Notes: generated by a model not told the origin, from the letters alone. A stretch of 64,000 nt of DNA from Candidatus Poribacteria bacterium (GCA_965223985.1 OZ245030.1:1810964-1874963); one strand, 5' to 3'. Counted from the first letter of the stretch, positions 1-64,000 are shown. Numbers and translations: made by a program.

Positions 1-340
1 AGAACACTTGCACGCCGCACCCCGTCGGAAGGCTTTTCAACTGGGCATCACGCCTAGTCACTGGCTCTGCACTTGATTAGTCAATTATCGTCAGTGGAAT
101 CGTCCGCAGGTTCCTTTTTGAGAAATATCGACTCTTTAAGAGATGGTAGTCTTCCGATGACGCAAAAGATGTACACAGTGACTAGAGCGCAGAATAGAAC
201 ACAGATTGTCCCCAGAAAGTCAAAAACACTGTCGAATCTAGCGCCGGTACTCTCCTCTAACCAAACTAGGAAAACAGCAAAGGTGATTGGAGGAACGCAG
301 CTCCCCAACCACTTCTTTGCATCAATCTTGTATTTCACAG

Positions 341-736
341 TTAGACCTCTCTTGGCGGAACAACAGGCTGTCCGTATCGATTTTCTTCGTCTGTTCCCCG
401 CATGCACCCCAGAGTGACAATCAAGATGATAATGCCGATGATTGGAATAAAAATTAGAAGACACCACCAACCCGATTTGCAGCGGTCGTGACAACGCTTG
501 ACCGACACGGCAATCTCAGGCCACATCATTAAACCACATAAAATATCTGATAAAAATTCAAAAGGTAAGATGGCATCAATGACCTCGCCCACCACTGACA
601 CCACAACAATCGTAACCCACCCCCACCAGAATTGACTTCTACTAATTCGTCCGTCGAGGTAAAAGAACAAGTGTTTAAAGGTCTGTGGGGTGTCGTAACT
701 CGGATCGTAAACTTGCATCGTCTTCTTCCCGGGCAC
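341..736 (-). CDS. DUF805-family small inner-membrane protein
   Basis: 131-aa ORF with the GRISRSQFWWGW motif, hydrophobic helices, VKRCHDRCKSGWW and a C-terminal NRYGQP. This is the signature layout of DUF805/YhaH-like proteins. Confidence 0.75.
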   Translation of the reverse strand: MPGKKTMQVYDPSYDTPQTFKHLFFYLDGRISRSQFWWGWVTIVVVSVVGEVIDAILPFEFLSDILCGLMMWPEIAVSVKRCHDRCKSGWWCLLIFIPIIGIIILIVTLGCMRGTDEENRYGQPVVPPREV

Positions 737-834
737 GTTGTGCCGCTCAGCTCCCTGAACTTAGCGTTCTTGTCGTTCCCCTGCGTCGTGAGAACAATCC
801 TTGTCGGTGCGGTGATGCTCGACGTTAATAGTAT

Positions 835-1215
835 TCATTCCGGATTTAAGATATCCTCAAATTCTGAACACCGATTCTCTTTTGCATATTCTCGGCACAC
901 GTCCCGCCACAAACGGCTCTCCCAAAGCGCTAGAACCAAATCCTTCACTTCGCTATAGTGTACAAATCCTAGTTCACGTGTTAATTCCCCCTCAAACGCG
1001 CTCCAACTAACATGTTCTCCGTTGATAAACCTGTTGTGGTATTTCTCACAAATATCATTTACCTTCGTCATCCGAGGATCCTGCCGCGCCCAGTTATGTC
1101 CTATCATGAACCGGTCAATTGGCCAATGCCCTTTATCGCCGCTTTCACTGAGCATTGACGTAATCGCATCCGCAATCATTTCGATATGGTCTCTAATTGT
1201 ATCTTCATTTGACAT
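835..1215 (-). CDS. hypothetical protein (126 aa)
   Basis: Clean 126-aa ORF with protein-like composition and no better overlapping frame. Family not recognised. Confidence 0.45.
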   Translation of the reverse strand: MSNEDTIRDHIEMIADAITSMLSESGDKGHWPIDRFMIGHNWARQDPRMTKVNDICEKYHNRFINGEHVSWSAFEGELTRELGFVHYSEVKDLVLALWESRLWRDVCREYAKENRCSEFEDILNPE

Positions 1216-1834
1216 TGAAAATAATTCCTTCCTGTAAAACTGAACTTCCTATCTCGTTTTGTCCGCATTTCATCGCAGCATTGTTGGAGATGGAACAACT
1301 CACGGAGCAACATAGGAGAAGTGTTGGAATAGATCGAGCGCACCGTCATAATGCCGAGGGAGAAAGAATAAGGGACATGTCAGCCCTATGAATTTATCGA
1401 AGCAGCCCCTTAAAGTAACGTGATACTCTCAGTTGTCAATTTTGGAGAACGCAGCCGCGCAATCGTACACCGTGCTAGGATGTTGATTAATCCAGTCGCC
1501 GGGGTTGGCGACCGCCCTCAACAGATGAGACACATTTACATTACCAAATCCCTCTCTGACTGTCAACCGTTCATTTCTAACCGCTCGCTTACACCCTGCG
1601 GTCCTCACCTAAACCTTGTTCATCATTCATCCCTTCCTACCTTTTTTCCAACTTTGCATTTTGAAATAATTCGTCGCCTTATCGCAGCGTTTCTAACGCG
1701 AAAAAAACGGCCCTCGAAGAAAATTATTTACTTCCACCCTCACAAAACATTAATGCGGACGAAACGAATTGCAAAAAAAGGCGTTATTTTGTTGACATCT
1801 TTCAATAACAGACTAAAAATAGACTAGAAAGCTA

Positions 1835-1863
1835 TTGACACTTTTAGTTTTATATAGTATTAT
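1835..1863 (+). promoter_or_regulatory. sigma70-like promoter (TTGACA-17 nt-TATTAT)
   Basis: ttgaca at 1835-1840, exact 17-nt spacer, tattat at 1858-1863, inside an AT-rich ~1 kb non-coding stretch. A second TTGACA box lies about 45 nt upstream. Confidence 0.5.
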
Positions 1864-1869
1864 ATATCG

Positions 1870-2010
1870 TAAATTCAATTTTAACAAAATAACCGCCCGT
1901 TAGGTGCTAACCCCACTAAGGTAGCTTACACGATGGCGAAAGGTCTAATCCCCTCGCCGCAGAAGTGTCATAGCTTCTGTCGTCTGCTGCCGCTGTGGGG
2001 TTATTTTTTT
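1870..2010 (+). ncRNA. candidate structured small RNA or leader, ending in a T7 run
   Basis: Lies downstream of the 1835-1863 promoter. An 8-bp closing stem (aaccccac 1909-1916 with gtggggtt 1995-2002) encloses two hairpins (ggcga 1935-1939/tcgcc 1954-1958; cagaag 1960-1965/cttctg 1974-1979) and is followed by ttttttt at 2004-2010. Family not recognised. Confidence 0.35.
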
Positions 2011-2072
2011 CGCATCTCATTATGAGCGTACGGTGGCAATCAAACGCAGCGGCATGAAAAAAAATAAACTGA

Positions 2073-2153
2073 TGTAAAATGTAATTCGATAAATCCGCTC
2101 CTGTACTAGCATTCAGCGATATCAGAATTACATCGGTGTAATTTGATGTAATT
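2073..2153. repeat. cluster of TGTAATT-type heptamers (putative DNA-binding sites)
   Basis: tgtaaaa 2073-2079, tgtaatt 2080-2086, inverted aattaca 2126-2132, tgtaatt 2137-2143 and 2147-2153 (the last two 10 bp apart), just upstream of the 2191 ORF. Confidence 0.35.
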
Positions 2154-2190
2154 TTATACCCAATGTGAAGCATCACGCAAAGGACAAATA

Positions 2191-2772
2191 ATGAAAGACA
2201 AATCAACTTGGCAGGAAGCCTTGAAAGACGAGGACATCCGAAAAAACGTAGCCTACAATATCCAGCGGTACGGCACAAAAAAAGCCGTCGACGCTATCTA
2301 TGAAAACCCAAACTTCGAAAGTTGCAGAACTGGTAACGCAACGCAAGATCGAAAAGCCATACGCGCCGCAACTCAGGTCTGCAATCCCAAATATCAAGAT
2401 CGCTTCAACACGCAGAAATACGGCGGCGCCGTCGCAGACGCCGCGAGAGATGAGCTTGAGTGTGCGGTCGTGGAACACGTGCCCTACATCAAACAGTCCC
2501 TTGAGCGTATGCGCGAAGTGGACGAAAAGGCTGCAAAAGCCGAAACCTTAGAAGAACTCAAAAAACTAAAACTTAAGCAGGAAATACATGAGAGATATAG
2601 ATCAGCGCTATCAGCCCTCACGGGGGCTCTTCGTGTCTACGAACGCCTACCCGACGAGTCGGGCGCCGGTTCCGCCCAACCCCGACTTAATCCGGGAGAT
2701 GCGCTCAGGGAATTCCCCCAGCCTCCTGAATCGTTACGAGGCAATCCGGCGCCAGGGCAAAATTCTAAATGA
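2191..2772 (+). CDS. hypothetical phage-associated protein upstream of terminase
   Basis: 193-aa ORF, charged and helical in its first ~140 aa. The last ~60 aa are low-complexity and overlap the terminase ORF in another frame, so the true 3' end is uncertain. Confidence 0.4.
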   Translation: MKDKSTWQEALKDEDIRKNVAYNIQRYGTKKAVDAIYENPNFESCRTGNATQDRKAIRAATQVCNPKYQDRFNTQKYGGAVADAARDELECAVVEHVPYIKQSLERMREVDEKAAKAETLEELKKLKLKQEIHERYRSALSALTGALRVYERLPDESGAGSAQPRLNPGDALREFPQPPESLRGNPAPGQNSK

Positions 2773-4465
2773 TGACGACCGCACGCTAGTCGTCCACATG
2801 GCTTATGTCGATCCGAGGTTCTTTGTCGAATACTACCTCCACGACCCGCATACCATGTCGCCTCTGCAGCCGCACCATGTTGAACTGCTCAACCTCATCC
2901 CGTTCGACAAAACCGGCGTCAAAGTCAACGTCCAAGCCCCGCGCGGCTCCGCAAAAACCACCTGCTGTGCTGTCTGGTACCCGCTCTGGCGAATCTGCTT
3001 CAAAACCTTCCAACTCGCTGAAGGCGTCCCGGACGAAAAATTCATCCTAATCATCAGCCGCAGCCAAGCCATTGCTAAGAGCATTCTCGATAACCTCAAG
3101 AGTCTAATAGATAATCCCAAGATTGTCCGAGACTTGGGAGTCCTCCGCGGTCCCGTGTGGAAAGCGAGGGAATGCGAGACCGCAAACGGTGTCGCAATCC
3201 GAGTGCTCGGACGAAAGCAATCCCCGCGCGGCGCGCTCGTACACGGCATACGCCCAAGCCTCGTCATCGTTGATGACCTCGAAGACCCGAAACGCTGTTT
3301 GAATCCCGACCTCCGCGCAGAAGATCGGGATTGGTTCTTCTCCGATGTCATGTTCGCTTCCAACATGGCGGGGAACATCAACGCTATCTTCTCCGATACC
3401 GTCAAACACCCGGACAGCTTGTCTATGCGCCTAGCGACGACCCCCGGCTGGAAAACCCTACATTTCAAAGCCATCCCCGAGCCCGAAGACCTTTACCACG
3501 CGAGCCACGAACATCTCTGGAAAGAATGGGAGAGAATTTATGGAGACTTGACGTTAGATGACGCTGAACGAGAAGCAAAGGCGGACGAATTCTACAACTC
3601 TCATGCGGAGGAAATGAACTCTGGCGTCGCTCCCCTCTGGCCCGAAGCATTATCGTACCTCAAAGTCCGCAAGATGATTGTAGAGCGCGGATACCACTAC
3701 TGCCTCAGAGAACTGCAGAACATCGCCCGCGACCCAAGCATGTCGATGTTCGACATGGAGAACGCAATTACGTTTGAGGTCGTCGACGAAGGCTTGAAAC
3801 GCAGCGACAGACGCATCGTTGAATGGCATCAGTTAGGCGGTTTCACCGCCTACCTCGACACTGCGGGCGGGCGCGACACACAGCAAAATTCGTATGCCTG
3901 CGCCGTCGTCGTCGCGTGGGAGCCGCTGGAGGGTGGACGTAAGCTCCACCCCGATTCATTGGCTGGTGTTAACGCCTACGTTCTGTCGTGCTGGATTGAC
4001 CGCAAAGGCCTAACGGAACAGTTCGAGAATGCCATTCTTCTCCACCAACGCGCCGAAGCCTTACTCCACAGAGCCGTACCGAAGTCGCATTTTGTCGTTG
4101 AGGAGCGTCCGGACCCAGACCGCACCATTCGCACGTCGTACGCTGCGGTGTTCAAAGCACTAAAAGAGAAGCTCAAGTTCGAGAGGACGCTGGTCTATCA
4201 CCCGCAGACGCAGAATAAAGAGGAGCGCATTGCAACGTTGGAGCCTCAAATCAAGAACGGCTGGCTCGCGTTCAATAAGGTCGGATTGCCCGGTGAGTTC
4301 TGGAAGCAGTTTCGCGAGTTCCCGACCTCGGACCACAACGACGCACCCGACGCAGTTCAAGGCGCCTGCCGTCAACGAGTCCGCACCACACCGCAGCAGC
4401 GCCAACTTAAACGTGCACAGGACGAGTGGAATCGCGAATACGGACGGTTAACCGTTCGCCTATAA
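2588..4465 (+). CDS. phage terminase large subunit-like protein (TerL)
   Basis: Walker A-like QAPRGSAKTT, Walker B LVIVDDLEDP, and C-terminal RNase H-like nuclease motifs YLDTAGGRD and DHNDAPDAVQGA. Start uncertain; in-frame ATGs at 2699 and 2798 are alternatives. Confidence 0.8.
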   Translation: MRDIDQRYQPSRGLFVSTNAYPTSRAPVPPNPDLIREMRSGNSPSLLNRYEAIRRQGKILNDDDRTLVVHMAYVDPRFFVEYYLHDPHTMSPLQPHHVELLNLIPFDKTGVKVNVQAPRGSAKTTCCAVWYPLWRICFKTFQLAEGVPDEKFILIISRSQAIAKSILDNLKSLIDNPKIVRDLGVLRGPVWKARECETANGVAIRVLGRKQSPRGALVHGIRPSLVIVDDLEDPKRCLNPDLRAEDRDWFFSDVMFASNMAGNINAIFSDTVKHPDSLSMRLATTPGWKTLHFKAIPEPEDLYHASHEHLWKEWERIYGDLTLDDAEREAKADEFYNSHAEEMNSGVAPLWPEALSYLKVRKMIVERGYHYCLRELQNIARDPSMSMFDMENAITFEVVDEGLKRSDRRIVEWHQLGGFTAYLDTAGGRDTQQNSYACAVVVAWEPLEGGRKLHPDSLAGVNAYVLSCWIDRKGLTEQFENAILLHQRAEALLHRAVPKSHFVVEERPDPDRTIRTSYAAVFKALKEKLKFERTLVYHPQTQNKEERIATLEPQIKNGWLAFNKVGLPGEFWKQFREFPTSDHNDAPDAVQGACRQRVRTTPQQRQLKRAQDEWNREYGRLTVRL

Positions 4466-4503
4466 CCCAGCACCGACACGCATCTGTCGTGTAATCTTAC
4501 GAA

Positions 4504-5532
4504 CTAATCGAAAAGTGAGGACTTCACCTCAATAATTTGTATCCGACGCTGGGCTTCGGCTAGAAGATCTTGTAGGGTGGGATTGTCTCGAGCGAGACGG
4601 ATGAAGCTCTTGTAATGGGCAATCGCTTCCTCATCGTGCCCTTGTCTCTCATAAACATACCCAAGATTGGCGTATGTTTCTGCCAAGTTCGGGTTGATGC
4701 GAATTGCCTCCTTGTACGCGGCAATCGCCTCATCCCATCGGTCCAAATCCTCGTAGACATATCCAAGGTTGTTGTGTGCCTCTGCATAGTTTGGATTGAG
4801 GCGAATGGCTGTATTGTACGCCTCAACCGCTTCCTCGAATCTGCCCTGTTTACGATACACGATTCCCAAATTAGTGTGTGCTTCTGGGTAGTTCGAGTCA
4901 ATCTCGATTGCCTTTTTGTACGCGGAGACTGCTTCGTCGAATTTACTTTGTTCTCGATAGACAATCCCAAGATTGGTATACAGCACCGGGTTGTTCGGGT
5001 CAATGCGGACAGCTGTTTTGAACGCAGAAACCGCCTCTTCAAATTCACCCCGTATGCCGTACACTTTCCCAAGATTGTTGTGTGCCGCGGAAAAGTCAGC
5101 CTTGATACGAATTGCTGCTTTGAATTCAGGGATGGCTTTGTCAAGCTCGCCCTGCTGCTGATACACAATTCCCAGATTATATCGCACTGCTGCATCGGTC
5201 GGATCAACCTCAACTGCCCTTTGCCATCTGGCAAGGACATCGCTTAACGCTTTTTTGGCTTCGGGGGTGTCTATCCCCCCAAGAGCAAAAGCAGCGCCGC
5301 TCCGATTCAGCGCCTCCTTATCATTCTGCAGCATCTTGGTTAAGGCAGGAATTGCCGCTTTAGCAGGTTCGCCCATCTCGCCCAGGGTAATCGCAGCGCG
5401 CCGGCGAACGAACGCATCCGTGGCGTCAAGCTGTTTGATGAGCGTTTCGATACGCTGCTCATCCGCACCAAACGAGTTTATCGTCAATACCAGAAGACAA
5501 AAAAGTGCGGGGATACTCGTTCTACGTTTCAC
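4504..5532 (-). CDS. secreted HEAT-repeat plus TPR-repeat protein
   Basis: Signal peptide MKRRTSIPALFCLLVLTINSFGA, PBS-lyase/HEAT-like unit (VRRRAAITLGEMGEPAKAAIPAL), then about 7 tandem 34-aa TPR units (AHNNLGxVY...EAxxAYKxAIxIxPN). Confidence 0.85.
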   Translation of the reverse strand: MKRRTSIPALFCLLVLTINSFGADEQRIETLIKQLDATDAFVRRRAAITLGEMGEPAKAAIPALTKMLQNDKEALNRSGAAFALGGIDTPEAKKALSDVLARWQRAVEVDPTDAAVRYNLGIVYQQQGELDKAIPEFKAAIRIKADFSAAHNNLGKVYGIRGEFEEAVSAFKTAVRIDPNNPVLYTNLGIVYREQSKFDEAVSAYKKAIEIDSNYPEAHTNLGIVYRKQGRFEEAVEAYNTAIRLNPNYAEAHNNLGYVYEDLDRWDEAIAAYKEAIRINPNLAETYANLGYVYERQGHDEEAIAHYKSFIRLARDNPTLQDLLAEAQRRIQIIEVKSSLFD

Positions 5533-5667
5533 AGGAAATCCCTATCGTGTCAGGAAAAATTCAAGTTCTGTATGCGTTCAAATGAGTACGCACACCCGAT
5601 GGCATTTGGGCACTAACCTAGTGCTCGCCATTCTCCAAACAGTTGTGTCATTTCATCCGGGAATAGA

Positions 5668-6633
5668 TCATTGTTCGTTACGCCCAACCTTCTTGAGCCA
5701 ACCCCAAGTCAGTGCGTGATTTCCGGCAAGTGATACGGAGAAAACCGTTACAAAATCAGGGTCGAACCAAGCTGCAGCCCGGTTCAAGTTGCCTATCGGT
5801 GGAAGCTCACGGAGAATTCCCTGTCCATCGGCATCTTGAATGATAATCTTAGCTATGCCGCCCCCGAAGGTTGTCGCAGCAAGTTCTTTACCGTCCGGTG
5901 ACCATTCAGGGTCTCTACAACACCCGATTTTCAGTTGGTTTTTGCCATCTGCGTCCATCACAAAAATTTCCGCATGCCCCGAGCGTTCCGTAATCCAGGC
6001 TATTTTTTCATTGTCCGGCGACCATGCAGGGTGGGAGTCCTTGGCGCGATGGTTGGTCAGATTTTGCAGGTTCCCTCCGTCCGCGTTCACGAGGTAGAGG
6101 TCTCCAATCGTCTTGCCCCGTTTCGAAGAGAAGGCAATCTTTTGAGCGTCCCGCGACCACGCGGGTTGGACATCGTCAGCCGGGTCGTTTGTGATGTTCC
6201 CAATAATTTGCCCTGCCGCGTTCATAGTGAAGATTTCATAGTTGCCGTCTCGGTTGGACGTGATGGCTAACTTCCGACTATCAGGATGCCAAGTCGGCCA
6301 ACTATCCTCTGCAGCATGGTCAGTAAGTTGTTTGAGATTCTCTCCATTACCATTCACCACGTAGACATCTATGTTCCCCTTCGATTCGGTGTGGAATGCT
6401 AATTTGGTACCGTCCGGTGCCCACTCCAAGCCTAAGGGTTGCCCGTCAACAAATAGCAATGCACGCTGATTGTTGCCGTTGGGGTCCATCAACCAGATAT
6501 TGCCCTCAGCCGCGTTTGTTGAGACCGCGATGGTTGGCTTGTCCGGTGCTTTCGCCTCGGCGCTCATCAGAAACATCGTGCTTAACAATAAAACCACACC
6601 TATACAAATGACTACTGTTTTCCCAATTCGCAT
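5668..6633 (-). CDS. secreted TolB-like PD40 beta-propeller protein, paralog 1 of 8
   Basis: Signal peptide, KAPDKPTIAVS junction, repeated WSPDG/IAF/RDGN/EI(F/Y) PD40 units, and tail AAWFDPDFVTVFSVSLAGNHALTWGWLKK. Confidence 0.85.
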   Translation of the reverse strand: MRIGKTVVICIGVVLLLSTMFLMSAEAKAPDKPTIAVSTNAAEGNIWLMDPNGNNQRALLFVDGQPLGLEWAPDGTKLAFHTESKGNIDVYVVNGNGENLKQLTDHAAEDSWPTWHPDSRKLAITSNRDGNYEIFTMNAAGQIIGNITNDPADDVQPAWSRDAQKIAFSSKRGKTIGDLYLVNADGGNLQNLTNHRAKDSHPAWSPDNEKIAWITERSGHAEIFVMDADGKNQLKIGCCRDPEWSPDGKELAATTFGGGIAKIIIQDADGQGILRELPPIGNLNRAAAWFDPDFVTVFSVSLAGNHALTWGWLKKVGRNEQ

Positions 6634-6709
6634 GGTCTAGACTCCTGCAATAAACGGAGAAAAGGCAGTTCTCCCGATTCGGATGACAATTGAAAAACTG
6701 GTTAATAAA

Positions 6710-7687
6710 TTATTGCTCGTTAGGTCCCGCTCTCTTGAGCCAACCCCAGGTCAGTGCCCGCTTCCCGGCAGGTGATACGGAGAACACCGTCACAAAATCA
6801 GGGTCGAACCAAGCGGGCGAACGGTTGACGTTGCTGATGCCCGGAAGTTCTTGCTGAGGGGCTTTTCCGTCCGCATCTCGGATGAAGATTCTTGAGCCGC
6901 CCCCAAAGGTGGCGCCAGCAATTTTTTCTCCGTCCGGCGACCACTCGGGATCCCGACAACACGCGATTGCTACCTGATTTGCGCCATCTGCAGCATCCAT
7001 CGCGTAGATGTTAGCAGCGCCCGTTCGATTCGAGATAAAGGCAATCTTCTGCTCATCTGGCGACCATGCGGCATGGGTACTCGCGGCGCGATTATTCGTC
7101 AGATTTCGCAGGTTCTCCCCGTTCGCGTCCATGACGTAAATGTCACCAAGACTCTTCCCGCGTTTGGAAGTGAACGCGAGTCTTCGACCGTCCCGCGACC
7201 AAGCGGGATCGATGTCCTTGACGGCGTCGTTCGTAAGGTTCTCGATTATCTGCCCCCCATCTGTCATCGTGTAGATTTCAAAGTTGCCGTCCCGATTGGT
7301 GGTGAAGGCAATCTTTTTGCCGCTGGGATGCCAGCTTGGTCGGCTGTCCTCCGCAGCATCGTCGGTGAGCCGATTGAGATTTTGTCCGTTGGCATTCACC
7401 ACGTAGACATCAATGTTCTGCCTCACTTCGGTATGGAACGCTAGCCTCCGACCGTCTGGCGACCATTCTAGACCCAAAGGCAGAGGGTTAGCGTCAATTA
7501 CCAGCAGAGGGCGTACATTTTCCCCTCGGATATCCATCAACCAGATAATGGCGCCCTCGCCTACACTGGAAACCGCGAGCGTTGGTTCATTAGGCGCTTG
7601 CGCATGGGCGTGCATCAGAATTGCGGCGCTGATAAAGAGAAACACACCAGCGGACACAACACACACCGGTGTTTTCCGACTCTGCAT
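6710..7687 (-). CDS. secreted TolB-like PD40 beta-propeller protein, paralog 2 of 8
   Basis: Same architecture as paralog 1. Tail SPAWFDPDFVTVFSVSPAGKRALTWGWLKR. Confidence 0.85.
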   Translation of the reverse strand: MQSRKTPVCVVSAGVFLFISAAILMHAHAQAPNEPTLAVSSVGEGAIIWLMDIRGENVRPLLVIDANPLPLGLEWSPDGRRLAFHTEVRQNIDVYVVNANGQNLNRLTDDAAEDSRPSWHPSGKKIAFTTNRDGNFEIYTMTDGGQIIENLTNDAVKDIDPAWSRDGRRLAFTSKRGKSLGDIYVMDANGENLRNLTNNRAASTHAAWSPDEQKIAFISNRTGAANIYAMDAADGANQVAIACCRDPEWSPDGEKIAGATFGGGSRIFIRDADGKAPQQELPGISNVNRSPAWFDPDFVTVFSVSPAGKRALTWGWLKRAGPNEQ

Positions 7688-7754
7688 AGTTTGATACCCC
7701 TCTGTTAGTTCTCCCGAATCCGATTGATAGCTGAAAAACCCATATCAAAGGGTA

Positions 7755-8771
7755 TTAATCATCGCCGGCAATCTGCTTAATCCAACCCCAAGTCAAGGCG
7801 CGTTTCCCAACGGGTGAAACGGAGAATTCAACCACGAATCTCGGATCGAACCACGCTGGCGACCGGTTCTGCCCGCCGATGTTCGGAAGATCGTTCCAGT
7901 TGAGATTGCCGTTCGCTGGGTGGATGCGGATATTCGCCTGACCGCCGCCGAGCGCTGCTGCAGCAATGTGTTTCCCGTCCGGAGCCCAACTCGCTTCTCT
8001 GTTGGGGAAGCCACCTGCTTTTGGGTCTTGAAGATCGCTAATCTTCAATATATTCCCGCCTTCTACAGCATCCATCGTCCAGATTTCATCATTGCCACTG
8101 CGACGAGATGTCCAAGCAATTTTGTTATTGTCCCATGACCACGTCGGTTGGATATCTTCGCCTCGAACATCTGTAAGATTTTGCAGGTTCTTCCCTTCTC
8201 CATCCATGACATAGATGTCCCCAAGGGACTTTCCTCGTTTGGATGCGAACGCAATCAGTCTGCCATTTCGCGACCACGCGGGATACTGGTCCTTGGCAGG
8301 ATCGTTTGTCAGGTTGCCCAGAATATTACCACGCCAATTCATTGTGTAAATCTCAAAATTCCCGTCCCGATTCGTTTGGAATGCCATCCTTTGACCGCTA
8401 GGGTGCCAGGTAGGCCAGCTATCTTCCGCCTCATGGTCGGTGAGCTTTTCGAGATTTTCGCCGTCGGCATCCACCACGTAGATATCCACATTCTTTTCCA
8501 ATTTGGTGTGGAACGCCAGTTGGTTGCCGTCCGGGGACCACTGCAAGCCCGCGGGTATCGGGTCACCGCCAATTTCTAAAATTAGGCGTGGATTCTGACC
8601 AGCGGCGTTCCGCATCCATATACCCAAGCCTTCACCCCCATCAGTCGTGAGTGCGATAGTTTCTTTCGCTGGTGCTTGTGCACCCGCACTCACCAGAAAG
8701 GCAGTGCTGCTCAATAGCAACATCCCCACGAACCCGACACATATCAGCACTTTTCGATTTTGCACTGTCAT
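7755..8771 (-). CDS. secreted TolB-like PD40 beta-propeller protein, paralog 3 of 8
   Basis: Same architecture. The ORF is open to 8852, but Met28 (MTVQNRKVLICVGF...) matches the N-termini of the other paralogs and removes the overlap with paralog 4. Confidence 0.8.
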   Translation of the reverse strand: MTVQNRKVLICVGFVGMLLLSSTAFLVSAGAQAPAKETIALTTDGGEGLGIWMRNAAGQNPRLILEIGGDPIPAGLQWSPDGNQLAFHTKLEKNVDIYVVDADGENLEKLTDHEAEDSWPTWHPSGQRMAFQTNRDGNFEIYTMNWRGNILGNLTNDPAKDQYPAWSRNGRLIAFASKRGKSLGDIYVMDGEGKNLQNLTDVRGEDIQPTWSWDNNKIAWTSRRSGNDEIWTMDAVEGGNILKISDLQDPKAGGFPNREASWAPDGKHIAAAALGGGQANIRIHPANGNLNWNDLPNIGGQNRSPAWFDPRFVVEFSVSPVGKRALTWGWIKQIAGDD

Positions 8772-8835
8772 CACCTCATTGATTAGGGATTTATTCCTTA
8801 GCGACATAAAAAATATGGAGGACTCGCATAACAAC

Positions 8836-9837
8836 TTAATCGTCCTGCACAACCTGCTTAATCCAGCCCCAGGTCAAGGGGCGTTTCTCGACCGGGGAAA
8901 CGGAGAACTCAACCACGAATTTCGGGTCGAACCACGCTGGGGAACGGTCTTGGGCGCCGATTCCCGGCAGGTCCATCCAATTTAAGTTGCCCTTTGCCGA
9001 ATGCAGGCGAATTCTCGCACTGCCGCCCCCAAGTGCCGCCGAAGCGATGAGTTTGCCATCCGGTGACCAAGAGGGTTCCCGAACTCGGAAGCCTCCTGCT
9101 TTTGGATCCTGGAGATCGCTCACCTGCCTCGCATTCGCGCCATCTGCATCCATCGCCCAAATTTCTGCAGCGCCATTTCGAGCGGATGTCCAGGCGATCT
9201 CCTTGCCGTCCCAAGACCACCTAGGTTGAAAATCCTCGCCGCGAACGTTCGTGAGATTTTCCATAATCTCTCCATTCTGACTCATCAGGAAAATGTCCCC
9301 CAAAGTCTTCCCGCGTTTGGAAGCGAAGGCTATCCGTCGAGCATCTGGCGACCACGCGGGGTAATGGTCTTTGACAGGGTCGTTTGTCAGGTTACCCAGG
9401 ATATCGCCCCGTGAAGTCATTGTGTAAATCTCAAGATTCCCGTCCCGATTAGTGTGGAAGGCTATCTTCTGACCGCTGGGGTGCCAGGTGGGCCAGCTAT
9501 CTTCTGATTCGTGCTCTGTGAGCCTGCGGAGGTTTTCTCCGTCGCCGTCCACCACGTAAATATCGATATTTTTATCTAATTCCGTGTGAAATGCAATCTG
9601 ATTTCCATCTGGAGACCACACCAAACCCGACGGAAAAGGGTTGCCCCCAATTGGCAAGATGAGGTGTGAGTTTCCTCCATCATCGTTCATCAGCCAGATG
9701 CCAAGGTCACCATCACTAGCGAGCGCGATGGACGACCGATTGGGCGCTTGTGCTCGTGAATTCAACGGTAGTAACGTACTGTACAAGAGCAGCAGGCCGA
9801 GGAATTTGACACACATTGACGTTTTGTGAATTTGCAT
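8836..9837 (-). CDS. secreted TolB-like PD40 beta-propeller protein, paralog 4 of 8
   Basis: Same architecture. Tail SPAWFDPKFVVEFSVSPVEKRPLTWGWIKQ. Confidence 0.85.
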   Translation of the reverse strand: MQIHKTSMCVKFLGLLLLYSTLLPLNSRAQAPNRSSIALASDGDLGIWLMNDDGGNSHLILPIGGNPFPSGLVWSPDGNQIAFHTELDKNIDIYVVDGDGENLRRLTEHESEDSWPTWHPSGQKIAFHTNRDGNLEIYTMTSRGDILGNLTNDPVKDHYPAWSPDARRIAFASKRGKTLGDIFLMSQNGEIMENLTNVRGEDFQPRWSWDGKEIAWTSARNGAAEIWAMDADGANARQVSDLQDPKAGGFRVREPSWSPDGKLIASAALGGGSARIRLHSAKGNLNWMDLPGIGAQDRSPAWFDPKFVVEFSVSPVEKRPLTWGWIKQVVQDD

Positions 9838-9870
9838 GGTTTCTACACCTCCTAATTAGAAAAGAAGAGT

Positions 9871-9946
9871 TCTAGCGAGCGGATAGCGAGTGCGATAGTT
9901 CTGTCGGTTAAGACTATCTGGCTCCTTATTCAGTCGCTCGATCCCC
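9871..9946. repeat. palindromic intergenic repeat, copy 1
   Basis: Imperfect inverted arms agcgagcggatagcgagtgcgatagtt / actatctggctccttattcagtcgctcgatc. The right arm is near-identical to the inner right arm of copy 4. Confidence 0.7.
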
Positions 9947-10013
9947 TACACCATTACCCAATAGTTCCAACACGGCTAACAATCGAAAACCGAACATACG
10001 CAATTAATATCTG

Positions 10014-11018
10014 TTAACGCCCCGCCTGCTTGAGCCAGCCCCAACTCAAGGGGCGCTTCTCAACCGGTGAAACGGAAAACGCATCCACGAAAGCAGGATC
10101 GAACCAAGCTGGAGAGCGATCTTCGCCGCCCACCGCTGGCAAATCTTGCCACTCCAGATTTCCGTTCGCAGGGTGGATGCGGATATTGATAACACCGCCC
10201 TGCCCGAACGCTGTCGACGCGATACGTTCGCCATCCGGCGCCCAAGAAACGTCCCTGTTCCTAACTCCTTGCGCCCTTGGGTCCTGGAGATCACTAATCT
10301 TCATCGGACTCGCTCCATCCGCATCCATTGACCAAATCTCCCCAGCCCCGTTTCGACGAGAAATCCAAGCGATTTGGTTTCCGTTCCACGACCACCTGGG
10401 TTGGATATCTTCGCCACGAACGTTGGTAAGGTTTTGTAGGTTTTCACCTTTCGCGTCCATCACAAAGATATCTCCCAGAGTCTTTCCCCGTTTGGAAGCG
10501 AAGGCTATTGTTCTAGCATCTGGCGACCAAGTGGGGTGCTGATCTTGCGCGGTGTCGCCTGTGATATTTTCCAGTGACTCCCCCGCCGAAGTCATGACAT
10601 AGACTTCAAGGTTCCCATCTCGATTCGTGGAGAAGGCAAGCTTCTCACCTTCAGGGTGCCATGCGGGCCAGCTATCTTCTCCTAGATGGTCGGTGAGTCT
10701 TCTGAGATTTTCCCCGTCACCATCCACGACGTAGATATCAATGTTTCCTTCCAATTCGATATGGAACGCAATCTGTTTGCCGTCAAATGACCACGCTAAG
10801 CCCGAGGGTAGAGAGTCATCTCCAATCTCTAATGCCAAGTGCGGATTTTCTCCTTCGGGTGTCATGAACCAGATGCCTACCCCCTTCCTCACATCCGTGG
10901 CGAACGCAATAGTCGGCTCGTCAAGCGCTTGGGCATGCGCGTTTGCGATGAGCGTAGCACTAGGTATTAACAGCCCAACGGTGTACACCAAACACACCAA
11001 TGCCCTCTGAATGTACAT
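10014..11018 (-). CDS. secreted TolB-like PD40 beta-propeller protein, paralog 5 of 8
   Basis: Same architecture. The ORF is open to 11051, but Met12 (MYIQRALVCLVY...) fits the family N-terminus. Confidence 0.8.
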   Translation of the reverse strand: MYIQRALVCLVYTVGLLIPSATLIANAHAQALDEPTIAFATDVRKGVGIWFMTPEGENPHLALEIGDDSLPSGLAWSFDGKQIAFHIELEGNIDIYVVDGDGENLRRLTDHLGEDSWPAWHPEGEKLAFSTNRDGNLEVYVMTSAGESLENITGDTAQDQHPTWSPDARTIAFASKRGKTLGDIFVMDAKGENLQNLTNVRGEDIQPRWSWNGNQIAWISRRNGAGEIWSMDADGASPMKISDLQDPRAQGVRNRDVSWAPDGERIASTAFGQGGVINIRIHPANGNLEWQDLPAVGGEDRSPAWFDPAFVDAFSVSPVEKRPLSWGWLKQAGR

Positions 11019-11094
11019 CCAGCGTTGCCTCTTGTAGTGTTGAAAGTTCACAGCATGCGCCAGCGCGTAATTTCGTCGAACACCGAATCCATTG

Positions 11095-12078
11095 TTAATT
11101 CTCCAGTCTCACCTGTTTCAGCCACCCCCAGCTCAAGGGGCGCTTCTCAACGGGTGAAACCGAAAACTCCGGAATAAAATCAGGGTCGAACCAAGCTGGA
11201 GACCGATTCGGGAAGCCGAGGTCCGGAATTTCTTTCCAATTTCCTTCGCCGTTCGGATTACTAGTAAAAACTACAGCCCTACCGCCTCCAAACCCCACCC
11301 CGGCGACTCTTTTACCGTCCGGAGACCACTCAGGATCGCGCTTGACCCCTGCATAACCGATTAGCTCCACCATATTTCCACCATCTGCAGCATCCATGAC
11401 GAAGAGTTGGCCGTTCCCAGGTCGAAAAGAAATCCATGCAATCTTCTGATTATCGGGCGACCACGCTGGTTGGCTGTCCTCTGCCTTATGATTGGTGAGA
11501 TTGACTAGGTTTTGCCCAGTCGCATCCATGGTATAGATATCTCCTAGGGTGCGACCGCGCTTGGAGTTAAAGGCAAGCTTACGGCCGTCCCGCGTCCACG
11601 TCGGATGGAGGTCGTTGGCAGGGTCATCTACAAGCTTCACTAAGATATCTCCATTAAGCGTCATAGTGTAGATGTCGAAGTTCCCGTCACGATCTGTGGA
11701 AAAAGCAATCCGTTGTCCGCTAGGATGCCAGTCGGGCCACGCATCTTCCCCCTCATGGTCGGTGAGCCTTTTGAGATTCTGGCCATCGCCATCCACGATG
11801 TAGATATCAGTGTTCAGCTTAAGATGGGTATGAAAAACCAGTTTTCGACCGTCCGGCGACCAGTTCAAACTCAAGGGAACAGGATCTCCGCCAACTTCAA
11901 GAATTGGGCGTTGGTTTTTCCCATCGGTGTCCATCACCCAGATATTGCCGCCCGCTGCATCGCTAGAGACCGCAATGGTTGGTTTGTTGGGTGCCTGTGC
12001 CTCAACACTCACGATGGTCCAGACTCCAATCAGAATGAATGTACCGATGTATACGACGTATATGTTCCTCATTTGCAC
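11095..12078 (-). CDS. secreted TolB-like PD40 beta-propeller protein, paralog 6 of 8
   Basis: Same architecture. Tail SPAWFDPDFIPEFSVSPVEKRPLSWGWLKQ. Confidence 0.85.
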   Translation of the reverse strand: MQMRNIYVVYIGTFILIGVWTIVSVEAQAPNKPTIAVSSDAAGGNIWVMDTDGKNQRPILEVGGDPVPLSLNWSPDGRKLVFHTHLKLNTDIYIVDGDGQNLKRLTDHEGEDAWPDWHPSGQRIAFSTDRDGNFDIYTMTLNGDILVKLVDDPANDLHPTWTRDGRKLAFNSKRGRTLGDIYTMDATGQNLVNLTNHKAEDSQPAWSPDNQKIAWISFRPGNGQLFVMDAADGGNMVELIGYAGVKRDPEWSPDGKRVAGVGFGGGRAVVFTSNPNGEGNWKEIPDLGFPNRSPAWFDPDFIPEFSVSPVEKRPLSWGWLKQVRLEN

Positions 12079-12103
12079 GGCTCATTACCTCCATCTGTAT
12101 GAG

Positions 12104-12133
12104 TTAGAAAACGGAGCGCTCCGTTTGCGGAGC
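12104..12133 (-). terminator. putative intrinsic terminator after the SDR gene
   Basis: Perfect 18-bp palindrome aaacggagcgctccgttt (12109-12126), followed on the minus strand by ttttct. An alternative ctccg-tttg-cggag hairpin overlaps it. Confidence 0.5.
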
Positions 12134-12181
12134 CGCTTCACACTCGTACTGTCTCACTGCGCATCCAAACTTGTATAGAAT

Positions 12182-13027
12182 TTAGATAAGCCCTGTGAGT
12201 TTCTCACTTAACTCCCAGAGCTCCTTCTGTAATTGCTTGTCTTTACATTTGGCAGATATCGATTTCGGCTTCTTCTTATCAAAATACACCCCGGTAACTC
12301 CTTGAACCTCATCGGAACTCGCCAAATAGATGCTGGTTTGGGCAGCCTCCTCTGGGGAATGGGTAAACCTATTCATGATTTTATTCAGTAAAGGTTGATA
12401 CCACTTCTCCGGCAACACATTCCAAATTTCTGTAGAGGCATGGCCCGGATGCAATGCGTTTGCCGTGACACGCGTGTCTTTCAAACGCTCGGCAAGTTCC
12501 ATGGTGAAGAGAACAACCGCAAGCTTGGAAGTCGCATACGCTTTGAAACTCTTATACTTCGTTTTAAAATGTGGATCGTCAAAGTCGATTTTGCCCTGAA
12601 CATAGGCATTGGACGCAACGTTCACAAGGCGGGCTTCGGACGCTTGTTTGAGTATCGGCAGTAGTAAAGTGGTGAGCAGAAATGGGCCCAAATAGTTAAC
12701 TCCCATCGTCGCTTCAAATCCATCCGGGGTCTCTTTTCTTCTGGCGCTAAAGATTCCCGCATTGTTAATTAGCACATGCAATTGGCTATATTTCTGGGAA
12801 AATTGCTTGGCAAACTCACGAATGGAACCGAGTGATGCCAAATCAATCTGCATCATCTCAATTTTCACATTGTCACTTTCCTGTTTAATTGATTCGAACA
12901 CAGGTCTAGCATCGTTTAGATCGATACAAGCCATGACAATGGTTGCACCTTTTTTAGCGAGAGCTTTGGTAATCTCTCTCCCAATGCCACCGTCAGCTCC
13001 GGTAATCAGAACCGTTTTTCCGTGCAT
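12182..13027 (-). CDS. short-chain dehydrogenase/reductase (classical SDR, retinol-dehydrogenase-like)
   Basis: TGADGGIGREI cofactor motif, NNAG, and catalytic YATSK (YxxxK). 281 aa. Confidence 0.9.
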   Translation of the reverse strand: MHGKTVLITGADGGIGREITKALAKKGATIVMACIDLNDARPVFESIKQESDNVKIEMMQIDLASLGSIREFAKQFSQKYSQLHVLINNAGIFSARRKETPDGFEATMGVNYLGPFLLTTLLLPILKQASEARLVNVASNAYVQGKIDFDDPHFKTKYKSFKAYATSKLAVVLFTMELAERLKDTRVTANALHPGHASTEIWNVLPEKWYQPLLNKIMNRFTHSPEEAAQTSIYLASSDEVQGVTGVYFDKKKPKSISAKCKDKQLQKELWELSEKLTGLI

Positions 13028-13120
13028 CGTTTCGGTGCCTTCTGAAGTGAGTCAATAGGGAATTTCCTGTGCATCGAAATACAGAACTCATCAGAACTAC
13101 GTTCTACAGACGACTGATTG

Positions 13121-14131
13121 TTAATCGTCGTGTACAGCCCGCTTGAGCCACCCCCATGTTAAAGAGTGCTTGTCAACGGGGAAGACGGAGAACGCGCCGA
13201 TGAAATCGGGGTCAAACCAAGCAGGTGACCGAGTTCGTGTGCCAATCTGCAAGCGTCCCTGCTCTGCTTCGTCCGCCCCGGCAATAGCCAAGATGACGAA
13301 ACTATCGCCGCCACCAGCGGTAACATAGGCAACCTTTTCTCCGTCCGGGGACCAAGTTGGCTCAAGTTCCTCCCAATGGTCACGAGGGGCGGCGAATGCA
13401 TTCAGTTTTGCTGGGTTCACTCCGTCGGCGTCCATAAGGAATATATCGCCGGTTCCATCTCGATGAGATGTCCATAGAATTTTCTCGCCGTCCGGTGACC
13501 ACTTGGGTTGCGTATCTAGAGCACGATGATTGGTAAGATTTTGCAAGTTCTCACCATTCGCATCCATGACAAAGAGATCGCCTAGGGTCTTCCCCCGCTT
13601 AGACGAAAAGACAATTTTTCGCCCATCCGGCGACCATGCCGGGTCGATGTCAATGACGGGGTCGTTTGTTAGATTTTCGATTATTTCACCCTCGGCTGTC
13701 ATTACATAGATTTCAAAATTCTCGTCCCGATTGGATGTGAAAATGATTCGCTGGCTGCCAGGGTGCCACTGAGGCCAACTGTCCTCTGCAGGTTCTTCAG
13801 TGAGTTGTTTGAGATTCCGCCCATCGGCGTTCATCACATAAATGTCAATATTTCCCTTTACTTCGGTGTGAAACGCCAGCTTTCGACCATCGGGCGACCA
13901 CGCCAGCCCTAGCGGCAACGGGTTTCCACTTATGTCTAGAATGACGCGTTGGTTCGCCCCATCGGGGTCTATCAACCAAATTGTGCCTCCCTCGCGCGGA
14001 TCCGCGGAGACGGCTATAGTTGGTTTGTCGGGCGCCTTCTGCGCTCCCGCGTTCATCAGCAGAATGATGTTCGCCAAGAACAGCAGATTGACGCACACAA
14101 TCCACATGAACATTTTTCGGATTTTTTGCAT
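13121..14131 (-). CDS. secreted TolB-like PD40 beta-propeller protein, paralog 7 of 8
   Basis: Same architecture. Tail SPAWFDPDFIGAFSVFPVDKHSLTWGWLKR. Confidence 0.85.
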   Translation of the reverse strand: MQKIRKMFMWIVCVNLLFLANIILLMNAGAQKAPDKPTIAVSADPREGGTIWLIDPDGANQRVILDISGNPLPLGLAWSPDGRKLAFHTEVKGNIDIYVMNADGRNLKQLTEEPAEDSWPQWHPGSQRIIFTSNRDENFEIYVMTAEGEIIENLTNDPVIDIDPAWSPDGRKIVFSSKRGKTLGDLFVMDANGENLQNLTNHRALDTQPKWSPDGEKILWTSHRDGTGDIFLMDADGVNPAKLNAFAAPRDHWEELEPTWSPDGEKVAYVTAGGGDSFVILAIAGADEAEQGRLQIGTRTRSPAWFDPDFIGAFSVFPVDKHSLTWGWLKRAVHDD

Positions 14132-14244
14132 CTGTACACCCTATTTCGCTTGCGTTTGCAAAACGCACGGAAAGCTGCACCAATCCACCCAAGCCGCAGG
14201 GCAACGTTTCCGCCGCGCCCAATACGCTCTAGCACCAGCGGTTT

Positions 14245-15249
14245 TTAATTGTCTCGCTTCACCTGCTTAAGCCATCCCCAAGCTAATGGCCGCTTCTTGA
14301 CTGGCGAAACGGAGAACTCCTGGACAAAGGCAGGATCGAACCAAGTTGGGGACCCGTGGATTACCCCGATGTCCGGCAACATAGGGTGTGCGACTAGCTC
14401 ATCATCCTTGTCTACCTCGGCGATAAAGATGGGGCTACGGCCGATGTAAACGACCTTTTTACTGTCCGGGGACCACGAAACTTCACGGTCGTCCCATTGC
14501 CCTATATCGTCTTTCCGAATCCCGGAAATCTGCTTTACATTCTCTCCGTCAGGATTCATCACGAAGATATCACCGTTTCCATTTCTCTGGGAGGACCAGA
14601 CAATCCACTGACCGTTCGGCGACCACTTCGGTTGGATTTCCTTGCCGCGAGTATTCGTGAGATTCCGCGGATTATTTCCATTCGCTTCCATTACCCAGAT
14701 GTCTCCAAGCGATTTTCCCCGCTTGGTAGCAAAGGCGATTCGTCGACCGTCCGGTGACCATGTGGGTTGAGTATCTGGGGCAGGATCGTTTGTGAGGTTT
14801 TCCAGAACCTCCCCGCCTAGATTAACCACGTGGATTTCAAGGTTTCCATCCCTATCGGACGCGAAGGCGAGCCTTCGACCACCAGGGTGCCAGGTCGGCC
14901 AGCTATCTTCCCCTTCGTGGTTAGTAAGTTTTTTGAGATTTTCTCCATCGCCGTTCATCACGTAGATATCAACGTTGCTCTCCACTTGGCTATGGAAGGC
15001 AATCTGGCTGCCATCCGGCGACCACTCCAACCCCCAGGACAAAGGAGCGCCTTCAATTTTCAGAATTGAGCGTGGATCTCCGCCATCGGGGTCAATAAAC
15101 CAGATGGCATTATTGCCTCCCGAATCGCTGGATACTGCGATGGTTGGTCTGTCAGGCACCTGCGCTTGGATACCCACCACGAACATAACATGAACCAAGA
15201 ACAGTATGCCGATATATACAGCCCACATCAATGCTTTTCGGGATTGCAT
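14245..15249 (-). CDS. secreted TolB-like PD40 beta-propeller protein, paralog 8 of 8
   Basis: Same architecture. Tail SPTWFDPAFVQEFSVSPVKKRPLAWGWLKQ. Confidence 0.85.
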   Translation of the reverse strand: MQSRKALMWAVYIGILFLVHVMFVVGIQAQVPDRPTIAVSSDSGGNNAIWFIDPDGGDPRSILKIEGAPLSWGLEWSPDGSQIAFHSQVESNVDIYVMNGDGENLKKLTNHEGEDSWPTWHPGGRRLAFASDRDGNLEIHVVNLGGEVLENLTNDPAPDTQPTWSPDGRRIAFATKRGKSLGDIWVMEANGNNPRNLTNTRGKEIQPKWSPNGQWIVWSSQRNGNGDIFVMNPDGENVKQISGIRKDDIGQWDDREVSWSPDSKKVVYIGRSPIFIAEVDKDDELVAHPMLPDIGVIHGSPTWFDPAFVQEFSVSPVKKRPLAWGWLKQVKRDN

Positions 15250-15434
15250 TTTCTTTCACCTCATCACGTTATTTTGAGAATTCGCAGTCACACAGCCTCA
15301 GCCTTGGGATTACCAACTAAGACAGTAGAGAAGAAGGAACAAGCAGTAAATCGGAACTTCAGTCCAATTCGCCAGCGCAAATATTGTCAGGTTTGAATCC
15401 CACACCGGCGTATCAATGCTCAAGCCCGGCTGCG

Positions 15435-15848
15435 CTAGCTAACTTCGTTCTCATCCAGTACACAACCGATTACCGCCGCCACCAACGGTTCGTCACCGAC
15501 TACGACGATGTCGTGTTCGACATTCGCCGGCATGTATGCAGAGCCGCCCGGTCCCACGACTTTTTTTTCATCTCCGACGGTAATCTCCGCCTGACCGGCG
15601 AAAACGTAATAGCACTGTTCCCAATTGGGATGGTGGTGACTGCCATGTGTCTTGCCCGGCGGCCATGTATGGATGGCAATCATCAAGCGTTTCGCCGAAA
15701 GTTGATTCAAATCTTGCCCATATAATTCATCAGGGCCGGCGATAATTACCGTATACCCCTCCTCTTCATGAGCAACGCCTGGCACTGTGTTATCGCCAAA
15801 ACCCGTGAAGGTGCCTTTTGAATCTTCTGGAGTGCGAATGTACTTCAT
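15435..15848 (-). CDS. cupin-domain protein
   Basis: Cupin metal motif GKTHGSHHHPNWEQCYYVFAG...PANVEHD. Start moved to MKYIRTPED, which follows AAGGAGG. The ORF is open to 15893. Confidence 0.7.
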   Translation of the reverse strand: MKYIRTPEDSKGTFTGFGDNTVPGVAHEEEGYTVIIAGPDELYGQDLNQLSAKRLMIAIHTWPPGKTHGSHHHPNWEQCYYVFAGQAEITVGDEKKVVGPGGSAYMPANVEHDIVVVGDEPLVAAVIGCVLDENEVS

Positions 15849-15956
15849 GCTAATCTTCCTCCTTGTGAACGGCGCACGTATTACCGTCGCCATAACTAAA
15901 GAATTTTTGTGCGTAGAGATGGTTTAAACCGCAACTCAACGCCGGAGATATAGCGG

Positions 15957-17867
15957 TTATTCCTGGTTCTGTTCCTGCCGTGCCTTCTGAATCGCTTTGA
16001 GTCCATCCTGATAGGTTTGGTTTTCCGGTTGCAGGGTCAGCGCTTTCTGAATCGAACTCTCCGCCTTTGCATAATCGCTGTTGCAATAGTACAACCATGA
16101 CAGGGTATTTAGATAACGTGCTGAATCGGGTTGAAGTTCGACAGCCTTCTTCGCGAGTTTTAGCGCCTTGTGGGGGTTGGTGTTGTAAGTACCGTATAGA
16201 TGCGCCAACCGTTCGTAAGCAGCGTCAAAGGCAGGGTTCAAATCAATCGCACGCTGGTACGCCTGTGCGGACAAGTCAACCTGCTTCTGCCTAGCATAAG
16301 TCAGACCGAGGTAAAAATACGCCTCGAACATATCCGGTTGGAGCTTTACCGCGGCGTTCAGGCTGTTCAGTGCTGCATCTATTTGACCACTCTCCAGAGC
16401 GATGAGACCTAGCCTATAGTGGGGTTCGGCGAGATACGGGTCGTGCTCGATTACTTCCTGATAATGTTCTACAGCCCGTTGAAAATTGCCCTGTTGAAAA
16501 TAAACTCGCGCGAGACGTAAGCGAATTTGCAATCGATTTGGTTCAAGGGATAGGAGCTTTTCATAAGCCGTTTGAGCTTCTTGAAATCGGGCAAGTTCAA
16601 TGGCAATACTACCAATATTCAACAATGTCTGTGGGCTATCCGGTTTCAACTCAGCCGCCTTGCGATAGGCAAAAATCGCCTTTTCATAGTCTTCTCGGCG
16701 GTCAGAGGCTTGTCCCTTTTTTAGCCAAACGAGTCCCAACCCACTGTGTGCTGAAGCCATATCGGGTTTCAACTCGGCCGCACGCTGCTGCGCCTCAAGT
16801 GCCTCTTCCAGTCGGCCTTGAGTAGCATAGATATAACCCAGTCCATTATGTACCGCTGCTACATTTGGATCGTGCCAAAGTGCTTGTTTGAACTGCTGCA
16901 GCGCCTCCTCGAGTTTTTTCTCGTGGATGTATTTCCACCCCAGATTGGACAAGGCGGCGGCTTTTTCTGTACCTTGGGATGCACGCAGTACAGCGAGTTC
17001 GTCTACCTGATCGTCCCGAATTTGCCGGAACTTTTCCATCTCCTTTTCTGCTTCCGCTTTTTTGCCTTGCTTGAAATGTAGCAGCGCGAGCCGGTAGTAT
17101 GCGCTAGTCATTTGAGGGTCAAGTCGAATTGTCTCATGAAACGCACGCTCTGCTTGATCGTCCTCCTTCTTCCGAATGTGGACGAGTCCAAGTCGGAAAT
17201 GCGCCTCGGCAAGAGAAGGTTCCAGACGAATTGACTGTCGGTAGTATGCGGCTGCCTGATCGACCCGACCATACTCGAAAGCGACACGACCTAGAAAGTA
17301 ACTCACGCCGCCTGGTGTTAGCGGATTCATATGATACGCTTGCTGGACAACTGAGGACGGTGCAATTCGGTAACGTGGGGATTTCGACGTTGCCATCAGG
17401 GAAAATGCCTTTTTCCATGCGGCTTCCGCTTGATCGTAGTCGTGCTGCCGAAACCAAGCCATTCCCAACTGTGCGTAGGCCTGAGCCCAATCAGGAAAGT
17501 AGCGGATTGCTCCCTCGAATACGGTTATGGCTTTTTCGTAATCGTGCTGCCGCAAGTAGGTTCCACCCAAGCAGTAGTAAGCGGCGGTGTCATTGGCATC
17601 TAACCGGAGCGCACCTTCGAAAGTTTCTGCTGCTTCGTCCATCGCACCAAGTGACACATACGCCAGACCGAGGTTCAGATGCGCATCAACGGATGTTGGA
17701 TTCGCATCAAGGACTTTTTGATACGGGGCGATTGCCTCGTCCAAACTAGATGCTGTATCACCTTGGGCTTGTACGATCACGTATAGATTAAGAAAGACAA
17801 CTGATACACAAGCCATGATGCTACAATGGATAGGTATTCTAAAGGGGAAGCGAATATTCAAGCCCAT
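15957..17867 (-). CDS. secreted TPR-repeat protein (636 aa)
   Basis: N-terminal hydrophobic signal, then more than 12 tandem TPR units (AHxxLGLxY...AxxxYxxALxLxP). Confidence 0.85.
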   Translation of the reverse strand: MGLNIRFPFRIPIHCSIMACVSVVFLNLYVIVQAQGDTASSLDEAIAPYQKVLDANPTSVDAHLNLGLAYVSLGAMDEAAETFEGALRLDANDTAAYYCLGGTYLRQHDYEKAITVFEGAIRYFPDWAQAYAQLGMAWFRQHDYDQAEAAWKKAFSLMATSKSPRYRIAPSSVVQQAYHMNPLTPGGVSYFLGRVAFEYGRVDQAAAYYRQSIRLEPSLAEAHFRLGLVHIRKKEDDQAERAFHETIRLDPQMTSAYYRLALLHFKQGKKAEAEKEMEKFRQIRDDQVDELAVLRASQGTEKAAALSNLGWKYIHEKKLEEALQQFKQALWHDPNVAAVHNGLGYIYATQGRLEEALEAQQRAAELKPDMASAHSGLGLVWLKKGQASDRREDYEKAIFAYRKAAELKPDSPQTLLNIGSIAIELARFQEAQTAYEKLLSLEPNRLQIRLRLARVYFQQGNFQRAVEHYQEVIEHDPYLAEPHYRLGLIALESGQIDAALNSLNAAVKLQPDMFEAYFYLGLTYARQKQVDLSAQAYQRAIDLNPAFDAAYERLAHLYGTYNTNPHKALKLAKKAVELQPDSARYLNTLSWLYYCNSDYAKAESSIQKALTLQPENQTYQDGLKAIQKARQEQNQE

Positions 17868-18016
17868 CCCTCACCTCCGCACTTGAACGCGGTCCCGTTC
17901 ACATATCCCAAAAGAGGAAATGAACATCCCTGCGAATTCATTTACTCTTGAACACGTCGCCCAATCCATTTATTAATCCGTAGTGCATCTTCACCGAGGC
18001 AACACACGATTGGAAT

Positions 18017-18865
18017 CTACGCATTGCCGGTTGACACGGCACCTTGTCTATGAAATTCTTTAGGTTTCCACATAATAGGATAACCCGGCGGCCAGCCCTC
18101 GCCGCCCAAAGTCTCTTTGAATTCATCAGTCATCCCGCAGAGCCAGTAAAACATCTCGGCAGTGTCATACCAACCACGGAACTGTTGCCGAAAGTTGGGA
18201 CCATCTACATTGTATATGGGACTATGATCGTGTCCGAAGTCAAAATCCGGTTCGATGATCCAATCCCGCTGCGGCGGCACCGTTCGCCAATAGCAGTATT
18301 TCAGCATATTACGAATACCGCGCGCGGTGGACACCGAGCGACGATGCCATATCGAATAGACGGTGAGGAAAATCGATCCTGCGGGCGCGGCGGTTTTGAC
18401 TCCACCTCGAATTCCCCCGTAGTGCGACATCCAACTTTGCAAGCAAAAGAAAAAATGGGAACCCGGCACCACTTCCGTGGGTCCCATCTCTACTGGTGCA
18501 TCCTGCGGGTAATAGAAAACCTGCAAATGATTTAGCTCAGGAGCATAACGCGAGCCGCCATCGCGGTGCCAATTCTGATCTGGAGCGGGGCATTCGATAC
18601 GATGGTTGGCAATCCCTTTGGGAAGCGCAAAGTTCCTGCCCAGCAATGACCGTACTGCACCCGCTGCCTGGGGATTGAGCAGCACCTCCTCAACAAACCA
18701 TTCCTCTTGCAGAAGGGGGCCTTGTCCATGTGTTTCAATGAATTCAGAGGTTCTCCGGTTAATCTCATCTGGAACGACACCCTTCAACATTACAAAGCCG
18801 TTTTTGCAGAACTCCAGAACCTGTGTGTCGGTCAAGGTGGGTTCACTTTCGTTCGTATTTTTCAA
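18017..18865 (-). CDS. phytanoyl-CoA dioxygenase (PhyH) family Fe(II)/2-oxoglutarate oxygenase
   Basis: N-terminus EPTLTDTQVLEFCKNGFV, HxD motif in NWHRDGGSRY, and distal His in YSIWHRRS. Paralog of 49478, 50882 and 51781. Confidence 0.75.
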   Translation of the reverse strand: MKNTNESEPTLTDTQVLEFCKNGFVMLKGVVPDEINRRTSEFIETHGQGPLLQEEWFVEEVLLNPQAAGAVRSLLGRNFALPKGIANHRIECPAPDQNWHRDGGSRYAPELNHLQVFYYPQDAPVEMGPTEVVPGSHFFFCLQSWMSHYGGIRGGVKTAAPAGSIFLTVYSIWHRRSVSTARGIRNMLKYCYWRTVPPQRDWIIEPDFDFGHDHSPIYNVDGPNFRQQFRGWYDTAEMFYWLCGMTDEFKETLGGEGWPPGYPIMWKPKEFHRQGAVSTGNA

Positions 18866-19438
18866 GGTAAGTCACCTCCACGATGGTCACAGATACTTGA
18901 ACCGTAAAATTGCTGTGTCCATCAATATTTCAGTAAGTTAGGATATTGCGCCACGAATCAAGAATTAATGAAACTCGGATCTGAGAAACTTCTCAAGTGG
19001 TACAAAAAGGTTTCCAAGGATTTAAGATACAGTCAGAGTTCTGATTCGAAGATTGGGAAAGACCCAAATCCCAATGCACCTCGTTCTCTTAAGAATGCTA
19101 TATGCATCGAAAATGTCACCATCGCACAACATTTTACACGAATTTTCGGTTTTTGTCAAGATCGGCAAGCCACCTACAATAAAATTCAGTACCTTTATAA
19201 ATTACCAGGAACATCCGTTCCTAATACAGTGCCCGACCCAAATATTGTGGAGCATTGCGAGACTGAATTTCTATTGCATAAGGGAGTCTTTCCGCGTATA
19301 ATATCTTGCCTTAACTTAATGATGGCATCTTTATAGAGCAAAGCCGGTCAACAAACTAACTCGCCACAAATCATATCACACATTTTCTTTCCTTCGCAAA
19401 TGCCAGCAAATCATCTCAGTTGGATCACAAAATCTGAT

Positions 19439-19518
19439 AGATCAAGCGAACGAATAGTGAGTGCGATAGTCTTCTTGCCGGTTAGGACTATCGCCTTCGC
19501 TATTCGCTCAGTTGATTC
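19439..19518. repeat. palindromic intergenic repeat, copy 2
   Basis: Arms gcgaacgaatagtgagtgcgatagtc / gactatcgccttcgctattcgctc. Ends 4 nt before the likely ATG of the FG-GAP/ASPIC gene. Confidence 0.7.
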
Positions 19519-19522
19519 CTCC

Positions 19523-21187
19523 ATGTTCTTATTCACAATCTATTGTCTAGTGTTGTTTCCGGTCAGCACAATTGCTGTTACGGACGCTACCGTTCAATTC
19601 GTCGATGTTACTCAATCTGCGGGCATCCATTTTGCTCATGTTGATGGGCGCAGTGGGCAGAAATTTTTCATGGAAACCCTTGGATCCGGTGCCGCATTCT
19701 TCGATTACGACAACGACGGCGATCCAGATTTGTACTTCGTCAACGGTGCGCCCTTGCCGGGTTATCAGGGCACAGAAGTTCCTACCAATCGGCTTTACCG
19801 AAACAACGGGGATGGGACATTCATTGATGTCACCGAAATAGCAGGAGTGGGTGACACCGATTACGGGCACGGCTGCGCAGTCGGTGATTACAATGATGAT
19901 GGCTATCCCGATCTCTATGTTACAAACTATGGAGCCAATGTGCTCTATCGAAACAACGGCGATGGGACGTTTACCGATGTGACAGAGGACGCCGGCGTTG
20001 GGGAACCAATGTGGAGCAGTAGTTGTGCGTTTGCCGATTATGATCGAGATGGGGACCTCGATCTCTATGTGGTCAATTACATTGAGTTCAGTCTTGAGGA
20101 CAACCCCTGGTGTGGTCGAAAGGATAAGGGCATCAGGGGCTACTGCGAACCAAATAACTTTCCGGGACTACCGGATACACTCTATCAGAATAATGGAGAT
20201 GCGACCTTCACCGATGTGACCCGGCAATCTGGGATTTACAATCCAAATGGGAAAGGCTTGGGTGTGGTGTGGGGTGACTACGACAACGATGGGTATCCGG
20301 ACATCTACATCGCCAATGACTCAACCGAAAATTTCTTGTTTAGGAACAAAGGGGATGGCACATTTGAAGAAGTGGGGTTTTTCACCGGTGTTGCGTTTAG
20401 CGAAACCGGTGTGGCAGAGAATGGCATGGGCACGGCATTTGGCGACTGGGACAATGATGGATGGCTGGATTTGATAGTGACAAACTACGCAGACCAGGCA
20501 AACACGCTCTATCATAATGACCAGGCTAGCTTTTTTACCGACGTCTCGACTGCGGCCAAAACGGCGATTGTTAGCTATCCTTATCTCGGTTGGGCGACAG
20601 AATTTATCGATCACGACAACGATGGCTACCTAGACCTGTTTGTCGCTAACGGGCACCTCCACGATAATCTTGAAGAGATGGGAAGAGATGGTACCTATGC
20701 GCAGCGAAACTTCCTTTTCCGAAATAATCGCGATGGTGCTTTCACGGAAATCTCCAATCAACTAGGTCCAGGGATGCGCCTTGCAGATGTGAGTCGTGGA
20801 ACAGCGTTTGCGGATTATGATTTAGATGGGGACATCGATATTCTGGTGACCAATTCCAACAGTCCGCCTCGCCTGTTGCGCAATGATGGGGGAAACAAGA
20901 ACAATTGGTTGGCTGTTAAGTTAATTGGGACAAAGGGAGTGACAAATGCAATTGGTGCGCGTGTGACTGTCAACATAGGTGAATTTTCCCAAATGAAAGA
21001 GGTCCGGAGTGGTTCCGGTTATTTGTCGCAAAACGAACTCAAACTCCTGTTTGGACTCGGTAAGTTCACCACTGTCACACACATAGAGATTCAATGGCCA
21101 GGCGGGGGAAAGCAACACGTTAAAAATATCGACGCTAACCAGTGCATCGTTGTTACGGAAGGCGGCGGTTGGAGGCGGAAAAGATAA
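19523..21187 (+). CDS. FG-GAP/VCBS-repeat protein with C-terminal ASPIC/UnbV domain (CRTAC1-like)
   Basis: Repeated FxDYDNDGxxDLYVxN units and a C-terminal NNWLAVKLIG...GARV...SGSGYLSQNE...FGLG (ASPIC/UnbV). The ORF is open from 19400, but that extension reads through the palindromic repeat. Met42 begins a hydrophobic signal. Start uncertain. Confidence 0.8.
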   Translation: MFLFTIYCLVLFPVSTIAVTDATVQFVDVTQSAGIHFAHVDGRSGQKFFMETLGSGAAFFDYDNDGDPDLYFVNGAPLPGYQGTEVPTNRLYRNNGDGTFIDVTEIAGVGDTDYGHGCAVGDYNDDGYPDLYVTNYGANVLYRNNGDGTFTDVTEDAGVGEPMWSSSCAFADYDRDGDLDLYVVNYIEFSLEDNPWCGRKDKGIRGYCEPNNFPGLPDTLYQNNGDATFTDVTRQSGIYNPNGKGLGVVWGDYDNDGYPDIYIANDSTENFLFRNKGDGTFEEVGFFTGVAFSETGVAENGMGTAFGDWDNDGWLDLIVTNYADQANTLYHNDQASFFTDVSTAAKTAIVSYPYLGWATEFIDHDNDGYLDLFVANGHLHDNLEEMGRDGTYAQRNFLFRNNRDGAFTEISNQLGPGMRLADVSRGTAFADYDLDGDIDILVTNSNSPPRLLRNDGGNKNNWLAVKLIGTKGVTNAIGARVTVNIGEFSQMKEVRSGSGYLSQNELKLLFGLGKFTTVTHIEIQWPGGGKQHVKNIDANQCIVVTEGGGWRRKR

Positions 21188-21367
21188 CGCATAGCTCGAT
21201 TTTCAACTATCTCATACACTTCGGCTCTACATGGCTGACTGTGAGATGCAGACATGGCACCTCTACCATCAGTAAAAGACTCGACTACGCAAGTCAAACC
21301 ACAAATTATGACTGGCTCTAGAACGCAGGCGGCTGTGAGTCATATTACGAATGGTTCTGAACTTTTT

Positions 21368-21688
21368 TCATTCCGGCACATCAATTTCTAGACTCAACAG
21401 AAGGAACGAATACGACTTCCCATGAGTATCGAGAGCCAATGATTTGGTTACTCCACCGCCCAAGCAATTTTCGAGCACAAAATTCAGGGCGGAAACGTTC
21501 GGTGCTTCGTACCGCACAATCTCGCCATGGCAAATGTTCCGGAACAATGCTCGAACCCGTTCCACGGTGACCTCGCGACACACCAGGTCGTAATCTTCTT
21601 CCCGGTAGGGGATGACAGACAGATTCACGGCATCCCCCTTATCTCCCGATCGACTATGCGCTATTTCACGGAGTTGAATTCTTGTCAT
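21368..21688 (-). CDS. stand-alone AtuA-like ferredoxin-fold / DUF4387-like small protein
   Basis: 106 aa with AHSRSGDKGD near the N-terminus and ALNFVLENCLGGGV...LDTHGK, resembling the C-terminal module that accompanies DUF1446/AtuA proteins. Assignment from memory of the motif only. Confidence 0.45.
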   Translation of the reverse strand: MTRIQLREIAHSRSGDKGDAVNLSVIPYREEDYDLVCREVTVERVRALFRNICHGEIVRYEAPNVSALNFVLENCLGGGVTKSLALDTHGKSYSFLLLSLEIDVPE

Positions 21689-21780
21689 TCACCACCTCTG
21701 TCAGGTGTATTTTAAAATCAGATTGCTCCGAACGGAGTTTGAACATGGGAATTAAACCCACTGCCGGTGCATTCTTACTT

Positions 21781-23358
21781 TTAGCTGTTTGGGTCAATAG
21801 GGTCGCCGGGTTTCCCATTCACAAGTAGACGAATCGCAAGTCCAAACGTATGTGTGAACAGGCGCCCTTTTTCTTGAAGATGCCAGTTTTCTAAAAGACA
21901 AGCGTCAAGCGATTGCGCATCAATCTCAATAGCCTCATCAAGGATATTGACTTTCACACTCTGAACGACCGATTTGTGTTGATGGTCTAGTGCATCCGCG
22001 ATTCGCAAAATAGCGGCGAGCTTCGTTACCCGTTCCTTTTCAGCATACGAGAGCGCCTGGAAATGAACATGCTTCTGTTCATTGGGGAACGCTTTCCGAT
22101 GATAACGGGCGATATTTGCGATGAGTTCAATTTGCTGTGCTTGAAGCCCAACAACCTCCGAATTTGTTATCAAGTAGTAAGAGTGTTTATGGTGAGCACT
22201 CGAGTTGATATAGCCGCCAATCTCATGGAGTGTTGCAGCTACACGCAGAAGCATTCGAGATTCCCGTGGCAACTGATGCAGGGGTTGAAATTGATCAAAT
22301 AGCAACTCCGCTAGATAACGGACTTGTTGCGCATGCCCCAAATGAAAGTGGTATTTGTGTCCAAGTACAGTCGCCGCTTTGAGGATTTCTTCTTCCTCCA
22401 AGGTGGTGTCCCATGAATTTCGGTAGCGATCGATCATCTCTACAAGCGCTCCATCCTTGAGCCCGACATTCGCGGCATAGATCCCTTTCGCACCTACCAC
22501 ATTACTCAGCACTTCGGTAAGCACAAGACTTGCTGGCAGAATGACATCCGCCCGATCTACGCGCATGTCGTAGCGCTTCATACGTTCACTCGCACTCTGT
22601 TTAGAAATCTCTTTAACGAAACGCCGGAAATCACGCAGTGGAATAAAACAGACATCTTCCGGAAAACCGTTTTCTTCCCTTTCAACAATCCCGATTTGTC
22701 TGCTGATCTCTTCGACATTTCCACCGGTTCCCAGCACTAGGTCAAATTTGTAGGTGTTGATTGCATCCAGCGTCGTTTCGAGCAGTTGCTCCATGTAAGC
22801 CTTAAGCAGTAGAACCTGTAGGTCTGAAATGGAATCTGATCGGAGAAAGGTTTCACATAACCGCACCGTTCCCAATCGCAGGCTGTTAGAGTAGACAATC
22901 GAACCGTGATCGATAACATCGAACTCGACACTTCCGCCTCCGATGTCGATGACGAGAGCGGTTTTGTCGCGAAGATTGATTTTTCGCGTTACAGCGAGTT
23001 GGACGAGACGGGCTTCCTCTCCACCGGAAATTCGATCCAATTGGATGCCTGAACTACTGTGGATACGTTGTACAAAATTATCACCGTTGATAGCTTCACG
23101 TGTCGCGCTAGTCGCAATGGCACGAGTGGAATGAACTTTCGATTTCTTTAGGACATCTCGGAATTCTCCAAACGCCTCTATCGCTTGCTGGATAGCCTCT
23201 TCGGCTAGAAAACCTGTTAAGAAAACTTCATGCCCTAAACGTACAGGAGCCCGGCATTGATAAATTGGTTCAATAGATCCATCCGCTTGTACTTGAACGA
23301 TTTTAAGCCGCATAGCGTTGGATCCAACGTCAATGGCGGCAAACGATGCGTTTTCCAT
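21781..23358 (-). CDS. ppx: exopolyphosphatase / guanosine pentaphosphate phosphohydrolase (Ppx/GppA) with HD domain
   Basis: AAIDVGSNAMRLKIV (ASKHA phosphate-1), DIGGGSVE, and a C-terminal HD-type region (HKHSYYLI). Start set at the ATG after GAGGA. The ORF is open to 23382. Confidence 0.85.
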   Translation of the reverse strand: MENASFAAIDVGSNAMRLKIVQVQADGSIEPIYQCRAPVRLGHEVFLTGFLAEEAIQQAIEAFGEFRDVLKKSKVHSTRAIATSATREAINGDNFVQRIHSSSGIQLDRISGGEEARLVQLAVTRKINLRDKTALVIDIGGGSVEFDVIDHGSIVYSNSLRLGTVRLCETFLRSDSISDLQVLLLKAYMEQLLETTLDAINTYKFDLVLGTGGNVEEISRQIGIVEREENGFPEDVCFIPLRDFRRFVKEISKQSASERMKRYDMRVDRADVILPASLVLTEVLSNVVGAKGIYAANVGLKDGALVEMIDRYRNSWDTTLEEEEILKAATVLGHKYHFHLGHAQQVRYLAELLFDQFQPLHQLPRESRMLLRVAATLHEIGGYINSSAHHKHSYYLITNSEVVGLQAQQIELIANIARYHRKAFPNEQKHVHFQALSYAEKERVTKLAAILRIADALDHQHKSVVQSVKVNILDEAIEIDAQSLDACLLENWHLQEKGRLFTHTFGLAIRLLVNGKPGDPIDPNS

Positions 23359-23527
23359 GTTTAATTCCTCAACACTCAACATATTTACACGACGTGTGAG
23401 TTTAGCACATCTGTCATCATCAAGTCAACTCAATCCCACGCTAACTAGAAATCGCCGATTTGTAACACAAGATGCTATCCTATGCTGCTAATATAGGATT
23501 GGCAACTTCTATAATTTTCTAGACGGT

Positions 23528-23556
23528 TTGACATCAATCGAAAATTCGTGTAAAAT
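23528..23556 (+). promoter_or_regulatory. sigma70-like promoter (TTGACA-17 nt-TAAAAT) upstream of the EutN pair
   Basis: ttgaca 23528-23533, 17-nt spacer, taaaat 23551-23556. Confidence 0.45.
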
Positions 23557-23722
23557 TAGGGCGGAAAACCTTAAATGTCAAACCCTTCCTCTTTTGAAGT
23601 CTTTAACCCCTGCCGAGCGTCAAAATGCTTCGAAAGAGAAGGAAATCAAACTGAGCAATCACCGTGTCGAAGCTTGTCGAAATTAGGTACGATTGCGACG
23701 ATAATAGTCGGAAGCGAGATTC

Positions 23723-23998
23723 ATGGATATAGGAAGAATTATTGGAACTGTAGTTGCGACTCGAAAGGACCCGAGCTTAATTGGGACGCGGCTTCTAGTT
23801 GTACAGCCTCTGGATGCTAACGGCGACCCTGTAGCCACTCCCCTTATTGCTGTAGACCCACGCGGCGGCGCCGGTTATGGGGACATTATCTATATGGTGA
23901 CGGGTGGCGACGCGATCGCTGTCATTTCAGGACGTCAAATGCCCGTTGACGTTGCTATTGTTGGAATCGTCGATTCCATGACCGTAGCTAGGGACTAG
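23723..23998 (+). CDS. EutN/CcmL-family microcompartment vertex protein (BMC-P) 1
   Basis: 91 aa. G(R)IIGTVVATRK...LLVVQPLD..G.P......AVD..GAG.G..I....G......PVD.AIVGIVD aligns with the EutN/CcmL pattern. Confidence 0.8.
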   Translation: MDIGRIIGTVVATRKDPSLIGTRLLVVQPLDANGDPVATPLIAVDPRGGAGYGDIIYMVTGGDAIAVISGRQMPVDVAIVGIVDSMTVARD

Positions 23999-24000
23999 AG

Positions 24001-24297
24001 ATGTATATTGCAGAGGTAATTGGGAAGATTGTCTCGGTAATTAAGCATTCAGCTTACGAGAATCGAACCCTATTACTTATTCAACCTTTGAATTTAGAAT
24101 CCAAGCCCGTCAAAACCCCAACAATCGCTGTCGATTACGTGGGGGCTGGCGAAGGTGACGTCGTCCTTGTAGGGGCAGGACCGGGCGTTGCTCAGGAGGT
24201 CTTTGGCGTCGAAGATGCACCAATTAGAGAACTTGTAATGGGCATTATCGATCGATTTGATGTAGATGAATTAGATGAAACCAAGCACAAAATGTAG
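24001..24297 (+). CDS. EutN/CcmL-family microcompartment vertex protein (BMC-P) 2
   Basis: 98 aa. VIGKIVSVIKH...LLLIQPL...AVDYVGAGEGDVVLV...GIIDRF. Starts 2 nt after the stop of the first copy. Confidence 0.75.
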   Translation: MYIAEVIGKIVSVIKHSAYENRTLLLIQPLNLESKPVKTPTIAVDYVGAGEGDVVLVGAGPGVAQEVFGVEDAPIRELVMGIIDRFDVDELDETKHKM

Positions 24298-24425
24298 CAA
24301 AACGTGAAAACATCTAACGCCTTTATACGTTCTATTGTAGCACATACCATATATCTCGTCTAAATCCGGGCGTTAGCTGACTATTCTAATCATCAACTCT
24401 CAAATCGATAAAAGGAAGTCGTATC

Positions 24426-25190
24426 TTGTTAATTCCATTGCCCAGCCCGCCTCGAGTGGACAAACCTTCTAAAATTCCTCGGACGGTGCGGTTGTTAATT
24501 ATTGCCAACGTCCTCGTTTTTGCGTATCAACTTTATTACTGGCATTGTTGGGAGTTGAATCTCTCGGAACAGTACGGTACAATTCCCCAAAAGATCAGCG
24601 ATTTTGTTCTGTTTTTACCGCAACTCCCAGACCTATCTCATCCAACCCTAATTACTTCCCTATTTCTGCATGATGCATATAGCTTACAAGGGGGCTTTGT
24701 CCATCTCATAGGTAATATGCTTTATCTCTCAGCGTTTGGGCCCAATCTTGAGAACGTAATTGGACGGATGAAATTCCTCGTGTTTTATCTGTTGTGCGGT
24801 GTGTTAGCCACCCTCTTTTATGTCGTGTTTCACTATAACTCCGATGTGCCTTTGATTGGCGCGAGCGGCGCAATTGCAGGGGTGATGGGCGCTCACCTTA
24901 TCGCTTGCCCCAAATCTCGCATTCGATGTCTGTTTCTGATTTATATCGTCTCTTTGCCGGCGAGCGTTGTGCTTGTCCCTTGGATACTAGTCCAAGTGTT
25001 TAATTTTGTTTATCTTTCCTCCCAAGGTGCCACGGTGGCTTGGTTAGCACACATTGGTGGTTTTTTGGCAGGGGTGTTTTTTATTGGAAAATTCCAACTT
25101 TCATGGTTACCTCGGAAACGTGAGTCCTCCAATAGCTTAAAACATAAATATTCGAATGCTAAAATCCCTATAATGAAGATTGGCCGCTAA
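24426..25190 (+). CDS. rhomboid-family intramembrane serine protease
   Basis: Six or seven TM helices, catalytic GASGAIAGVMGA (GxSG) and HIGGFLAGV (His). TTG start as in the ORF track. Confidence 0.85.
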   Translation: MLIPLPSPPRVDKPSKIPRTVRLLIIANVLVFAYQLYYWHCWELNLSEQYGTIPQKISDFVLFLPQLPDLSHPTLITSLFLHDAYSLQGGFVHLIGNMLYLSAFGPNLENVIGRMKFLVFYLLCGVLATLFYVVFHYNSDVPLIGASGAIAGVMGAHLIACPKSRIRCLFLIYIVSLPASVVLVPWILVQVFNFVYLSSQGATVAWLAHIGGFLAGVFFIGKFQLSWLPRKRESSNSLKHKYSNAKIPIMKIGR

Positions 25191-25332
25191 TAGTTTAAGC
25201 TGCCTATAATCTTTGCACTACAGCGACCAGTAACACATTTGGGCATTGCATCGTGCCAATCGAGAATTTTTGTGCAATTCGCATGACGCGATTGGAAAAA
25301 CTGTAACTTACAAAATTAAGGAGATCGATGAA

Positions 25333-26526
25333 TTGACAGGTAATTATCGACATCTACTTTTAGGGTTGTCGCTTTGTGTATTGTTGATATACTTTTCCGC
25401 TCTTGATATAGCAGCCCGTCCGGAGTTTGCAGCGCGGGAAAATAAGGATTGCAATTTCTGCCATATTGATCCGGCAGGCGGAGGTCCACGCAACACAGTC
25501 GGGCAAGTTTTTGAAGATAACTACTTTGAATTTCCCGAAGATTTCGATCCGGAATCATTAATGGCCGAGGCGAAAGAAATCGCGCAAAGGCTAACAACAG
25601 CGGTGGATATTCGCACCGCTTACATCAAGACGACCGATGTCGTTCACGAGGAGGAGATGCTTGCCAATTGCACTTCATGTCATTCATCCGTTGACAGCTT
25701 TTTGATGATGCAGGGAGAACTAACTGTCAACGCCAAGGCGTCTGAAAAACTCAGACTGACTTTGTCCAACAATTTAGGGGCAATGCTCAACGCTTTTGCG
25801 ACGGTCGATGCTATCCCGGAACGTCTCTACGTTAAAGTCGGCCAATTCCGTATTCCATTCGGCCTCAAACAAAAGGACCACAACATTCTCGTTCGGCAAG
25901 GGTACAACCTTGGATCGAATAAACGGGACGTTGGCGTTGAAGTGGGCGGGTCATACAACAAGTTATTCTATAACGCAGCCGTATTCAATGGTGGAAATGC
26001 AACGATATTCTCTGGTGGTCGCTCGTCTGATGTGGATGAAAACCAGCACAAGGCTTGGGTTGCAACTGTTGGTGGTAACGTTGGGTCACTAAGGGCGGGT
26101 GTTTCCTACCTTCTTAATAAATCACAAGAACTGCGCGACATGACCGTTGGAGCGTTTCTGACCGCGGCTCACAAAGACTTAGTCCTCGAAGGGGAATTCA
26201 ATTTTGGCGGCAGCTACAACGACAGTGAGGGTATCAGTTTCAAGGATCGGGATATTGACTCTAAAGGTTACTATTTCGGCGCCAAATATCGTTTGCGGCG
26301 GAGACTCGTATTGTCAGGTCGCTACGGTTTGTTTGATTTAAATCGAAGGATAGCAGGAGATGCGAAGCAGCGTGTTACCATCGCCGCACAATACACCTTT
26401 ATGAAAAGCGGTTCCCTCGAGTTACTTTATTGGCTCAACATTGAGAATAAAAACTCGACCGATAATAATTCGCGTCAACTTCGAGGAGTAGATCAGTTGA
26501 TTTTGATGTCACACTTTTGGTTTTAG
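25333..26526 (+). CDS. porin O/P-like outer-membrane beta-barrel with two N-terminal CxxCH motifs
   Basis: TTG start 9 nt after AAGGAG gives signal peptide MTGNYRHLLLGLSLCVLLIYFSALDIAA. CNFCH and CTSCH are the only four Cys residues. VGQFRIPFGLK is the porin O_P hallmark. Amphipathic strands run to the C-terminal HFWF. The ORF is open from 25246. Confidence 0.65.
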   Translation: MTGNYRHLLLGLSLCVLLIYFSALDIAARPEFAARENKDCNFCHIDPAGGGPRNTVGQVFEDNYFEFPEDFDPESLMAEAKEIAQRLTTAVDIRTAYIKTTDVVHEEEMLANCTSCHSSVDSFLMMQGELTVNAKASEKLRLTLSNNLGAMLNAFATVDAIPERLYVKVGQFRIPFGLKQKDHNILVRQGYNLGSNKRDVGVEVGGSYNKLFYNAAVFNGGNATIFSGGRSSDVDENQHKAWVATVGGNVGSLRAGVSYLLNKSQELRDMTVGAFLTAAHKDLVLEGEFNFGGSYNDSEGISFKDRDIDSKGYYFGAKYRLRRRLVLSGRYGLFDLNRRIAGDAKQRVTIAAQYTFMKSGSLELLYWLNIENKNSTDNNSRQLRGVDQLILMSHFWF

Positions 26527-26658
26527 TGATCTTTCAAGAAATCCACGGAGAGGATGTGTGAGCATCAGAACAATTTGTATAGAATCAACATAAGAATTAA
26601 GTATCATGTGCCATTACACTATTTTTTTTCAAAATTCAATGAAGGAAAGGATTTAACC

Positions 26659-26988
26659 ATGTCTGTTGCATTACGTATTCACAATCGTAGGCTAGAACTT
26701 AGGATGACGCAGACGCAGCTCGCAAAAAAGGCGAATCTGACGCCTGCAGCGATATCTCAGTTTGAGTCCGGCACGCGTAAGCCATCATTCGATACGCTTT
26801 CAAGTTTAGCCGATGCCTTAAAAGTAACTACGGACTATCTACTCGGCAAAAAGGAACAGAGCTACGAAGATCTATTAGCCGATCCGAAAGTCAGCGTTAT
26901 GTTTCGGGGCATCATGGAATTCCCAGAAAAAGATAAAGAGACGATGTTTGAATTTTACGAATTTCTCAAAACCAAGAATGAAAAATAG
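26659..26988 (+). CDS. XRE-family helix-turn-helix transcriptional regulator
   Basis: LRMTQTQLAKKANLTPAAISQFESGTRKPS HTH_3 motif. ATG at 26659 follows GAAGGAAAGG. The ORF is open from 26554. Confidence 0.85.
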   Translation: MSVALRIHNRRLELRMTQTQLAKKANLTPAAISQFESGTRKPSFDTLSSLADALKVTTDYLLGKKEQSYEDLLADPKVSVMFRGIMEFPEKDKETMFEFYEFLKTKNEK

Positions 26989-27008
26989 GGAAGCAAAGTA
27001 TTTGGGTA

Positions 27009-27848
27009 TTGAAGATGGCTGGACGAAATTCCCTAAACTGGTCTACCGCCACACAAGGTTCATCACCCAAATCTCGTCATCCTGCTGAATGTGCCCGTCG
27101 CTTACTACAAGAGTTAAATAGTCAATCTATCCCAATCCAACCCCGAAACATTGCGAAACAACTTGAGATTGTCATCTGGGAACGGGAGATGGAAAGTCAA
27201 TATGACGGCTGCCTGATGCGGGTCGGGGATGTTTGGGGTATCCTAATCAACAGCCTGATTCAATCTCAATCCCGAAAAAGGTTTACAATTGCTCACGAAT
27301 TGGGGCATTATCACTTGGATCGGGAGGAAACGGGGAAGCGGCTCTGTCATGGGGGTGAACTAGGCTTCTTAAACACACGCGGACCGGAAGAGCAGCGCGC
27401 TAACCAGTTTGCCGTTGAGTTATTGATGCCATCCCCATTTTTTCAGGATGACGCCGAGAAACTGCCGAACGTCGGGCTGTCCGCAATAGATACACTCTCC
27501 GCCCGGTATGCGACTTCCCTCACAAGCACGGCAATTCGCTACACCCGCTCGAGCCAACATATCTGTGCAATCGTGTTCTCCAAGAATCGACACATTAAGT
27601 ATTTCGCGTATTCAAATGACTTCCGCCGAAATGGCGACTGTTATCTTGTTAAAGACAAGCCGCTTCACCCGGAGGTGTTGGCATGGCACCTTGCTGAAAG
27701 TTCTCTTAATGAAATTAGGGACAAGAGGGGGAAGGTACCGCTGTCATGGTGGTGTTCCACAAAATCAGACCGGATGATAATTGAGCATTCTCGCTGCCTG
27801 CCCCGCATAAACCAAGTTGTTTCATTCCTTTGGATACCGGAGAGGTAA
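27009..27848 (+). CDS. ImmA/IrrE-family zinc metallopeptidase (COG2856/DUF955)
   Basis: FTIAHELGHYHLD (HExxH) followed by ANQFAVELLMP. Directly downstream of the XRE gene. Confidence 0.8.
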   Translation: MKMAGRNSLNWSTATQGSSPKSRHPAECARRLLQELNSQSIPIQPRNIAKQLEIVIWEREMESQYDGCLMRVGDVWGILINSLIQSQSRKRFTIAHELGHYHLDREETGKRLCHGGELGFLNTRGPEEQRANQFAVELLMPSPFFQDDAEKLPNVGLSAIDTLSARYATSLTSTAIRYTRSSQHICAIVFSKNRHIKYFAYSNDFRRNGDCYLVKDKPLHPEVLAWHLAESSLNEIRDKRGKVPLSWWCSTKSDRMIIEHSRCLPRINQVVSFLWIPER

Positions 27849-27858
27849 GACGAAATGT

Positions 27859-28698
27859 TCAGCTACACTGAGCAGTCGCGAGTTTCAAGGTGTTTTCTAA
27901 CAATATGGCGCGTGTCATTGGACCAACCCCGCCAGGCACGGGCGTAATGAACCCCGCCACTTCCTTGACGTTTTCATAGTCCACATCGCCGATGAGTCGA
28001 TTGTCATGCCGATTGATTCCCACATCAATTACGATTGCCCCTTCTTTAACCATGTCAGCCTTAATCATTTCGGGTTTGCCGGTCGCAACGACCAAAATGT
28101 CCGCGTTTCGCGTCTGATCAGTGAGATCCCGCGTACGCGAATGGCAGTATGTTACCGTCGCATTGCGGTTGAGTAAAATCAACCCCATCGGTTTCCCAAC
28201 AAGGCTGCTGCGCCCCACGCAAACTGCTTGTTTGCCTTCGATTTCTTCGCCCGTTGATTCGATGAGACGAACAATCCCTGCGGGCGTGCACGGCAGTACG
28301 CACTCTCGATTTATCATCAAGTTGCCCAAGTTCGCTGCGCCCAGACCATCAGTATCTTTTTCCGGTGCGATTGCGTCAATGACCGTCTGCCCATCAATCT
28401 GGTCGGGGACAGGCATCTGTGCGAGAATTGCATGTATTTCCTTACGGTCATTCAACGCTTGTATCTGGTCAATTACCTCTTCTTCAGTTGTTGCTTGGCT
28501 CATGCGATAAACTTCCGAATGAAAATGGACACGCTCACAGTCCTTCCGTTTGTAATTGACATAAACCGTTGAAGCCGGATCGTTGCCGACTTGAACCACT
28601 GCAATCCCGGGCGTGAATTTGAGTTTTTTCACTCGGCGTCGTGTTTCGCTGCGTATCAATTTGGCGAGCCGGTTCCCGTCAATTATCTCTGCTGGCAT
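27859..28698 (-). CDS. folD: bifunctional methylenetetrahydrofolate dehydrogenase/methenyl-THF cyclohydrolase
   Basis: 279 aa. IIDG...LA..I, PGIAVVQVGNDPASTVYV..K, TPAGI, VGRSSLVGKPM and PVPGGVGPMT are canonical FolD blocks. Confidence 0.9.
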   Translation of the reverse strand: MPAEIIDGNRLAKLIRSETRRRVKKLKFTPGIAVVQVGNDPASTVYVNYKRKDCERVHFHSEVYRMSQATTEEEVIDQIQALNDRKEIHAILAQMPVPDQIDGQTVIDAIAPEKDTDGLGAANLGNLMINRECVLPCTPAGIVRLIESTGEEIEGKQAVCVGRSSLVGKPMGLILLNRNATVTYCHSRTRDLTDQTRNADILVVATGKPEMIKADMVKEGAIVIDVGINRHDNRLIGDVDYENVKEVAGFITPVPGGVGPMTRAILLENTLKLATAQCS

Positions 28699-29037
28699 TT
28701 TTTTATGTCTATCTCCTCATTCATCGGTATAACATAGACAAACCCCATAAACCTCAATTCTTGTATTCGTATGAAAATATCTACAATTATATCACATTCA
28801 ATATTCTTTCATCTATTACTTTCCATTAAGCTGAACGCAAACGGTGTGCTAAGATCTCAAGAGCATTTTACACCTTGACATATCAGACATATTCTGGGAT
28901 AATCAAAACAACAACAGTCCAGAAAAATCCTCACGTCTGTCTTGCAACACGTTGTACAAAATCTCTTAGCGTTGTGCAATTTCGTGTCTTGTTGATAAAC
29001 AGCGCTTCGTCGGAATACTTGCAAATGAAAATGGGCT

Positions 29038-30252
29038 ATGAATATTCTCTTTCTATCTATCACGGTTCCTTTCCCACCCAACGATGGCGGACGCATCCGC
29101 ATATTGAACTTACTCAAGCAAATCTCATCCAAAAATCAGATTTCCTTTCTCGCACTGGAAACAACCCCAACTGACAGTGAAGGAATTGCCTATCTCCGCG
29201 ATTTGGGAATTGACGCCTATCTGGTTCAACAAGCCCCGAATTTGCCGCCATTGCGTCCGAACACGGCATTACGCGCCTTTATAGAAAGACAACCTATTAC
29301 CGTTGCTCGCTACTATTTTCCCGCATTCAAACAAAAATTGCACTCGTTATTGGCGCACAGTGACTTCGATCTGATTGACCACGAGTACCTTCATACGGCT
29401 CCATACCGTGTAAAGTCGGATTTGCCCACGTTGCTCACGGCGCACAATGTGGATTCCCATATTTGGTTTCGGTTATGCCAACAGACAGATAATCCCGTAC
29501 GAAAATTTCTATTCTGGACACAGAAACACCTCTTTGATCGATACGAACGCAGGATACTCCCAAATTTTGATGCGATTGCTTGCACCTCCGAAACCGATCG
29601 CGCTATACTCCAAAGCATCTGTCCTAATGTCACGATTGAGGTCATCCCCAATGGGGTGGACCTTGAGTTGTATCAACCAAACCATGCACTTGAAGAGGAA
29701 GCCTCTTTAGTTTTCACCGGCAGTATGGATTGGTATCCAAACGAGGATGCCGTAATCTATTTCGCGGATGAGATTTTTCCACTCATTAAAGCAAGGCAAG
29801 CAGATGTGAAATTTTACATCGTTGGACAGTATCCTACGAATCAAGTGCGAAAACTAGCAGAGCAACCGGGGATTATCGTTACCGGGCGCGTAGATGATCC
29901 CAAACCGTATATCGCACGTGCAACGGTATACGTCGCCCCCTTAAGGATTGGCAGCGGAACACGGCTGAAAATTCTTGAAGCGCTCGCGATGGAAAAAGCT
30001 GTTGTATCAACAACAATAGGTGAGGAAGGCTTAAATCTAATTGACGGTGAAGAAATAATCATCACCGATGAACCAATGCGCTTTGCCGATGCCGTCGTTC
30101 AACTCATTGGAGGTAAACAGATGCGACGGCAACTCGGGAAAAAAGGCTGGAAGCATGTCGAGGCTGATTACGATTGGCAGAGAATCGGCGAGAAATTGCA
30201 TCAGCTTTATGAATCAATCGTAACCAACCACTCGTACCAATACCACCTGTAG
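29038..30252 (+). CDS. GT4-family glycosyltransferase (glycosyl transferase group 1)
   Basis: GT-B layout. N-terminal PPNDGGRIR, C-terminal LRIGSGTRLKILEALAMEKAVVST..GEEGL (E-x7-E region). Confidence 0.85.
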   Translation: MNILFLSITVPFPPNDGGRIRILNLLKQISSKNQISFLALETTPTDSEGIAYLRDLGIDAYLVQQAPNLPPLRPNTALRAFIERQPITVARYYFPAFKQKLHSLLAHSDFDLIDHEYLHTAPYRVKSDLPTLLTAHNVDSHIWFRLCQQTDNPVRKFLFWTQKHLFDRYERRILPNFDAIACTSETDRAILQSICPNVTIEVIPNGVDLELYQPNHALEEEASLVFTGSMDWYPNEDAVIYFADEIFPLIKARQADVKFYIVGQYPTNQVRKLAEQPGIIVTGRVDDPKPYIARATVYVAPLRIGSGTRLKILEALAMEKAVVSTTIGEEGLNLIDGEEIIITDEPMRFADAVVQLIGGKQMRRQLGKKGWKHVEADYDWQRIGEKLHQLYESIVTNHSYQYHL

Positions 30253-30297
30253 TTTCAGATGAGACAATTTTGAGCACACACAAACGTGCTTGTCAGA

Positions 30298-31152
30298 CTA
30301 CTTACTATACCAGTTATGAATGACGTAAACCGGATCGGAAGTTTTCGCAAGCCGAATTGTAACGTTATTGGCATTCGCTGTGAACTCATTTCGTAGCGTA
30401 TTCGGAATATCCGCATTCATATCTGGATCGATTCGCAGCCATGTCAAATCCCAACGTAGATTCTTACTGTTTGCCACAATCACATGGGGATGTGCTGCAA
30501 CTAGCGAGACCCGCTGTAATCCCTCGTTTTTTCGTTCTAAAGTCAAGTCTGAAACCACAAAGTGAATCGTTTGGAAAACGTCCCGTATTTCAGCACGGTA
30601 AGCATACCGAGAAACCGACAGCATATCATCTAATCGGCCACCCTGATTCGCTAGTGATATCGACCGGGTTGAGCTTATTGCTTTAACCAGTTTTTTTGAA
30701 AACACTCCAAAACCGAAGCGCATGAGTTTCAAATTGCCAAGGAAGTGATCTGTTTCATAGCCATTCGACTGAGGCAGCCCGCCGTAGATGATTATCTGGG
30801 CGCGGTTGAATTCCTCAATCGCATAAGCCACTGCTAATTGTCCATCTGTATAATCCTTGTCAACCTGACCAATCCACTCGCGGACGACCCGCGTGCCATC
30901 TGCTTGGAATTGCTCGATGGTGCTGGTAGCCTGAACTCCATCCAGTGAATCGAGATCTCCGATGAGAACTGTTGGGGCAAACTGAGTGCCATAGGCCTGA
31001 TTGAAGTTGTGAAAAAACTGCAATCCTGCATCAGCGCAGATTAGAGGGCATTTGTTCTCCAACCCCCACTCGATTTCCCGCCTGTAGAATTCAGGATAGC
31101 GAAGGTCGTAATTGCCGTTCAGAAAGATTAAGACAGGTTTCGTATCGTGCAT
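30298..31152 (-). CDS. thiamine pyrophosphokinase-like protein (tentative)
   Basis: N-terminal VLIFLNG...PLICADAGLQFF...PTVLIGDLDSLDG resembles the TPK catalytic domain (IAADGG...GDFDS). The C-terminal 130 aa are unassigned. Confidence 0.45.
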   Translation of the reverse strand: MHDTKPVLIFLNGNYDLRYPEFYRREIEWGLENKCPLICADAGLQFFHNFNQAYGTQFAPTVLIGDLDSLDGVQATSTIEQFQADGTRVVREWIGQVDKDYTDGQLAVAYAIEEFNRAQIIIYGGLPQSNGYETDHFLGNLKLMRFGFGVFSKKLVKAISSTRSISLANQGGRLDDMLSVSRYAYRAEIRDVFQTIHFVVSDLTLERKNEGLQRVSLVAAHPHVIVANSKNLRWDLTWLRIDPDMNADIPNTLRNEFTANANNVTIRLAKTSDPVYVIHNWYSK

Positions 31153-31251
31153 CGTGAACCATTTTCTCTGCCGACTTACAAATACGATTGGGCATTACAG
31201 CCAAGAGACGCAAGAAAAGCCGATATAGTGGATTGGAGAGTTTCTGAAACC

Positions 31252-31352
31252 GATCAAGCGAACGGATAGTGCGGGCGATAGTTTTGTGAGTGAAGCCTAT
31301 CGCCTAAGAGTTCTATGAAGAACTATCGCCCTCACTATCCGTTCGGTTGATC
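31252..31352. repeat. palindromic intergenic repeat, copy 3
   Basis: 32-bp arms gatcaagcgaacggatagtgcgggcgatagtt / aactatcgccctcactatccgttcggttgatc (2 mismatches) around a 37-nt core. Confidence 0.85.
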
Positions 31353-31583
31353 CCTACAAATATTCACCGAAGGTGAGTATAGTATATCATATCTCGTCAT
31401 CAGTTCAAGTGGTCTTGTTCATTGGAACTAGCAGTCCTAAAGACTTAGGGCTACCTTAATTTCTGTCAATCGGATTTACACCGTCGCTCTCTGAATCTAG
31501 TGCGCCGCTAGAATTGTCCCTTAGATTTCCAACCGAAGTAGAGGGCTCCCACTTGGTTCGTCAGACATTGGAAGGGGAAAGGG

Positions 31584-32744
31584 TTGTTATACTGGGGTCG
31601 TAATTTGCGGTTATTAGCATGTGCTGTCTTTGGAACAGGCGTATTCTTCGGTATTCAGACGGCGCTTTTCTACAACTTTATCGTAGATCGGATCGGTATT
31701 GAATCCCTTGAATTGGGCTATATGGAATCGGTGCGAGAAGTTCCCGGCTTTCTCAACGCGCTCTTTACCGCCATCACAATCTATTTCGCGCCACCGATTC
31801 TCAGCGGGTTTGCCCTCATCGTCATGGGGTTTGGGATGGCAGCATACTCCCAGGCGAATGTATTCTTGGAAGTACTCATCTGCTCCTTCATATGGAGCAT
31901 CGGGTTTCACGCATGGCTCCCATTGCGCGGAGCAATGACGCTAGCCTACTCGGAGGGAACTGAAAAGGGAAAATGGCTTGGTCAACTGAGAAGCGTGGAA
32001 AGCTTTGCCACGTTAGGGGCAATCTTTCTGTGTTTGTTCTGTGTGGACACCTTAGAGTTTGAAGGACTGTTTAAAATTGGCGGCGGGATAGTTGCCATCG
32101 GTGGTGTTGTATTGATGTTCACTTCGCGTCAGTTGCAAGCCGAACGTGAGAATCGGCTTGTGCTACGGAAACGCTATTGGCTCTATTATCTGTTATCCTT
32201 CCTTCAAGGGTGCCGCAGGCAGATTTTCATTACGTTTGCGATTTTCGCGCTTGTCAAAGTGTACGGCACCGACAGAAGCATGATTATTAGACTGGTTCTG
32301 ATTAATCAGGTCGTCGTTCTAGTTGTTGCTCCAATTGCAGGTCGGCTCATTGACAAGCTTGGCGAACGCAAAATGTTGAGTGCTAGTTATTTCGGCTTGT
32401 TTTTCGTGTTCATTGGTTACGCAGTCCTAAAAAATGCAAATCACTTGTATTTTCTCTACTGTATTGATAATTTCTTGTTTATTGGGGGAATTGGGCTAAC
32501 CACCTACCTGAACAAAATCGCGCCGCAGAGCGATCTCAAGCCAACGCTTGCAATGGGGGTAACAATGAACCATGTTGCTGCGGTGGCTGTTCCGTTAATC
32601 GGCGGACTAGCATGGAAACAATTTGGCTATCAAATCATCTTCATAAGCGGTGCAATTTTCGTATTAATCTCGCTGATAGCCACACAATGGATTAAATCAG
32701 AACCGGTAGCTGTCGACGCGGAAGGGAAAGAGATTGTGGATTAG
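31584..32744 (+). CDS. MFS-type transporter
   Basis: 386 aa, about 11-12 TM helices, motif-A-like GRLIDKLGERKML loop. TTG start, so the N-terminus is uncertain. Confidence 0.7.
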   Translation: MLYWGRNLRLLACAVFGTGVFFGIQTALFYNFIVDRIGIESLELGYMESVREVPGFLNALFTAITIYFAPPILSGFALIVMGFGMAAYSQANVFLEVLICSFIWSIGFHAWLPLRGAMTLAYSEGTEKGKWLGQLRSVESFATLGAIFLCLFCVDTLEFEGLFKIGGGIVAIGGVVLMFTSRQLQAERENRLVLRKRYWLYYLLSFLQGCRRQIFITFAIFALVKVYGTDRSMIIRLVLINQVVVLVVAPIAGRLIDKLGERKMLSASYFGLFFVFIGYAVLKNANHLYFLYCIDNFLFIGGIGLTTYLNKIAPQSDLKPTLAMGVTMNHVAAVAVPLIGGLAWKQFGYQIIFISGAIFVLISLIATQWIKSEPVAVDAEGKEIVD

Positions 32745-32777
32745 GCATTATGCCGATTGCGGATTCTGTTTCAGAAG

Positions 32778-32933
32778 GATCAAGCGAACGAATAGTGAGT
32801 GATCAAAGAAGCGAATAGCGACTGCGATAGTTTTGTAGTTCTTCATAGAACTCTTAGGCGATAGGCTTCACTCACAAAACTATCGCGCTCCTTATTCAGT
32901 CGCTTGATCCCTCGTTATCCACTCGCTTGATCC
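32778..32933. repeat. palindromic intergenic repeat, copy 4 (nested double hairpin)
   Basis: Outer arms gatcaagcgaacgaatagtgagt / actcgcttgatcc and inner arms gatcaaagaagcgaatagcgactgcgatagtt / actatcgcgctccttattcagtcgcttgatc. The core is the exact reverse complement of the copy 3 core. Abuts the stop codon of the giant gene. Confidence 0.85.
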
Positions 32934-35900
32934 TCACTGAAATTCTCCACGCACCGTCACTGAACTCGCTATTGATAAGAAGTCTTGCCCCTCCTCGACA
33001 TGATCGTTGTTATAGCTGAGACCGAGGTTCAGATTCGCACTCAGGCGCGTGCTTAGGTTGTACCGTGTACGTAAAGTTGTCTCGTATCGTTCCGATCTCT
33101 CCTCCCGATTCGCCCCGCGTTTTTCCCGACGGATAACGGTCGAGAAGGTGTTCGTGAGATTCAGATCGTGCTTGAGGGGAATTCGACCGAGGATTGGTAT
33201 TGGAAGTCCCCCTTCTAAACGAAGGCGGTAATCAATGCTGAGATTCGGCGTGATGATTAGTGTAGAACCGCTAATACTGCTGCGTTCCTCATCTCGCATC
33301 GTCATGCGAACACCGAGCGTAGCCTTCGTTGACACCCCCAGCGATTGACTCCAACTGATGGAGGGTTCTTGGGAAACACTTTCGTTAATCGTCGTATTGA
33401 TGTTACTTTGTTCCCGCTGCGTATAGCGATGTCTTAACTGAAAGCTGGAGGTATTGCTGGCATTGAACAGCTTAATGTCTCCTTCATAGCTTGTGGATTG
33501 GTTGTCAGATGAAGTGCTTAGCGATTTCGTAAAACCGTTGTTGCGGGAGATGTTTGTGCCGAGCGACACCCGCGTCCATGGATCGACCGAGGCGCGTAAT
33601 CCGTAGCGATTTCTCTGCCGAGATTGGGTACGTTCCTCTGTGTCATCTGGTAGTTCCAGAATATCTCGAATTGAGGTTCCCGGAGGGAGTCGCTGAAGGG
33701 AGTCTTGCGTATCAAAACTTACATCAGCATTTAACGCAAGACTCTCCATACTTCTACGAAGTAGACTGAATTCTCCTTTACCCTGTTTGCCCTTCCTCTC
33801 CTTAAGTTTGCGCTCTAGTTCAGCTTTGTCTCGGGAAATCCAATCTCCTCTTTGGCTCTCCGCCTCTTCAATCATTTCCATATCAACATCCATACGTTCA
33901 AGTTGTTCGAGCTCGCGTTGTCGTTTCTCTTCGAGTTGTACCTCTTCTTCAAAGCTGTCGAGCGACCCTTGGCTTTCGCCCTCGTCAACCTCTTCGATAT
34001 CCGAATCTCGGAACAGCCATCCAAACCATACCCTTGGGCGCATGCTGAGGCCAAAGCGGATATTCGCGTTGATTCGGGCGTTCTTCTGATCGTGAAACCA
34101 GTTTTCACGAAAACTGATGCGATTGGTGATTGTCGGGCGCATACCAAAAAAATCGCGGTTCAAGCGCGGGTTCAGAGAAAGCCGATGTTCACGGCCGCCA
34201 ATGGTAAACTCCGGTTTGGGTTCGGTTGACTCCGGTTCGGTCGTCATCGTTAGGTCGGTTGTCGTTGGGGTTGTTTGGAACGGCGTTCCAAAACTAGCGG
34301 GACTGAATCCACTTGCGCCTTTGAGATTGTCATCGCGCCTTTCGAGTGTACGGCGAATCTCGTATGTCGGATTCAGGCTAAAACTTGCAACCGGACTGAT
34401 ATTGAGTGAGATCGAACCGCTGTCAAGCTTTTCATCTCGGTTACGACCGTAACCATAACCAGAAGATGAAAAGCTGCTACCGCCGGTTACTGTCGCTGTT
34501 GATGGATCGACCTCTACGTCTTCGTGTCGGTATTGCACATCAAGCCCAAATATTTGGCCGATGCCGTATTGGAAGGTGGAAGTATATAGATCGCTAATCT
34601 CAGTCCCCTGACGTTCGTTCCAGAAATTTTGTCGATTATACGCAAAACCTAAGGCAGGCGAGAATCGGTGCGGATTAAAGCGCGCGGACAAATCGCGGTT
34701 ATGCGTTCTGCTTTTCCCGCTTTGAAAGGAGCTAAACGATCCACGGCGGCTTTCCGTTTCAGATTCCTGTTCGCGGATGGAGTAGGTAATTGGCAGCCAG
34801 CGAAAGAGATGGAGATTGGCATCAACATTGTAGTCGTTACTAGTTGTGCTGAACCCTAAATCCTGTCGGCGTTGACGTCCTGTTTCTCCTGATGAACTTT
34901 CAAAATCTTTGTCTTGTCTCGCAAATCCTCCGCGGACACTGAGAATGGGACCAAGCTCGATGGACATGTTGGCGCGCCGCGCCCATCCCGACCGAACCAA
35001 TGGATTACTCAGGTGGATTTCGTTAACCCAAACTTCTCCACCAACCTCATATTCCGAATCGTTGCGAATGCCGACCAGAATTCCGCCGATGCTCTTAATC
35101 GAGAGTTGAGAACTGTTTGTCCCGCGGATGACAAACCCATCTGGATGACCATCGGTATTGTTTGAATCTGTTTGCTCCTCCATCTCTTCTCCGGGGCTGT
35201 CAGGCGAAACTTGCTCCTGTTGAGCGGGCAAGTCTAAATCTGGGTATTCATTCCGCTTCACGTCCTCCAAATCGATTTCAATCAACTCCCAACCTTCAAA
35301 ATCAATCACGCGAGTATATTCATAAAAGTCATTAAGATTTTCAAAGATATTCACCCCTTCCTCCGGCTGCTGTTTCGGATCATCAAAAGGATTCGATGAA
35401 TAAAAGGATGATCGGTAATTGGTGCGAATGCTCGGCGCCAAGCGCATCACAAATGTCGAGTGACTCTTATCGCCATAGATCCACAACTTGAGTTTGTCAT
35501 GTTTTGAGAAATCTTGTCCCTCACCTTGCCGGAGTCCCCGCAATTTCTGCGAAGTGACCCCGAAAGAACCCGGAAGTAAATTGTAGTTTAACGCCAGCGT
35601 TTGTTCGCGCTGCTCTTGCTGGAAACCAAAGACACTGCTGGATACGAAAGGATGGAGTTTCTTAAATGCCTTGTTGTCTTTAATCTGGTCGTAGGCGTCT
35701 TGATAATCATGAAAATTATAATTGTCTTTCGTGGCGACAGTAAACACTTCTGTTGTGTCGGTAACAACGTTGCCCTGCCGAGTTACAACGCCCTGTTGCC
35801 ATTGGTTTCCTACAAGCTCGATCGAAGCCCACTCGATAGTCCCATTAACAGTGCCGGGGTTATTCTTCCGCAACCAAAAACGGAGGTGTTGCACAAACCC

Positions 35901-38900
35901 GAGGTTTGGGAGACGGTTGCCTTGAGAGGTCGCTTCGCGCAGCGGGATACTCAGGAACGTCCAGCCACTCCGGTTACGCTTTTTAATCCACTCCTCCGGA
36001 ATATCGTTCAACGGGATAGCAATCTCGAGGTAAGCGTCAATTGTGTCCAGTACCCCATCGCCGTTGAGATCTTCAGTATCGAACTCTTTATTGTCCGCGC
36101 CAAATCGCCTCGGTTGAAGCGAAGCATTATAATCCCATCCTTCATCCTCGCCGGTGTCGAGCGATCCATTCGCACTGAATTTTTGAGATGGGAGCAAATT
36201 TTCCAAATCGAGGTCTAGCGTATCAGCTTTCCCGTCCCCGTTCGTATCTTCCAGATTTTTCGGAAGATCCTCGGAATCGAGTCGGTTGTCAAGATCGCTG
36301 TCCTCGCTGACAACGCCGAGATTGAGATATAACGTAACATCATCATCACCACGCACACGCAGCCAAATCTCCAATGCCTCTCGATCGGAAAAGTCAGCCC
36401 CTGAGGCTGAAAGTCCATAAGAAAATCCACCCCACTCTTCAATGACATCCGTGAAATTATAACCGACTTCCATGACAAGGCGCTGCTCCGTCGATAGTGC
36501 GAAGGGGTTGATGGAAGATGCCGGCACGTCACGGTTCCGCATGTAATTGCCGACAGCTTTGGCATCGTCTTTATCTCTTAGAAGGACGCGAAAGAGGGCG
36601 CGATTCTCCGGCGTCAACTCTTCTATGAATGGCGGACTGCAGACGCGCCAACTATGCTTAAAGGTGGAGACGCTTGTCGCTTCTCTCGCGCCTTCCATGC
36701 TATCAATCAATGCGACGCCGACGCTGTTGGGGTTGTTGTGAGAGAATGCTGTCTCGCCACTGAAATCAATCGACAATGGAAAGTGCTTCACGGCAACAAA
36801 CGGCATTGGATTCAACAGCCACGCCAGGTTGAAGCTTCGTCCGAAGCTCGTATTGATGTTAAAAGCTTGCAAACGATTAGGGGCATCGTTCACATCAGGA
36901 ATACGACTCGGTTTTTGCCCTGTGTTTAGAATATAGCCTGTTGAGAGGCTAAATCCTTTTCGGAAAACCGGATTAAAATAGGAACTTGCGCCCGTGTGAA
37001 GTCGTCGTCGGGAACTTCCACCCAAGTTTGAGTAATCGCCGCCAAATCCACCTCCAAAGTTACTACGCCCGAATTGATCGCCAGATCCGCCAAAGGAAGT
37101 TCCCCTCTCCAAGCGATTGCTCTCTTCATGTCTATCAAGCCCGCCGCCTAACCGATTAAATCGATCGGATTGATCCTGTTCATCAGGTGTCTTCGACTTG
37201 GGAACGTAGGCATATTCCAACCAAACTCCAGCGATAGTTTGCTGTAACGCGCTGCCGAAAGGGGTGCGCTCAAATTCAACTTCGATTTCGTCATATTCAT
37301 CGAATTTAGTAAAGAAGCGGAGGCTCCCCACCTCATATATCATTGTGTAATCAATATCACGCTGGAGTTCGCGCCCGTTGAGGCGCACTTTTTCACTGCC
37401 CGGAATCACGAAGAGACCCACGTTATGGGTTTCAGATAGGTAGGCGTAATCGCACACAATTGTATACACCTGATCGGTAGGGCGCGGATTTTCAAGGTAG
37501 ATCTGTTCGTTGTTCAGTTGCTCACGGAACGGGTAGTAAGGGTTAGTTGGATCCTCAATCACAAACGGTCGCAAGGTAGGAAAGATTAAGAGACCGCGAT
37601 CAAAATCAATAAACTCCGGATCGACAACTCCATCCCCGTTCTTGTCTAGTCCGAAGATTTGAATATAAGGAATCGGCCCGTCAGGCGTCTCGAACGCTTC
37701 ACTGCCGCCCTGCTGCAAGATTGCGATTTGATAATCGCGAGGGTTGACATTTCGGTTGCCAAGATTGTACACGCGCCGAGCTTCAGTTCCACGTAAGCTC
37801 TTATCTTTGAGAACGACGTAACCAATTTCTTCGCCCTCTTCATCAATGGAGCCATCGCCGTTTTCATCTTCAAAGACATTCCCCGGCTTACCTACCGCTC
37901 CACCGCCATTCCCAAGATACTCGTAGGCGACGACAATCCGGTAACTCGCCGAAATTGGCGTTAAGAATTCAATCTCTCCCGTTTCATAGTCGATGTTATA
38001 GTCTTGGCCCGGGAATTGGAGGTTGAAATATCCCTGCACTGTCCGCTGTCCGCCTTGGTTATTGCCCGCGACGTTATCATCAATGTAGATTTCTTCACTC
38101 CCTTTTTTGATTTCAGGATAGGAATCGTGAAGTAAACCATCTTCTCCCAGTGAGATTGAGTAGAAACGCTCTTTAACGTAGTTTGCATCGGAAATCTGGA
38201 CACCTCCGCCATATCCCGATCCCGCACGCCTTGATTGCCCACTGAAGCGACGTGTCTCAGAAATGCCCTTACTGCGCGAACCAAACGCTGTCATTTTGAC
38301 ATCACCAAGCGCCGCTACCGCTTCGAGCCCGAATAAATTCCGGTTGACGTTCAAAAAACGGGTATTGGGAAGATTCAGCGTAATATCGCCGAAGGAGAGA
38401 GTTTTGAGGATGCTGTCCTGTCCGCCTTCGTACCAAACGCGAATTTTCTGTTCCTTTGCGCCGCCGAATCCGCCGCTATAGCCGCCGTACCCGCCATAAC
38501 CGCCGCCCAATGCATCGCCAGAATCGCTATAATCGACCTCGACGTGTGTATGTTTCCCGACACGACCGTGTAGACCAACTTGGAGGGTTTGTCGGATGGT
38601 CGGCCCGGAGGCGCGAGGTACACCCCCAAAGCGAGTCGTTCCAAACCCGCCAAATCCACTGCCGTAGCCCCCACCGTAACCGGCACCCCCATAGCCTCCG
38701 CCGAACCCACCCCCGAAATCGTCATAACTATCGTAGCTGTAAGAAGAGGTCAATCCAAGATCGAGTCCAGAACCTAAACCGCCTTGGTATGAACCACCGA
38801 AACGGTTAATGTCGCCCTGACCGAAGTAGTGCGTATGATTCATTTCAACGGTCACCGATTTATGTCCTGTGATCTGGAGGGTAGAATTCAGGGGCAACAC

Positions 38901-39401
38901 TAACCCTTTCTCTTTCTTTCCTGGCTTGCTCTCGCGCATACGGTACAAATCTCGAGGTTCAATCGTAAAGGGCGAATCCTTCCACCGCCGCAACGCTTCA
39001 AGGTATGGCGTCACCATCTCTAGGGTCGGTTCTTTTTTCGGTGTGGATGCGAGTCTTGCGTCTACTTTCCAAGGATCCACCCATGTTTCGCTCGCGGGTT
39101 TATGCTTTCTGAAAAAATCGAGAGCGGACGATGAACTTCCCGAAGATAAATCAAAATCCTGCATCACTGATTCACTAGAACCCTCGCCTTCAACGGTTTG
39201 TGCCGCGCCCTCAGATTTTTCCTCTTTGTCCTTTGACAGCGCCGATCGGAGTTCTAAATAGCGATGTGTTAACGCAGCATCTTTGCGGACAGGCTCCGCG
39301 TAGGCATGGGAGGAAGCGGAGATAACGAAAATCACTCCAAATGCGATAAGCGCGAAGCGTTGAAAGATATGAATCGTGATGGGTTTTACTCTTGTCTTCA
39401 T
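32934..39401 (-). CDS. sprA: giant outer-membrane protein, SprA/Sov-like (putative type IX secretion translocon)
   Basis: 2155 aa with a signal peptide. Blocks recalled from SprA: LFGLEAVAALGDVKMTAFGSRSKG, LNLGVVSEDSDLD, EDLNGDGVLDTIDAYLEIAIPL, SGWTFLSIPL, VQHLRFWL, IEWASIELVGNQW. A long beta-rich C-terminal half ends in ...VTVRGEFQ. The family call is from memory of motifs, not from an HMM. Confidence 0.55.
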   Translation of the reverse strand: MKTRVKPITIHIFQRFALIAFGVIFVISASSHAYAEPVRKDAALTHRYLELRSALSKDKEEKSEGAAQTVEGEGSSESVMQDFDLSSGSSSSALDFFRKHKPASETWVDPWKVDARLASTPKKEPTLEMVTPYLEALRRWKDSPFTIEPRDLYRMRESKPGKKEKGLVLPLNSTLQITGHKSVTVEMNHTHYFGQGDINRFGGSYQGGLGSGLDLGLTSSYSYDSYDDFGGGFGGGYGGAGYGGGYGSGFGGFGTTRFGGVPRASGPTIRQTLQVGLHGRVGKHTHVEVDYSDSGDALGGGYGGYGGYSGGFGGAKEQKIRVWYEGGQDSILKTLSFGDITLNLPNTRFLNVNRNLFGLEAVAALGDVKMTAFGSRSKGISETRRFSGQSRRAGSGYGGGVQISDANYVKERFYSISLGEDGLLHDSYPEIKKGSEEIYIDDNVAGNNQGGQRTVQGYFNLQFPGQDYNIDYETGEIEFLTPISASYRIVVAYEYLGNGGGAVGKPGNVFEDENGDGSIDEEGEEIGYVVLKDKSLRGTEARRVYNLGNRNVNPRDYQIAILQQGGSEAFETPDGPIPYIQIFGLDKNGDGVVDPEFIDFDRGLLIFPTLRPFVIEDPTNPYYPFREQLNNEQIYLENPRPTDQVYTIVCDYAYLSETHNVGLFVIPGSEKVRLNGRELQRDIDYTMIYEVGSLRFFTKFDEYDEIEVEFERTPFGSALQQTIAGVWLEYAYVPKSKTPDEQDQSDRFNRLGGGLDRHEESNRLERGTSFGGSGDQFGRSNFGGGFGGDYSNLGGSSRRRLHTGASSYFNPVFRKGFSLSTGYILNTGQKPSRIPDVNDAPNRLQAFNINTSFGRSFNLAWLLNPMPFVAVKHFPLSIDFSGETAFSHNNPNSVGVALIDSMEGAREATSVSTFKHSWRVCSPPFIEELTPENRALFRVLLRDKDDAKAVGNYMRNRDVPASSINPFALSTEQRLVMEVGYNFTDVIEEWGGFSYGLSASGADFSDREALEIWLRVRGDDDVTLYLNLGVVSEDSDLDNRLDSEDLPKNLEDTNGDGKADTLDLDLENLLPSQKFSANGSLDTGEDEGWDYNASLQPRRFGADNKEFDTEDLNGDGVLDTIDAYLEIAIPLNDIPEEWIKKRNRSGWTFLSIPLREATSQGNRLPNLGFVQHLRFWLRKNNPGTVNGTIEWASIELVGNQWQQGVVTRQGNVVTDTTEVFTVATKDNYNFHDYQDAYDQIKDNKAFKKLHPFVSSSVFGFQQEQREQTLALNYNLLPGSFGVTSQKLRGLRQGEGQDFSKHDKLKLWIYGDKSHSTFVMRLAPSIRTNYRSSFYSSNPFDDPKQQPEEGVNIFENLNDFYEYTRVIDFEGWELIEIDLEDVKRNEYPDLDLPAQQEQVSPDSPGEEMEEQTDSNNTDGHPDGFVIRGTNSSQLSIKSIGGILVGIRNDSEYEVGGEVWVNEIHLSNPLVRSGWARRANMSIELGPILSVRGGFARQDKDFESSSGETGRQRRQDLGFSTTSNDYNVDANLHLFRWLPITYSIREQESETESRRGSFSSFQSGKSRTHNRDLSARFNPHRFSPALGFAYNRQNFWNERQGTEISDLYTSTFQYGIGQIFGLDVQYRHEDVEVDPSTATVTGGSSFSSSGYGYGRNRDEKLDSGSISLNISPVASFSLNPTYEIRRTLERRDDNLKGASGFSPASFGTPFQTTPTTTDLTMTTEPESTEPKPEFTIGGREHRLSLNPRLNRDFFGMRPTITNRISFRENWFHDQKNARINANIRFGLSMRPRVWFGWLFRDSDIEEVDEGESQGSLDSFEEEVQLEEKRQRELEQLERMDVDMEMIEEAESQRGDWISRDKAELERKLKERKGKQGKGEFSLLRRSMESLALNADVSFDTQDSLQRLPPGTSIRDILELPDDTEERTQSRQRNRYGLRASVDPWTRVSLGTNISRNNGFTKSLSTSSDNQSTSYEGDIKLFNASNTSSFQLRHRYTQREQSNINTTINESVSQEPSISWSQSLGVSTKATLGVRMTMRDEERSSISGSTLIITPNLSIDYRLRLEGGLPIPILGRIPLKHDLNLTNTFSTVIRREKRGANREERSERYETTLRTRYNLSTRLSANLNLGLSYNNDHVEEGQDFLSIASSVTVRGEFQ

Positions 39402-39552
39402 AAACTCTAAGAAGTAGAAAATGCTGTTAGCTTGTGTCCTACGGCTTTCGATGAATTGATTATCATAAGGCTAGGGATTAAACGAGAAAATTAAAGGGCT
39501 AGTTTACGGCGGGAACAGAAGATTCGGAGGTTAGCGAGGCAATCTGTCCTCC

Positions 39553-39581
39553 TTGATGCCCTCAAGCGATTGTGGTAGAAT
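39553..39581 (+). promoter_or_regulatory. sigma70-like promoter (TTGATG-17 nt-TAGAAT)
   Basis: ttgatg 39553-39558, 17-nt spacer ending in tgg, tagaat 39576-39581. About 215 nt upstream of the sigma-factor stub. Confidence 0.45.
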
Positions 39582-39802
39582 CTCTGTTCTTAGTTGAAGC
39601 ACGAGACTCAACCGCCCGTGGAGATGACTGAAGATGTGATATTTGATAAGCCGTTTAATTTCGTGATCCCAACCCAACTATGAACTGGTAGAACATTCGC
39701 AAGGTTTTTGTGTACAGAATCCTAAACACAACAAAAGAAAAACAGAATCAAGCGAACCTTTGTCTCCTGAGATCCGCCTTGTAGTGTAAAGAGGTAGTAA
39801 TA

Positions 39803-39970
39803 ATGAGTCGAATCCCAGACAGAGAACTGATTAAACGGAGTATCGATGGTGATAGCCAAGCTTTCTCGACCCTGATAAAGCGCGTTGAGACACCTCTGGT
39901 GAGGCTTGTCAGGTCCGAAATCCCTGACGCTGTGGGATATTGGAAACGGGGAAATAATCCGGACACTTGA
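39803..39970 (+). pseudogene. ECF sigma-factor N-terminal fragment (region 2 only)
   Basis: MSRIPDRELIKRSIDGDSQAFSTLIKRVETPLVRLVRSEI matches the ECF sigma70 region 2 start. The frame then runs 15 more codons to a stop with no region 4. The WD40 frame opens at 39906 in the +1 frame. Confidence 0.6.
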
Positions 39971-40325
39971 GAAAGTTACAGGGCATAATTTGAATATTAG
40001 TTTATTCAGAGGGGATACTGTAGTCTGCTCATCCGAAGGGCACTACCTTGTGATTAGTTTTTTGATAATTAGTGGGCAAGAAACAGTCAGGCTGTGGAAT
40101 GAGGGGAGTATCGCCGACTTCGTCCCAGAAGAGCCTGTAATTTCTGGGGCGGTATCACCGGATGGTCAACTTTTGGCAACTAGCGGGTGGGATAGAATAG
40201 TCACAATCTGGAATGTAGAAACCCAGACAGCCTTTCGTACACTAAATGGCCATACAGGAGAAATCCGCGCGCTCGCGTTTTCGCCCGATGGAAAACTTTT
40301 GGTAAGCGGAGGAGCGGACAATTAG
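39906..40325 (+). CDS. WD40-repeat protein fragment (probably decayed)
   Basis: Begins in mid-blade (LTLWDIGNGEIIRTL). The middle is degenerate, followed by two good blades (SPDGQLLATSGWDRIVTIWN, SPDGKLLVSGGADN). Ends at a TAG that is in frame with the next ORF. Confidence 0.55.
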   Translation: MSGPKSLTLWDIGNGEIIRTLEKVTGHNLNISLFRGDTVVCSSEGHYLVISFLIISGQETVRLWNEGSIADFVPEEPVISGAVSPDGQLLATSGWDRIVTIWNVETQTAFRTLNGHTGEIRALAFSPDGKLLVSGGADN

Positions 40326-40841
40326 ATGGAATTTCCAGAAAGTGTAGCTAGAAACACAGACGGTGAATTTGTGATTAGGATGAAAGACGGTGTAACTCAT
40401 TATTTTACCCCTGATGAGAACTATATTGACAAGACCGCCAAAGTTTGGGAAATCACGACGGGCAAGAATATTGCCACGCTCGAAAACCCATCGCAGGTTA
40501 GAGAGGTAGCATTTTTATATGATGGACACCACGTCGCCACTGCTGCGGACGGACATGTTAATCTGTGGTGTACAAAGGCATGGCAAAATATAGCTACACT
40601 TGATGCCAGAAAGGTTGAATCTCTTGCGTTTTCGCCGGATGGAACCTACCTCGCCACCGGCGGAACTTGGCGGAAACAAACGATTGGACTGTGGGATGTG
40701 AAAACAGGGAACCTCATTGCTGAATTTTCAGGGCATAAGAGTAAAATCAAATCTCTCGCTTTTTCCCCCGATGGTCGTCTGCTTACAAGCGGCAGCTTTG
40801 ACAGCACTATCCTGCTGTGGGATATAACACCGTACTCCTAA
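40326..40841 (+). CDS. WD40-repeat protein fragment (continuation after in-frame TAG)
   Basis: The ATG immediately follows the TAG in the same frame as 39906. Blades KTAKVWEITTGKNI, SPDGTYLATGG...LWDV, SPDGRLLTSGSFDSTILLWDI. Confidence 0.6.
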   Translation: MEFPESVARNTDGEFVIRMKDGVTHYFTPDENYIDKTAKVWEITTGKNIATLENPSQVREVAFLYDGHHVATAADGHVNLWCTKAWQNIATLDARKVESLAFSPDGTYLATGGTWRKQTIGLWDVKTGNLIAEFSGHKSKIKSLAFSPDGRLLTSGSFDSTILLWDITPYS

Positions 40842-40865
40842 CATGGTAAACTTCAAGCCTGCCCG

Positions 40866-42821
40866 GTGTTCAACGGAAATATGCCAATCGACCGCACCCA
40901 TTTTTTGGGAAAAGGGTTTTGGATGGAAAATCAACTCCTACAGACAGCACAAGGTGTAGACATAAACAGTGATGTCACCACTGGGGCATTACCAGAGGGT
41001 GCGATTGCTAGATTGGGGCGAGGATGTGTGCATGATATGGCATTTTCTCCGGCTGGGGAATATCTCGCTATCGGGAGTCGAATAGGACTCTGGTGGTACA
41101 AACTGCCCTCTCTGTATCCTATCGCGCTGTGGGAAACAGAACGGGGGTTGGTTTCCGCTGTTGCCTTTTCTCCCTGTGGCAAGCGGCTTGTCACGGGGAA
41201 TTGGGATGGAGATATTAAAGTGTGGAATGTTCAGCAGGCAGAACTCTTGGTGAAACTAAAGATTTCGAGTCTCACCGACAAAAAGGTGCCCGTGAAACAG
41301 GTTGCTTTCTCCCCCGATGGGCGATGTCTTGCAGTCTCTGGAAGTGAGGATGTTGTTTACGTATGGCGTCTCGAAACCGGCGATCTGATTGCAAATATCA
41401 CCGGAGAAGTTGAAAACAAACCATGCCCATGGTCATCCATTATACCGCTCTCCTTTTCGCCAGACGGTTGTCTCCTAGCCTCCACAAATTTTGATTACAC
41501 CGTTTCGGTATGGAATATGGCGGAAAATGAGAGAATTGCCTGCCTCACCGGACATACGAGCTGGGTGTATTCTGTCTGCTTTTCACCGTGTGGACAGTTT
41601 CTCGCATCAGGTGACCGAGAGGGCACGTTACGGGTGTGGGATTTCATCAGGGGTGTGCAAGAGATGGTGTCCTCTGAATATGCGACGTATCGAGCGATGC
41701 CATTTTATTCACCATCCGGCGCGCTGCTCGCCGCGGGAAGTTATGAGGACAAGGTGGTGATTTGGGATGTGTCTCAACAAGAAAAACTTGGCACCTTTGT
41801 ACATCGTGGGTTCGTCACTACCGCACGTTTTTCGGGCTGCGGGACGCAATTGGCTGTCGCGAGCTCACGCGAGCTAAAAGTGTGGACCGTTGACAACCCT
41901 TCCACAGTTTCGTCTGTCCCTGGACATACCGGCGTTCCCTTTTCAATGACGTTTTCACCAGATGGGAAGACTTTGGCGAGTCTAGAGGGAAGCAATGTCT
42001 TATTTTGGGATGTTGCGTGTAAGCGTTTGCGGGCAACATTCGAAAAAAATACCGGTATCCGTTCGTTTGTGTATTTGGCTTCCGGAAAAATGCTCACTGC
42101 CAGTACGTGCGATACCACTGTCACGGTGTGGGACGTTGGGAAATCGGGTAAGCTGATTGCCGAGTTCACGGAACATCAGAAACGGGTGCGTGTTGTGACG
42201 TTCTCGCCTACAGGCAACCGGATGGCGACTGTAGATGTAGAGGGAAAGTTCTATGTGTGGGATGTCCAGTGTTGCCAAAAGCTCAGTACGCTCAAAGGAG
42301 ATACGGATGGGATTCGGTCTGTGGTGTTTAGCCCGGATGGAAAACAGTTGGTGAGTGCGTCCGAGAACAAAACCGCCCTGCTATGGGATGTTGAGCGCGG
42401 TGAAGAGATCGCCTCTTTAGCAAACAAGGTACCCTCACGCCGCTCAATAGAAACGATAGCGTTTTCACCATGTGGCAATATAATTGCCGCTGGCCTTTAT
42501 AGCGAACTCCGACTGTGGTCGGTCAAAACTCGTGAAACGCTTTACTCAATACAGCCTCCGCAGGGATGTCAGTGGCCCTTTGCATTGGCATTTTCGCCGT
42601 GTGGGCGGTATCTCGCTTCCGGTGCGTGGCACATCCCAAAGATGTCCAAGGAAAAGGTTTCTATCCGTTTATGGGAGGTTGCGAGTGGTGAGAATATAGC
42701 GACCCTTTGGGGGCATCCGACCGACGTTCAGTCGCTCGCCTTTTCGCCAGATGGCGAACTTCTCGCCAGCGGAAGTTTTGACGGGACCATCCTGCTGTGG
42801 GATGTGAGTTCTTACTTGTAA
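40866..42821 (+). CDS. WD40-repeat protein (about 14 blades)
   Basis: 651 aa of tandem units (FSP(D/C)G..LA(S/T)G..D.T(V/I)..W(D/N)V). The C-terminus SGSFDGTILLWDVSSYL parallels that of 40326-40841. Start uncertain. Confidence 0.85.
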   Translation: MFNGNMPIDRTHFLGKGFWMENQLLQTAQGVDINSDVTTGALPEGAIARLGRGCVHDMAFSPAGEYLAIGSRIGLWWYKLPSLYPIALWETERGLVSAVAFSPCGKRLVTGNWDGDIKVWNVQQAELLVKLKISSLTDKKVPVKQVAFSPDGRCLAVSGSEDVVYVWRLETGDLIANITGEVENKPCPWSSIIPLSFSPDGCLLASTNFDYTVSVWNMAENERIACLTGHTSWVYSVCFSPCGQFLASGDREGTLRVWDFIRGVQEMVSSEYATYRAMPFYSPSGALLAAGSYEDKVVIWDVSQQEKLGTFVHRGFVTTARFSGCGTQLAVASSRELKVWTVDNPSTVSSVPGHTGVPFSMTFSPDGKTLASLEGSNVLFWDVACKRLRATFEKNTGIRSFVYLASGKMLTASTCDTTVTVWDVGKSGKLIAEFTEHQKRVRVVTFSPTGNRMATVDVEGKFYVWDVQCCQKLSTLKGDTDGIRSVVFSPDGKQLVSASENKTALLWDVERGEEIASLANKVPSRRSIETIAFSPCGNIIAAGLYSELRLWSVKTRETLYSIQPPQGCQWPFALAFSPCGRYLASGAWHIPKMSKEKVSIRLWEVASGENIATLWGHPTDVQSLAFSPDGELLASGSFDGTILLWDVSSYL

Positions 42822-43157
42822 AATGAAACTGCCTGATACAACTGCTACAGGCATCGCACGCATCCAAACAAAACCATTGGCGCGATGGACTAATAAAAAA
42901 AGATTACCAACAGCAGCCGAGCAGGAGATTAATTAACTTTCAACTGTGCGAATTTACGAATTCGTGGTATAATCTACGAAGCGTGTGAGTTCTTGTGCAA
43001 ATGATGAAAGTGAGATTAAAACGAGCTTTGTTTCCTGATAATATCTACTCCTCGTGATAGGAGTTTATGTGAAAGCTGCTCAAATTGTTGCGCCGCGTCA
43101 ATTTGAAATCGCCGACATAGACGCACCCGACATTTCCTCCGAACCTGAGAAGGGGCA

Positions 43158-44036
43158 GTGCTTATTAAAGCCCATCTTAGCGCAATCTGCGGTACGGATA
43201 TGCCGTGTTTTGCCATCGAACACCCGGCGTCCAATTATCCATTTGCACCTGGGCTGTCCATGCATGAGTGCATCGGTGTGATAGCCGCAAGTAAATCGGA
43301 TCGCTTCAAGGAGGGCGACGCTGTGCTTGCTCTACCGCATGAAATGCGTGGACTCTCTGAATACTTCCTGTCGCATGAAGATTTGACCGTCCCTCTGCCA
43401 AAATTCGATCGTGACGATTGCATTTTAATGTCGCAACCGCTCGGCACTGTCATCTGGGCATGCCAGAAGCTAAGCAATCTGCTGCATCAGGATGTTGTAG
43501 TTATGGGTCAAGGCCCAATGGGATTGCTCATGGTGCATATGTTGAGTAATCTTGGCGCGAAAATGATTATAGGGACAGATTTGCTCGATTATCGCCTAGC
43601 CGTTTCAGAAAGGATGCGTGCCACCCACACAATCAACGCGAGCAAGGAAGATCCGGTTGCCCGTGTTGCGGAGTTGACAGATGGCAGGATGGCGGACCTT
43701 GTAGTTGAGGCGGTGGGACACCAGACGGAGACAATCAATCAGTGCCTGAATCTCGTGAAGCAAGGCGGGACAATTCTTGCGTTTGGTGTGCCTGATGATG
43801 ACATCTACGACTTCCATTTCGGCGACTTTTTCAAGAAAAATGTTCGTTTCATCGCATCCGTTGGACCGGATGTTCAAAAGGATTACCCGCTGGCAATGGA
43901 CATGATCTCGCAAGGACGAATTGATGTTTCGCCGATCATCACACACCATCTTCCGTTTACTGAAGCACAACGGGCGTTTGAATTGTCGTTATATAAAAAA
44001 GATGGTGCAATCAAGATCGCCCTAGAATATGATTAA
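43158..44036 (+). CDS. zinc-type MDR alcohol/polyol dehydrogenase, N-terminus displaced by a frameshift
   Basis: ICGTDMP, HECIGVI (GHE-like), and a GQGPMGL Rossmann motif. The expected first ~30 aa (VKAAQIVAPRQFEIADIDAP...EKGQ) are encoded from GTG 43069 (after AGGAG) in a different frame, which implies a 1-nt deletion near 43157. Confidence 0.75.
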   Translation: MLIKAHLSAICGTDMPCFAIEHPASNYPFAPGLSMHECIGVIAASKSDRFKEGDAVLALPHEMRGLSEYFLSHEDLTVPLPKFDRDDCILMSQPLGTVIWACQKLSNLLHQDVVVMGQGPMGLLMVHMLSNLGAKMIIGTDLLDYRLAVSERMRATHTINASKEDPVARVAELTDGRMADLVVEAVGHQTETINQCLNLVKQGGTILAFGVPDDDIYDFHFGDFFKKNVRFIASVGPDVQKDYPLAMDMISQGRIDVSPIITHHLPFTEAQRAFELSLYKKDGAIKIALEYD

Positions 44037-44091
44037 CGCACCCGATATGCAAGGAAGGGAGGAAGAGTCGGTCGGAAGCGGAGAGACAGAC

Positions 44092-44883
44092 CTAAGTTAG
44101 TGTTTCTTGTTCCAGCGGTAAAACGATAGTGCCGTTACTGCCGGAAATCTCAATGCGCTTCAAGAACCCGGGGTATACGGCGGTCGCGCCTTCAATGACT
44201 CCTAAGGCGCCGTTTTCAAAACGCAGAGCGGTAACGGCAACATCCTCGACCTCAATTCGTTCATGCGCCAATGTACGCGTAAAGGCGCCTGTACAGCTTT
44301 GACAGCTCCCATGAAGTATCGGAAGAGATCGGTGGCATGGATGGACTGATTCATTAGTGCACCACCGCCGTCCAGTTTCCACGTGCCTCGCCATCCGCCA
44401 CTGTCGTAATACGCTTGTGGACGGTACCACTTGATGTAAGCGCCGCCCAAAGTGTAGCGTCCCGAACCGACCAGAATCGATTCTTTTCTTTAACAACTGA
44501 CTTCCTTCAACAAATCGTGAATTAAAGATTGCACATAAGCGCACGCCGGCTTCATTACAAACTTGAATGATTTAATCGCATCGCTCCAATGTGATTTCCA
44601 GAGGTTTTTCAACAATGACATTTTTGCGAGCCTCGGCAGTCGCAACTGCCACGTCCAGATGGACACCGCTAGGCGTACAGACGAGGTCGAGGTCATGGCG
44701 CTTGAGCATTTCATGGTAGTCTGAATAGCCATCAACATGATATTCATCTACAAGTCGTCTGACGTTGTCGGAATTTCGGGAACTGACGGCAACCAATGTT
44801 CCATGCCGTAGCTCTGTGATTGCTGCGGCGTGGACATCCGCTACCATACCACAGCCGATAATTCCAAACCCATAGGTTTTCAT
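44092..44883 (-). pseudogene. Gfo/Idh/MocA-family oxidoreductase, disrupted
   Basis: N-terminus GFGIIGCGMVADVHAAAI and the EKPL motif are intact. There is an in-frame TAA at 44572-44574 (..LERCD*IIQVCNEAGV..). The homologous frame shifts near 44448 (..TLHFG|GAYIKWYRPQAYYDSGGW..) and shifts back near 44288 (..AVKAVQA|FTRTLAHERIEVEDV..). Confidence 0.75.
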
Positions 44884-45071
44884 GTTATGACCGCCTCAAG
44901 GCAAGTGACTCCCTCTACAGATTATACGGCAGCTTTTTGGAAACTCGACAACGCTTACGAGGAGAACAAAGAGACCCATACGGTCACTCGGGTCTACCGC
45001 CATCAAACCCTTCCATCCATTCGACGCCAAGACGATAGTAGAATGATTGGAGGTATGCAGAATCAATTATC

Positions 45072-45647
45072 ATGAAGAACGTAATCATGGCTTTCTGCCT
45101 CATTGTGACGATTGGGTTTATCTGGATCTGGCACCATCAAATTCAGTTTAACGATCAGTCGCGCAAAGCGTTTTTTCGCCTGAAGAGCGGCGAATTAAAC
45201 CAAGCAATTGATGCATATACGAGCGCCATCAAGCATAAAAAATATACCATTTTTTTCTCAAAAGCACCGTCTCTATATAACAACCTTGGTCAAGCCTATC
45301 TAGGTAGGGAACAATATGATGCGGCAATCACGGCTTTCAAGCAGGCTCTCGAAATCAAACCGGACGCAGTGGAGGTTTATATCAATCTAGCGACGGCTTA
45401 CCTGAAGCAGAATTTGCCCCGTCAAGCACTCGAGGCATGTCAGCATGCCATCCAGATTTCCCCTCGTTCCCCCCTCGCCCACTACAACATGGCTTGTGCT
45501 TACGCGGTTACTGACGAAACTGAAGTAGCGATTGACTTCCTCAAAAGAGCGCTTGAACTTGACCAGCAAATAAATAAGTTTGCACACGAAGAAAAGGCAT
45601 TTGATACGCTTCGGTCACATCCTCTGTTTCCAAAATCCAATCCCTAG
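45072..45647 (+). CDS. membrane-anchored TPR-repeat protein
   Basis: N-terminal TM helix (VIMAFCLIVTIGFIWIW), then 3-4 TPR units. Confidence 0.8.
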   Translation: MKNVIMAFCLIVTIGFIWIWHHQIQFNDQSRKAFFRLKSGELNQAIDAYTSAIKHKKYTIFFSKAPSLYNNLGQAYLGREQYDAAITAFKQALEIKPDAVEVYINLATAYLKQNLPRQALEACQHAIQISPRSPLAHYNMACAYAVTDETEVAIDFLKRALELDQQINKFAHEEKAFDTLRSHPLFPKSNP

Positions 45648-45829
45648 TCAACAAGCACCTCTACGTCCGTTGAGAGATAATTAAGACTTCTTGTGGAGAA
45701 CCTAACTCCTTGGGTCGAGGTCGTATTACGCATGCTACTGGAATGGTTCGGTGCAGACCTGTTACTCGTCCGCTGGACCGGCTAAAGCGATAGCACCGCA
45801 GTCATGATGCGGAATAAAAAAACATCGAC

Positions 45830-46531
45830 TCACTTTTTTAACTTGCTTCCATATTGACGAGACAAAGCTTCCAACCCAATCTCACCTTTCGCAGCAACAG
45901 TTTCAATCTGTCCATCTAGCAGAAAAAGAAAGCGCGTACCGGCAAGGTATCCCAATTCTGTATCGTGGGTTGTGAGGAGAACGCCTTTACCACGCGCGCG
46001 CTCTTTCTCAATCAATTTGAGCGCAATCTGTTTCGCTGCAACATCGAGCCCTGAAAACGGTTCATCGAGAAGGAGAATCGCCGCATCATGGATAAGGGCC
46101 TTGGCAATCATGAACCGCTGCATCATGCCACGTGAAAAGACCCGGACAGGCTCATGGGCAAAGGATGTGAGTTCAACATCAGCGAGGACATCAGAAATCC
46201 GCCCTTCTAAATCATCAATGCCATAAATCCGTCCGAAAAACTTGAGGTTTTCATACGGACTTAATTCGAGATAAGCGAGCGGTTCGTGGAGGACCAGCCC
46301 TAACGATTGTCGAACGCGCAGGGGTTCGGCAAGCGCATCTACATTGCCAATCTGGAGGCTGCCAGTGGTGGGTTTGATTAAAGTGGAGAGAATTTTGACG
46401 AGTGTTGTTTTGCCCGAGCCGTTCGGACCAAAAATCGCAACAACTTCGTCAGATTGCACGACAAGATTCACACCGTTCAAGATGTTTCGATGACCATAGC
46501 ATTTCGTGATTTGCGTTGCTTGCAAAAGCAT
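45830..46531 (-). CDS. ABC transporter ATP-binding protein
   Basis: Walker A GPNGSGKTT, degenerate signature FSRGMMQR, Walker B ILLLDEPFSGLD, and H-loop TTHD. Confidence 0.9.
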   Translation of the reverse strand: MLLQATQITKCYGHRNILNGVNLVVQSDEVVAIFGPNGSGKTTLVKILSTLIKPTTGSLQIGNVDALAEPLRVRQSLGLVLHEPLAYLELSPYENLKFFGRIYGIDDLEGRISDVLADVELTSFAHEPVRVFSRGMMQRFMIAKALIHDAAILLLDEPFSGLDVAAKQIALKLIEKERARGKGVLLTTHDTELGYLAGTRFLFLLDGQIETVAAKGEIGLEALSRQYGSKLKK

Positions 46532-46584
46532 CGTAGGAACATATTCGGATTGGATCAGAATGTGATTCGCCCCATTGAGAAGTG

Positions 46585-47988
46585 TTAGAGCAAATCACGC
46601 ATTGCGCGTCGGCGCTCTTCTCCCACTTGTTGCTGATATTCCTCATCGCTTGGTCGTTGCCACGCGGTTGGTACACGTGATGTGTATTGCGCTACCTCAC
46701 TTTTCCGCTTGAAGACGCGAAAATACTCGAACCGCGTGAGGGTAGGAGGAATATTGCCCGGACAGAGCGCGTGCAAACCGACCTGAACAGGGTCGCCCAT
46801 GCCGATATGCGTTTTTCCACAGCTTTGCCAGTTAGCTCCATCAGAACTCGCGAATCCAGAGAAGAGATTACCTGTGCGTTCAAGTCGAAGGAAGAGCGCT
46901 CGTCCTCGATTATGACTCGCCGACACGCCTATCAATCCCGTACCGCGACCAACGAGGGAGTAAACGCGATTCACATGCCGTTCAAAACGAACGTCTCCTC
47001 TGAAAGCGTGGGGTGCGGAGGTTTTCTCTAACCTAACAAAAGCATGCGGTCCCTTCCATACAATGAGGCCCCCGTGCTCTCTCTGCTCAGGGGTAATGCG
47101 GATCCGGCACTCAATGGCAAAATCGCCGGACACCTCCATTGATAGACGTGGAGCATCCATGTTGCCGCCATTCCCCGGTGGGCTGCCGTGCCAGAGATCT
47201 TGTCCAGGCTGAACATGCATTTCTAGATAGCCCTGGCTCTCTGACCAAGAACCGCCCCCATGAGGATCCTCCCATTTCCATTCGGGGCGCATCTGGTTAC
47301 CGAAAAATTCATCTTCAAAGACAATCTCTGGAAATTCGCTAGATGAAGACCACCCTTCAATCTTAATTGACGAGATTGTATCTCCGAAGTTCTGAGGCAA
47401 TACATGGAGATTCGGAACTTCCTTTTTATAATCCTTAGGTTCCATCTGGATGCGTACTTGTGCACCTTCGAAGTTTGTATGCTGAAAGAGTATCACCTCG
47501 GCACCGCTAGATGGAAAATCTGGTCCTTTGAAGATGCGAACAGAAGAAACCGCGTCGTGAAGTCCTTGTTCCCAGTGAACAATATCACGCAAAACCGTGA
47601 TTTTCTGACCTTGGAATTCTACATGCTCATAGCATTCGACAATAAGGGGAATTGTTCCCCATTCGGGACCAACAGTTTCCAATACCGACCCGAAGCTAAT
47701 TGAGGAGACACTATCTCCGAAGTCGTAAGTCATATCATGCAAATTCGCATAAAACCCCGGTCCAAGAGTGAGCCTTCGTCCTTTGAAGTCGGCGTGTTCA
47801 TGTAGGATGACTTTATAATTTGGACTTGATGCGAATTTGGGGCCTTTGTAGACTTTTACCGAGGAGATGTTATCTTGAAATCCAATATCTGCTGTTGACC
47901 GGACAGGCTCAATTACAAATCCCTCTTTGCCCTGGAAATCATGGTGTTGGAATACCTCAACGACGAGGCGTGGTATAACGACTGGCAT
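46585..47988 (-). CDS. beta/gamma-crystallin repeat protein with C-terminal concanavalin-like (DUF1349-like) domain
   Basis: Four Greek-key motifs (FQHHDFQGKE...ISSVKV, HEHADFKGRR...VSSISF, YEHVEFQGQK...VSSVRI, FQHTNFEGAQ...ISSIKI). These are followed by WKWEDPHGGGSW...GYLEMHV...DAPRL, typical of ConA-like DUF1349 modules. Confidence 0.65.
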   Translation of the reverse strand: MPVVIPRLVVEVFQHHDFQGKEGFVIEPVRSTADIGFQDNISSVKVYKGPKFASSPNYKVILHEHADFKGRRLTLGPGFYANLHDMTYDFGDSVSSISFGSVLETVGPEWGTIPLIVECYEHVEFQGQKITVLRDIVHWEQGLHDAVSSVRIFKGPDFPSSGAEVILFQHTNFEGAQVRIQMEPKDYKKEVPNLHVLPQNFGDTISSIKIEGWSSSSEFPEIVFEDEFFGNQMRPEWKWEDPHGGGSWSESQGYLEMHVQPGQDLWHGSPPGNGGNMDAPRLSMEVSGDFAIECRIRITPEQREHGGLIVWKGPHAFVRLEKTSAPHAFRGDVRFERHVNRVYSLVGRGTGLIGVSASHNRGRALFLRLERTGNLFSGFASSDGANWQSCGKTHIGMGDPVQVGLHALCPGNIPPTLTRFEYFRVFKRKSEVAQYTSRVPTAWQRPSDEEYQQQVGEERRRAMRDLL

Positions 47989-48191
47989 TGTGTACCTCGT
48001 GAATTAAGATTTCTCGAATTAGATTATTTTAATAGTTGCCATCCGACCGTGATAGAATTTAACTACTACTCCCTATTCTCTCCGAGGGGAGATATTTGTA
48101 CCTCTCTGTTGTTCACGCTTGATCCGCTTTACTCTTTCCGATTGGGAAGTTAGAAAGCGCCGGTCAGCGAAAGATTGGCTTCGTCTTACAG

Positions 48192-49016
48192 CTACAATGT
48201 GAAACGTTCCAATCGGCGCTTGCATTCTCGGGCAATCTCCCACGGATCCCATTCCCAGTGCCTGGGACTGACAAGCTCACAAGACCATATCCCATCAAAC
48301 CCTGTGGAGCGGACCGCACCAACCCATTCCTCGATTGGAATCTCACCGTCTCCAGGGAGGAAACCTCTGAGCTCCGCCTCATTCCATGGAGTACCTGCTT
48401 TGTGTGCGACTCCATCGCAGAAATGAACCGAGTAAATCATTGCACTATCCAACTTCGCCACCTCATCTGGTGTCGTTTCTTCGCCCGCGTAGAGATGCCA
48501 GAAGTCAATTACCATCGCCACGTTATCCCGGCCAGCCTCCTCAATCACCTGTAGACTCTGGGTGAGGGAGTGAATAGGTGCCCAAGCGATGGGCTCAAAC
48601 TGAAACCTGACTCCGTGTTGCTTCCCAATATCCGCAATATCGGCTATGTTTCTAGCAGTAAGCTTCAATATCTCTTTCCACGGTCTCCCTTCGAGACGAC
48701 AGAAGGCGACGATTTGAATGGTTGGACATTGGATTATTGCAGCAGATACGCAGAGCCGTTCAACTTCAGCGAGCAGTTGGTTACGCTCCGGACCGTCCAC
48801 ACGATCAATATCCCTCACCGAATTTATCATAACAGGCCGGATACCGTTAGCCTCAAAAATTGGGATTAATTCCTCAGCTTTAAATCCTTGGTCCAGATAA
48901 CGAAGAAGCTTGCCTACTTCTATTTCCAACGCCTCGTGGTTAGTCTCAAAGGCAATCCGGATATCAGTAATGAGATTGCAGTGCATTATAGACACACCAT
49001 GCAACGCAAAGATCAT
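48192..49016 (-). CDS. sugar phosphate isomerase/epimerase (xylose isomerase-like TIM barrel)
   Basis: 274 aa with alternating beta/alpha pattern. FQFEP, DFWHLY and HFCD match metal-ligand blocks of the AP_endonuc_2/TIM family. The start ATG directly follows the TAA of the upstream small gene. Confidence 0.6.
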   Translation of the reverse strand: MIFALHGVSIMHCNLITDIRIAFETNHEALEIEVGKLLRYLDQGFKAEELIPIFEANGIRPVMINSVRDIDRVDGPERNQLLAEVERLCVSAAIIQCPTIQIVAFCRLEGRPWKEILKLTARNIADIADIGKQHGVRFQFEPIAWAPIHSLTQSLQVIEEAGRDNVAMVIDFWHLYAGEETTPDEVAKLDSAMIYSVHFCDGVAHKAGTPWNEAELRGFLPGDGEIPIEEWVGAVRSTGFDGIWSCELVSPRHWEWDPWEIARECKRRLERFTL

Positions 49017-49394
49017 TTATTTCTCCAAGATAAATTCGCACCCAAGCCCATAGGTAGCCGAATCATCCATCATCAGCGCCATATTGGGAAAACTGATGAT
49101 GCGCCAGCCATCGTGTACTGCCTCAATAACAGATTGATATGGCCAATCAGTTCGGTCAGATGGCAGTGGTATCCGCCTCCCATTCGTATAGAGCGACATG
49201 CCCAAAACGGGTGATTCAGGTGCTGTACCTGTCGCTTGAATATAAAGAATGTCCTGAACCTTTGGGCGGGCTTCATCCAGCGCATCAATGATTGTCTGCA
49301 GGTCATCCGGCATCAAACTGCCTTGCGCCAATTTGTTACGACACTGCTCAAGCTGGTTTCGGATTCGGGTGAGATGCACTGTTGGGACCGCCAT
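49017..49394 (-). CDS. hypothetical 125-aa protein, paralog of 50373-50732
   Basis: Shares DALDE(A/T)(R/K)PK.Q..LY(I/L)Q..G...WPY.S.IEA..DGWRI..FPN.AL.MD.S.TYGLGCEFILEK with the second copy. Family not recognised. Confidence 0.7.
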   Translation of the reverse strand: MAVPTVHLTRIRNQLEQCRNKLAQGSLMPDDLQTIIDALDEARPKVQDILYIQATGTAPESPVLGMSLYTNGRRIPLPSDRTDWPYQSVIEAVHDGWRIISFPNMALMMDDSATYGLGCEFILEK

Positions 49395-49477
49395 GGATTG
49401 TCTTAATTGATGATGGGTTGGTCAATATCATCAGGATGGGGACCCTTATAACACCTAACCCATACAATTCGTACATG

Positions 49478-50317
49478 CTAAGCTAAGTCGGCGGGTAGAC
49501 CAGGACAGAATCCTTTCGCTTGTGCCGCGGTTGCTGTTGCGGGCCAAGCGAGTCCGCCAATCCACTCGTAGTTATCCAGTTCCCCGCGCAGCCATAGGTA
49601 CATCCGTGCGGCATCATGGCAGACGCGCGACCAATCACGGCGGGGTTCTGGTGAACCCGTTGCGAAGTCTGCGTTCTCTAATCTGAAAGCCGGATCGATC
49701 ACCCAGTCGCGCGTCGGCGCGGCGGTACGCCAATAGGTATATTTAATCAGATTTCGAATACCTGCGGCTGTGGCAGTAGAAGCACGGTGCCAGATAGAAT
49801 AGACGGTGATAAAAATAGAACCGGCTGGTGCAGCAGTCTTGTGAGCGTCAGCGATTGCATCAAGGTGTCTCATAAAATGGGATGGCATGGACAGATAGTG
49901 GGAGCCGGGCAACAATTCGGTTGGTCCCATCTCAAGAGGCGTCGCTTGAGGGTAGTAAAACAACTGGAGGTAATTGACCTTCGGCACCTGTTGCGAACCG
50001 TCGTCACGATGCCAACCGCCGTTGATCGTTCTAGGGCAATGGACGCGATGGTTGCTGATAGAGAGCGGCAGCCCAAAATCACGACCAAGAAGAGACCTCA
50101 CAGCACCGGCTGCCGGTGCGTTGCACAATACTTGATCGGCAAACCATGCTTCTTTCAGGTAGCCGTTAGGGATACCTTCAGGATGCGCATCGCAAAACGC
50201 TATGACTCGCTTGTTAATCTCATCGGGTACGACTTCCTCCAACATTAGGTAGCCGTACTTACAAAACTCAATAATCTGTTGGTCCGTGAGCGTGGGTTCG
50301 CAGTCATAGGTTTTCAT
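49478..50317 (-). CDS. PhyH-family Fe(II)/2-oxoglutarate dioxygenase
   Basis: CEPTLTDQQIIEFCKYGYL, GGWHRDDGS (HxD), YSIWHRAS. Confidence 0.75.
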   Translation of the reverse strand: MKTYDCEPTLTDQQIIEFCKYGYLMLEEVVPDEINKRVIAFCDAHPEGIPNGYLKEAWFADQVLCNAPAAGAVRSLLGRDFGLPLSISNHRVHCPRTINGGWHRDDGSQQVPKVNYLQLFYYPQATPLEMGPTELLPGSHYLSMPSHFMRHLDAIADAHKTAAPAGSIFITVYSIWHRASTATAAGIRNLIKYTYWRTAAPTRDWVIDPAFRLENADFATGSPEPRRDWSRVCHDAARMYLWLRGELDNYEWIGGLAWPATATAAQAKGFCPGLPADLA

Positions 50318-50372
50318 CTGATATCCATCATGAGGAGCGATCGTCCCAATACCTAATCCCGGTCAATCCAGT

Positions 50373-50732
50373 TTACTCCCATTTTTCTAGGATAAATTCG
50401 CACCCAAGTCCATAGGTACGTGATTCATCCATCAACAACGCCAAGTTGGGAAATTCAACTATCCGCCAACCATCCCGCATCGCCTCAATCGGGGAGTTAT
50501 ATGGCCAATTGTCTTGATCCGGCGGTTCAGTAATCTGACCATCCACAACCATAGTACAACCGTGGGCGCCTGACCCGACGGAAGTCCCGCCGGTTTGAAG
50601 ATAGAGCAAATTTTGGCGTTTGGGTTTCGTCTCATCAAGCGCATCAAGAACCGCGCGCAGGTCTGCTTCGGTAAGCCCACCCTGTCCAAGCGCCTCAATG
50701 CATTGTTCAATTTGCTGTTTTATCTCTTGCAT
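50373..50732 (-). CDS. hypothetical 119-aa protein, paralog of 49017-49394
   Basis: See 49017-49394. Same conserved C-terminal half ending GLGCEFILEKWE. Confidence 0.7.
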   Translation of the reverse strand: MQEIKQQIEQCIEALGQGGLTEADLRAVLDALDETKPKRQNLLYLQTGGTSVGSGAHGCTMVVDGQITEPPDQDNWPYNSPIEAMRDGWRIVEFPNLALLMDESRTYGLGCEFILEKWE

Positions 50733-50834
50733 AAAGCAATTCCTCCAATTTGACTTTTACCTCATCAATACACTCGATTCAGCGAATGTTCAATATAAAA
50801 TCCCATCAGTATCGCATTAGCCATGAGTTAAAAT

Positions 50835-50856
50835 GAGACCGGACCTCCATGGTCTC
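50835..50856 (-). terminator. weak hairpin after PhyH 50882-51700
   Basis: gagacc (50835-50840) pairs with ggtctc (50851-50856) around a 10-nt loop, followed on the minus strand by atttta. The U-tract is poor. Confidence 0.3.
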
Positions 50857-50881
50857 AAGCACTTCAGAAGTCTAGATTAGG

Positions 50882-51700
50882 TTACCATTGTGGCGGTCCA
50901 GATGGAAACCCATATGATTTATGAATCTGGCTCGCTTGTGAACCCGAATAGGGCCATGATTGACCACCCATTGTGCGAAATTCGTCCGCTTTGCCGCATA
51001 GCCAGTAGAGCTTACGCGCTACGAGCTTGGCAGTCCCATGCCCACCATAGTTCGCCGTGTGCAAGTCAAAGTCTGGCTCGATAATCCAATCCCGCTGGGG
51101 TGGCACTGTTCGCCAGTAACTCCACTTCAACATATTACGCATCCCCTCGGCGGTTGACTCACTCTTGCGGTGTAGAATTGAATACATCGTGATGAAAACA
51201 GTACCCGCAGAGGAGTCCATCAGGCGTCCTCCGCGCCATTCTATGCCTTGACCTGTAGGGGCTAAATGTGAACCAAGCAATATTTCAGTCGGTCCCATCT
51301 CTGGCGTAACGTCCTGCGGATAATAGAACACCTGTAGATAATTTACTTCGGGATCGAATACCGAGTCGCCATCGTGATGCCACCCCTGTGCTGGAGCAGG
51401 ACACTTGGCTCGATGATTACTCATGAGCACCGGCATACCGACGTTTCTGCCAAGTATTGACCTCACAGCACCTGCTACCTGCGAATGAAGCAGCACATTT
51501 TCGAGAAACCAATCCTCAAGCATGATTGTGCTTGGTTCTCCGGTCGGATGTCCGTCTAGGTATGCATATGTTTGCTGATTAATTTTGTCTGGAACGACAC
51601 CTTCCAGCACGATGGCGCCGTGCTTACAGAACTCTAACACCTGAGTGTCCGTCAGTGTAGGATTACAATCAAAAGTTCTGCTCTCTTTATCTAGCTTCAT
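50882..51700 (-). CDS. PhyH-family Fe(II)/2-oxoglutarate dioxygenase
   Basis: CNPTLTDTQVLEFCKHGAI, GWHHDGDS (HxD), YSILHRKS. Confidence 0.75.
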   Translation of the reverse strand: MKLDKESRTFDCNPTLTDTQVLEFCKHGAIVLEGVVPDKINQQTYAYLDGHPTGEPSTIMLEDWFLENVLLHSQVAGAVRSILGRNVGMPVLMSNHRAKCPAPAQGWHHDGDSVFDPEVNYLQVFYYPQDVTPEMGPTEILLGSHLAPTGQGIEWRGGRLMDSSAGTVFITMYSILHRKSESTAEGMRNMLKWSYWRTVPPQRDWIIEPDFDLHTANYGGHGTAKLVARKLYWLCGKADEFRTMGGQSWPYSGSQASQIHKSYGFPSGPPQW

Positions 51701-51780
51701 TGTGGACTTACCTCCAATTCTCTATGATAAACTCATACCTAAGGTTCTCGGGGACGCCATTCATCTGTCAGCCTCACGCC

Positions 51781-52671
51781 CTAATTTGTCCCTTTGTTGG
51801 GTATTGGGCTTATCGGAAATCTGTAGAACCCTTGGGGCGGATATATCTGTGCCCCGGGTCGAGGCGGCGGGTAACCCATGGGCCAATCTGCACCGCCCAA
51901 CAAATCCTGGAGTATACTCATATCCCCACACAACCAGCAAAACATCGCCGCGGCGTCATACCAATCTCGGAATTGCTGCCGGGGGATGCCGCCGAAGCTA
52001 TATTGAGCCATAGCGAAATCAAAGTCCGGTTCGGCGATCCAATCCCGCTGGGGTGGCACCGTTCGCCAGTAGCAGTATTTCAACATATTGCGGAGGCCAT
52101 GCGCAGTGGACTCAGAACGACGATGCCAGATGGGGTAAGCTGTTATGAAAATAGTACCAGCTGGTGAAGCCGTGCGAAGTCCCGATCGAATGTTGCCGTA
52201 GTGTTCCATCCAACTCTGCAAGCAAAAGAGGAAATGGGAGCCTGGTACAATCTCCGTAGGACCAAGCTCTACAGGGGTATCCTGTGGGTAATAAAATACC
52301 TGCAAATGATTTGTTTCCGAGCCATAGCGTGAACCGCCATCCCGGTGCCAGCCCTGCGCCGGTGCCGGACATTGCATCCGATGATTAGCCACTCCGACCG
52401 GAAAACCAAAGTCCTCGCCTAGAAGCGACCGTACTGCACCTGCCGCCTGCGGATTGAGAAGCACGTTCTCAATGAACCAATCCTCCTGTCGAAGAGGTTC
52501 CTGTCCATGCTTTTCAATGAATTCAGAAACTCTCCGGTTGATTTCGTTCGGAACGACACCTTCGTACACCAGGTAACCCTGTTTGCAAAATTCGACAACT
52601 TGTGTGTCATTCAGTGTAGGTTCACAGTTAGCTGTTTGTAATTTCTTCTTCCCAATTTTCACCTGCTGCAT
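51781..52671 (-). CDS. PhyH-family Fe(II)/2-oxoglutarate dioxygenase
   Basis: CEPTLNDTQVVEFCKQGYL, GWHRDGGSRY, YPIWHRRS. Start set at MQQVKIG, 9 nt after GGAGA. The ORF is open to 52713. Confidence 0.75.
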   Translation of the reverse strand: MQQVKIGKKKLQTANCEPTLNDTQVVEFCKQGYLVYEGVVPNEINRRVSEFIEKHGQEPLRQEDWFIENVLLNPQAAGAVRSLLGEDFGFPVGVANHRMQCPAPAQGWHRDGGSRYGSETNHLQVFYYPQDTPVELGPTEIVPGSHFLFCLQSWMEHYGNIRSGLRTASPAGTIFITAYPIWHRRSESTAHGLRNMLKYCYWRTVPPQRDWIAEPDFDFAMAQYSFGGIPRQQFRDWYDAAAMFCWLCGDMSILQDLLGGADWPMGYPPPRPGAQIYPPQGFYRFPISPIPNKGTN

Positions 52672-52910
52672 TACTAGCATTCTCCATTTCAAACGGGAAA
52701 AATTCTCACGCAACTCAAATGCGGTATTATACTATATATTGAGTCATACTGCAACCAATAAGAAGGACAATGCCTGAGATTCCCCTAACCTCAGGTATTG
52801 TGTAAAATTTTATCGGTCATGTCCTTTCTACACATCACCGGTAAATTTGCCATCATAAGCGAGAGCAATCCCAACGAATAGGAGGCATTCAGTTGCACAA
52901 CGGCTCACAT

Positions 52911-54659
52911 CTACTTCAATTCAAGATTGCCTTCACCAACTAGTGCCTCAAAAAAGAACACTTTCCAGCGTACGTTTTCAGGATTGACTGACAGCGAAAG
53001 GTAGAGCGGATACGTATAAAGCTCTCCAGCCCGTATGGATTTCATAGGCGTCCTATGCGTAATCACGGATTTTAGCACCGATTCTCCATCTGTTACGGCG
53101 ATTAGTGGCGCGACCACACCAATCGAATCGTCTGGAACAGCGATGATATCCCAATACCTTGAATGTACGGGATTCGGCATTACTGCAAAACGAAATTCCA
53201 CGTTTTCTCCTCGCCTGGTACTATATGCGTAAGATGATGTCTTTCCATTTGAGGAGTAGGATTCCGGTTGCACACTGGGAACAAGAATAACCTGTTCGAC
53301 GGTCGTTCCAAAATTTTGGATGGTGAGTTGTGCCTTCCCATCCCGGGTCAACGGCATGTGACGGACAGTTATTGGTAGAGAGGCTTGTAGTTCAATCACC
53401 CGTATATCGTAAGGGTGTTTTCCATCGGTCTCAAAGGCGATATTCAACGCCCCCTCTCCACCGGTGGCTGACAGGCCGATATAATCTGCCTCATAGACAT
53501 CAAGCCTGTTACCTGTAACGGCAATCGGGTGCGACTGATGGTTTCGGTGGAGCCGTAGATTAAGACGCTCGTTTCTATAGCCATACTGTCCTTTTGCAAA
53601 TTGGGAGTCATCCAAGAAGTTTGCTACCTTCCAATCGGCAAAGATGGTCGAGAAAGTCTTTGTCACGCCACGTGAGTGCAATGCATTGTTGATTCCGGTA
53701 ATTCCATTTCCACGGTGCTTTATAACCGCCGCGATTGTTTCTGGACCACCATAATGTTCGTGGAGATACAGCATCCATATATACGCCGCGCCATAATGCG
53801 ATAATTGGCTCCGGGTCCCATGCGGCCAATTGACCAATGATACCCTTGCATTTCGTTCAAAGGGTGTGACATGGTCTTCAGCGCTGAATCCACATATAAA
53901 CATGGCATAATCAGAACACCCTTCATTGACCCAAATCAATTCGTCTTTATCGTGCCGCCAGTGGATAAGATGCTGAAACTCATGAGCTAATACTCCCAAC
54001 CCCTTCTCACCTCCAGCATCTAGGGGATGGGTGTCAATGTAAATCATATCGCGCTCATTGCTATGCACCAGTGTGCCGAATTCTGGATGTTGAAGCACCC
54101 CTTGCTGCTGATCGACTGGGCTAAAAAATCCCCCGATAAATCCACCGCTGACTGTCACGAGATCCCGAATGTCTAGTAGGAGTATATAGATTCTTTTCTC
54201 ACCATCAATGTTGGGGGGATTGCCAAATAGTTCAGTTTCAATTTGATAGATGCCTCGCGTTCGATCAGCCGGTGTCGCATCGTCAAACGCATGCCGGACA
54301 GCCTCAACCGTTGCTGCATTGACAGTGTGTTTCCACTGTGAATCTTCGACGAAGATATAGCAGAATTTCCCAACTTTTTGCAATGTAGTATGAACGATAT
54401 ATTGTTCATGCTTTCTAAAATCAATTGAGAAGAAAGACTGGCGGTTGCCTACTTCCATTTGAGGTGCACGCGGTTGGGCAGGCGCCGAAGGATGCAATGT
54501 TCGGTTAAACCTGAATCCTTCTCCCTCAAAAAAAAAGGGAGTGCCATCAATCCAGCCATAAGCCATTGACACTCCCAATACCACGAAGATAATCGTTATA
54601 TGTCGTAATGGGCAACGCGCAGAACGAGAAACGTAAAATCGGATTGGACTGCCTGTCAT
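52911..54659 (-). CDS. secreted zinc metallopeptidase (HExxH, MA clan; M30/M6-like)
   Basis: N-terminal hydrophobic anchor, LAHEFQHLIHW...VNEGCSDY (HExxH plus a downstream Glu), and a beta-rich C-terminal region. The exact MEROPS family is not determined. Confidence 0.6.
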   Translation of the reverse strand: MTGSPIRFYVSRSARCPLRHITIIFVVLGVSMAYGWIDGTPFFFEGEGFRFNRTLHPSAPAQPRAPQMEVGNRQSFFSIDFRKHEQYIVHTTLQKVGKFCYIFVEDSQWKHTVNAATVEAVRHAFDDATPADRTRGIYQIETELFGNPPNIDGEKRIYILLLDIRDLVTVSGGFIGGFFSPVDQQQGVLQHPEFGTLVHSNERDMIYIDTHPLDAGGEKGLGVLAHEFQHLIHWRHDKDELIWVNEGCSDYAMFICGFSAEDHVTPFERNARVSLVNWPHGTRSQLSHYGAAYIWMLYLHEHYGGPETIAAVIKHRGNGITGINNALHSRGVTKTFSTIFADWKVANFLDDSQFAKGQYGYRNERLNLRLHRNHQSHPIAVTGNRLDVYEADYIGLSATGGEGALNIAFETDGKHPYDIRVIELQASLPITVRHMPLTRDGKAQLTIQNFGTTVEQVILVPSVQPESYSSNGKTSSYAYSTRRGENVEFRFAVMPNPVHSRYWDIIAVPDDSIGVVAPLIAVTDGESVLKSVITHRTPMKSIRAGELYTYPLYLSLSVNPENVRWKVFFFEALVGEGNLELK

Positions 54660-54721
54660 TCTTCTCCTCCTCTTTTTATTCCACTAGTCCTTCCATCCTG
54701 ACCTAGTAGTTTCTTCTACGC

Positions 54722-56230
54722 CTACCTTTCTTCACTCCCGCCATTACCCCGTTTTCTCAGCTTTTCTTGTATTTCCACATTATCTGGTTCAAGTTGAATG
54801 GCTTTCTGCCAAGCTGCGATTGCTTTCTCTTTGTACCCGACCTTCAGATAGACCTCTCCAAGATGATCCTGAATTTCAACACTGTTGGGAATGTAGTGAA
54901 CAGCCTTTTCAAGATTCTCTAGGGCGGCGGTCAGTTTCCCTAGCTTGAAATACACCCAACCCAGACTATCAAGGTAAGCTCCATTTTCCGGCGATTTCTC
55001 CAGCGCTTTCTTGATAAGTTTGACAGCTTCGTCCAGGTTGATGCTATTTTCAGCAAAGAGATAACCAAGCGCATTATATCCTTCATCACGCTCGGGAGCC
55101 AGTGCAATCGCTTTTCTGAGATAGTATTCTGCTTTCTCAAAGTTCCCTAGTGTCTGATAAGCAAGTCCAATCCAATAGTTCGCGTCTACATTGTCCGAAT
55201 CTTCATCTAAAACCCCTTGCAAAACCTCCATTGCTTTTTCTTCTTTGCACAAGTACGTATAGAGACTTCCAAGACGCGTACGAAAAACCCTCAGCCCGTA
55301 ATCGTACTTATCTCGCTCGCTTGGATTAAGCCGGCGGAGTTCTGTATAAGCATTGATGGCTTTTTGGAGATTTTCTTCCGCAACTTCCGCGATGTTAGTT
55401 AATCCAGACTGATTCCAAATTAGATTTTCAAGTTTATCATATTCTTTGACATATAATGTTCCCAATTCACGATACACCTGCGGCATATTTCGATCGATTC
55501 TGACCGCCCGCTCGTAAGCAGCAATCGCTTCTTGATTGTTCCCCAATTGAACGTAGGCATCTCCGAGCCTCTCATAGTATATAGGCTGATAAGATTCGAT
55601 ACGCGTGAGTTCTTTGAAAGCGTGCACTGCTGATTTGTAATCCTGTCGCTTGTATGCATGTCGACCAAGATAGTGATATGAGTCCACGAGGCACCTAACA
55701 ATTCCTCCCCCAATCTGAACCGTAGTATGATTGGAATTGAGTTCAATCACTTTCTCGAATTTTGCAATAGCATCGTCCAAATTTCCAGTGTTGTTATGAT
55801 GTCGCATCAGGAGAATATGACCCAACAGAAAGTGAGGAGCTGGCATCTGTGGATTAATTGCAATCGCTCTATGACATTCTTGTTCCGCTGTTCTGATGTT
55901 TTGCAAATCTATACAGAGGCTTGCAAATTGAGTATGGACAAACGCTGAAGGCTCATATTCACGCAATACCTGCTTATATGCTCTTTTTACATCGGACTGT
56001 CGTTTTTCAATCCTTGAGTAAGTCGACCGTAGGTAAGCTGCCCAAGCTAGTTGAGAATAAACATGCGTTGCCTGTTCATACTCGCGGTTTAACGGCCGAT
56101 CAATCACAGGAGAATTGTCATCTCCTATCATGTTCGCCTGGGTGAAGGAAACTACTAAGACAACTAAAATGATGTAATGCGTAATACGTGAAACGTAAAA
56201 CATGAGAAGAGATGAAGTCAATCTTTCCAT
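54722..56230 (-). CDS. TPR-repeat protein (502 aa)
   Basis: N-terminal hydrophobic helix, then about 10 TPR units. Starts 24 nt after the gyrA stop, so is possibly co-transcribed. Confidence 0.85.
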   Translation of the reverse strand: MERLTSSLLMFYVSRITHYIILVVLVVSFTQANMIGDDNSPVIDRPLNREYEQATHVYSQLAWAAYLRSTYSRIEKRQSDVKRAYKQVLREYEPSAFVHTQFASLCIDLQNIRTAEQECHRAIAINPQMPAPHFLLGHILLMRHHNNTGNLDDAIAKFEKVIELNSNHTTVQIGGGIVRCLVDSYHYLGRHAYKRQDYKSAVHAFKELTRIESYQPIYYERLGDAYVQLGNNQEAIAAYERAVRIDRNMPQVYRELGTLYVKEYDKLENLIWNQSGLTNIAEVAEENLQKAINAYTELRRLNPSERDKYDYGLRVFRTRLGSLYTYLCKEEKAMEVLQGVLDEDSDNVDANYWIGLAYQTLGNFEKAEYYLRKAIALAPERDEGYNALGYLFAENSINLDEAVKLIKKALEKSPENGAYLDSLGWVYFKLGKLTAALENLEKAVHYIPNSVEIQDHLGEVYLKVGYKEKAIAAWQKAIQLEPDNVEIQEKLRKRGNGGSEER

Positions 56231-56254
56231 TTCTTGCCTATTACTTCTTTTCCC

Positions 56255-58705
56255 TCATTCTTGGGCATCGCTATCATTTCCGGAAATTTTTCCAACATCA
56301 ACGACAATCTCATCCGGACGCAAAGCCATCAGACGAACCCCTTGGGTGTTTCTTCCAATTTTCCGGATGTCGCTTACAGGGATACGGGTTACCATACCAT
56401 TTGAACTTATGAAAATTAGTTCATCATCATCCGAAACCATTTTAACGGCAACAACGGCGCCGTTACGCGTGCTTGTTTTAATAGCAATCACTCCCTTTCC
56501 GGCACGCGCTTGCAAGCGGTATGCTTCCAAGGAAGTTCGTTTCCCATAGCCGTTTCCCGTAACAACAAGCAGGGTTGGCCCCTCATTAGTAGCAGAAACC
56601 ATTCCGACGACAACATCAGCATCGGCTAAACGAATTCCCCGCACCCCGGCCGCTGTTCGCCCCATACCGCGGACCTCAACTTCATTAAAACGAATGGATA
56701 GTCCGGCTTTGGTCACAAGGACAATGTAGTGGTCTCCTTCGGTTAACTGCGCCTCAATCAACTTGTCTCCCTCATCAAGATTAATGGCGATAATTCCAGC
56801 AGAATATGGCCTGCTAAAAACATTAAGGCTGCATTTTTTTACAATCCCGTTTTGAGTCGCCATGAAGACAAACCGATTTTCGTCAAATTCCCGCACCGAG
56901 ACAAATGCAGTAATTTTTTCATCATTCTCCACCCGAATAAGGTTGACAATTGCTCGACCAACTGACGTCCGGCTGCACTCAGGAATCTCAAAAACTTTGA
57001 GCCAATAGCACTTTCCACAATCCGTAAAGAATAGGATATACTGGTGGGCAGAGACAACAAATATATGTTCGACGAAATCGCCTTCTTTTGTCCCCATCCC
57101 TATAACCCCGACGCCACCTCGATGCTGACGCCGGTAGACTGAGATTGGCATCCGCTTGATGTAGCCGGTATGCGAGATGACCACAACCATCTCTTCATCC
57201 GCAATCAAATCCTCAATATTGAACTCTTTGATAGCATCAACGATTTGAGTTCGCCGTTCGTCACCGTATTTGGATTTTAATTCCAATAGTTCTTTCTTGA
57301 TAATGTCTGTAATCAGCATCTCACTTTCGAGAATAGCTTTTAGTTCTTCAACCTTTTCGAGGAGATCGGCGTATTCGTTATTAATTTTCTGTCGCTCCAA
57401 GCCGGTCAACTGACGTAATGTCATTCCCAAAATCTCGTTTGCTTGTATTTCCGACAGTGAATAATTTCTTATTAGTTCATCCCTCGCCTCTTGCGGATTA
57501 TCCGCTGATTGAACAATCTCGATCACCTCTTCAATTTGATTTAAGGCGATACGATATCCCTCCAGAATGTGCGCTCGTCTTTCACATTGATCCAGATCGA
57601 ACTGAGTTCGACGGCGGAGAACTTCTCTGCGGTGTTCGAGATATGCCTTAAGTATCTCTTTGAGAGGTAACACTTTCGGAATTCCACTGACCAAGCACAA
57701 CATGATTGCGCTGAAGTTGCATTGCATCTGGGAGTGTTTGTATAACTGATTCAAGATGACCTGTGCAATTTCGCCCCGCTTAAGTTCAACAATAACACGA
57801 ATATCCCGATCTGATTCATCACGAATGTCCGTAATCCCAGTGATTGTTTTACTTACGACGAGTTCATACATCTTCTCAAGCAACTGATTTTTTTTAATTT
57901 GGTATGGAATTTCTGTAATGACGATCTGTTCCCTTCCTCCTGTCATCCGCTCAATCACAACTTTTGCTCGAACTGTAATGATGCCCTTGCCAGCTACATA
58001 CGTTTCACGAATACCTTTTTGCCCAACAATCAAACCCGCTGTCGGAAAATCGGGACCCGGAATACATTTCATCAGTTCTTCAACCGTGGCGTCCGGATTT
58101 TCAAGGATTAAAATTAATCCATTGACAATCTCGTTTAAATTATGGGGCGGGATACGGGTGAGATATCCGACGCCGATTCCGGTGGTACCGTTGATAATCA
58201 AGTTAGGCAAACATGCTGGAAGCACTGTTGGCTCGGTCGTCGACTCTTTGTAGTTTGGCTGAAAATCTACGGTATTCTTATGAACATCTGCCAGCATCTC
58301 ATCCGCAATTGGCATTAAGCGGCATTCTGTGTAACGCATGGCACCAGCGGGATCGTCGTCAATCGATCCAAAGTTCCCCTGTCCGTCAATTAAGGGATAG
58401 CGGATCGCAAAATCTTGCACCATCCCCACCAAAGTGTCGTAAATCGGCCCATCTCCGTGCGGATGAAAATTTTTCATCACCTCACCAACAACTGCTGCGC
58501 ACTTATCATAAGGACGATTAGCCGTCAGGTTTATCTCACCCATAGCATAAATGATGCGCCGCGTGCTCGGTTTCATCCCATCTCTCACATCAGGAATCGC
58601 CCGGTTCGTATTGACGCTCATTGCATAGGTCAGGTAGGACTCCTTTAACTCTTCTTCGATGTATCTCGTTACGATGTTCTGGTTTTCTCTGCCCGATGTT
58701 AGCAC
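56255..58705 (-). CDS. gyrA: DNA gyrase subunit A
   Basis: YAMSVNTNRAIPDVRDGMKPSTRRIIYAM, the active-site Tyr context AGAMRYTECRL, and C-terminal beta-pinwheel repeats. 816 aa. Confidence 0.95.
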   Translation of the reverse strand: MLTSGRENQNIVTRYIEEELKESYLTYAMSVNTNRAIPDVRDGMKPSTRRIIYAMGEINLTANRPYDKCAAVVGEVMKNFHPHGDGPIYDTLVGMVQDFAIRYPLIDGQGNFGSIDDDPAGAMRYTECRLMPIADEMLADVHKNTVDFQPNYKESTTEPTVLPACLPNLIINGTTGIGVGYLTRIPPHNLNEIVNGLILILENPDATVEELMKCIPGPDFPTAGLIVGQKGIRETYVAGKGIITVRAKVVIERMTGGREQIVITEIPYQIKKNQLLEKMYELVVSKTITGITDIRDESDRDIRVIVELKRGEIAQVILNQLYKHSQMQCNFSAIMLCLVSGIPKVLPLKEILKAYLEHRREVLRRRTQFDLDQCERRAHILEGYRIALNQIEEVIEIVQSADNPQEARDELIRNYSLSEIQANEILGMTLRQLTGLERQKINNEYADLLEKVEELKAILESEMLITDIIKKELLELKSKYGDERRTQIVDAIKEFNIEDLIADEEMVVVISHTGYIKRMPISVYRRQHRGGVGVIGMGTKEGDFVEHIFVVSAHQYILFFTDCGKCYWLKVFEIPECSRTSVGRAIVNLIRVENDEKITAFVSVREFDENRFVFMATQNGIVKKCSLNVFSRPYSAGIIAINLDEGDKLIEAQLTEGDHYIVLVTKAGLSIRFNEVEVRGMGRTAAGVRGIRLADADVVVGMVSATNEGPTLLVVTGNGYGKRTSLEAYRLQARAGKGVIAIKTSTRNGAVVAVKMVSDDDELIFISSNGMVTRIPVSDIRKIGRNTQGVRLMALRPDEIVVDVGKISGNDSDAQE

Positions 58706-58790
58706 GTTCTATTCCACTTCCGTTGTATTTGACTTATTAGGAAATGCAGCTACTGAGGTTAATTCCTTATCTACAATCAAGTTCCATGCC

Positions 58791-61259
<2,469 letters not shown>

Positions 61260-61352
61260 TCAGTCGATATCTATTTATGATTCGGGAAGGAAATTGATAA
61301 TTCGAGAAGAATACAGCTTCACTTTCTGATTCTAAGCAGATAAACTCTGTCA

Positions 61353-61934
61353 CTATGAGAAAACGTGGCCGCGTTCAACAGAATCAGTATTGTGATTAGA
61401 TTGATTCCGGGAGGAGATGAAATCGGAGTGCGATGGGGCATCATCAATTAAAGTGCGTTGGCTCTGTTTGATAAAAACACGTTTTAAGCATGCTTTCAAC
61501 TCTAGATCTTTTACTTTAGCAACCGTTTTATCAATTCGTTCGAAAATTTGAGGGGAAAGTTCAACCTTTTCTAATCCATTTAGACGCTTGGAAAGCGGAC
61601 GAGGTTGCATCTTTCGGGGAGTAGAATTGATCGGCTTCACAAATAACTGCAAATCTCCTACAACAGTTTGCCCAACAGTGTTGTTAATTTTTTCGATGAC
61701 ATGCTGTTTAAGCAACAATAGCTCCGTTACCAAAACGGAATTTACCGTATAAACCGTTAGCTTCCCGTTAATCAGCGATATAGGTCGGGTATTGCGCGCA
61801 ACAGGTTCTCCAACAGCACTAGCCCACGCAGCAAGTGCTTTTGCCTCAAGGATTTTCCGATCGAAACCATGCTCGCACAGTATGTATGAAAGGATTTGTT
61901 CAATTTTATGGGTGCCGTCTGATAACTTGTCCAT
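61353..61934 (-). CDS. dciA: DUF721 / DciA-like protein
   Basis: LAAWASAVGEPVARNTRPISLINGKLTVYTVNSVLVTELLLLK matches the DUF721 core. It has the classic position between recF and gyrB and overlaps the recF stop by 29 nt. Confidence 0.7.
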   Translation of the reverse strand: MDKLSDGTHKIEQILSYILCEHGFDRKILEAKALAAWASAVGEPVARNTRPISLINGKLTVYTVNSVLVTELLLLKQHVIEKINNTVGQTVVGDLQLFVKPINSTPRKMQPRPLSKRLNGLEKVELSPQIFERIDKTVAKVKDLELKACLKRVFIKQSQRTLIDDAPSHSDFISSRNQSNHNTDSVERGHVFS

Positions 61935-63231
61935 TTTGTACCGTTAAAACGCAGCAATCTTCGAGTGATTCGGTCCAATCCTCCCGGCGGGTCGAAGTGA
62001 TAAACGTTTGTGAATTTAACCGTTGTAGCAAACCGAATAGAAATGTTGATCGCATCTCATCGAGTTCCGATAGAACATCATCTAATAGCACAATCGGCGA
62101 TTTATTTGTTAATCCATGTATCAACTCTAACTCCCCCAATTTTAGAGCCAACACAATAGTCCGCTGTTGCCCCTGTGAACAGAATGATTTAGCCTCCTGA
62201 CGTTGGAGGTAGTCGCCTTGTCCTGTTTCTAATATCAGTTGCAAATCATCTCGATGGGGGCCTACTGAAGTTGTCCCACGTAGAATATCGTACGATCTAG
62301 AACAAGTTAACGCTTTTAAATATTCGTCGACAGCTTCCAGTCGGCTAACAGAACATATACCTTTAAGAACCTGAGGAGGGTGGTATTCCAAGTTGAGTGT
62401 TTCACTCCCACCAGTCAATTCGGCATGCTTTACTTGTGCATACGTTTTCAACCGATTAAGAATTTTTTTTCGAGTTTGGATAATAGCAATGCCATCTTCA
62501 ATGAGTAACATATCCCAAGGCTCCAAAAGGTCATCCCGCGCTTGTTTTGCCCGAATTTGCTTCAGGAGTTCATTACGTTGCTTGAGCGAAAACTGGTAAT
62601 TTTGCAAATGGTTTAAGTAAGCCGGACTGAGTTGAGAAATCATAATATCAATAAAACGCCGGCGTTCGGATGGCGCTCCCTTCACTAGAGTTAGCGATTC
62701 GGGTGAAAAGAAAACGACATTGAACCGTCCAATCCACTGGGAAAGCTTCCGCTGAAGATCGCCATTGAGCTTAAACCGCTTTTTGCCATTCGATTCGTTC
62801 GAGACTTCCAGAGTCATGGCAAGCGAGTCGAGATCTTGACTACCGGGCTTAGACAACGCAGAATAGCAATTGTCAGGGTGAGCAGATGGCTGGTATTCTT
62901 CAAAATAACTGGATTGAATCATCGAGTTGGCTAGGGGGAATTCGTGAAGTAAATTAGAGTACGTCGTGGTGGGTTGGGTTTGCGTAGCCGCATCGAAGTT
63001 CGCGGTAATCATGCCCTTAAGATAAAACCAGTTTTCGTTATGTCGAATAAGCTCATCATCTGGATAAGTCCGATGGGATTTAGCCGTACTAAGAAAGTAA
63101 ATCGCTTCCAACAGACTAGTTTTTCCCTGTGCATTTCCGCCGATAATCAGATTACCCCTATTTGGAAAATCAATCTCGCAATCTACATAATTACGGAAGT
63201 TACGCAACACAAGGTGATTTAATCGCATCAT
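61906..63231 (-). CDS. recF: DNA replication and repair protein RecF
   Basis: LVLRNFRNY, Walker A GGNAQGKTSLLEAI, signature SQGQQRT, and Walker B VLLDDVLSELD. 441 aa, including an extra ~65-aa insert. Confidence 0.9.
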   Translation of the reverse strand: MMRLNHLVLRNFRNYVDCEIDFPNRGNLIIGGNAQGKTSLLEAIYFLSTAKSHRTYPDDELIRHNENWFYLKGMITANFDAATQTQPTTTYSNLLHEFPLANSMIQSSYFEEYQPSAHPDNCYSALSKPGSQDLDSLAMTLEVSNESNGKKRFKLNGDLQRKLSQWIGRFNVVFFSPESLTLVKGAPSERRRFIDIMISQLSPAYLNHLQNYQFSLKQRNELLKQIRAKQARDDLLEPWDMLLIEDGIAIIQTRKKILNRLKTYAQVKHAELTGGSETLNLEYHPPQVLKGICSVSRLEAVDEYLKALTCSRSYDILRGTTSVGPHRDDLQLILETGQGDYLQRQEAKSFCSQGQQRTIVLALKLGELELIHGLTNKSPIVLLDDVLSELDEMRSTFLFGLLQRLNSQTFITSTRREDWTESLEDCCVLTVQNGQVIRRHP

Positions 63232-63265
63232 TATTTTATGAGGAGCTATGTATCAGAATTTAGGA

Positions 63266-64000
63266 TTAGGGTTCAAGCCGCATAGGCATAATCAAACCGA
63301 GATGATTATCTTCTCCTACAGGTTTTAAAACGACTGCACTCATCGAATCCTTGAATTCCATAGCCACCTCCTCGGTTTGAATATGCCTTAATACATCCAT
63401 GAGAAAACGCGCATCAAATGCGATTTCGATTTCGCCATTGCTGCTTTTGAGCTCTATAGTCTCGTAAGCTTCTCCGAATTCCGGTGTTTTTGCGGAGATT
63501 TTAACCGCGTTTTCATGAATGTCCAAGCGGATGGAGTAATTCTTGGGGTTTGCGAACAGAGCGACACGCCTCAGAGCACTGATAAACAACTCTACGTCAA
63601 GAACAACTTGACCGTCGTTATTTTTCGGAATAATCTGATCGTATTTAGGATATTCTCCTTCCACCAATCGAGAAGTAAGTGTTGCAACATCATCCGCGAA
63701 AATAATCTGATTTTCCCGCAAACAGAGCCGAATTTCCTGCGATTCAGCAAATGTTTTAGCAATCTCCCGGACAGCCTTGAGTGGAACGATGACGCCCATC
63801 GGTTCCTGCGGTGTTGGTGTTAACGGGTCACTTGAAGCCATAGCTAGACGTCGCCCGTCTGTCGCAACCATCTGAGTTATTTCCGGCGTTAAATGAAAGT
63901 AAATCCCGTTAAGAAAATATCGCGTTTCCTCAGTTGAAGCTGCAAACTCCGTTTTGTAAATCATTGATCGTAGAACTTCCCCTTCAACTGTGAAGAAATC
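63266..64000 (-). CDS. dnaN: DNA polymerase III beta sliding clamp (partial; N-terminus beyond the window)
   Basis: C-terminus ..LGLIMPMRLEP, domain II/III pattern (YFLNGIYFHL, ATDGRRLA). The reading frame stays open to position 64000. Confidence 0.9.
   Translation of the reverse strand, partial: DFFTVEGEVLRSMIYKTEFAASTEETRYFLNGIYFHLTPEITQMVATDGRRLAMASSDPLTPTPQEPMGVIVPLKAVREIAKTFAESQEIRLCLRENQIIFADDVATLTSRLVEGEYPKYDQIIPKNNDGQVVLDVELFISALRRVALFANPKNYSIRLDIHENAVKISAKTPEFGEAYETIELKSSNGEIEIAFDARFLMDVLRHIQTEEVAMEFKDSMSAVVLKPVGEDNHLGLIMPMRLEP

Follow-up and report, generated by a model that had tools for sequence, protein, structure and literature searches.

A remote SprA/Sov homologue as a candidate type IX-like translocon in a sponge-associated member of Candidatus Poribacteria

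The gene under study lies in a 64-kb stretch of DNA (the window) from the genome of a sponge-associated member of Candidatus Poribacteria. ORF calling placed a 2155-aa reading frame with an ATG start on the minus strand, at positions 32934-39401 including the stop codon, and the size and coordinates given in a preliminary description of this DNA were exactly right. The frame is intact over 6.5 kb, and its assignment as a complete SprA/Sov-like gene draws on the ORF itself, TIGR04189, hhalign, Foldseek and dN/dS. Both flanking genes are on the opposite strand; the SprA-like gene is therefore monocistronic. Promoter and terminator scans around it gave results no better than shuffled controls. 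The surroundings are also as first described, with PhyH paralogues, a load of WD40, TPR and PD40 genes and two EutN/CcmL BMC vertex genes. Stops or frameshifts interrupt several other genes, both within the window and in related genomes.

All features of the protein are given here with their minus-strand coordinates. The N-terminus (aa 1-35; 39297-39401) was read from the sequence as MKTRVKPITIHIFQRFALIAFGVIFVISASSHAYA followed by EP, with a hydrophobic core (aa 16-29) after a basic n-region, and a site between AYA and E; the model has a helix at aa 8-32. By inspection it resembles a Sec signal peptide, in keeping with the earlier reading. A low-complexity loop rich in G, Y, S and F falls between the first predicted barrel strands (aa 195-265; 38607-38819), with entropy below 3 bits, a G+Y+S+F content above 60-80% and pLDDT below 50, and its low-complexity character is kept in the family consensus. 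Shorter loops of the same kind were found at aa 295-315 (38457-38519) and aa 760-800 (37002-37124). Between these two lies a folded, beta-rich insert domain (aa 400-720; 37242-38204; pLDDT ~80-88), which hhalign matches to a conserved SprA block at SprA columns ~320-740.

Six sequence blocks had been quoted as typical of the SprA/Sov family. Five match as written, namely LNLGVVSEDSDLD at aa 1026-1038, EDLNGDGVLDTIDAYLEIAIPL at aa 1110-1131, GWTFLSIPL at aa 1146-1154, HLRFWL at aa 1172-1177 and IELVGNQW at aa 1194-1201; the sixth, LFGLEAVAALGDVKMTAFGSRSKG at aa 356-379, is present but has a spacer of 6 residues rather than 3. The top-scoring TIGR04189 stretch (aa 1104-1541, model positions 1084-1502; 34779-36092) holds the EDLNGDG, GWTFLSIPL, HLRFWL and IELVGNQW blocks, and a sub-threshold Pfam SprA_N match lies inside it at aa 1437-1537. 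From aa ~1440 to 2155 (32937-35084), DSSP of the AlphaFold model and Foldseek gave a run of ~27 long antiparallel strands, mostly with pLDDT of 70-90, which also match further SprA-like proteins and form most of the barrel wall in the predicted structure. The run is interrupted by a highly charged helical insertion (aa ~1789-1887; 33741-34037; helices at model-fragment positions 834-932), of which E, K, R, D and Q make up ~60%. The protein ends in ...SVTVRGEFQ (aa 2147-2155; 32937-32963), a terminal strand with an aromatic penultimate residue, and the VRGEFQ ending is kept family-wide in the consensus. C-terminal beta-signals of outer membrane proteins mediate BAM insertion, and by analogy this strand is a likely signal of that type. 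The beta-rich C-terminal half with an aromatic terminal strand that had been predicted is thus present in the model, and inspection together with VRGEFQ conservation points to a Sec-exported protein with an outer membrane-type C-terminal strand.

Family models recognized the protein significantly, although with scores below their curated cutoffs. TIGR04189 ("T9SS outer membrane translocon Sov/SprA") matched in 5 stretches with E 3.1e-46 and 157.3 bits, against an equivalog cutoff of 200 bits, and PF14349 (SprA_N) matched with E 2.5e-5 and 23.8 bits, where the gathering score is 27. Because 157 bits is below the cutoff, the protein stays a "hypothetical protein" under curated rules. A precomputed PF14349 match is present in many poribacterial homologues. 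When the family profile was compared with canonical SprA, hhalign gave a probability of 100% and E 6.3e-52 over 1216 collinear columns with 21% identity (query 203-1607 versus template columns 184-1776 of 2473). On the protein, the part collinear with canonical Bacteroidota SprA is aa ~260-1690, the end being approximate (34332-38624); this segment stops upstream of the helical insertion. Searched against 5.8 billion proteins, the family profile reached Bacteroidota "cell surface protein SprA" at E ~1e-39. A transitive link was also found, from the profile to an intermediate SprA-like protein, P0080 (E 7.9e-56), and from P0080 to Flavobacterium johnsoniae SprA, 6H3I_A (E 2.6e-63). Against PDB sequences, SprA among them, neither phmmer with the protein nor hmmsearch with the family profile reached SprA. 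Between them, hhalign, the profile search and the transitive link give statistically secure and collinear homology to genuine SprA along most of the protein.

AlphaFold models were made of each half separately and compared with the PDB by Foldseek. The C-terminal half matched the SprA chains 8gl8_A, 8gl6_A, 6h3j_A and 6h3i_A at E 1e-26 to 2e-20, the next match being MtrB at E 2e-7, and the N-terminal half matched SprA at E 8e-25, with the next PDB match at 3.5e-3. The SprA cryo-EM chains were therefore the only strong PDB matches for both halves, each of which has a SprA-like fold as modelled. TM-scores were low (0.22-0.40), and the ~13 + 27 long strands are predicted across two separate half-models. 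By profile comparison and predicted structure alike, the match to SprA is far above chance, and we regard the poribacterial protein as a true but remote SprA/Sov homologue. The earlier suggestion of a divergent translocon candidate of this type is therefore borne out by family models, profile comparison and fold, and further by the lineage and by the CTD cargo of the phylum described below.

Among species-representative genomes 280 relatives were found, and the best 80 of the 280 are all from Poribacteria; every named homologue likewise belongs to Candidatus Poribacteria. The gene is present in all 80 listed poribacterial loci and its homologues are full-length in most. Comparison with the homologue at locus L001 gave a dN/dS of 0.16, a value by which the gene is judged to be under purifying selection. 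T9SS has been described in the literature as restricted to Bacteroidetes or FCB. Candidatus Poribacteria has been placed outside PVC, grouping with Hydrogenedentes and Aerophobetes; it also lies outside the Bacteroidota/FCB range of the system, and is the unusual lineage that had been suspected.

Next, we considered the genes around the SprA-like gene. A Pfam and/or NCBIfam scan of the ~50 window ORFs found no T9SS component, in line with what had been stated for this 64 kb; the scan gave no match for GldK/L/M/N (PorK/L/M/N), PorV, SprE/PorW, SprT/PorT, PorU/PorZ/PorQ or Plug. ORFs from the 80 poribacterial loci were grouped to look for recurrent neighbours, and no T9SS core machinery appeared among the recurrent clusters inspected. 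Gene order around the SprA-like gene is not conserved and varies between poribacterial clades. Recurrent neighbours include a GFO/IDH oxidoreductase, Rpe, APRT, SecD, HisB/HisC, NuoM, PD40 and FG-GAP proteins; the inspected clusters are housekeeping or otherwise not related to T9SS, and conserved neighbours were rejected as functional partners. A small LamG-like secreted protein is encoded directly upstream in ~35 loci and is absent from this window.

Previously, Kamke et al. 2014 (PMC3909097) reported that the Por/T9SS sorting domain is common in poribacterial proteins, especially eukaryote-like WD40 and LRR proteins, which are thought to mediate sponge-host interaction; their Table S9 has 59 mentions of TIGR04183 in proteins from single-cell genomes. 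The same study had "no Por structural genes found" in six incomplete poribacterial single-cell genomes, and stated for this reason that "a potential secretion pathway ... remains to be revealed" (PMC3909097). In the 64-kb window, neither the ORF scans nor a CTD-seeded jackhmmer search of all six frames gave a T9SS CTD, and TIGR04183 was absent from the window WD40 genes and from nine neighbours in other loci. A de novo search for shared modules by BLAST of C-terminal 110-mers returned paralogue families only. It took an HMM with L083 CTDs as its seed, and then jackhmmer, to find the CTDs. In the MAG MSPOR6 (locus L016), a WD40-dockerin-CTD gene lies ~6 kb from the SprA-like homologue and passes both TIGR04183 (35.3 bits versus a cutoff of 23) and PF18962; jackhmmer found two further CTD ORFs, in L016 and L049, the only 2 of the 80 poribacterial loci with CTD genes. 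A profile built from three poribacterial CTDs matched 4264 protein clusters. Few of the 120 matches listed have organism names, and those are all Poribacteria; the named matches include "T9SS type A sorting domain-containing protein". Short "CTD-only" ORFs dominate the matches to this profile. Their interpretation as stand-alone minigenes was rejected, since on inspection they proved to be the C-terminal ends of WD40-dockerin-CTD genes cut by in-frame stops or local frameshifts. On these profile matches, genuine type A CTD proteins are encoded at the level of the phylum, in genomes other than this one.

Altogether, our results indicate that the poribacterial protein, a distant SprA/Sov family member, is probably a T9SS-like translocon. 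In the mechanism that we propose, Sec would export the precursor by way of its N-terminal signal peptide, and BAM would insert the protein into the outer membrane through the conserved C-terminal ...RGEFQ strand, to give a very large barrel of perhaps ~36 strands capped by folded insert domains. Periplasmic proteins with a type A CTD, in Poribacteria among others the WD40-dockerin-CTD, cohesin-CTD and PQQ-dehydrogenase-like-CTD proteins, would then cross this barrel to the cell surface. Translocation, its energy source, the partners (a PorV-like shuttle, a plug and a motor or hub) and CTD removal or surface anchoring are elements that we infer.

Alternatively, a SprA-family barrel might act outside the classical T9SS, for instance as a factor in outer membrane biogenesis tied to the envelope or to LPS, or as a pore for export in general, and the CTD-like domains might be Ig-like modules rather than tags for passage through it; the TIGR04183/FlgD_ig-type domain has an Ig-like fold and could have other uses. 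The score below the TIGR04189 equivalog cutoff fits this explanation, as does the lack of T9SS partner genes in the window and in the inspected recurrent neighbour clusters of poribacterial loci, and the earlier failure to find Por structural genes (PMC3909097). Further, three distant SprA-like relatives sit divergently beside lptF-lptG, and two others adjoin LpxC/LpxA or a GT9 heptosyltransferase. However, none of the 80 poribacterial loci shows the lptF-lptG link, and one of the relatives that has it, P0077, scores 461 bits, above the SprA equivalog cutoff, so that the linkage is no argument against T9SS function. In addition, Poribacteria encode type A CTD proteins above curated thresholds, and the poribacterial-type CTD profile is matched by thousands of protein clusters; such proteins need an export route. 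To our knowledge, T9SS translocation is the only experimentally known role of the SprA fold. We therefore consider a role outside T9SS rather unlikely. That the protein is a different giant outer membrane protein (an adhesin, an S-layer anchor, or an LptD- or MtrB-like barrel) with superficial likeness to SprA, or a decaying relic, is highly improbable: Foldseek also lists MtrB, LptD and SlpA for the C-terminal half (E 1e-7 to 1e-4) and broken genes occur nearby and in related genomes, but SprA scores at least 13 orders of magnitude better than other barrels and is the sole strong match of the N-terminal half, the profile homology is collinear across 1216 columns, and the intact frame, the full-length homologues in most loci and the dN/dS value argue against decay.

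If the protein is a T9SS-like translocon, Poribacteria, and perhaps other uncultured non-FCB lineages with SprA-like proteins of 1500-2200 aa, might use a type IX-like pathway that is pared down or driven by another power source. Its divergent SprA barrel would carry WD40, cohesin and dockerin surface proteins with CTD tags outward, and the canonical GldKLMN/PorKLMN motor-and-ring would be missing. We offer this extension tentatively and think it unlikely; if true, it would point to an ancestral, simpler T9SS or to a new energising module. T9SS is held to be a Bacteroidota/FCB system, and the SprA-like gene, which lies outside that range, gives a concrete candidate for the export route that poribacterial CTD proteins have so far lacked. 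It makes the open question of the poribacterial secretion pathway testable, including the surface display of symbiosis-related repeat proteins. A poribacterial member also makes the SprA family more varied in sequence than was known and helps to define the indispensable parts of the translocon.

The systems that invite comparison are F. johnsoniae SprA (6H3I, 6H3J, 8GL6, 8GL8) and Porphyromonas gingivalis Sov, the T9SS outer membrane translocon; the F. johnsoniae SprA barrel has 36 strands, with capping insert domains. Canonical SprA has 2403-2490 aa and the poribacterial protein is 250-330 aa shorter, with only ~21% identity over the aligned columns and a TIGR04189 score of 157 bits against 2649 for a canonical SprA. 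Unlike SprA, it carries G/Y-rich low-complexity loops and the ~100-aa charged helical insertion, and its last ~450 residues have no hhalign alignment. Its host phylum is outside Bacteroidota/FCB, and it comes without identified partner genes in the 64-kb window and the inspected recurrent clusters. SprA-like proteins of 1750-2320 aa from uncultured non-Bacteroidota lineages (P0080, P0079, P0077, P0075 and P0074) all match the same profile but share no more than 22-25% identity with the poribacterial family. Several of them adjoin lptF-lptG or other LPS genes, a position in which the poribacterial genes never occur. TIGR04189 scores form a graded series of 675, 461 (P0077), 157 (the poribacterial protein) and 116, and P0080 is flanked by several Por_Secre_tail cargo genes, a precedent in favour of the T9SS-like reading. 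LptD, whose barrel has 26 strands, MtrB and Deinococcus SlpA are also large antiparallel beta-barrels, but they are weak Foldseek matches (E 2e-7 to 1e-4), much smaller, without sequence homology to the SprA-like protein, and leave its N-terminal half unmatched. With SprA and Sov, by contrast, the poribacterial protein shares the character of a secreted giant outer membrane beta-barrel protein of >2000 aa (the barrel here from models), the conserved LFG...SRSKG and EDLNGDG...IPL blocks of SprA, collinearity over ~1200 columns, a structural match of both halves in which SprA ranks first and has no strong competitor, and CTD-type cargo in its lineage.

The giant ORF of the preliminary description was recovered as one uninterrupted frame of 2155 aa with an ATG start (32934..39401, minus strand). 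The genes on either side, encoding an MFS transporter (end 32744) and a WD40 protein (start 39906), both lie on the other strand, so that the ORF stands as a unit of one gene. As had been proposed, the N-terminus (MKTRVKPITIHIFQRFALIAFGVIFVISASSHAYA, followed by EP) resembles a Sec signal peptide on inspection. Five of the six sequence blocks that had been quoted as SprA-like are present verbatim at aa 1026-1201, while the sixth, at aa 356-379, has a longer spacer than was described. The protein ends in ...VTVRGEFQ, and this ending is kept throughout the family.

Comparison with TIGR04189 (T9SS outer membrane translocon Sov/SprA) yielded a match over five stretches (E 3.1e-46) of 157 bits, which is under the equivalog cutoff of 200 bits, and Pfam SprA_N matched aa 1437-1537 with 23.8 bits, slightly under its gathering score of 27. 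The TIGR04189 scores were graded from canonical SprA (P0099, 2649 bits) through SprA-like proteins of uncultured non-Bacteroidota lineages (P0080, 675 bits; P0077, 461 bits) down to the window protein and a further such protein, P0074 (116 bits). When 5.8 billion proteins were searched, 75 relatives turned up, almost all of 2100-2350 aa, whose named members belong to Candidatus Poribacteria and are labeled 'hypothetical protein' or 'LysM ... protein'. An 18-member family profile reached Bacteroidota proteins annotated 'cell surface protein SprA' (E about 1e-39), with P0075 and P0077-P0080 as intermediates, and P0080 matched F. johnsoniae SprA (6H3I_A) directly (E 2.6e-63). When the poribacterial family was aligned by hhalign with 11 canonical SprA sequences, the probability was 100% (E 6.3e-52) over 1216 collinear columns, spanning query positions 203-1607 and template positions 184-1776 of 2473. 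F. johnsoniae SprA was not reached by phmmer or hmmsearch against PDB sequences, though present in that database, and in hmmsearch the 18-sequence profile did not report it even at E <= 1; with this profile, a Paludibacteraceae SprA reaches 153 bits, and the miss may be a filter effect. By sequence comparison, the TIGR04189, profile, hhalign and intermediate evidence together identifies the window protein as truly homologous to SprA, though very distantly. An exhaustive phmmer search of 1.84 billion representatives with aa 956-2155 returned 298, 152 and 30 hits at E thresholds of 1e-3, 1e-10 and 1e-30, respectively, including many SprA-like proteins of 1300-2100 aa with about 30% identity; these shorter sequences point to a broad, poorly described radiation.

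The protein was modelled as two separate halves, each with a 52-sequence alignment. The C-terminal half (aa 956-2155; mean pLDDT 70) was predicted to begin with folded domains and to continue in about 27 long strands, and its top four Foldseek matches in the PDB were four SprA chains (E 1.1e-26 to 2.2e-20), followed by MtrB (1.9e-7) and LptD (about 3e-5). The model of the N-terminal half (aa 1-1100) has about 13 long strands and, at aa 400-720, a confidently predicted domain; its mean pLDDT of 57 is low because of disordered G/Y-rich loops. SprA was its sole strong Foldseek match (E 8e-25 to 2e-15; next match 3.5e-3). TM-scores were low (0.22-0.40), as expected of open half-barrels. The models thus show a predicted SprA-like fold in both halves, and together with the hhalign result this upholds the divergent SprA-type identity that had been suggested.

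The candidate phylum Poribacteria is placed outside PVC, in a group with Hydrogenedentes and Aerophobetes; T9SS is usually assigned to Bacteroidota/FCB, of which it is not part. With each GTDB species represented by one genome, 280 relatives were detected, and the best 80 of these were all from MAGs of Poribacteria, a large number of which are closed chromosomes, in agreement with the unusual, non-Bacteroidota lineage noted previously. The closest of these 80 (OZ240245.1) shares 93% identity, and dN/dS against the closest homologue was 0.16.

Previously, the TIGR04183 Por sorting domain was reported on many poribacterial eukaryote-like proteins, especially WD40 proteins, and is mentioned 59 times in Table S9 of that study; structural Por genes were not found, and the secretion pathway was left open (Kamke et al. 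2014, PMC3909097). Using an HMM seeded with C-terminal sorting domains (CTDs) from L083, a locus outside Poribacteria, we found an 849-aa WD40-dockerin-CTD protein in MAG MSPOR6, about 6 kb from the SprA-like gene of that MAG; the tail of this protein passes TIGR04183 (35.3 bits; cutoff 23), PF18962 (28.5; cutoff 27) and PF13860. Searches with jackhmmer added, from other loci, one more WD40-dockerin-CTD gene and one of the PQQ-dehydrogenase-like-CTD type; the window yielded no CTD genes. The cargo sought on the strength of the preliminary description is thus present at the level of the phylum. At E <= 1e-6, a three-CTD profile matched 4264 protein clusters; of the 120 matches listed, the few with organism names were all from Poribacteria, including a 'T9SS type A sorting domain-containing protein'.

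T9SS-type CTDs also end a cohesin protein (L089 16762-19017) and WD40-dockerin proteins of the MSPOR6 locus (21994-24543 and 24556-26229), which suggests a cohesin-dockerin assembly on the poribacterial cell surface. In-frame stops, e.g. at an expected Trp codon, and local frameshifts break up WD40-dockerin-CTD genes into several ORFs in closed, long-read genomes of Poribacteria (L086 6837-8330; L087 4962-8327 and 8407-12193), so that the top 120 CTD matches were all ORFs of 92-163 aa; the splits may reflect pseudogenisation, assembly error or recoding. Three WD40 ORFs of the window (139, 171 and 651 aa; 39906-42821, plus strand) share a single reading frame, with nothing between them but in-frame stop codons, TAG (40323-40325) and TAA (40839-40841); the first stops mid WD40 repeat, the trio has the look of one gene that was broken or of fragments in tandem, and none of the three carries a T9SS CTD.

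We consider it probable that the window protein corresponds, in Poribacteria, to the T9SS translocon and exports CTD-tagged proteins. The analysis shows homology, fold and conservation, as well as CTD cargo within the phylum; transport, its energisation, the partner proteins and the cargo in this particular genome are what we infer. The main alternative, an unlikely one, is that this SprA-family barrel serves the envelope independently of T9SS. Scans of about 50 window ORFs detected no T9SS component and no CTD, bearing out the earlier remark that no other T9SS genes lie within the 64 kb, and such a lack of partners would fit an envelope role. So would the LPS genes that recur beside distant relatives outside Poribacteria: the genes for P0075, P0077 and P0074 are divergent to adjoining lptF-lptG, P0079 (L084) is followed by a GT9 heptosyltransferase gene, and P0080 (L083) is surrounded by LpxC/LpxA as well as four or five Por_Secre_tail proteins. 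However, this linkage was not seen in Poribacteria, and LPS-linked P0077 itself passes the SprA cutoff. A T9SS-like pathway that lacks the motor or is differently powered is likewise improbable, and a relic and a giant OMP of another kind are both essentially excluded.

The divergent lptF-lptG arrangement occurs in at least two lineages (among L081, L082 and L085). In the 80 loci from Poribacteria, gene order varies from clade to clade, and those recurrent neighbours that were inspected have housekeeping functions. In about 35 loci of one large clade, a small, secreted protein of about 256 aa that resembles LamG/Laminin_G_3 is encoded immediately upstream of the SprA-like gene (e.g. L070 6394-7164); this gene is absent from the window, and in L087 it adjoins WD40-CTD genes. 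Window neighbours include FolD, a GT4 glycosyltransferase, a thiamin pyrophosphokinase-like protein, MFS, WD40, ADH, GFO/IDH, TPR, an ABC ATPase and PhyH paralogues, among others. The four PhyH (phytanoyl-CoA dioxygenase-like) genes lie at 18017-18865 and 49478-52713 (minus strand), and in other poribacterial loci, too, PhyH genes (cluster 20) occur near the SprA-like homologue. A GFO/IDH/MocA oxidoreductase gene (44092-44883, minus strand) is apparently disrupted into two ORFs, for the C-terminal domain (44092-44544) and the Rossmann domain (44572-44883).

Farther away, eight PD40/TolB-like beta-propeller paralogues of 320-365 aa stand in tandem (5668-15249, minus strand), interrupted by a short-chain dehydrogenase gene (12182-13027). 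A rhomboid protease gene comes after two adjacent EutN/CcmL bacterial-microcompartment vertex genes (23723-24297, plus strand), and no shell hexamer genes were seen near the pair. At 1-4465, a terminase-large-subunit-like ORF (2588-4465) lies beside small unannotated ORFs where G+C dips to 45%, a possible prophage remnant. The genes gyrA, gyrB, dciA, recF and dnaN follow one another (56255-63964, minus strand), and the window therefore adjoins the replication-origin region of the chromosome.

In the literature that could be searched, no paper ties Poribacteria to SprA or T9SS structural genes, and precomputed Pfam SprA_N matches already stand on many homologues in databases. The SprA fold and family are known, and what is new is a very divergent member, a candidate answer to the stated question of how poribacterial CTD proteins are secreted and one that would extend T9SS-type machinery beyond FCB. 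The protein departs from canonical SprA in three G/Y/S/F-rich low-complexity loops (aa 195-265, 295-315 and 760-800) and a highly charged helical insertion (about aa 1789-1887). At a canonical Bacteroidota locus, the arrangement is ruvA-sprA, and a T9SS plug gene is found at a distance of 7 kb.
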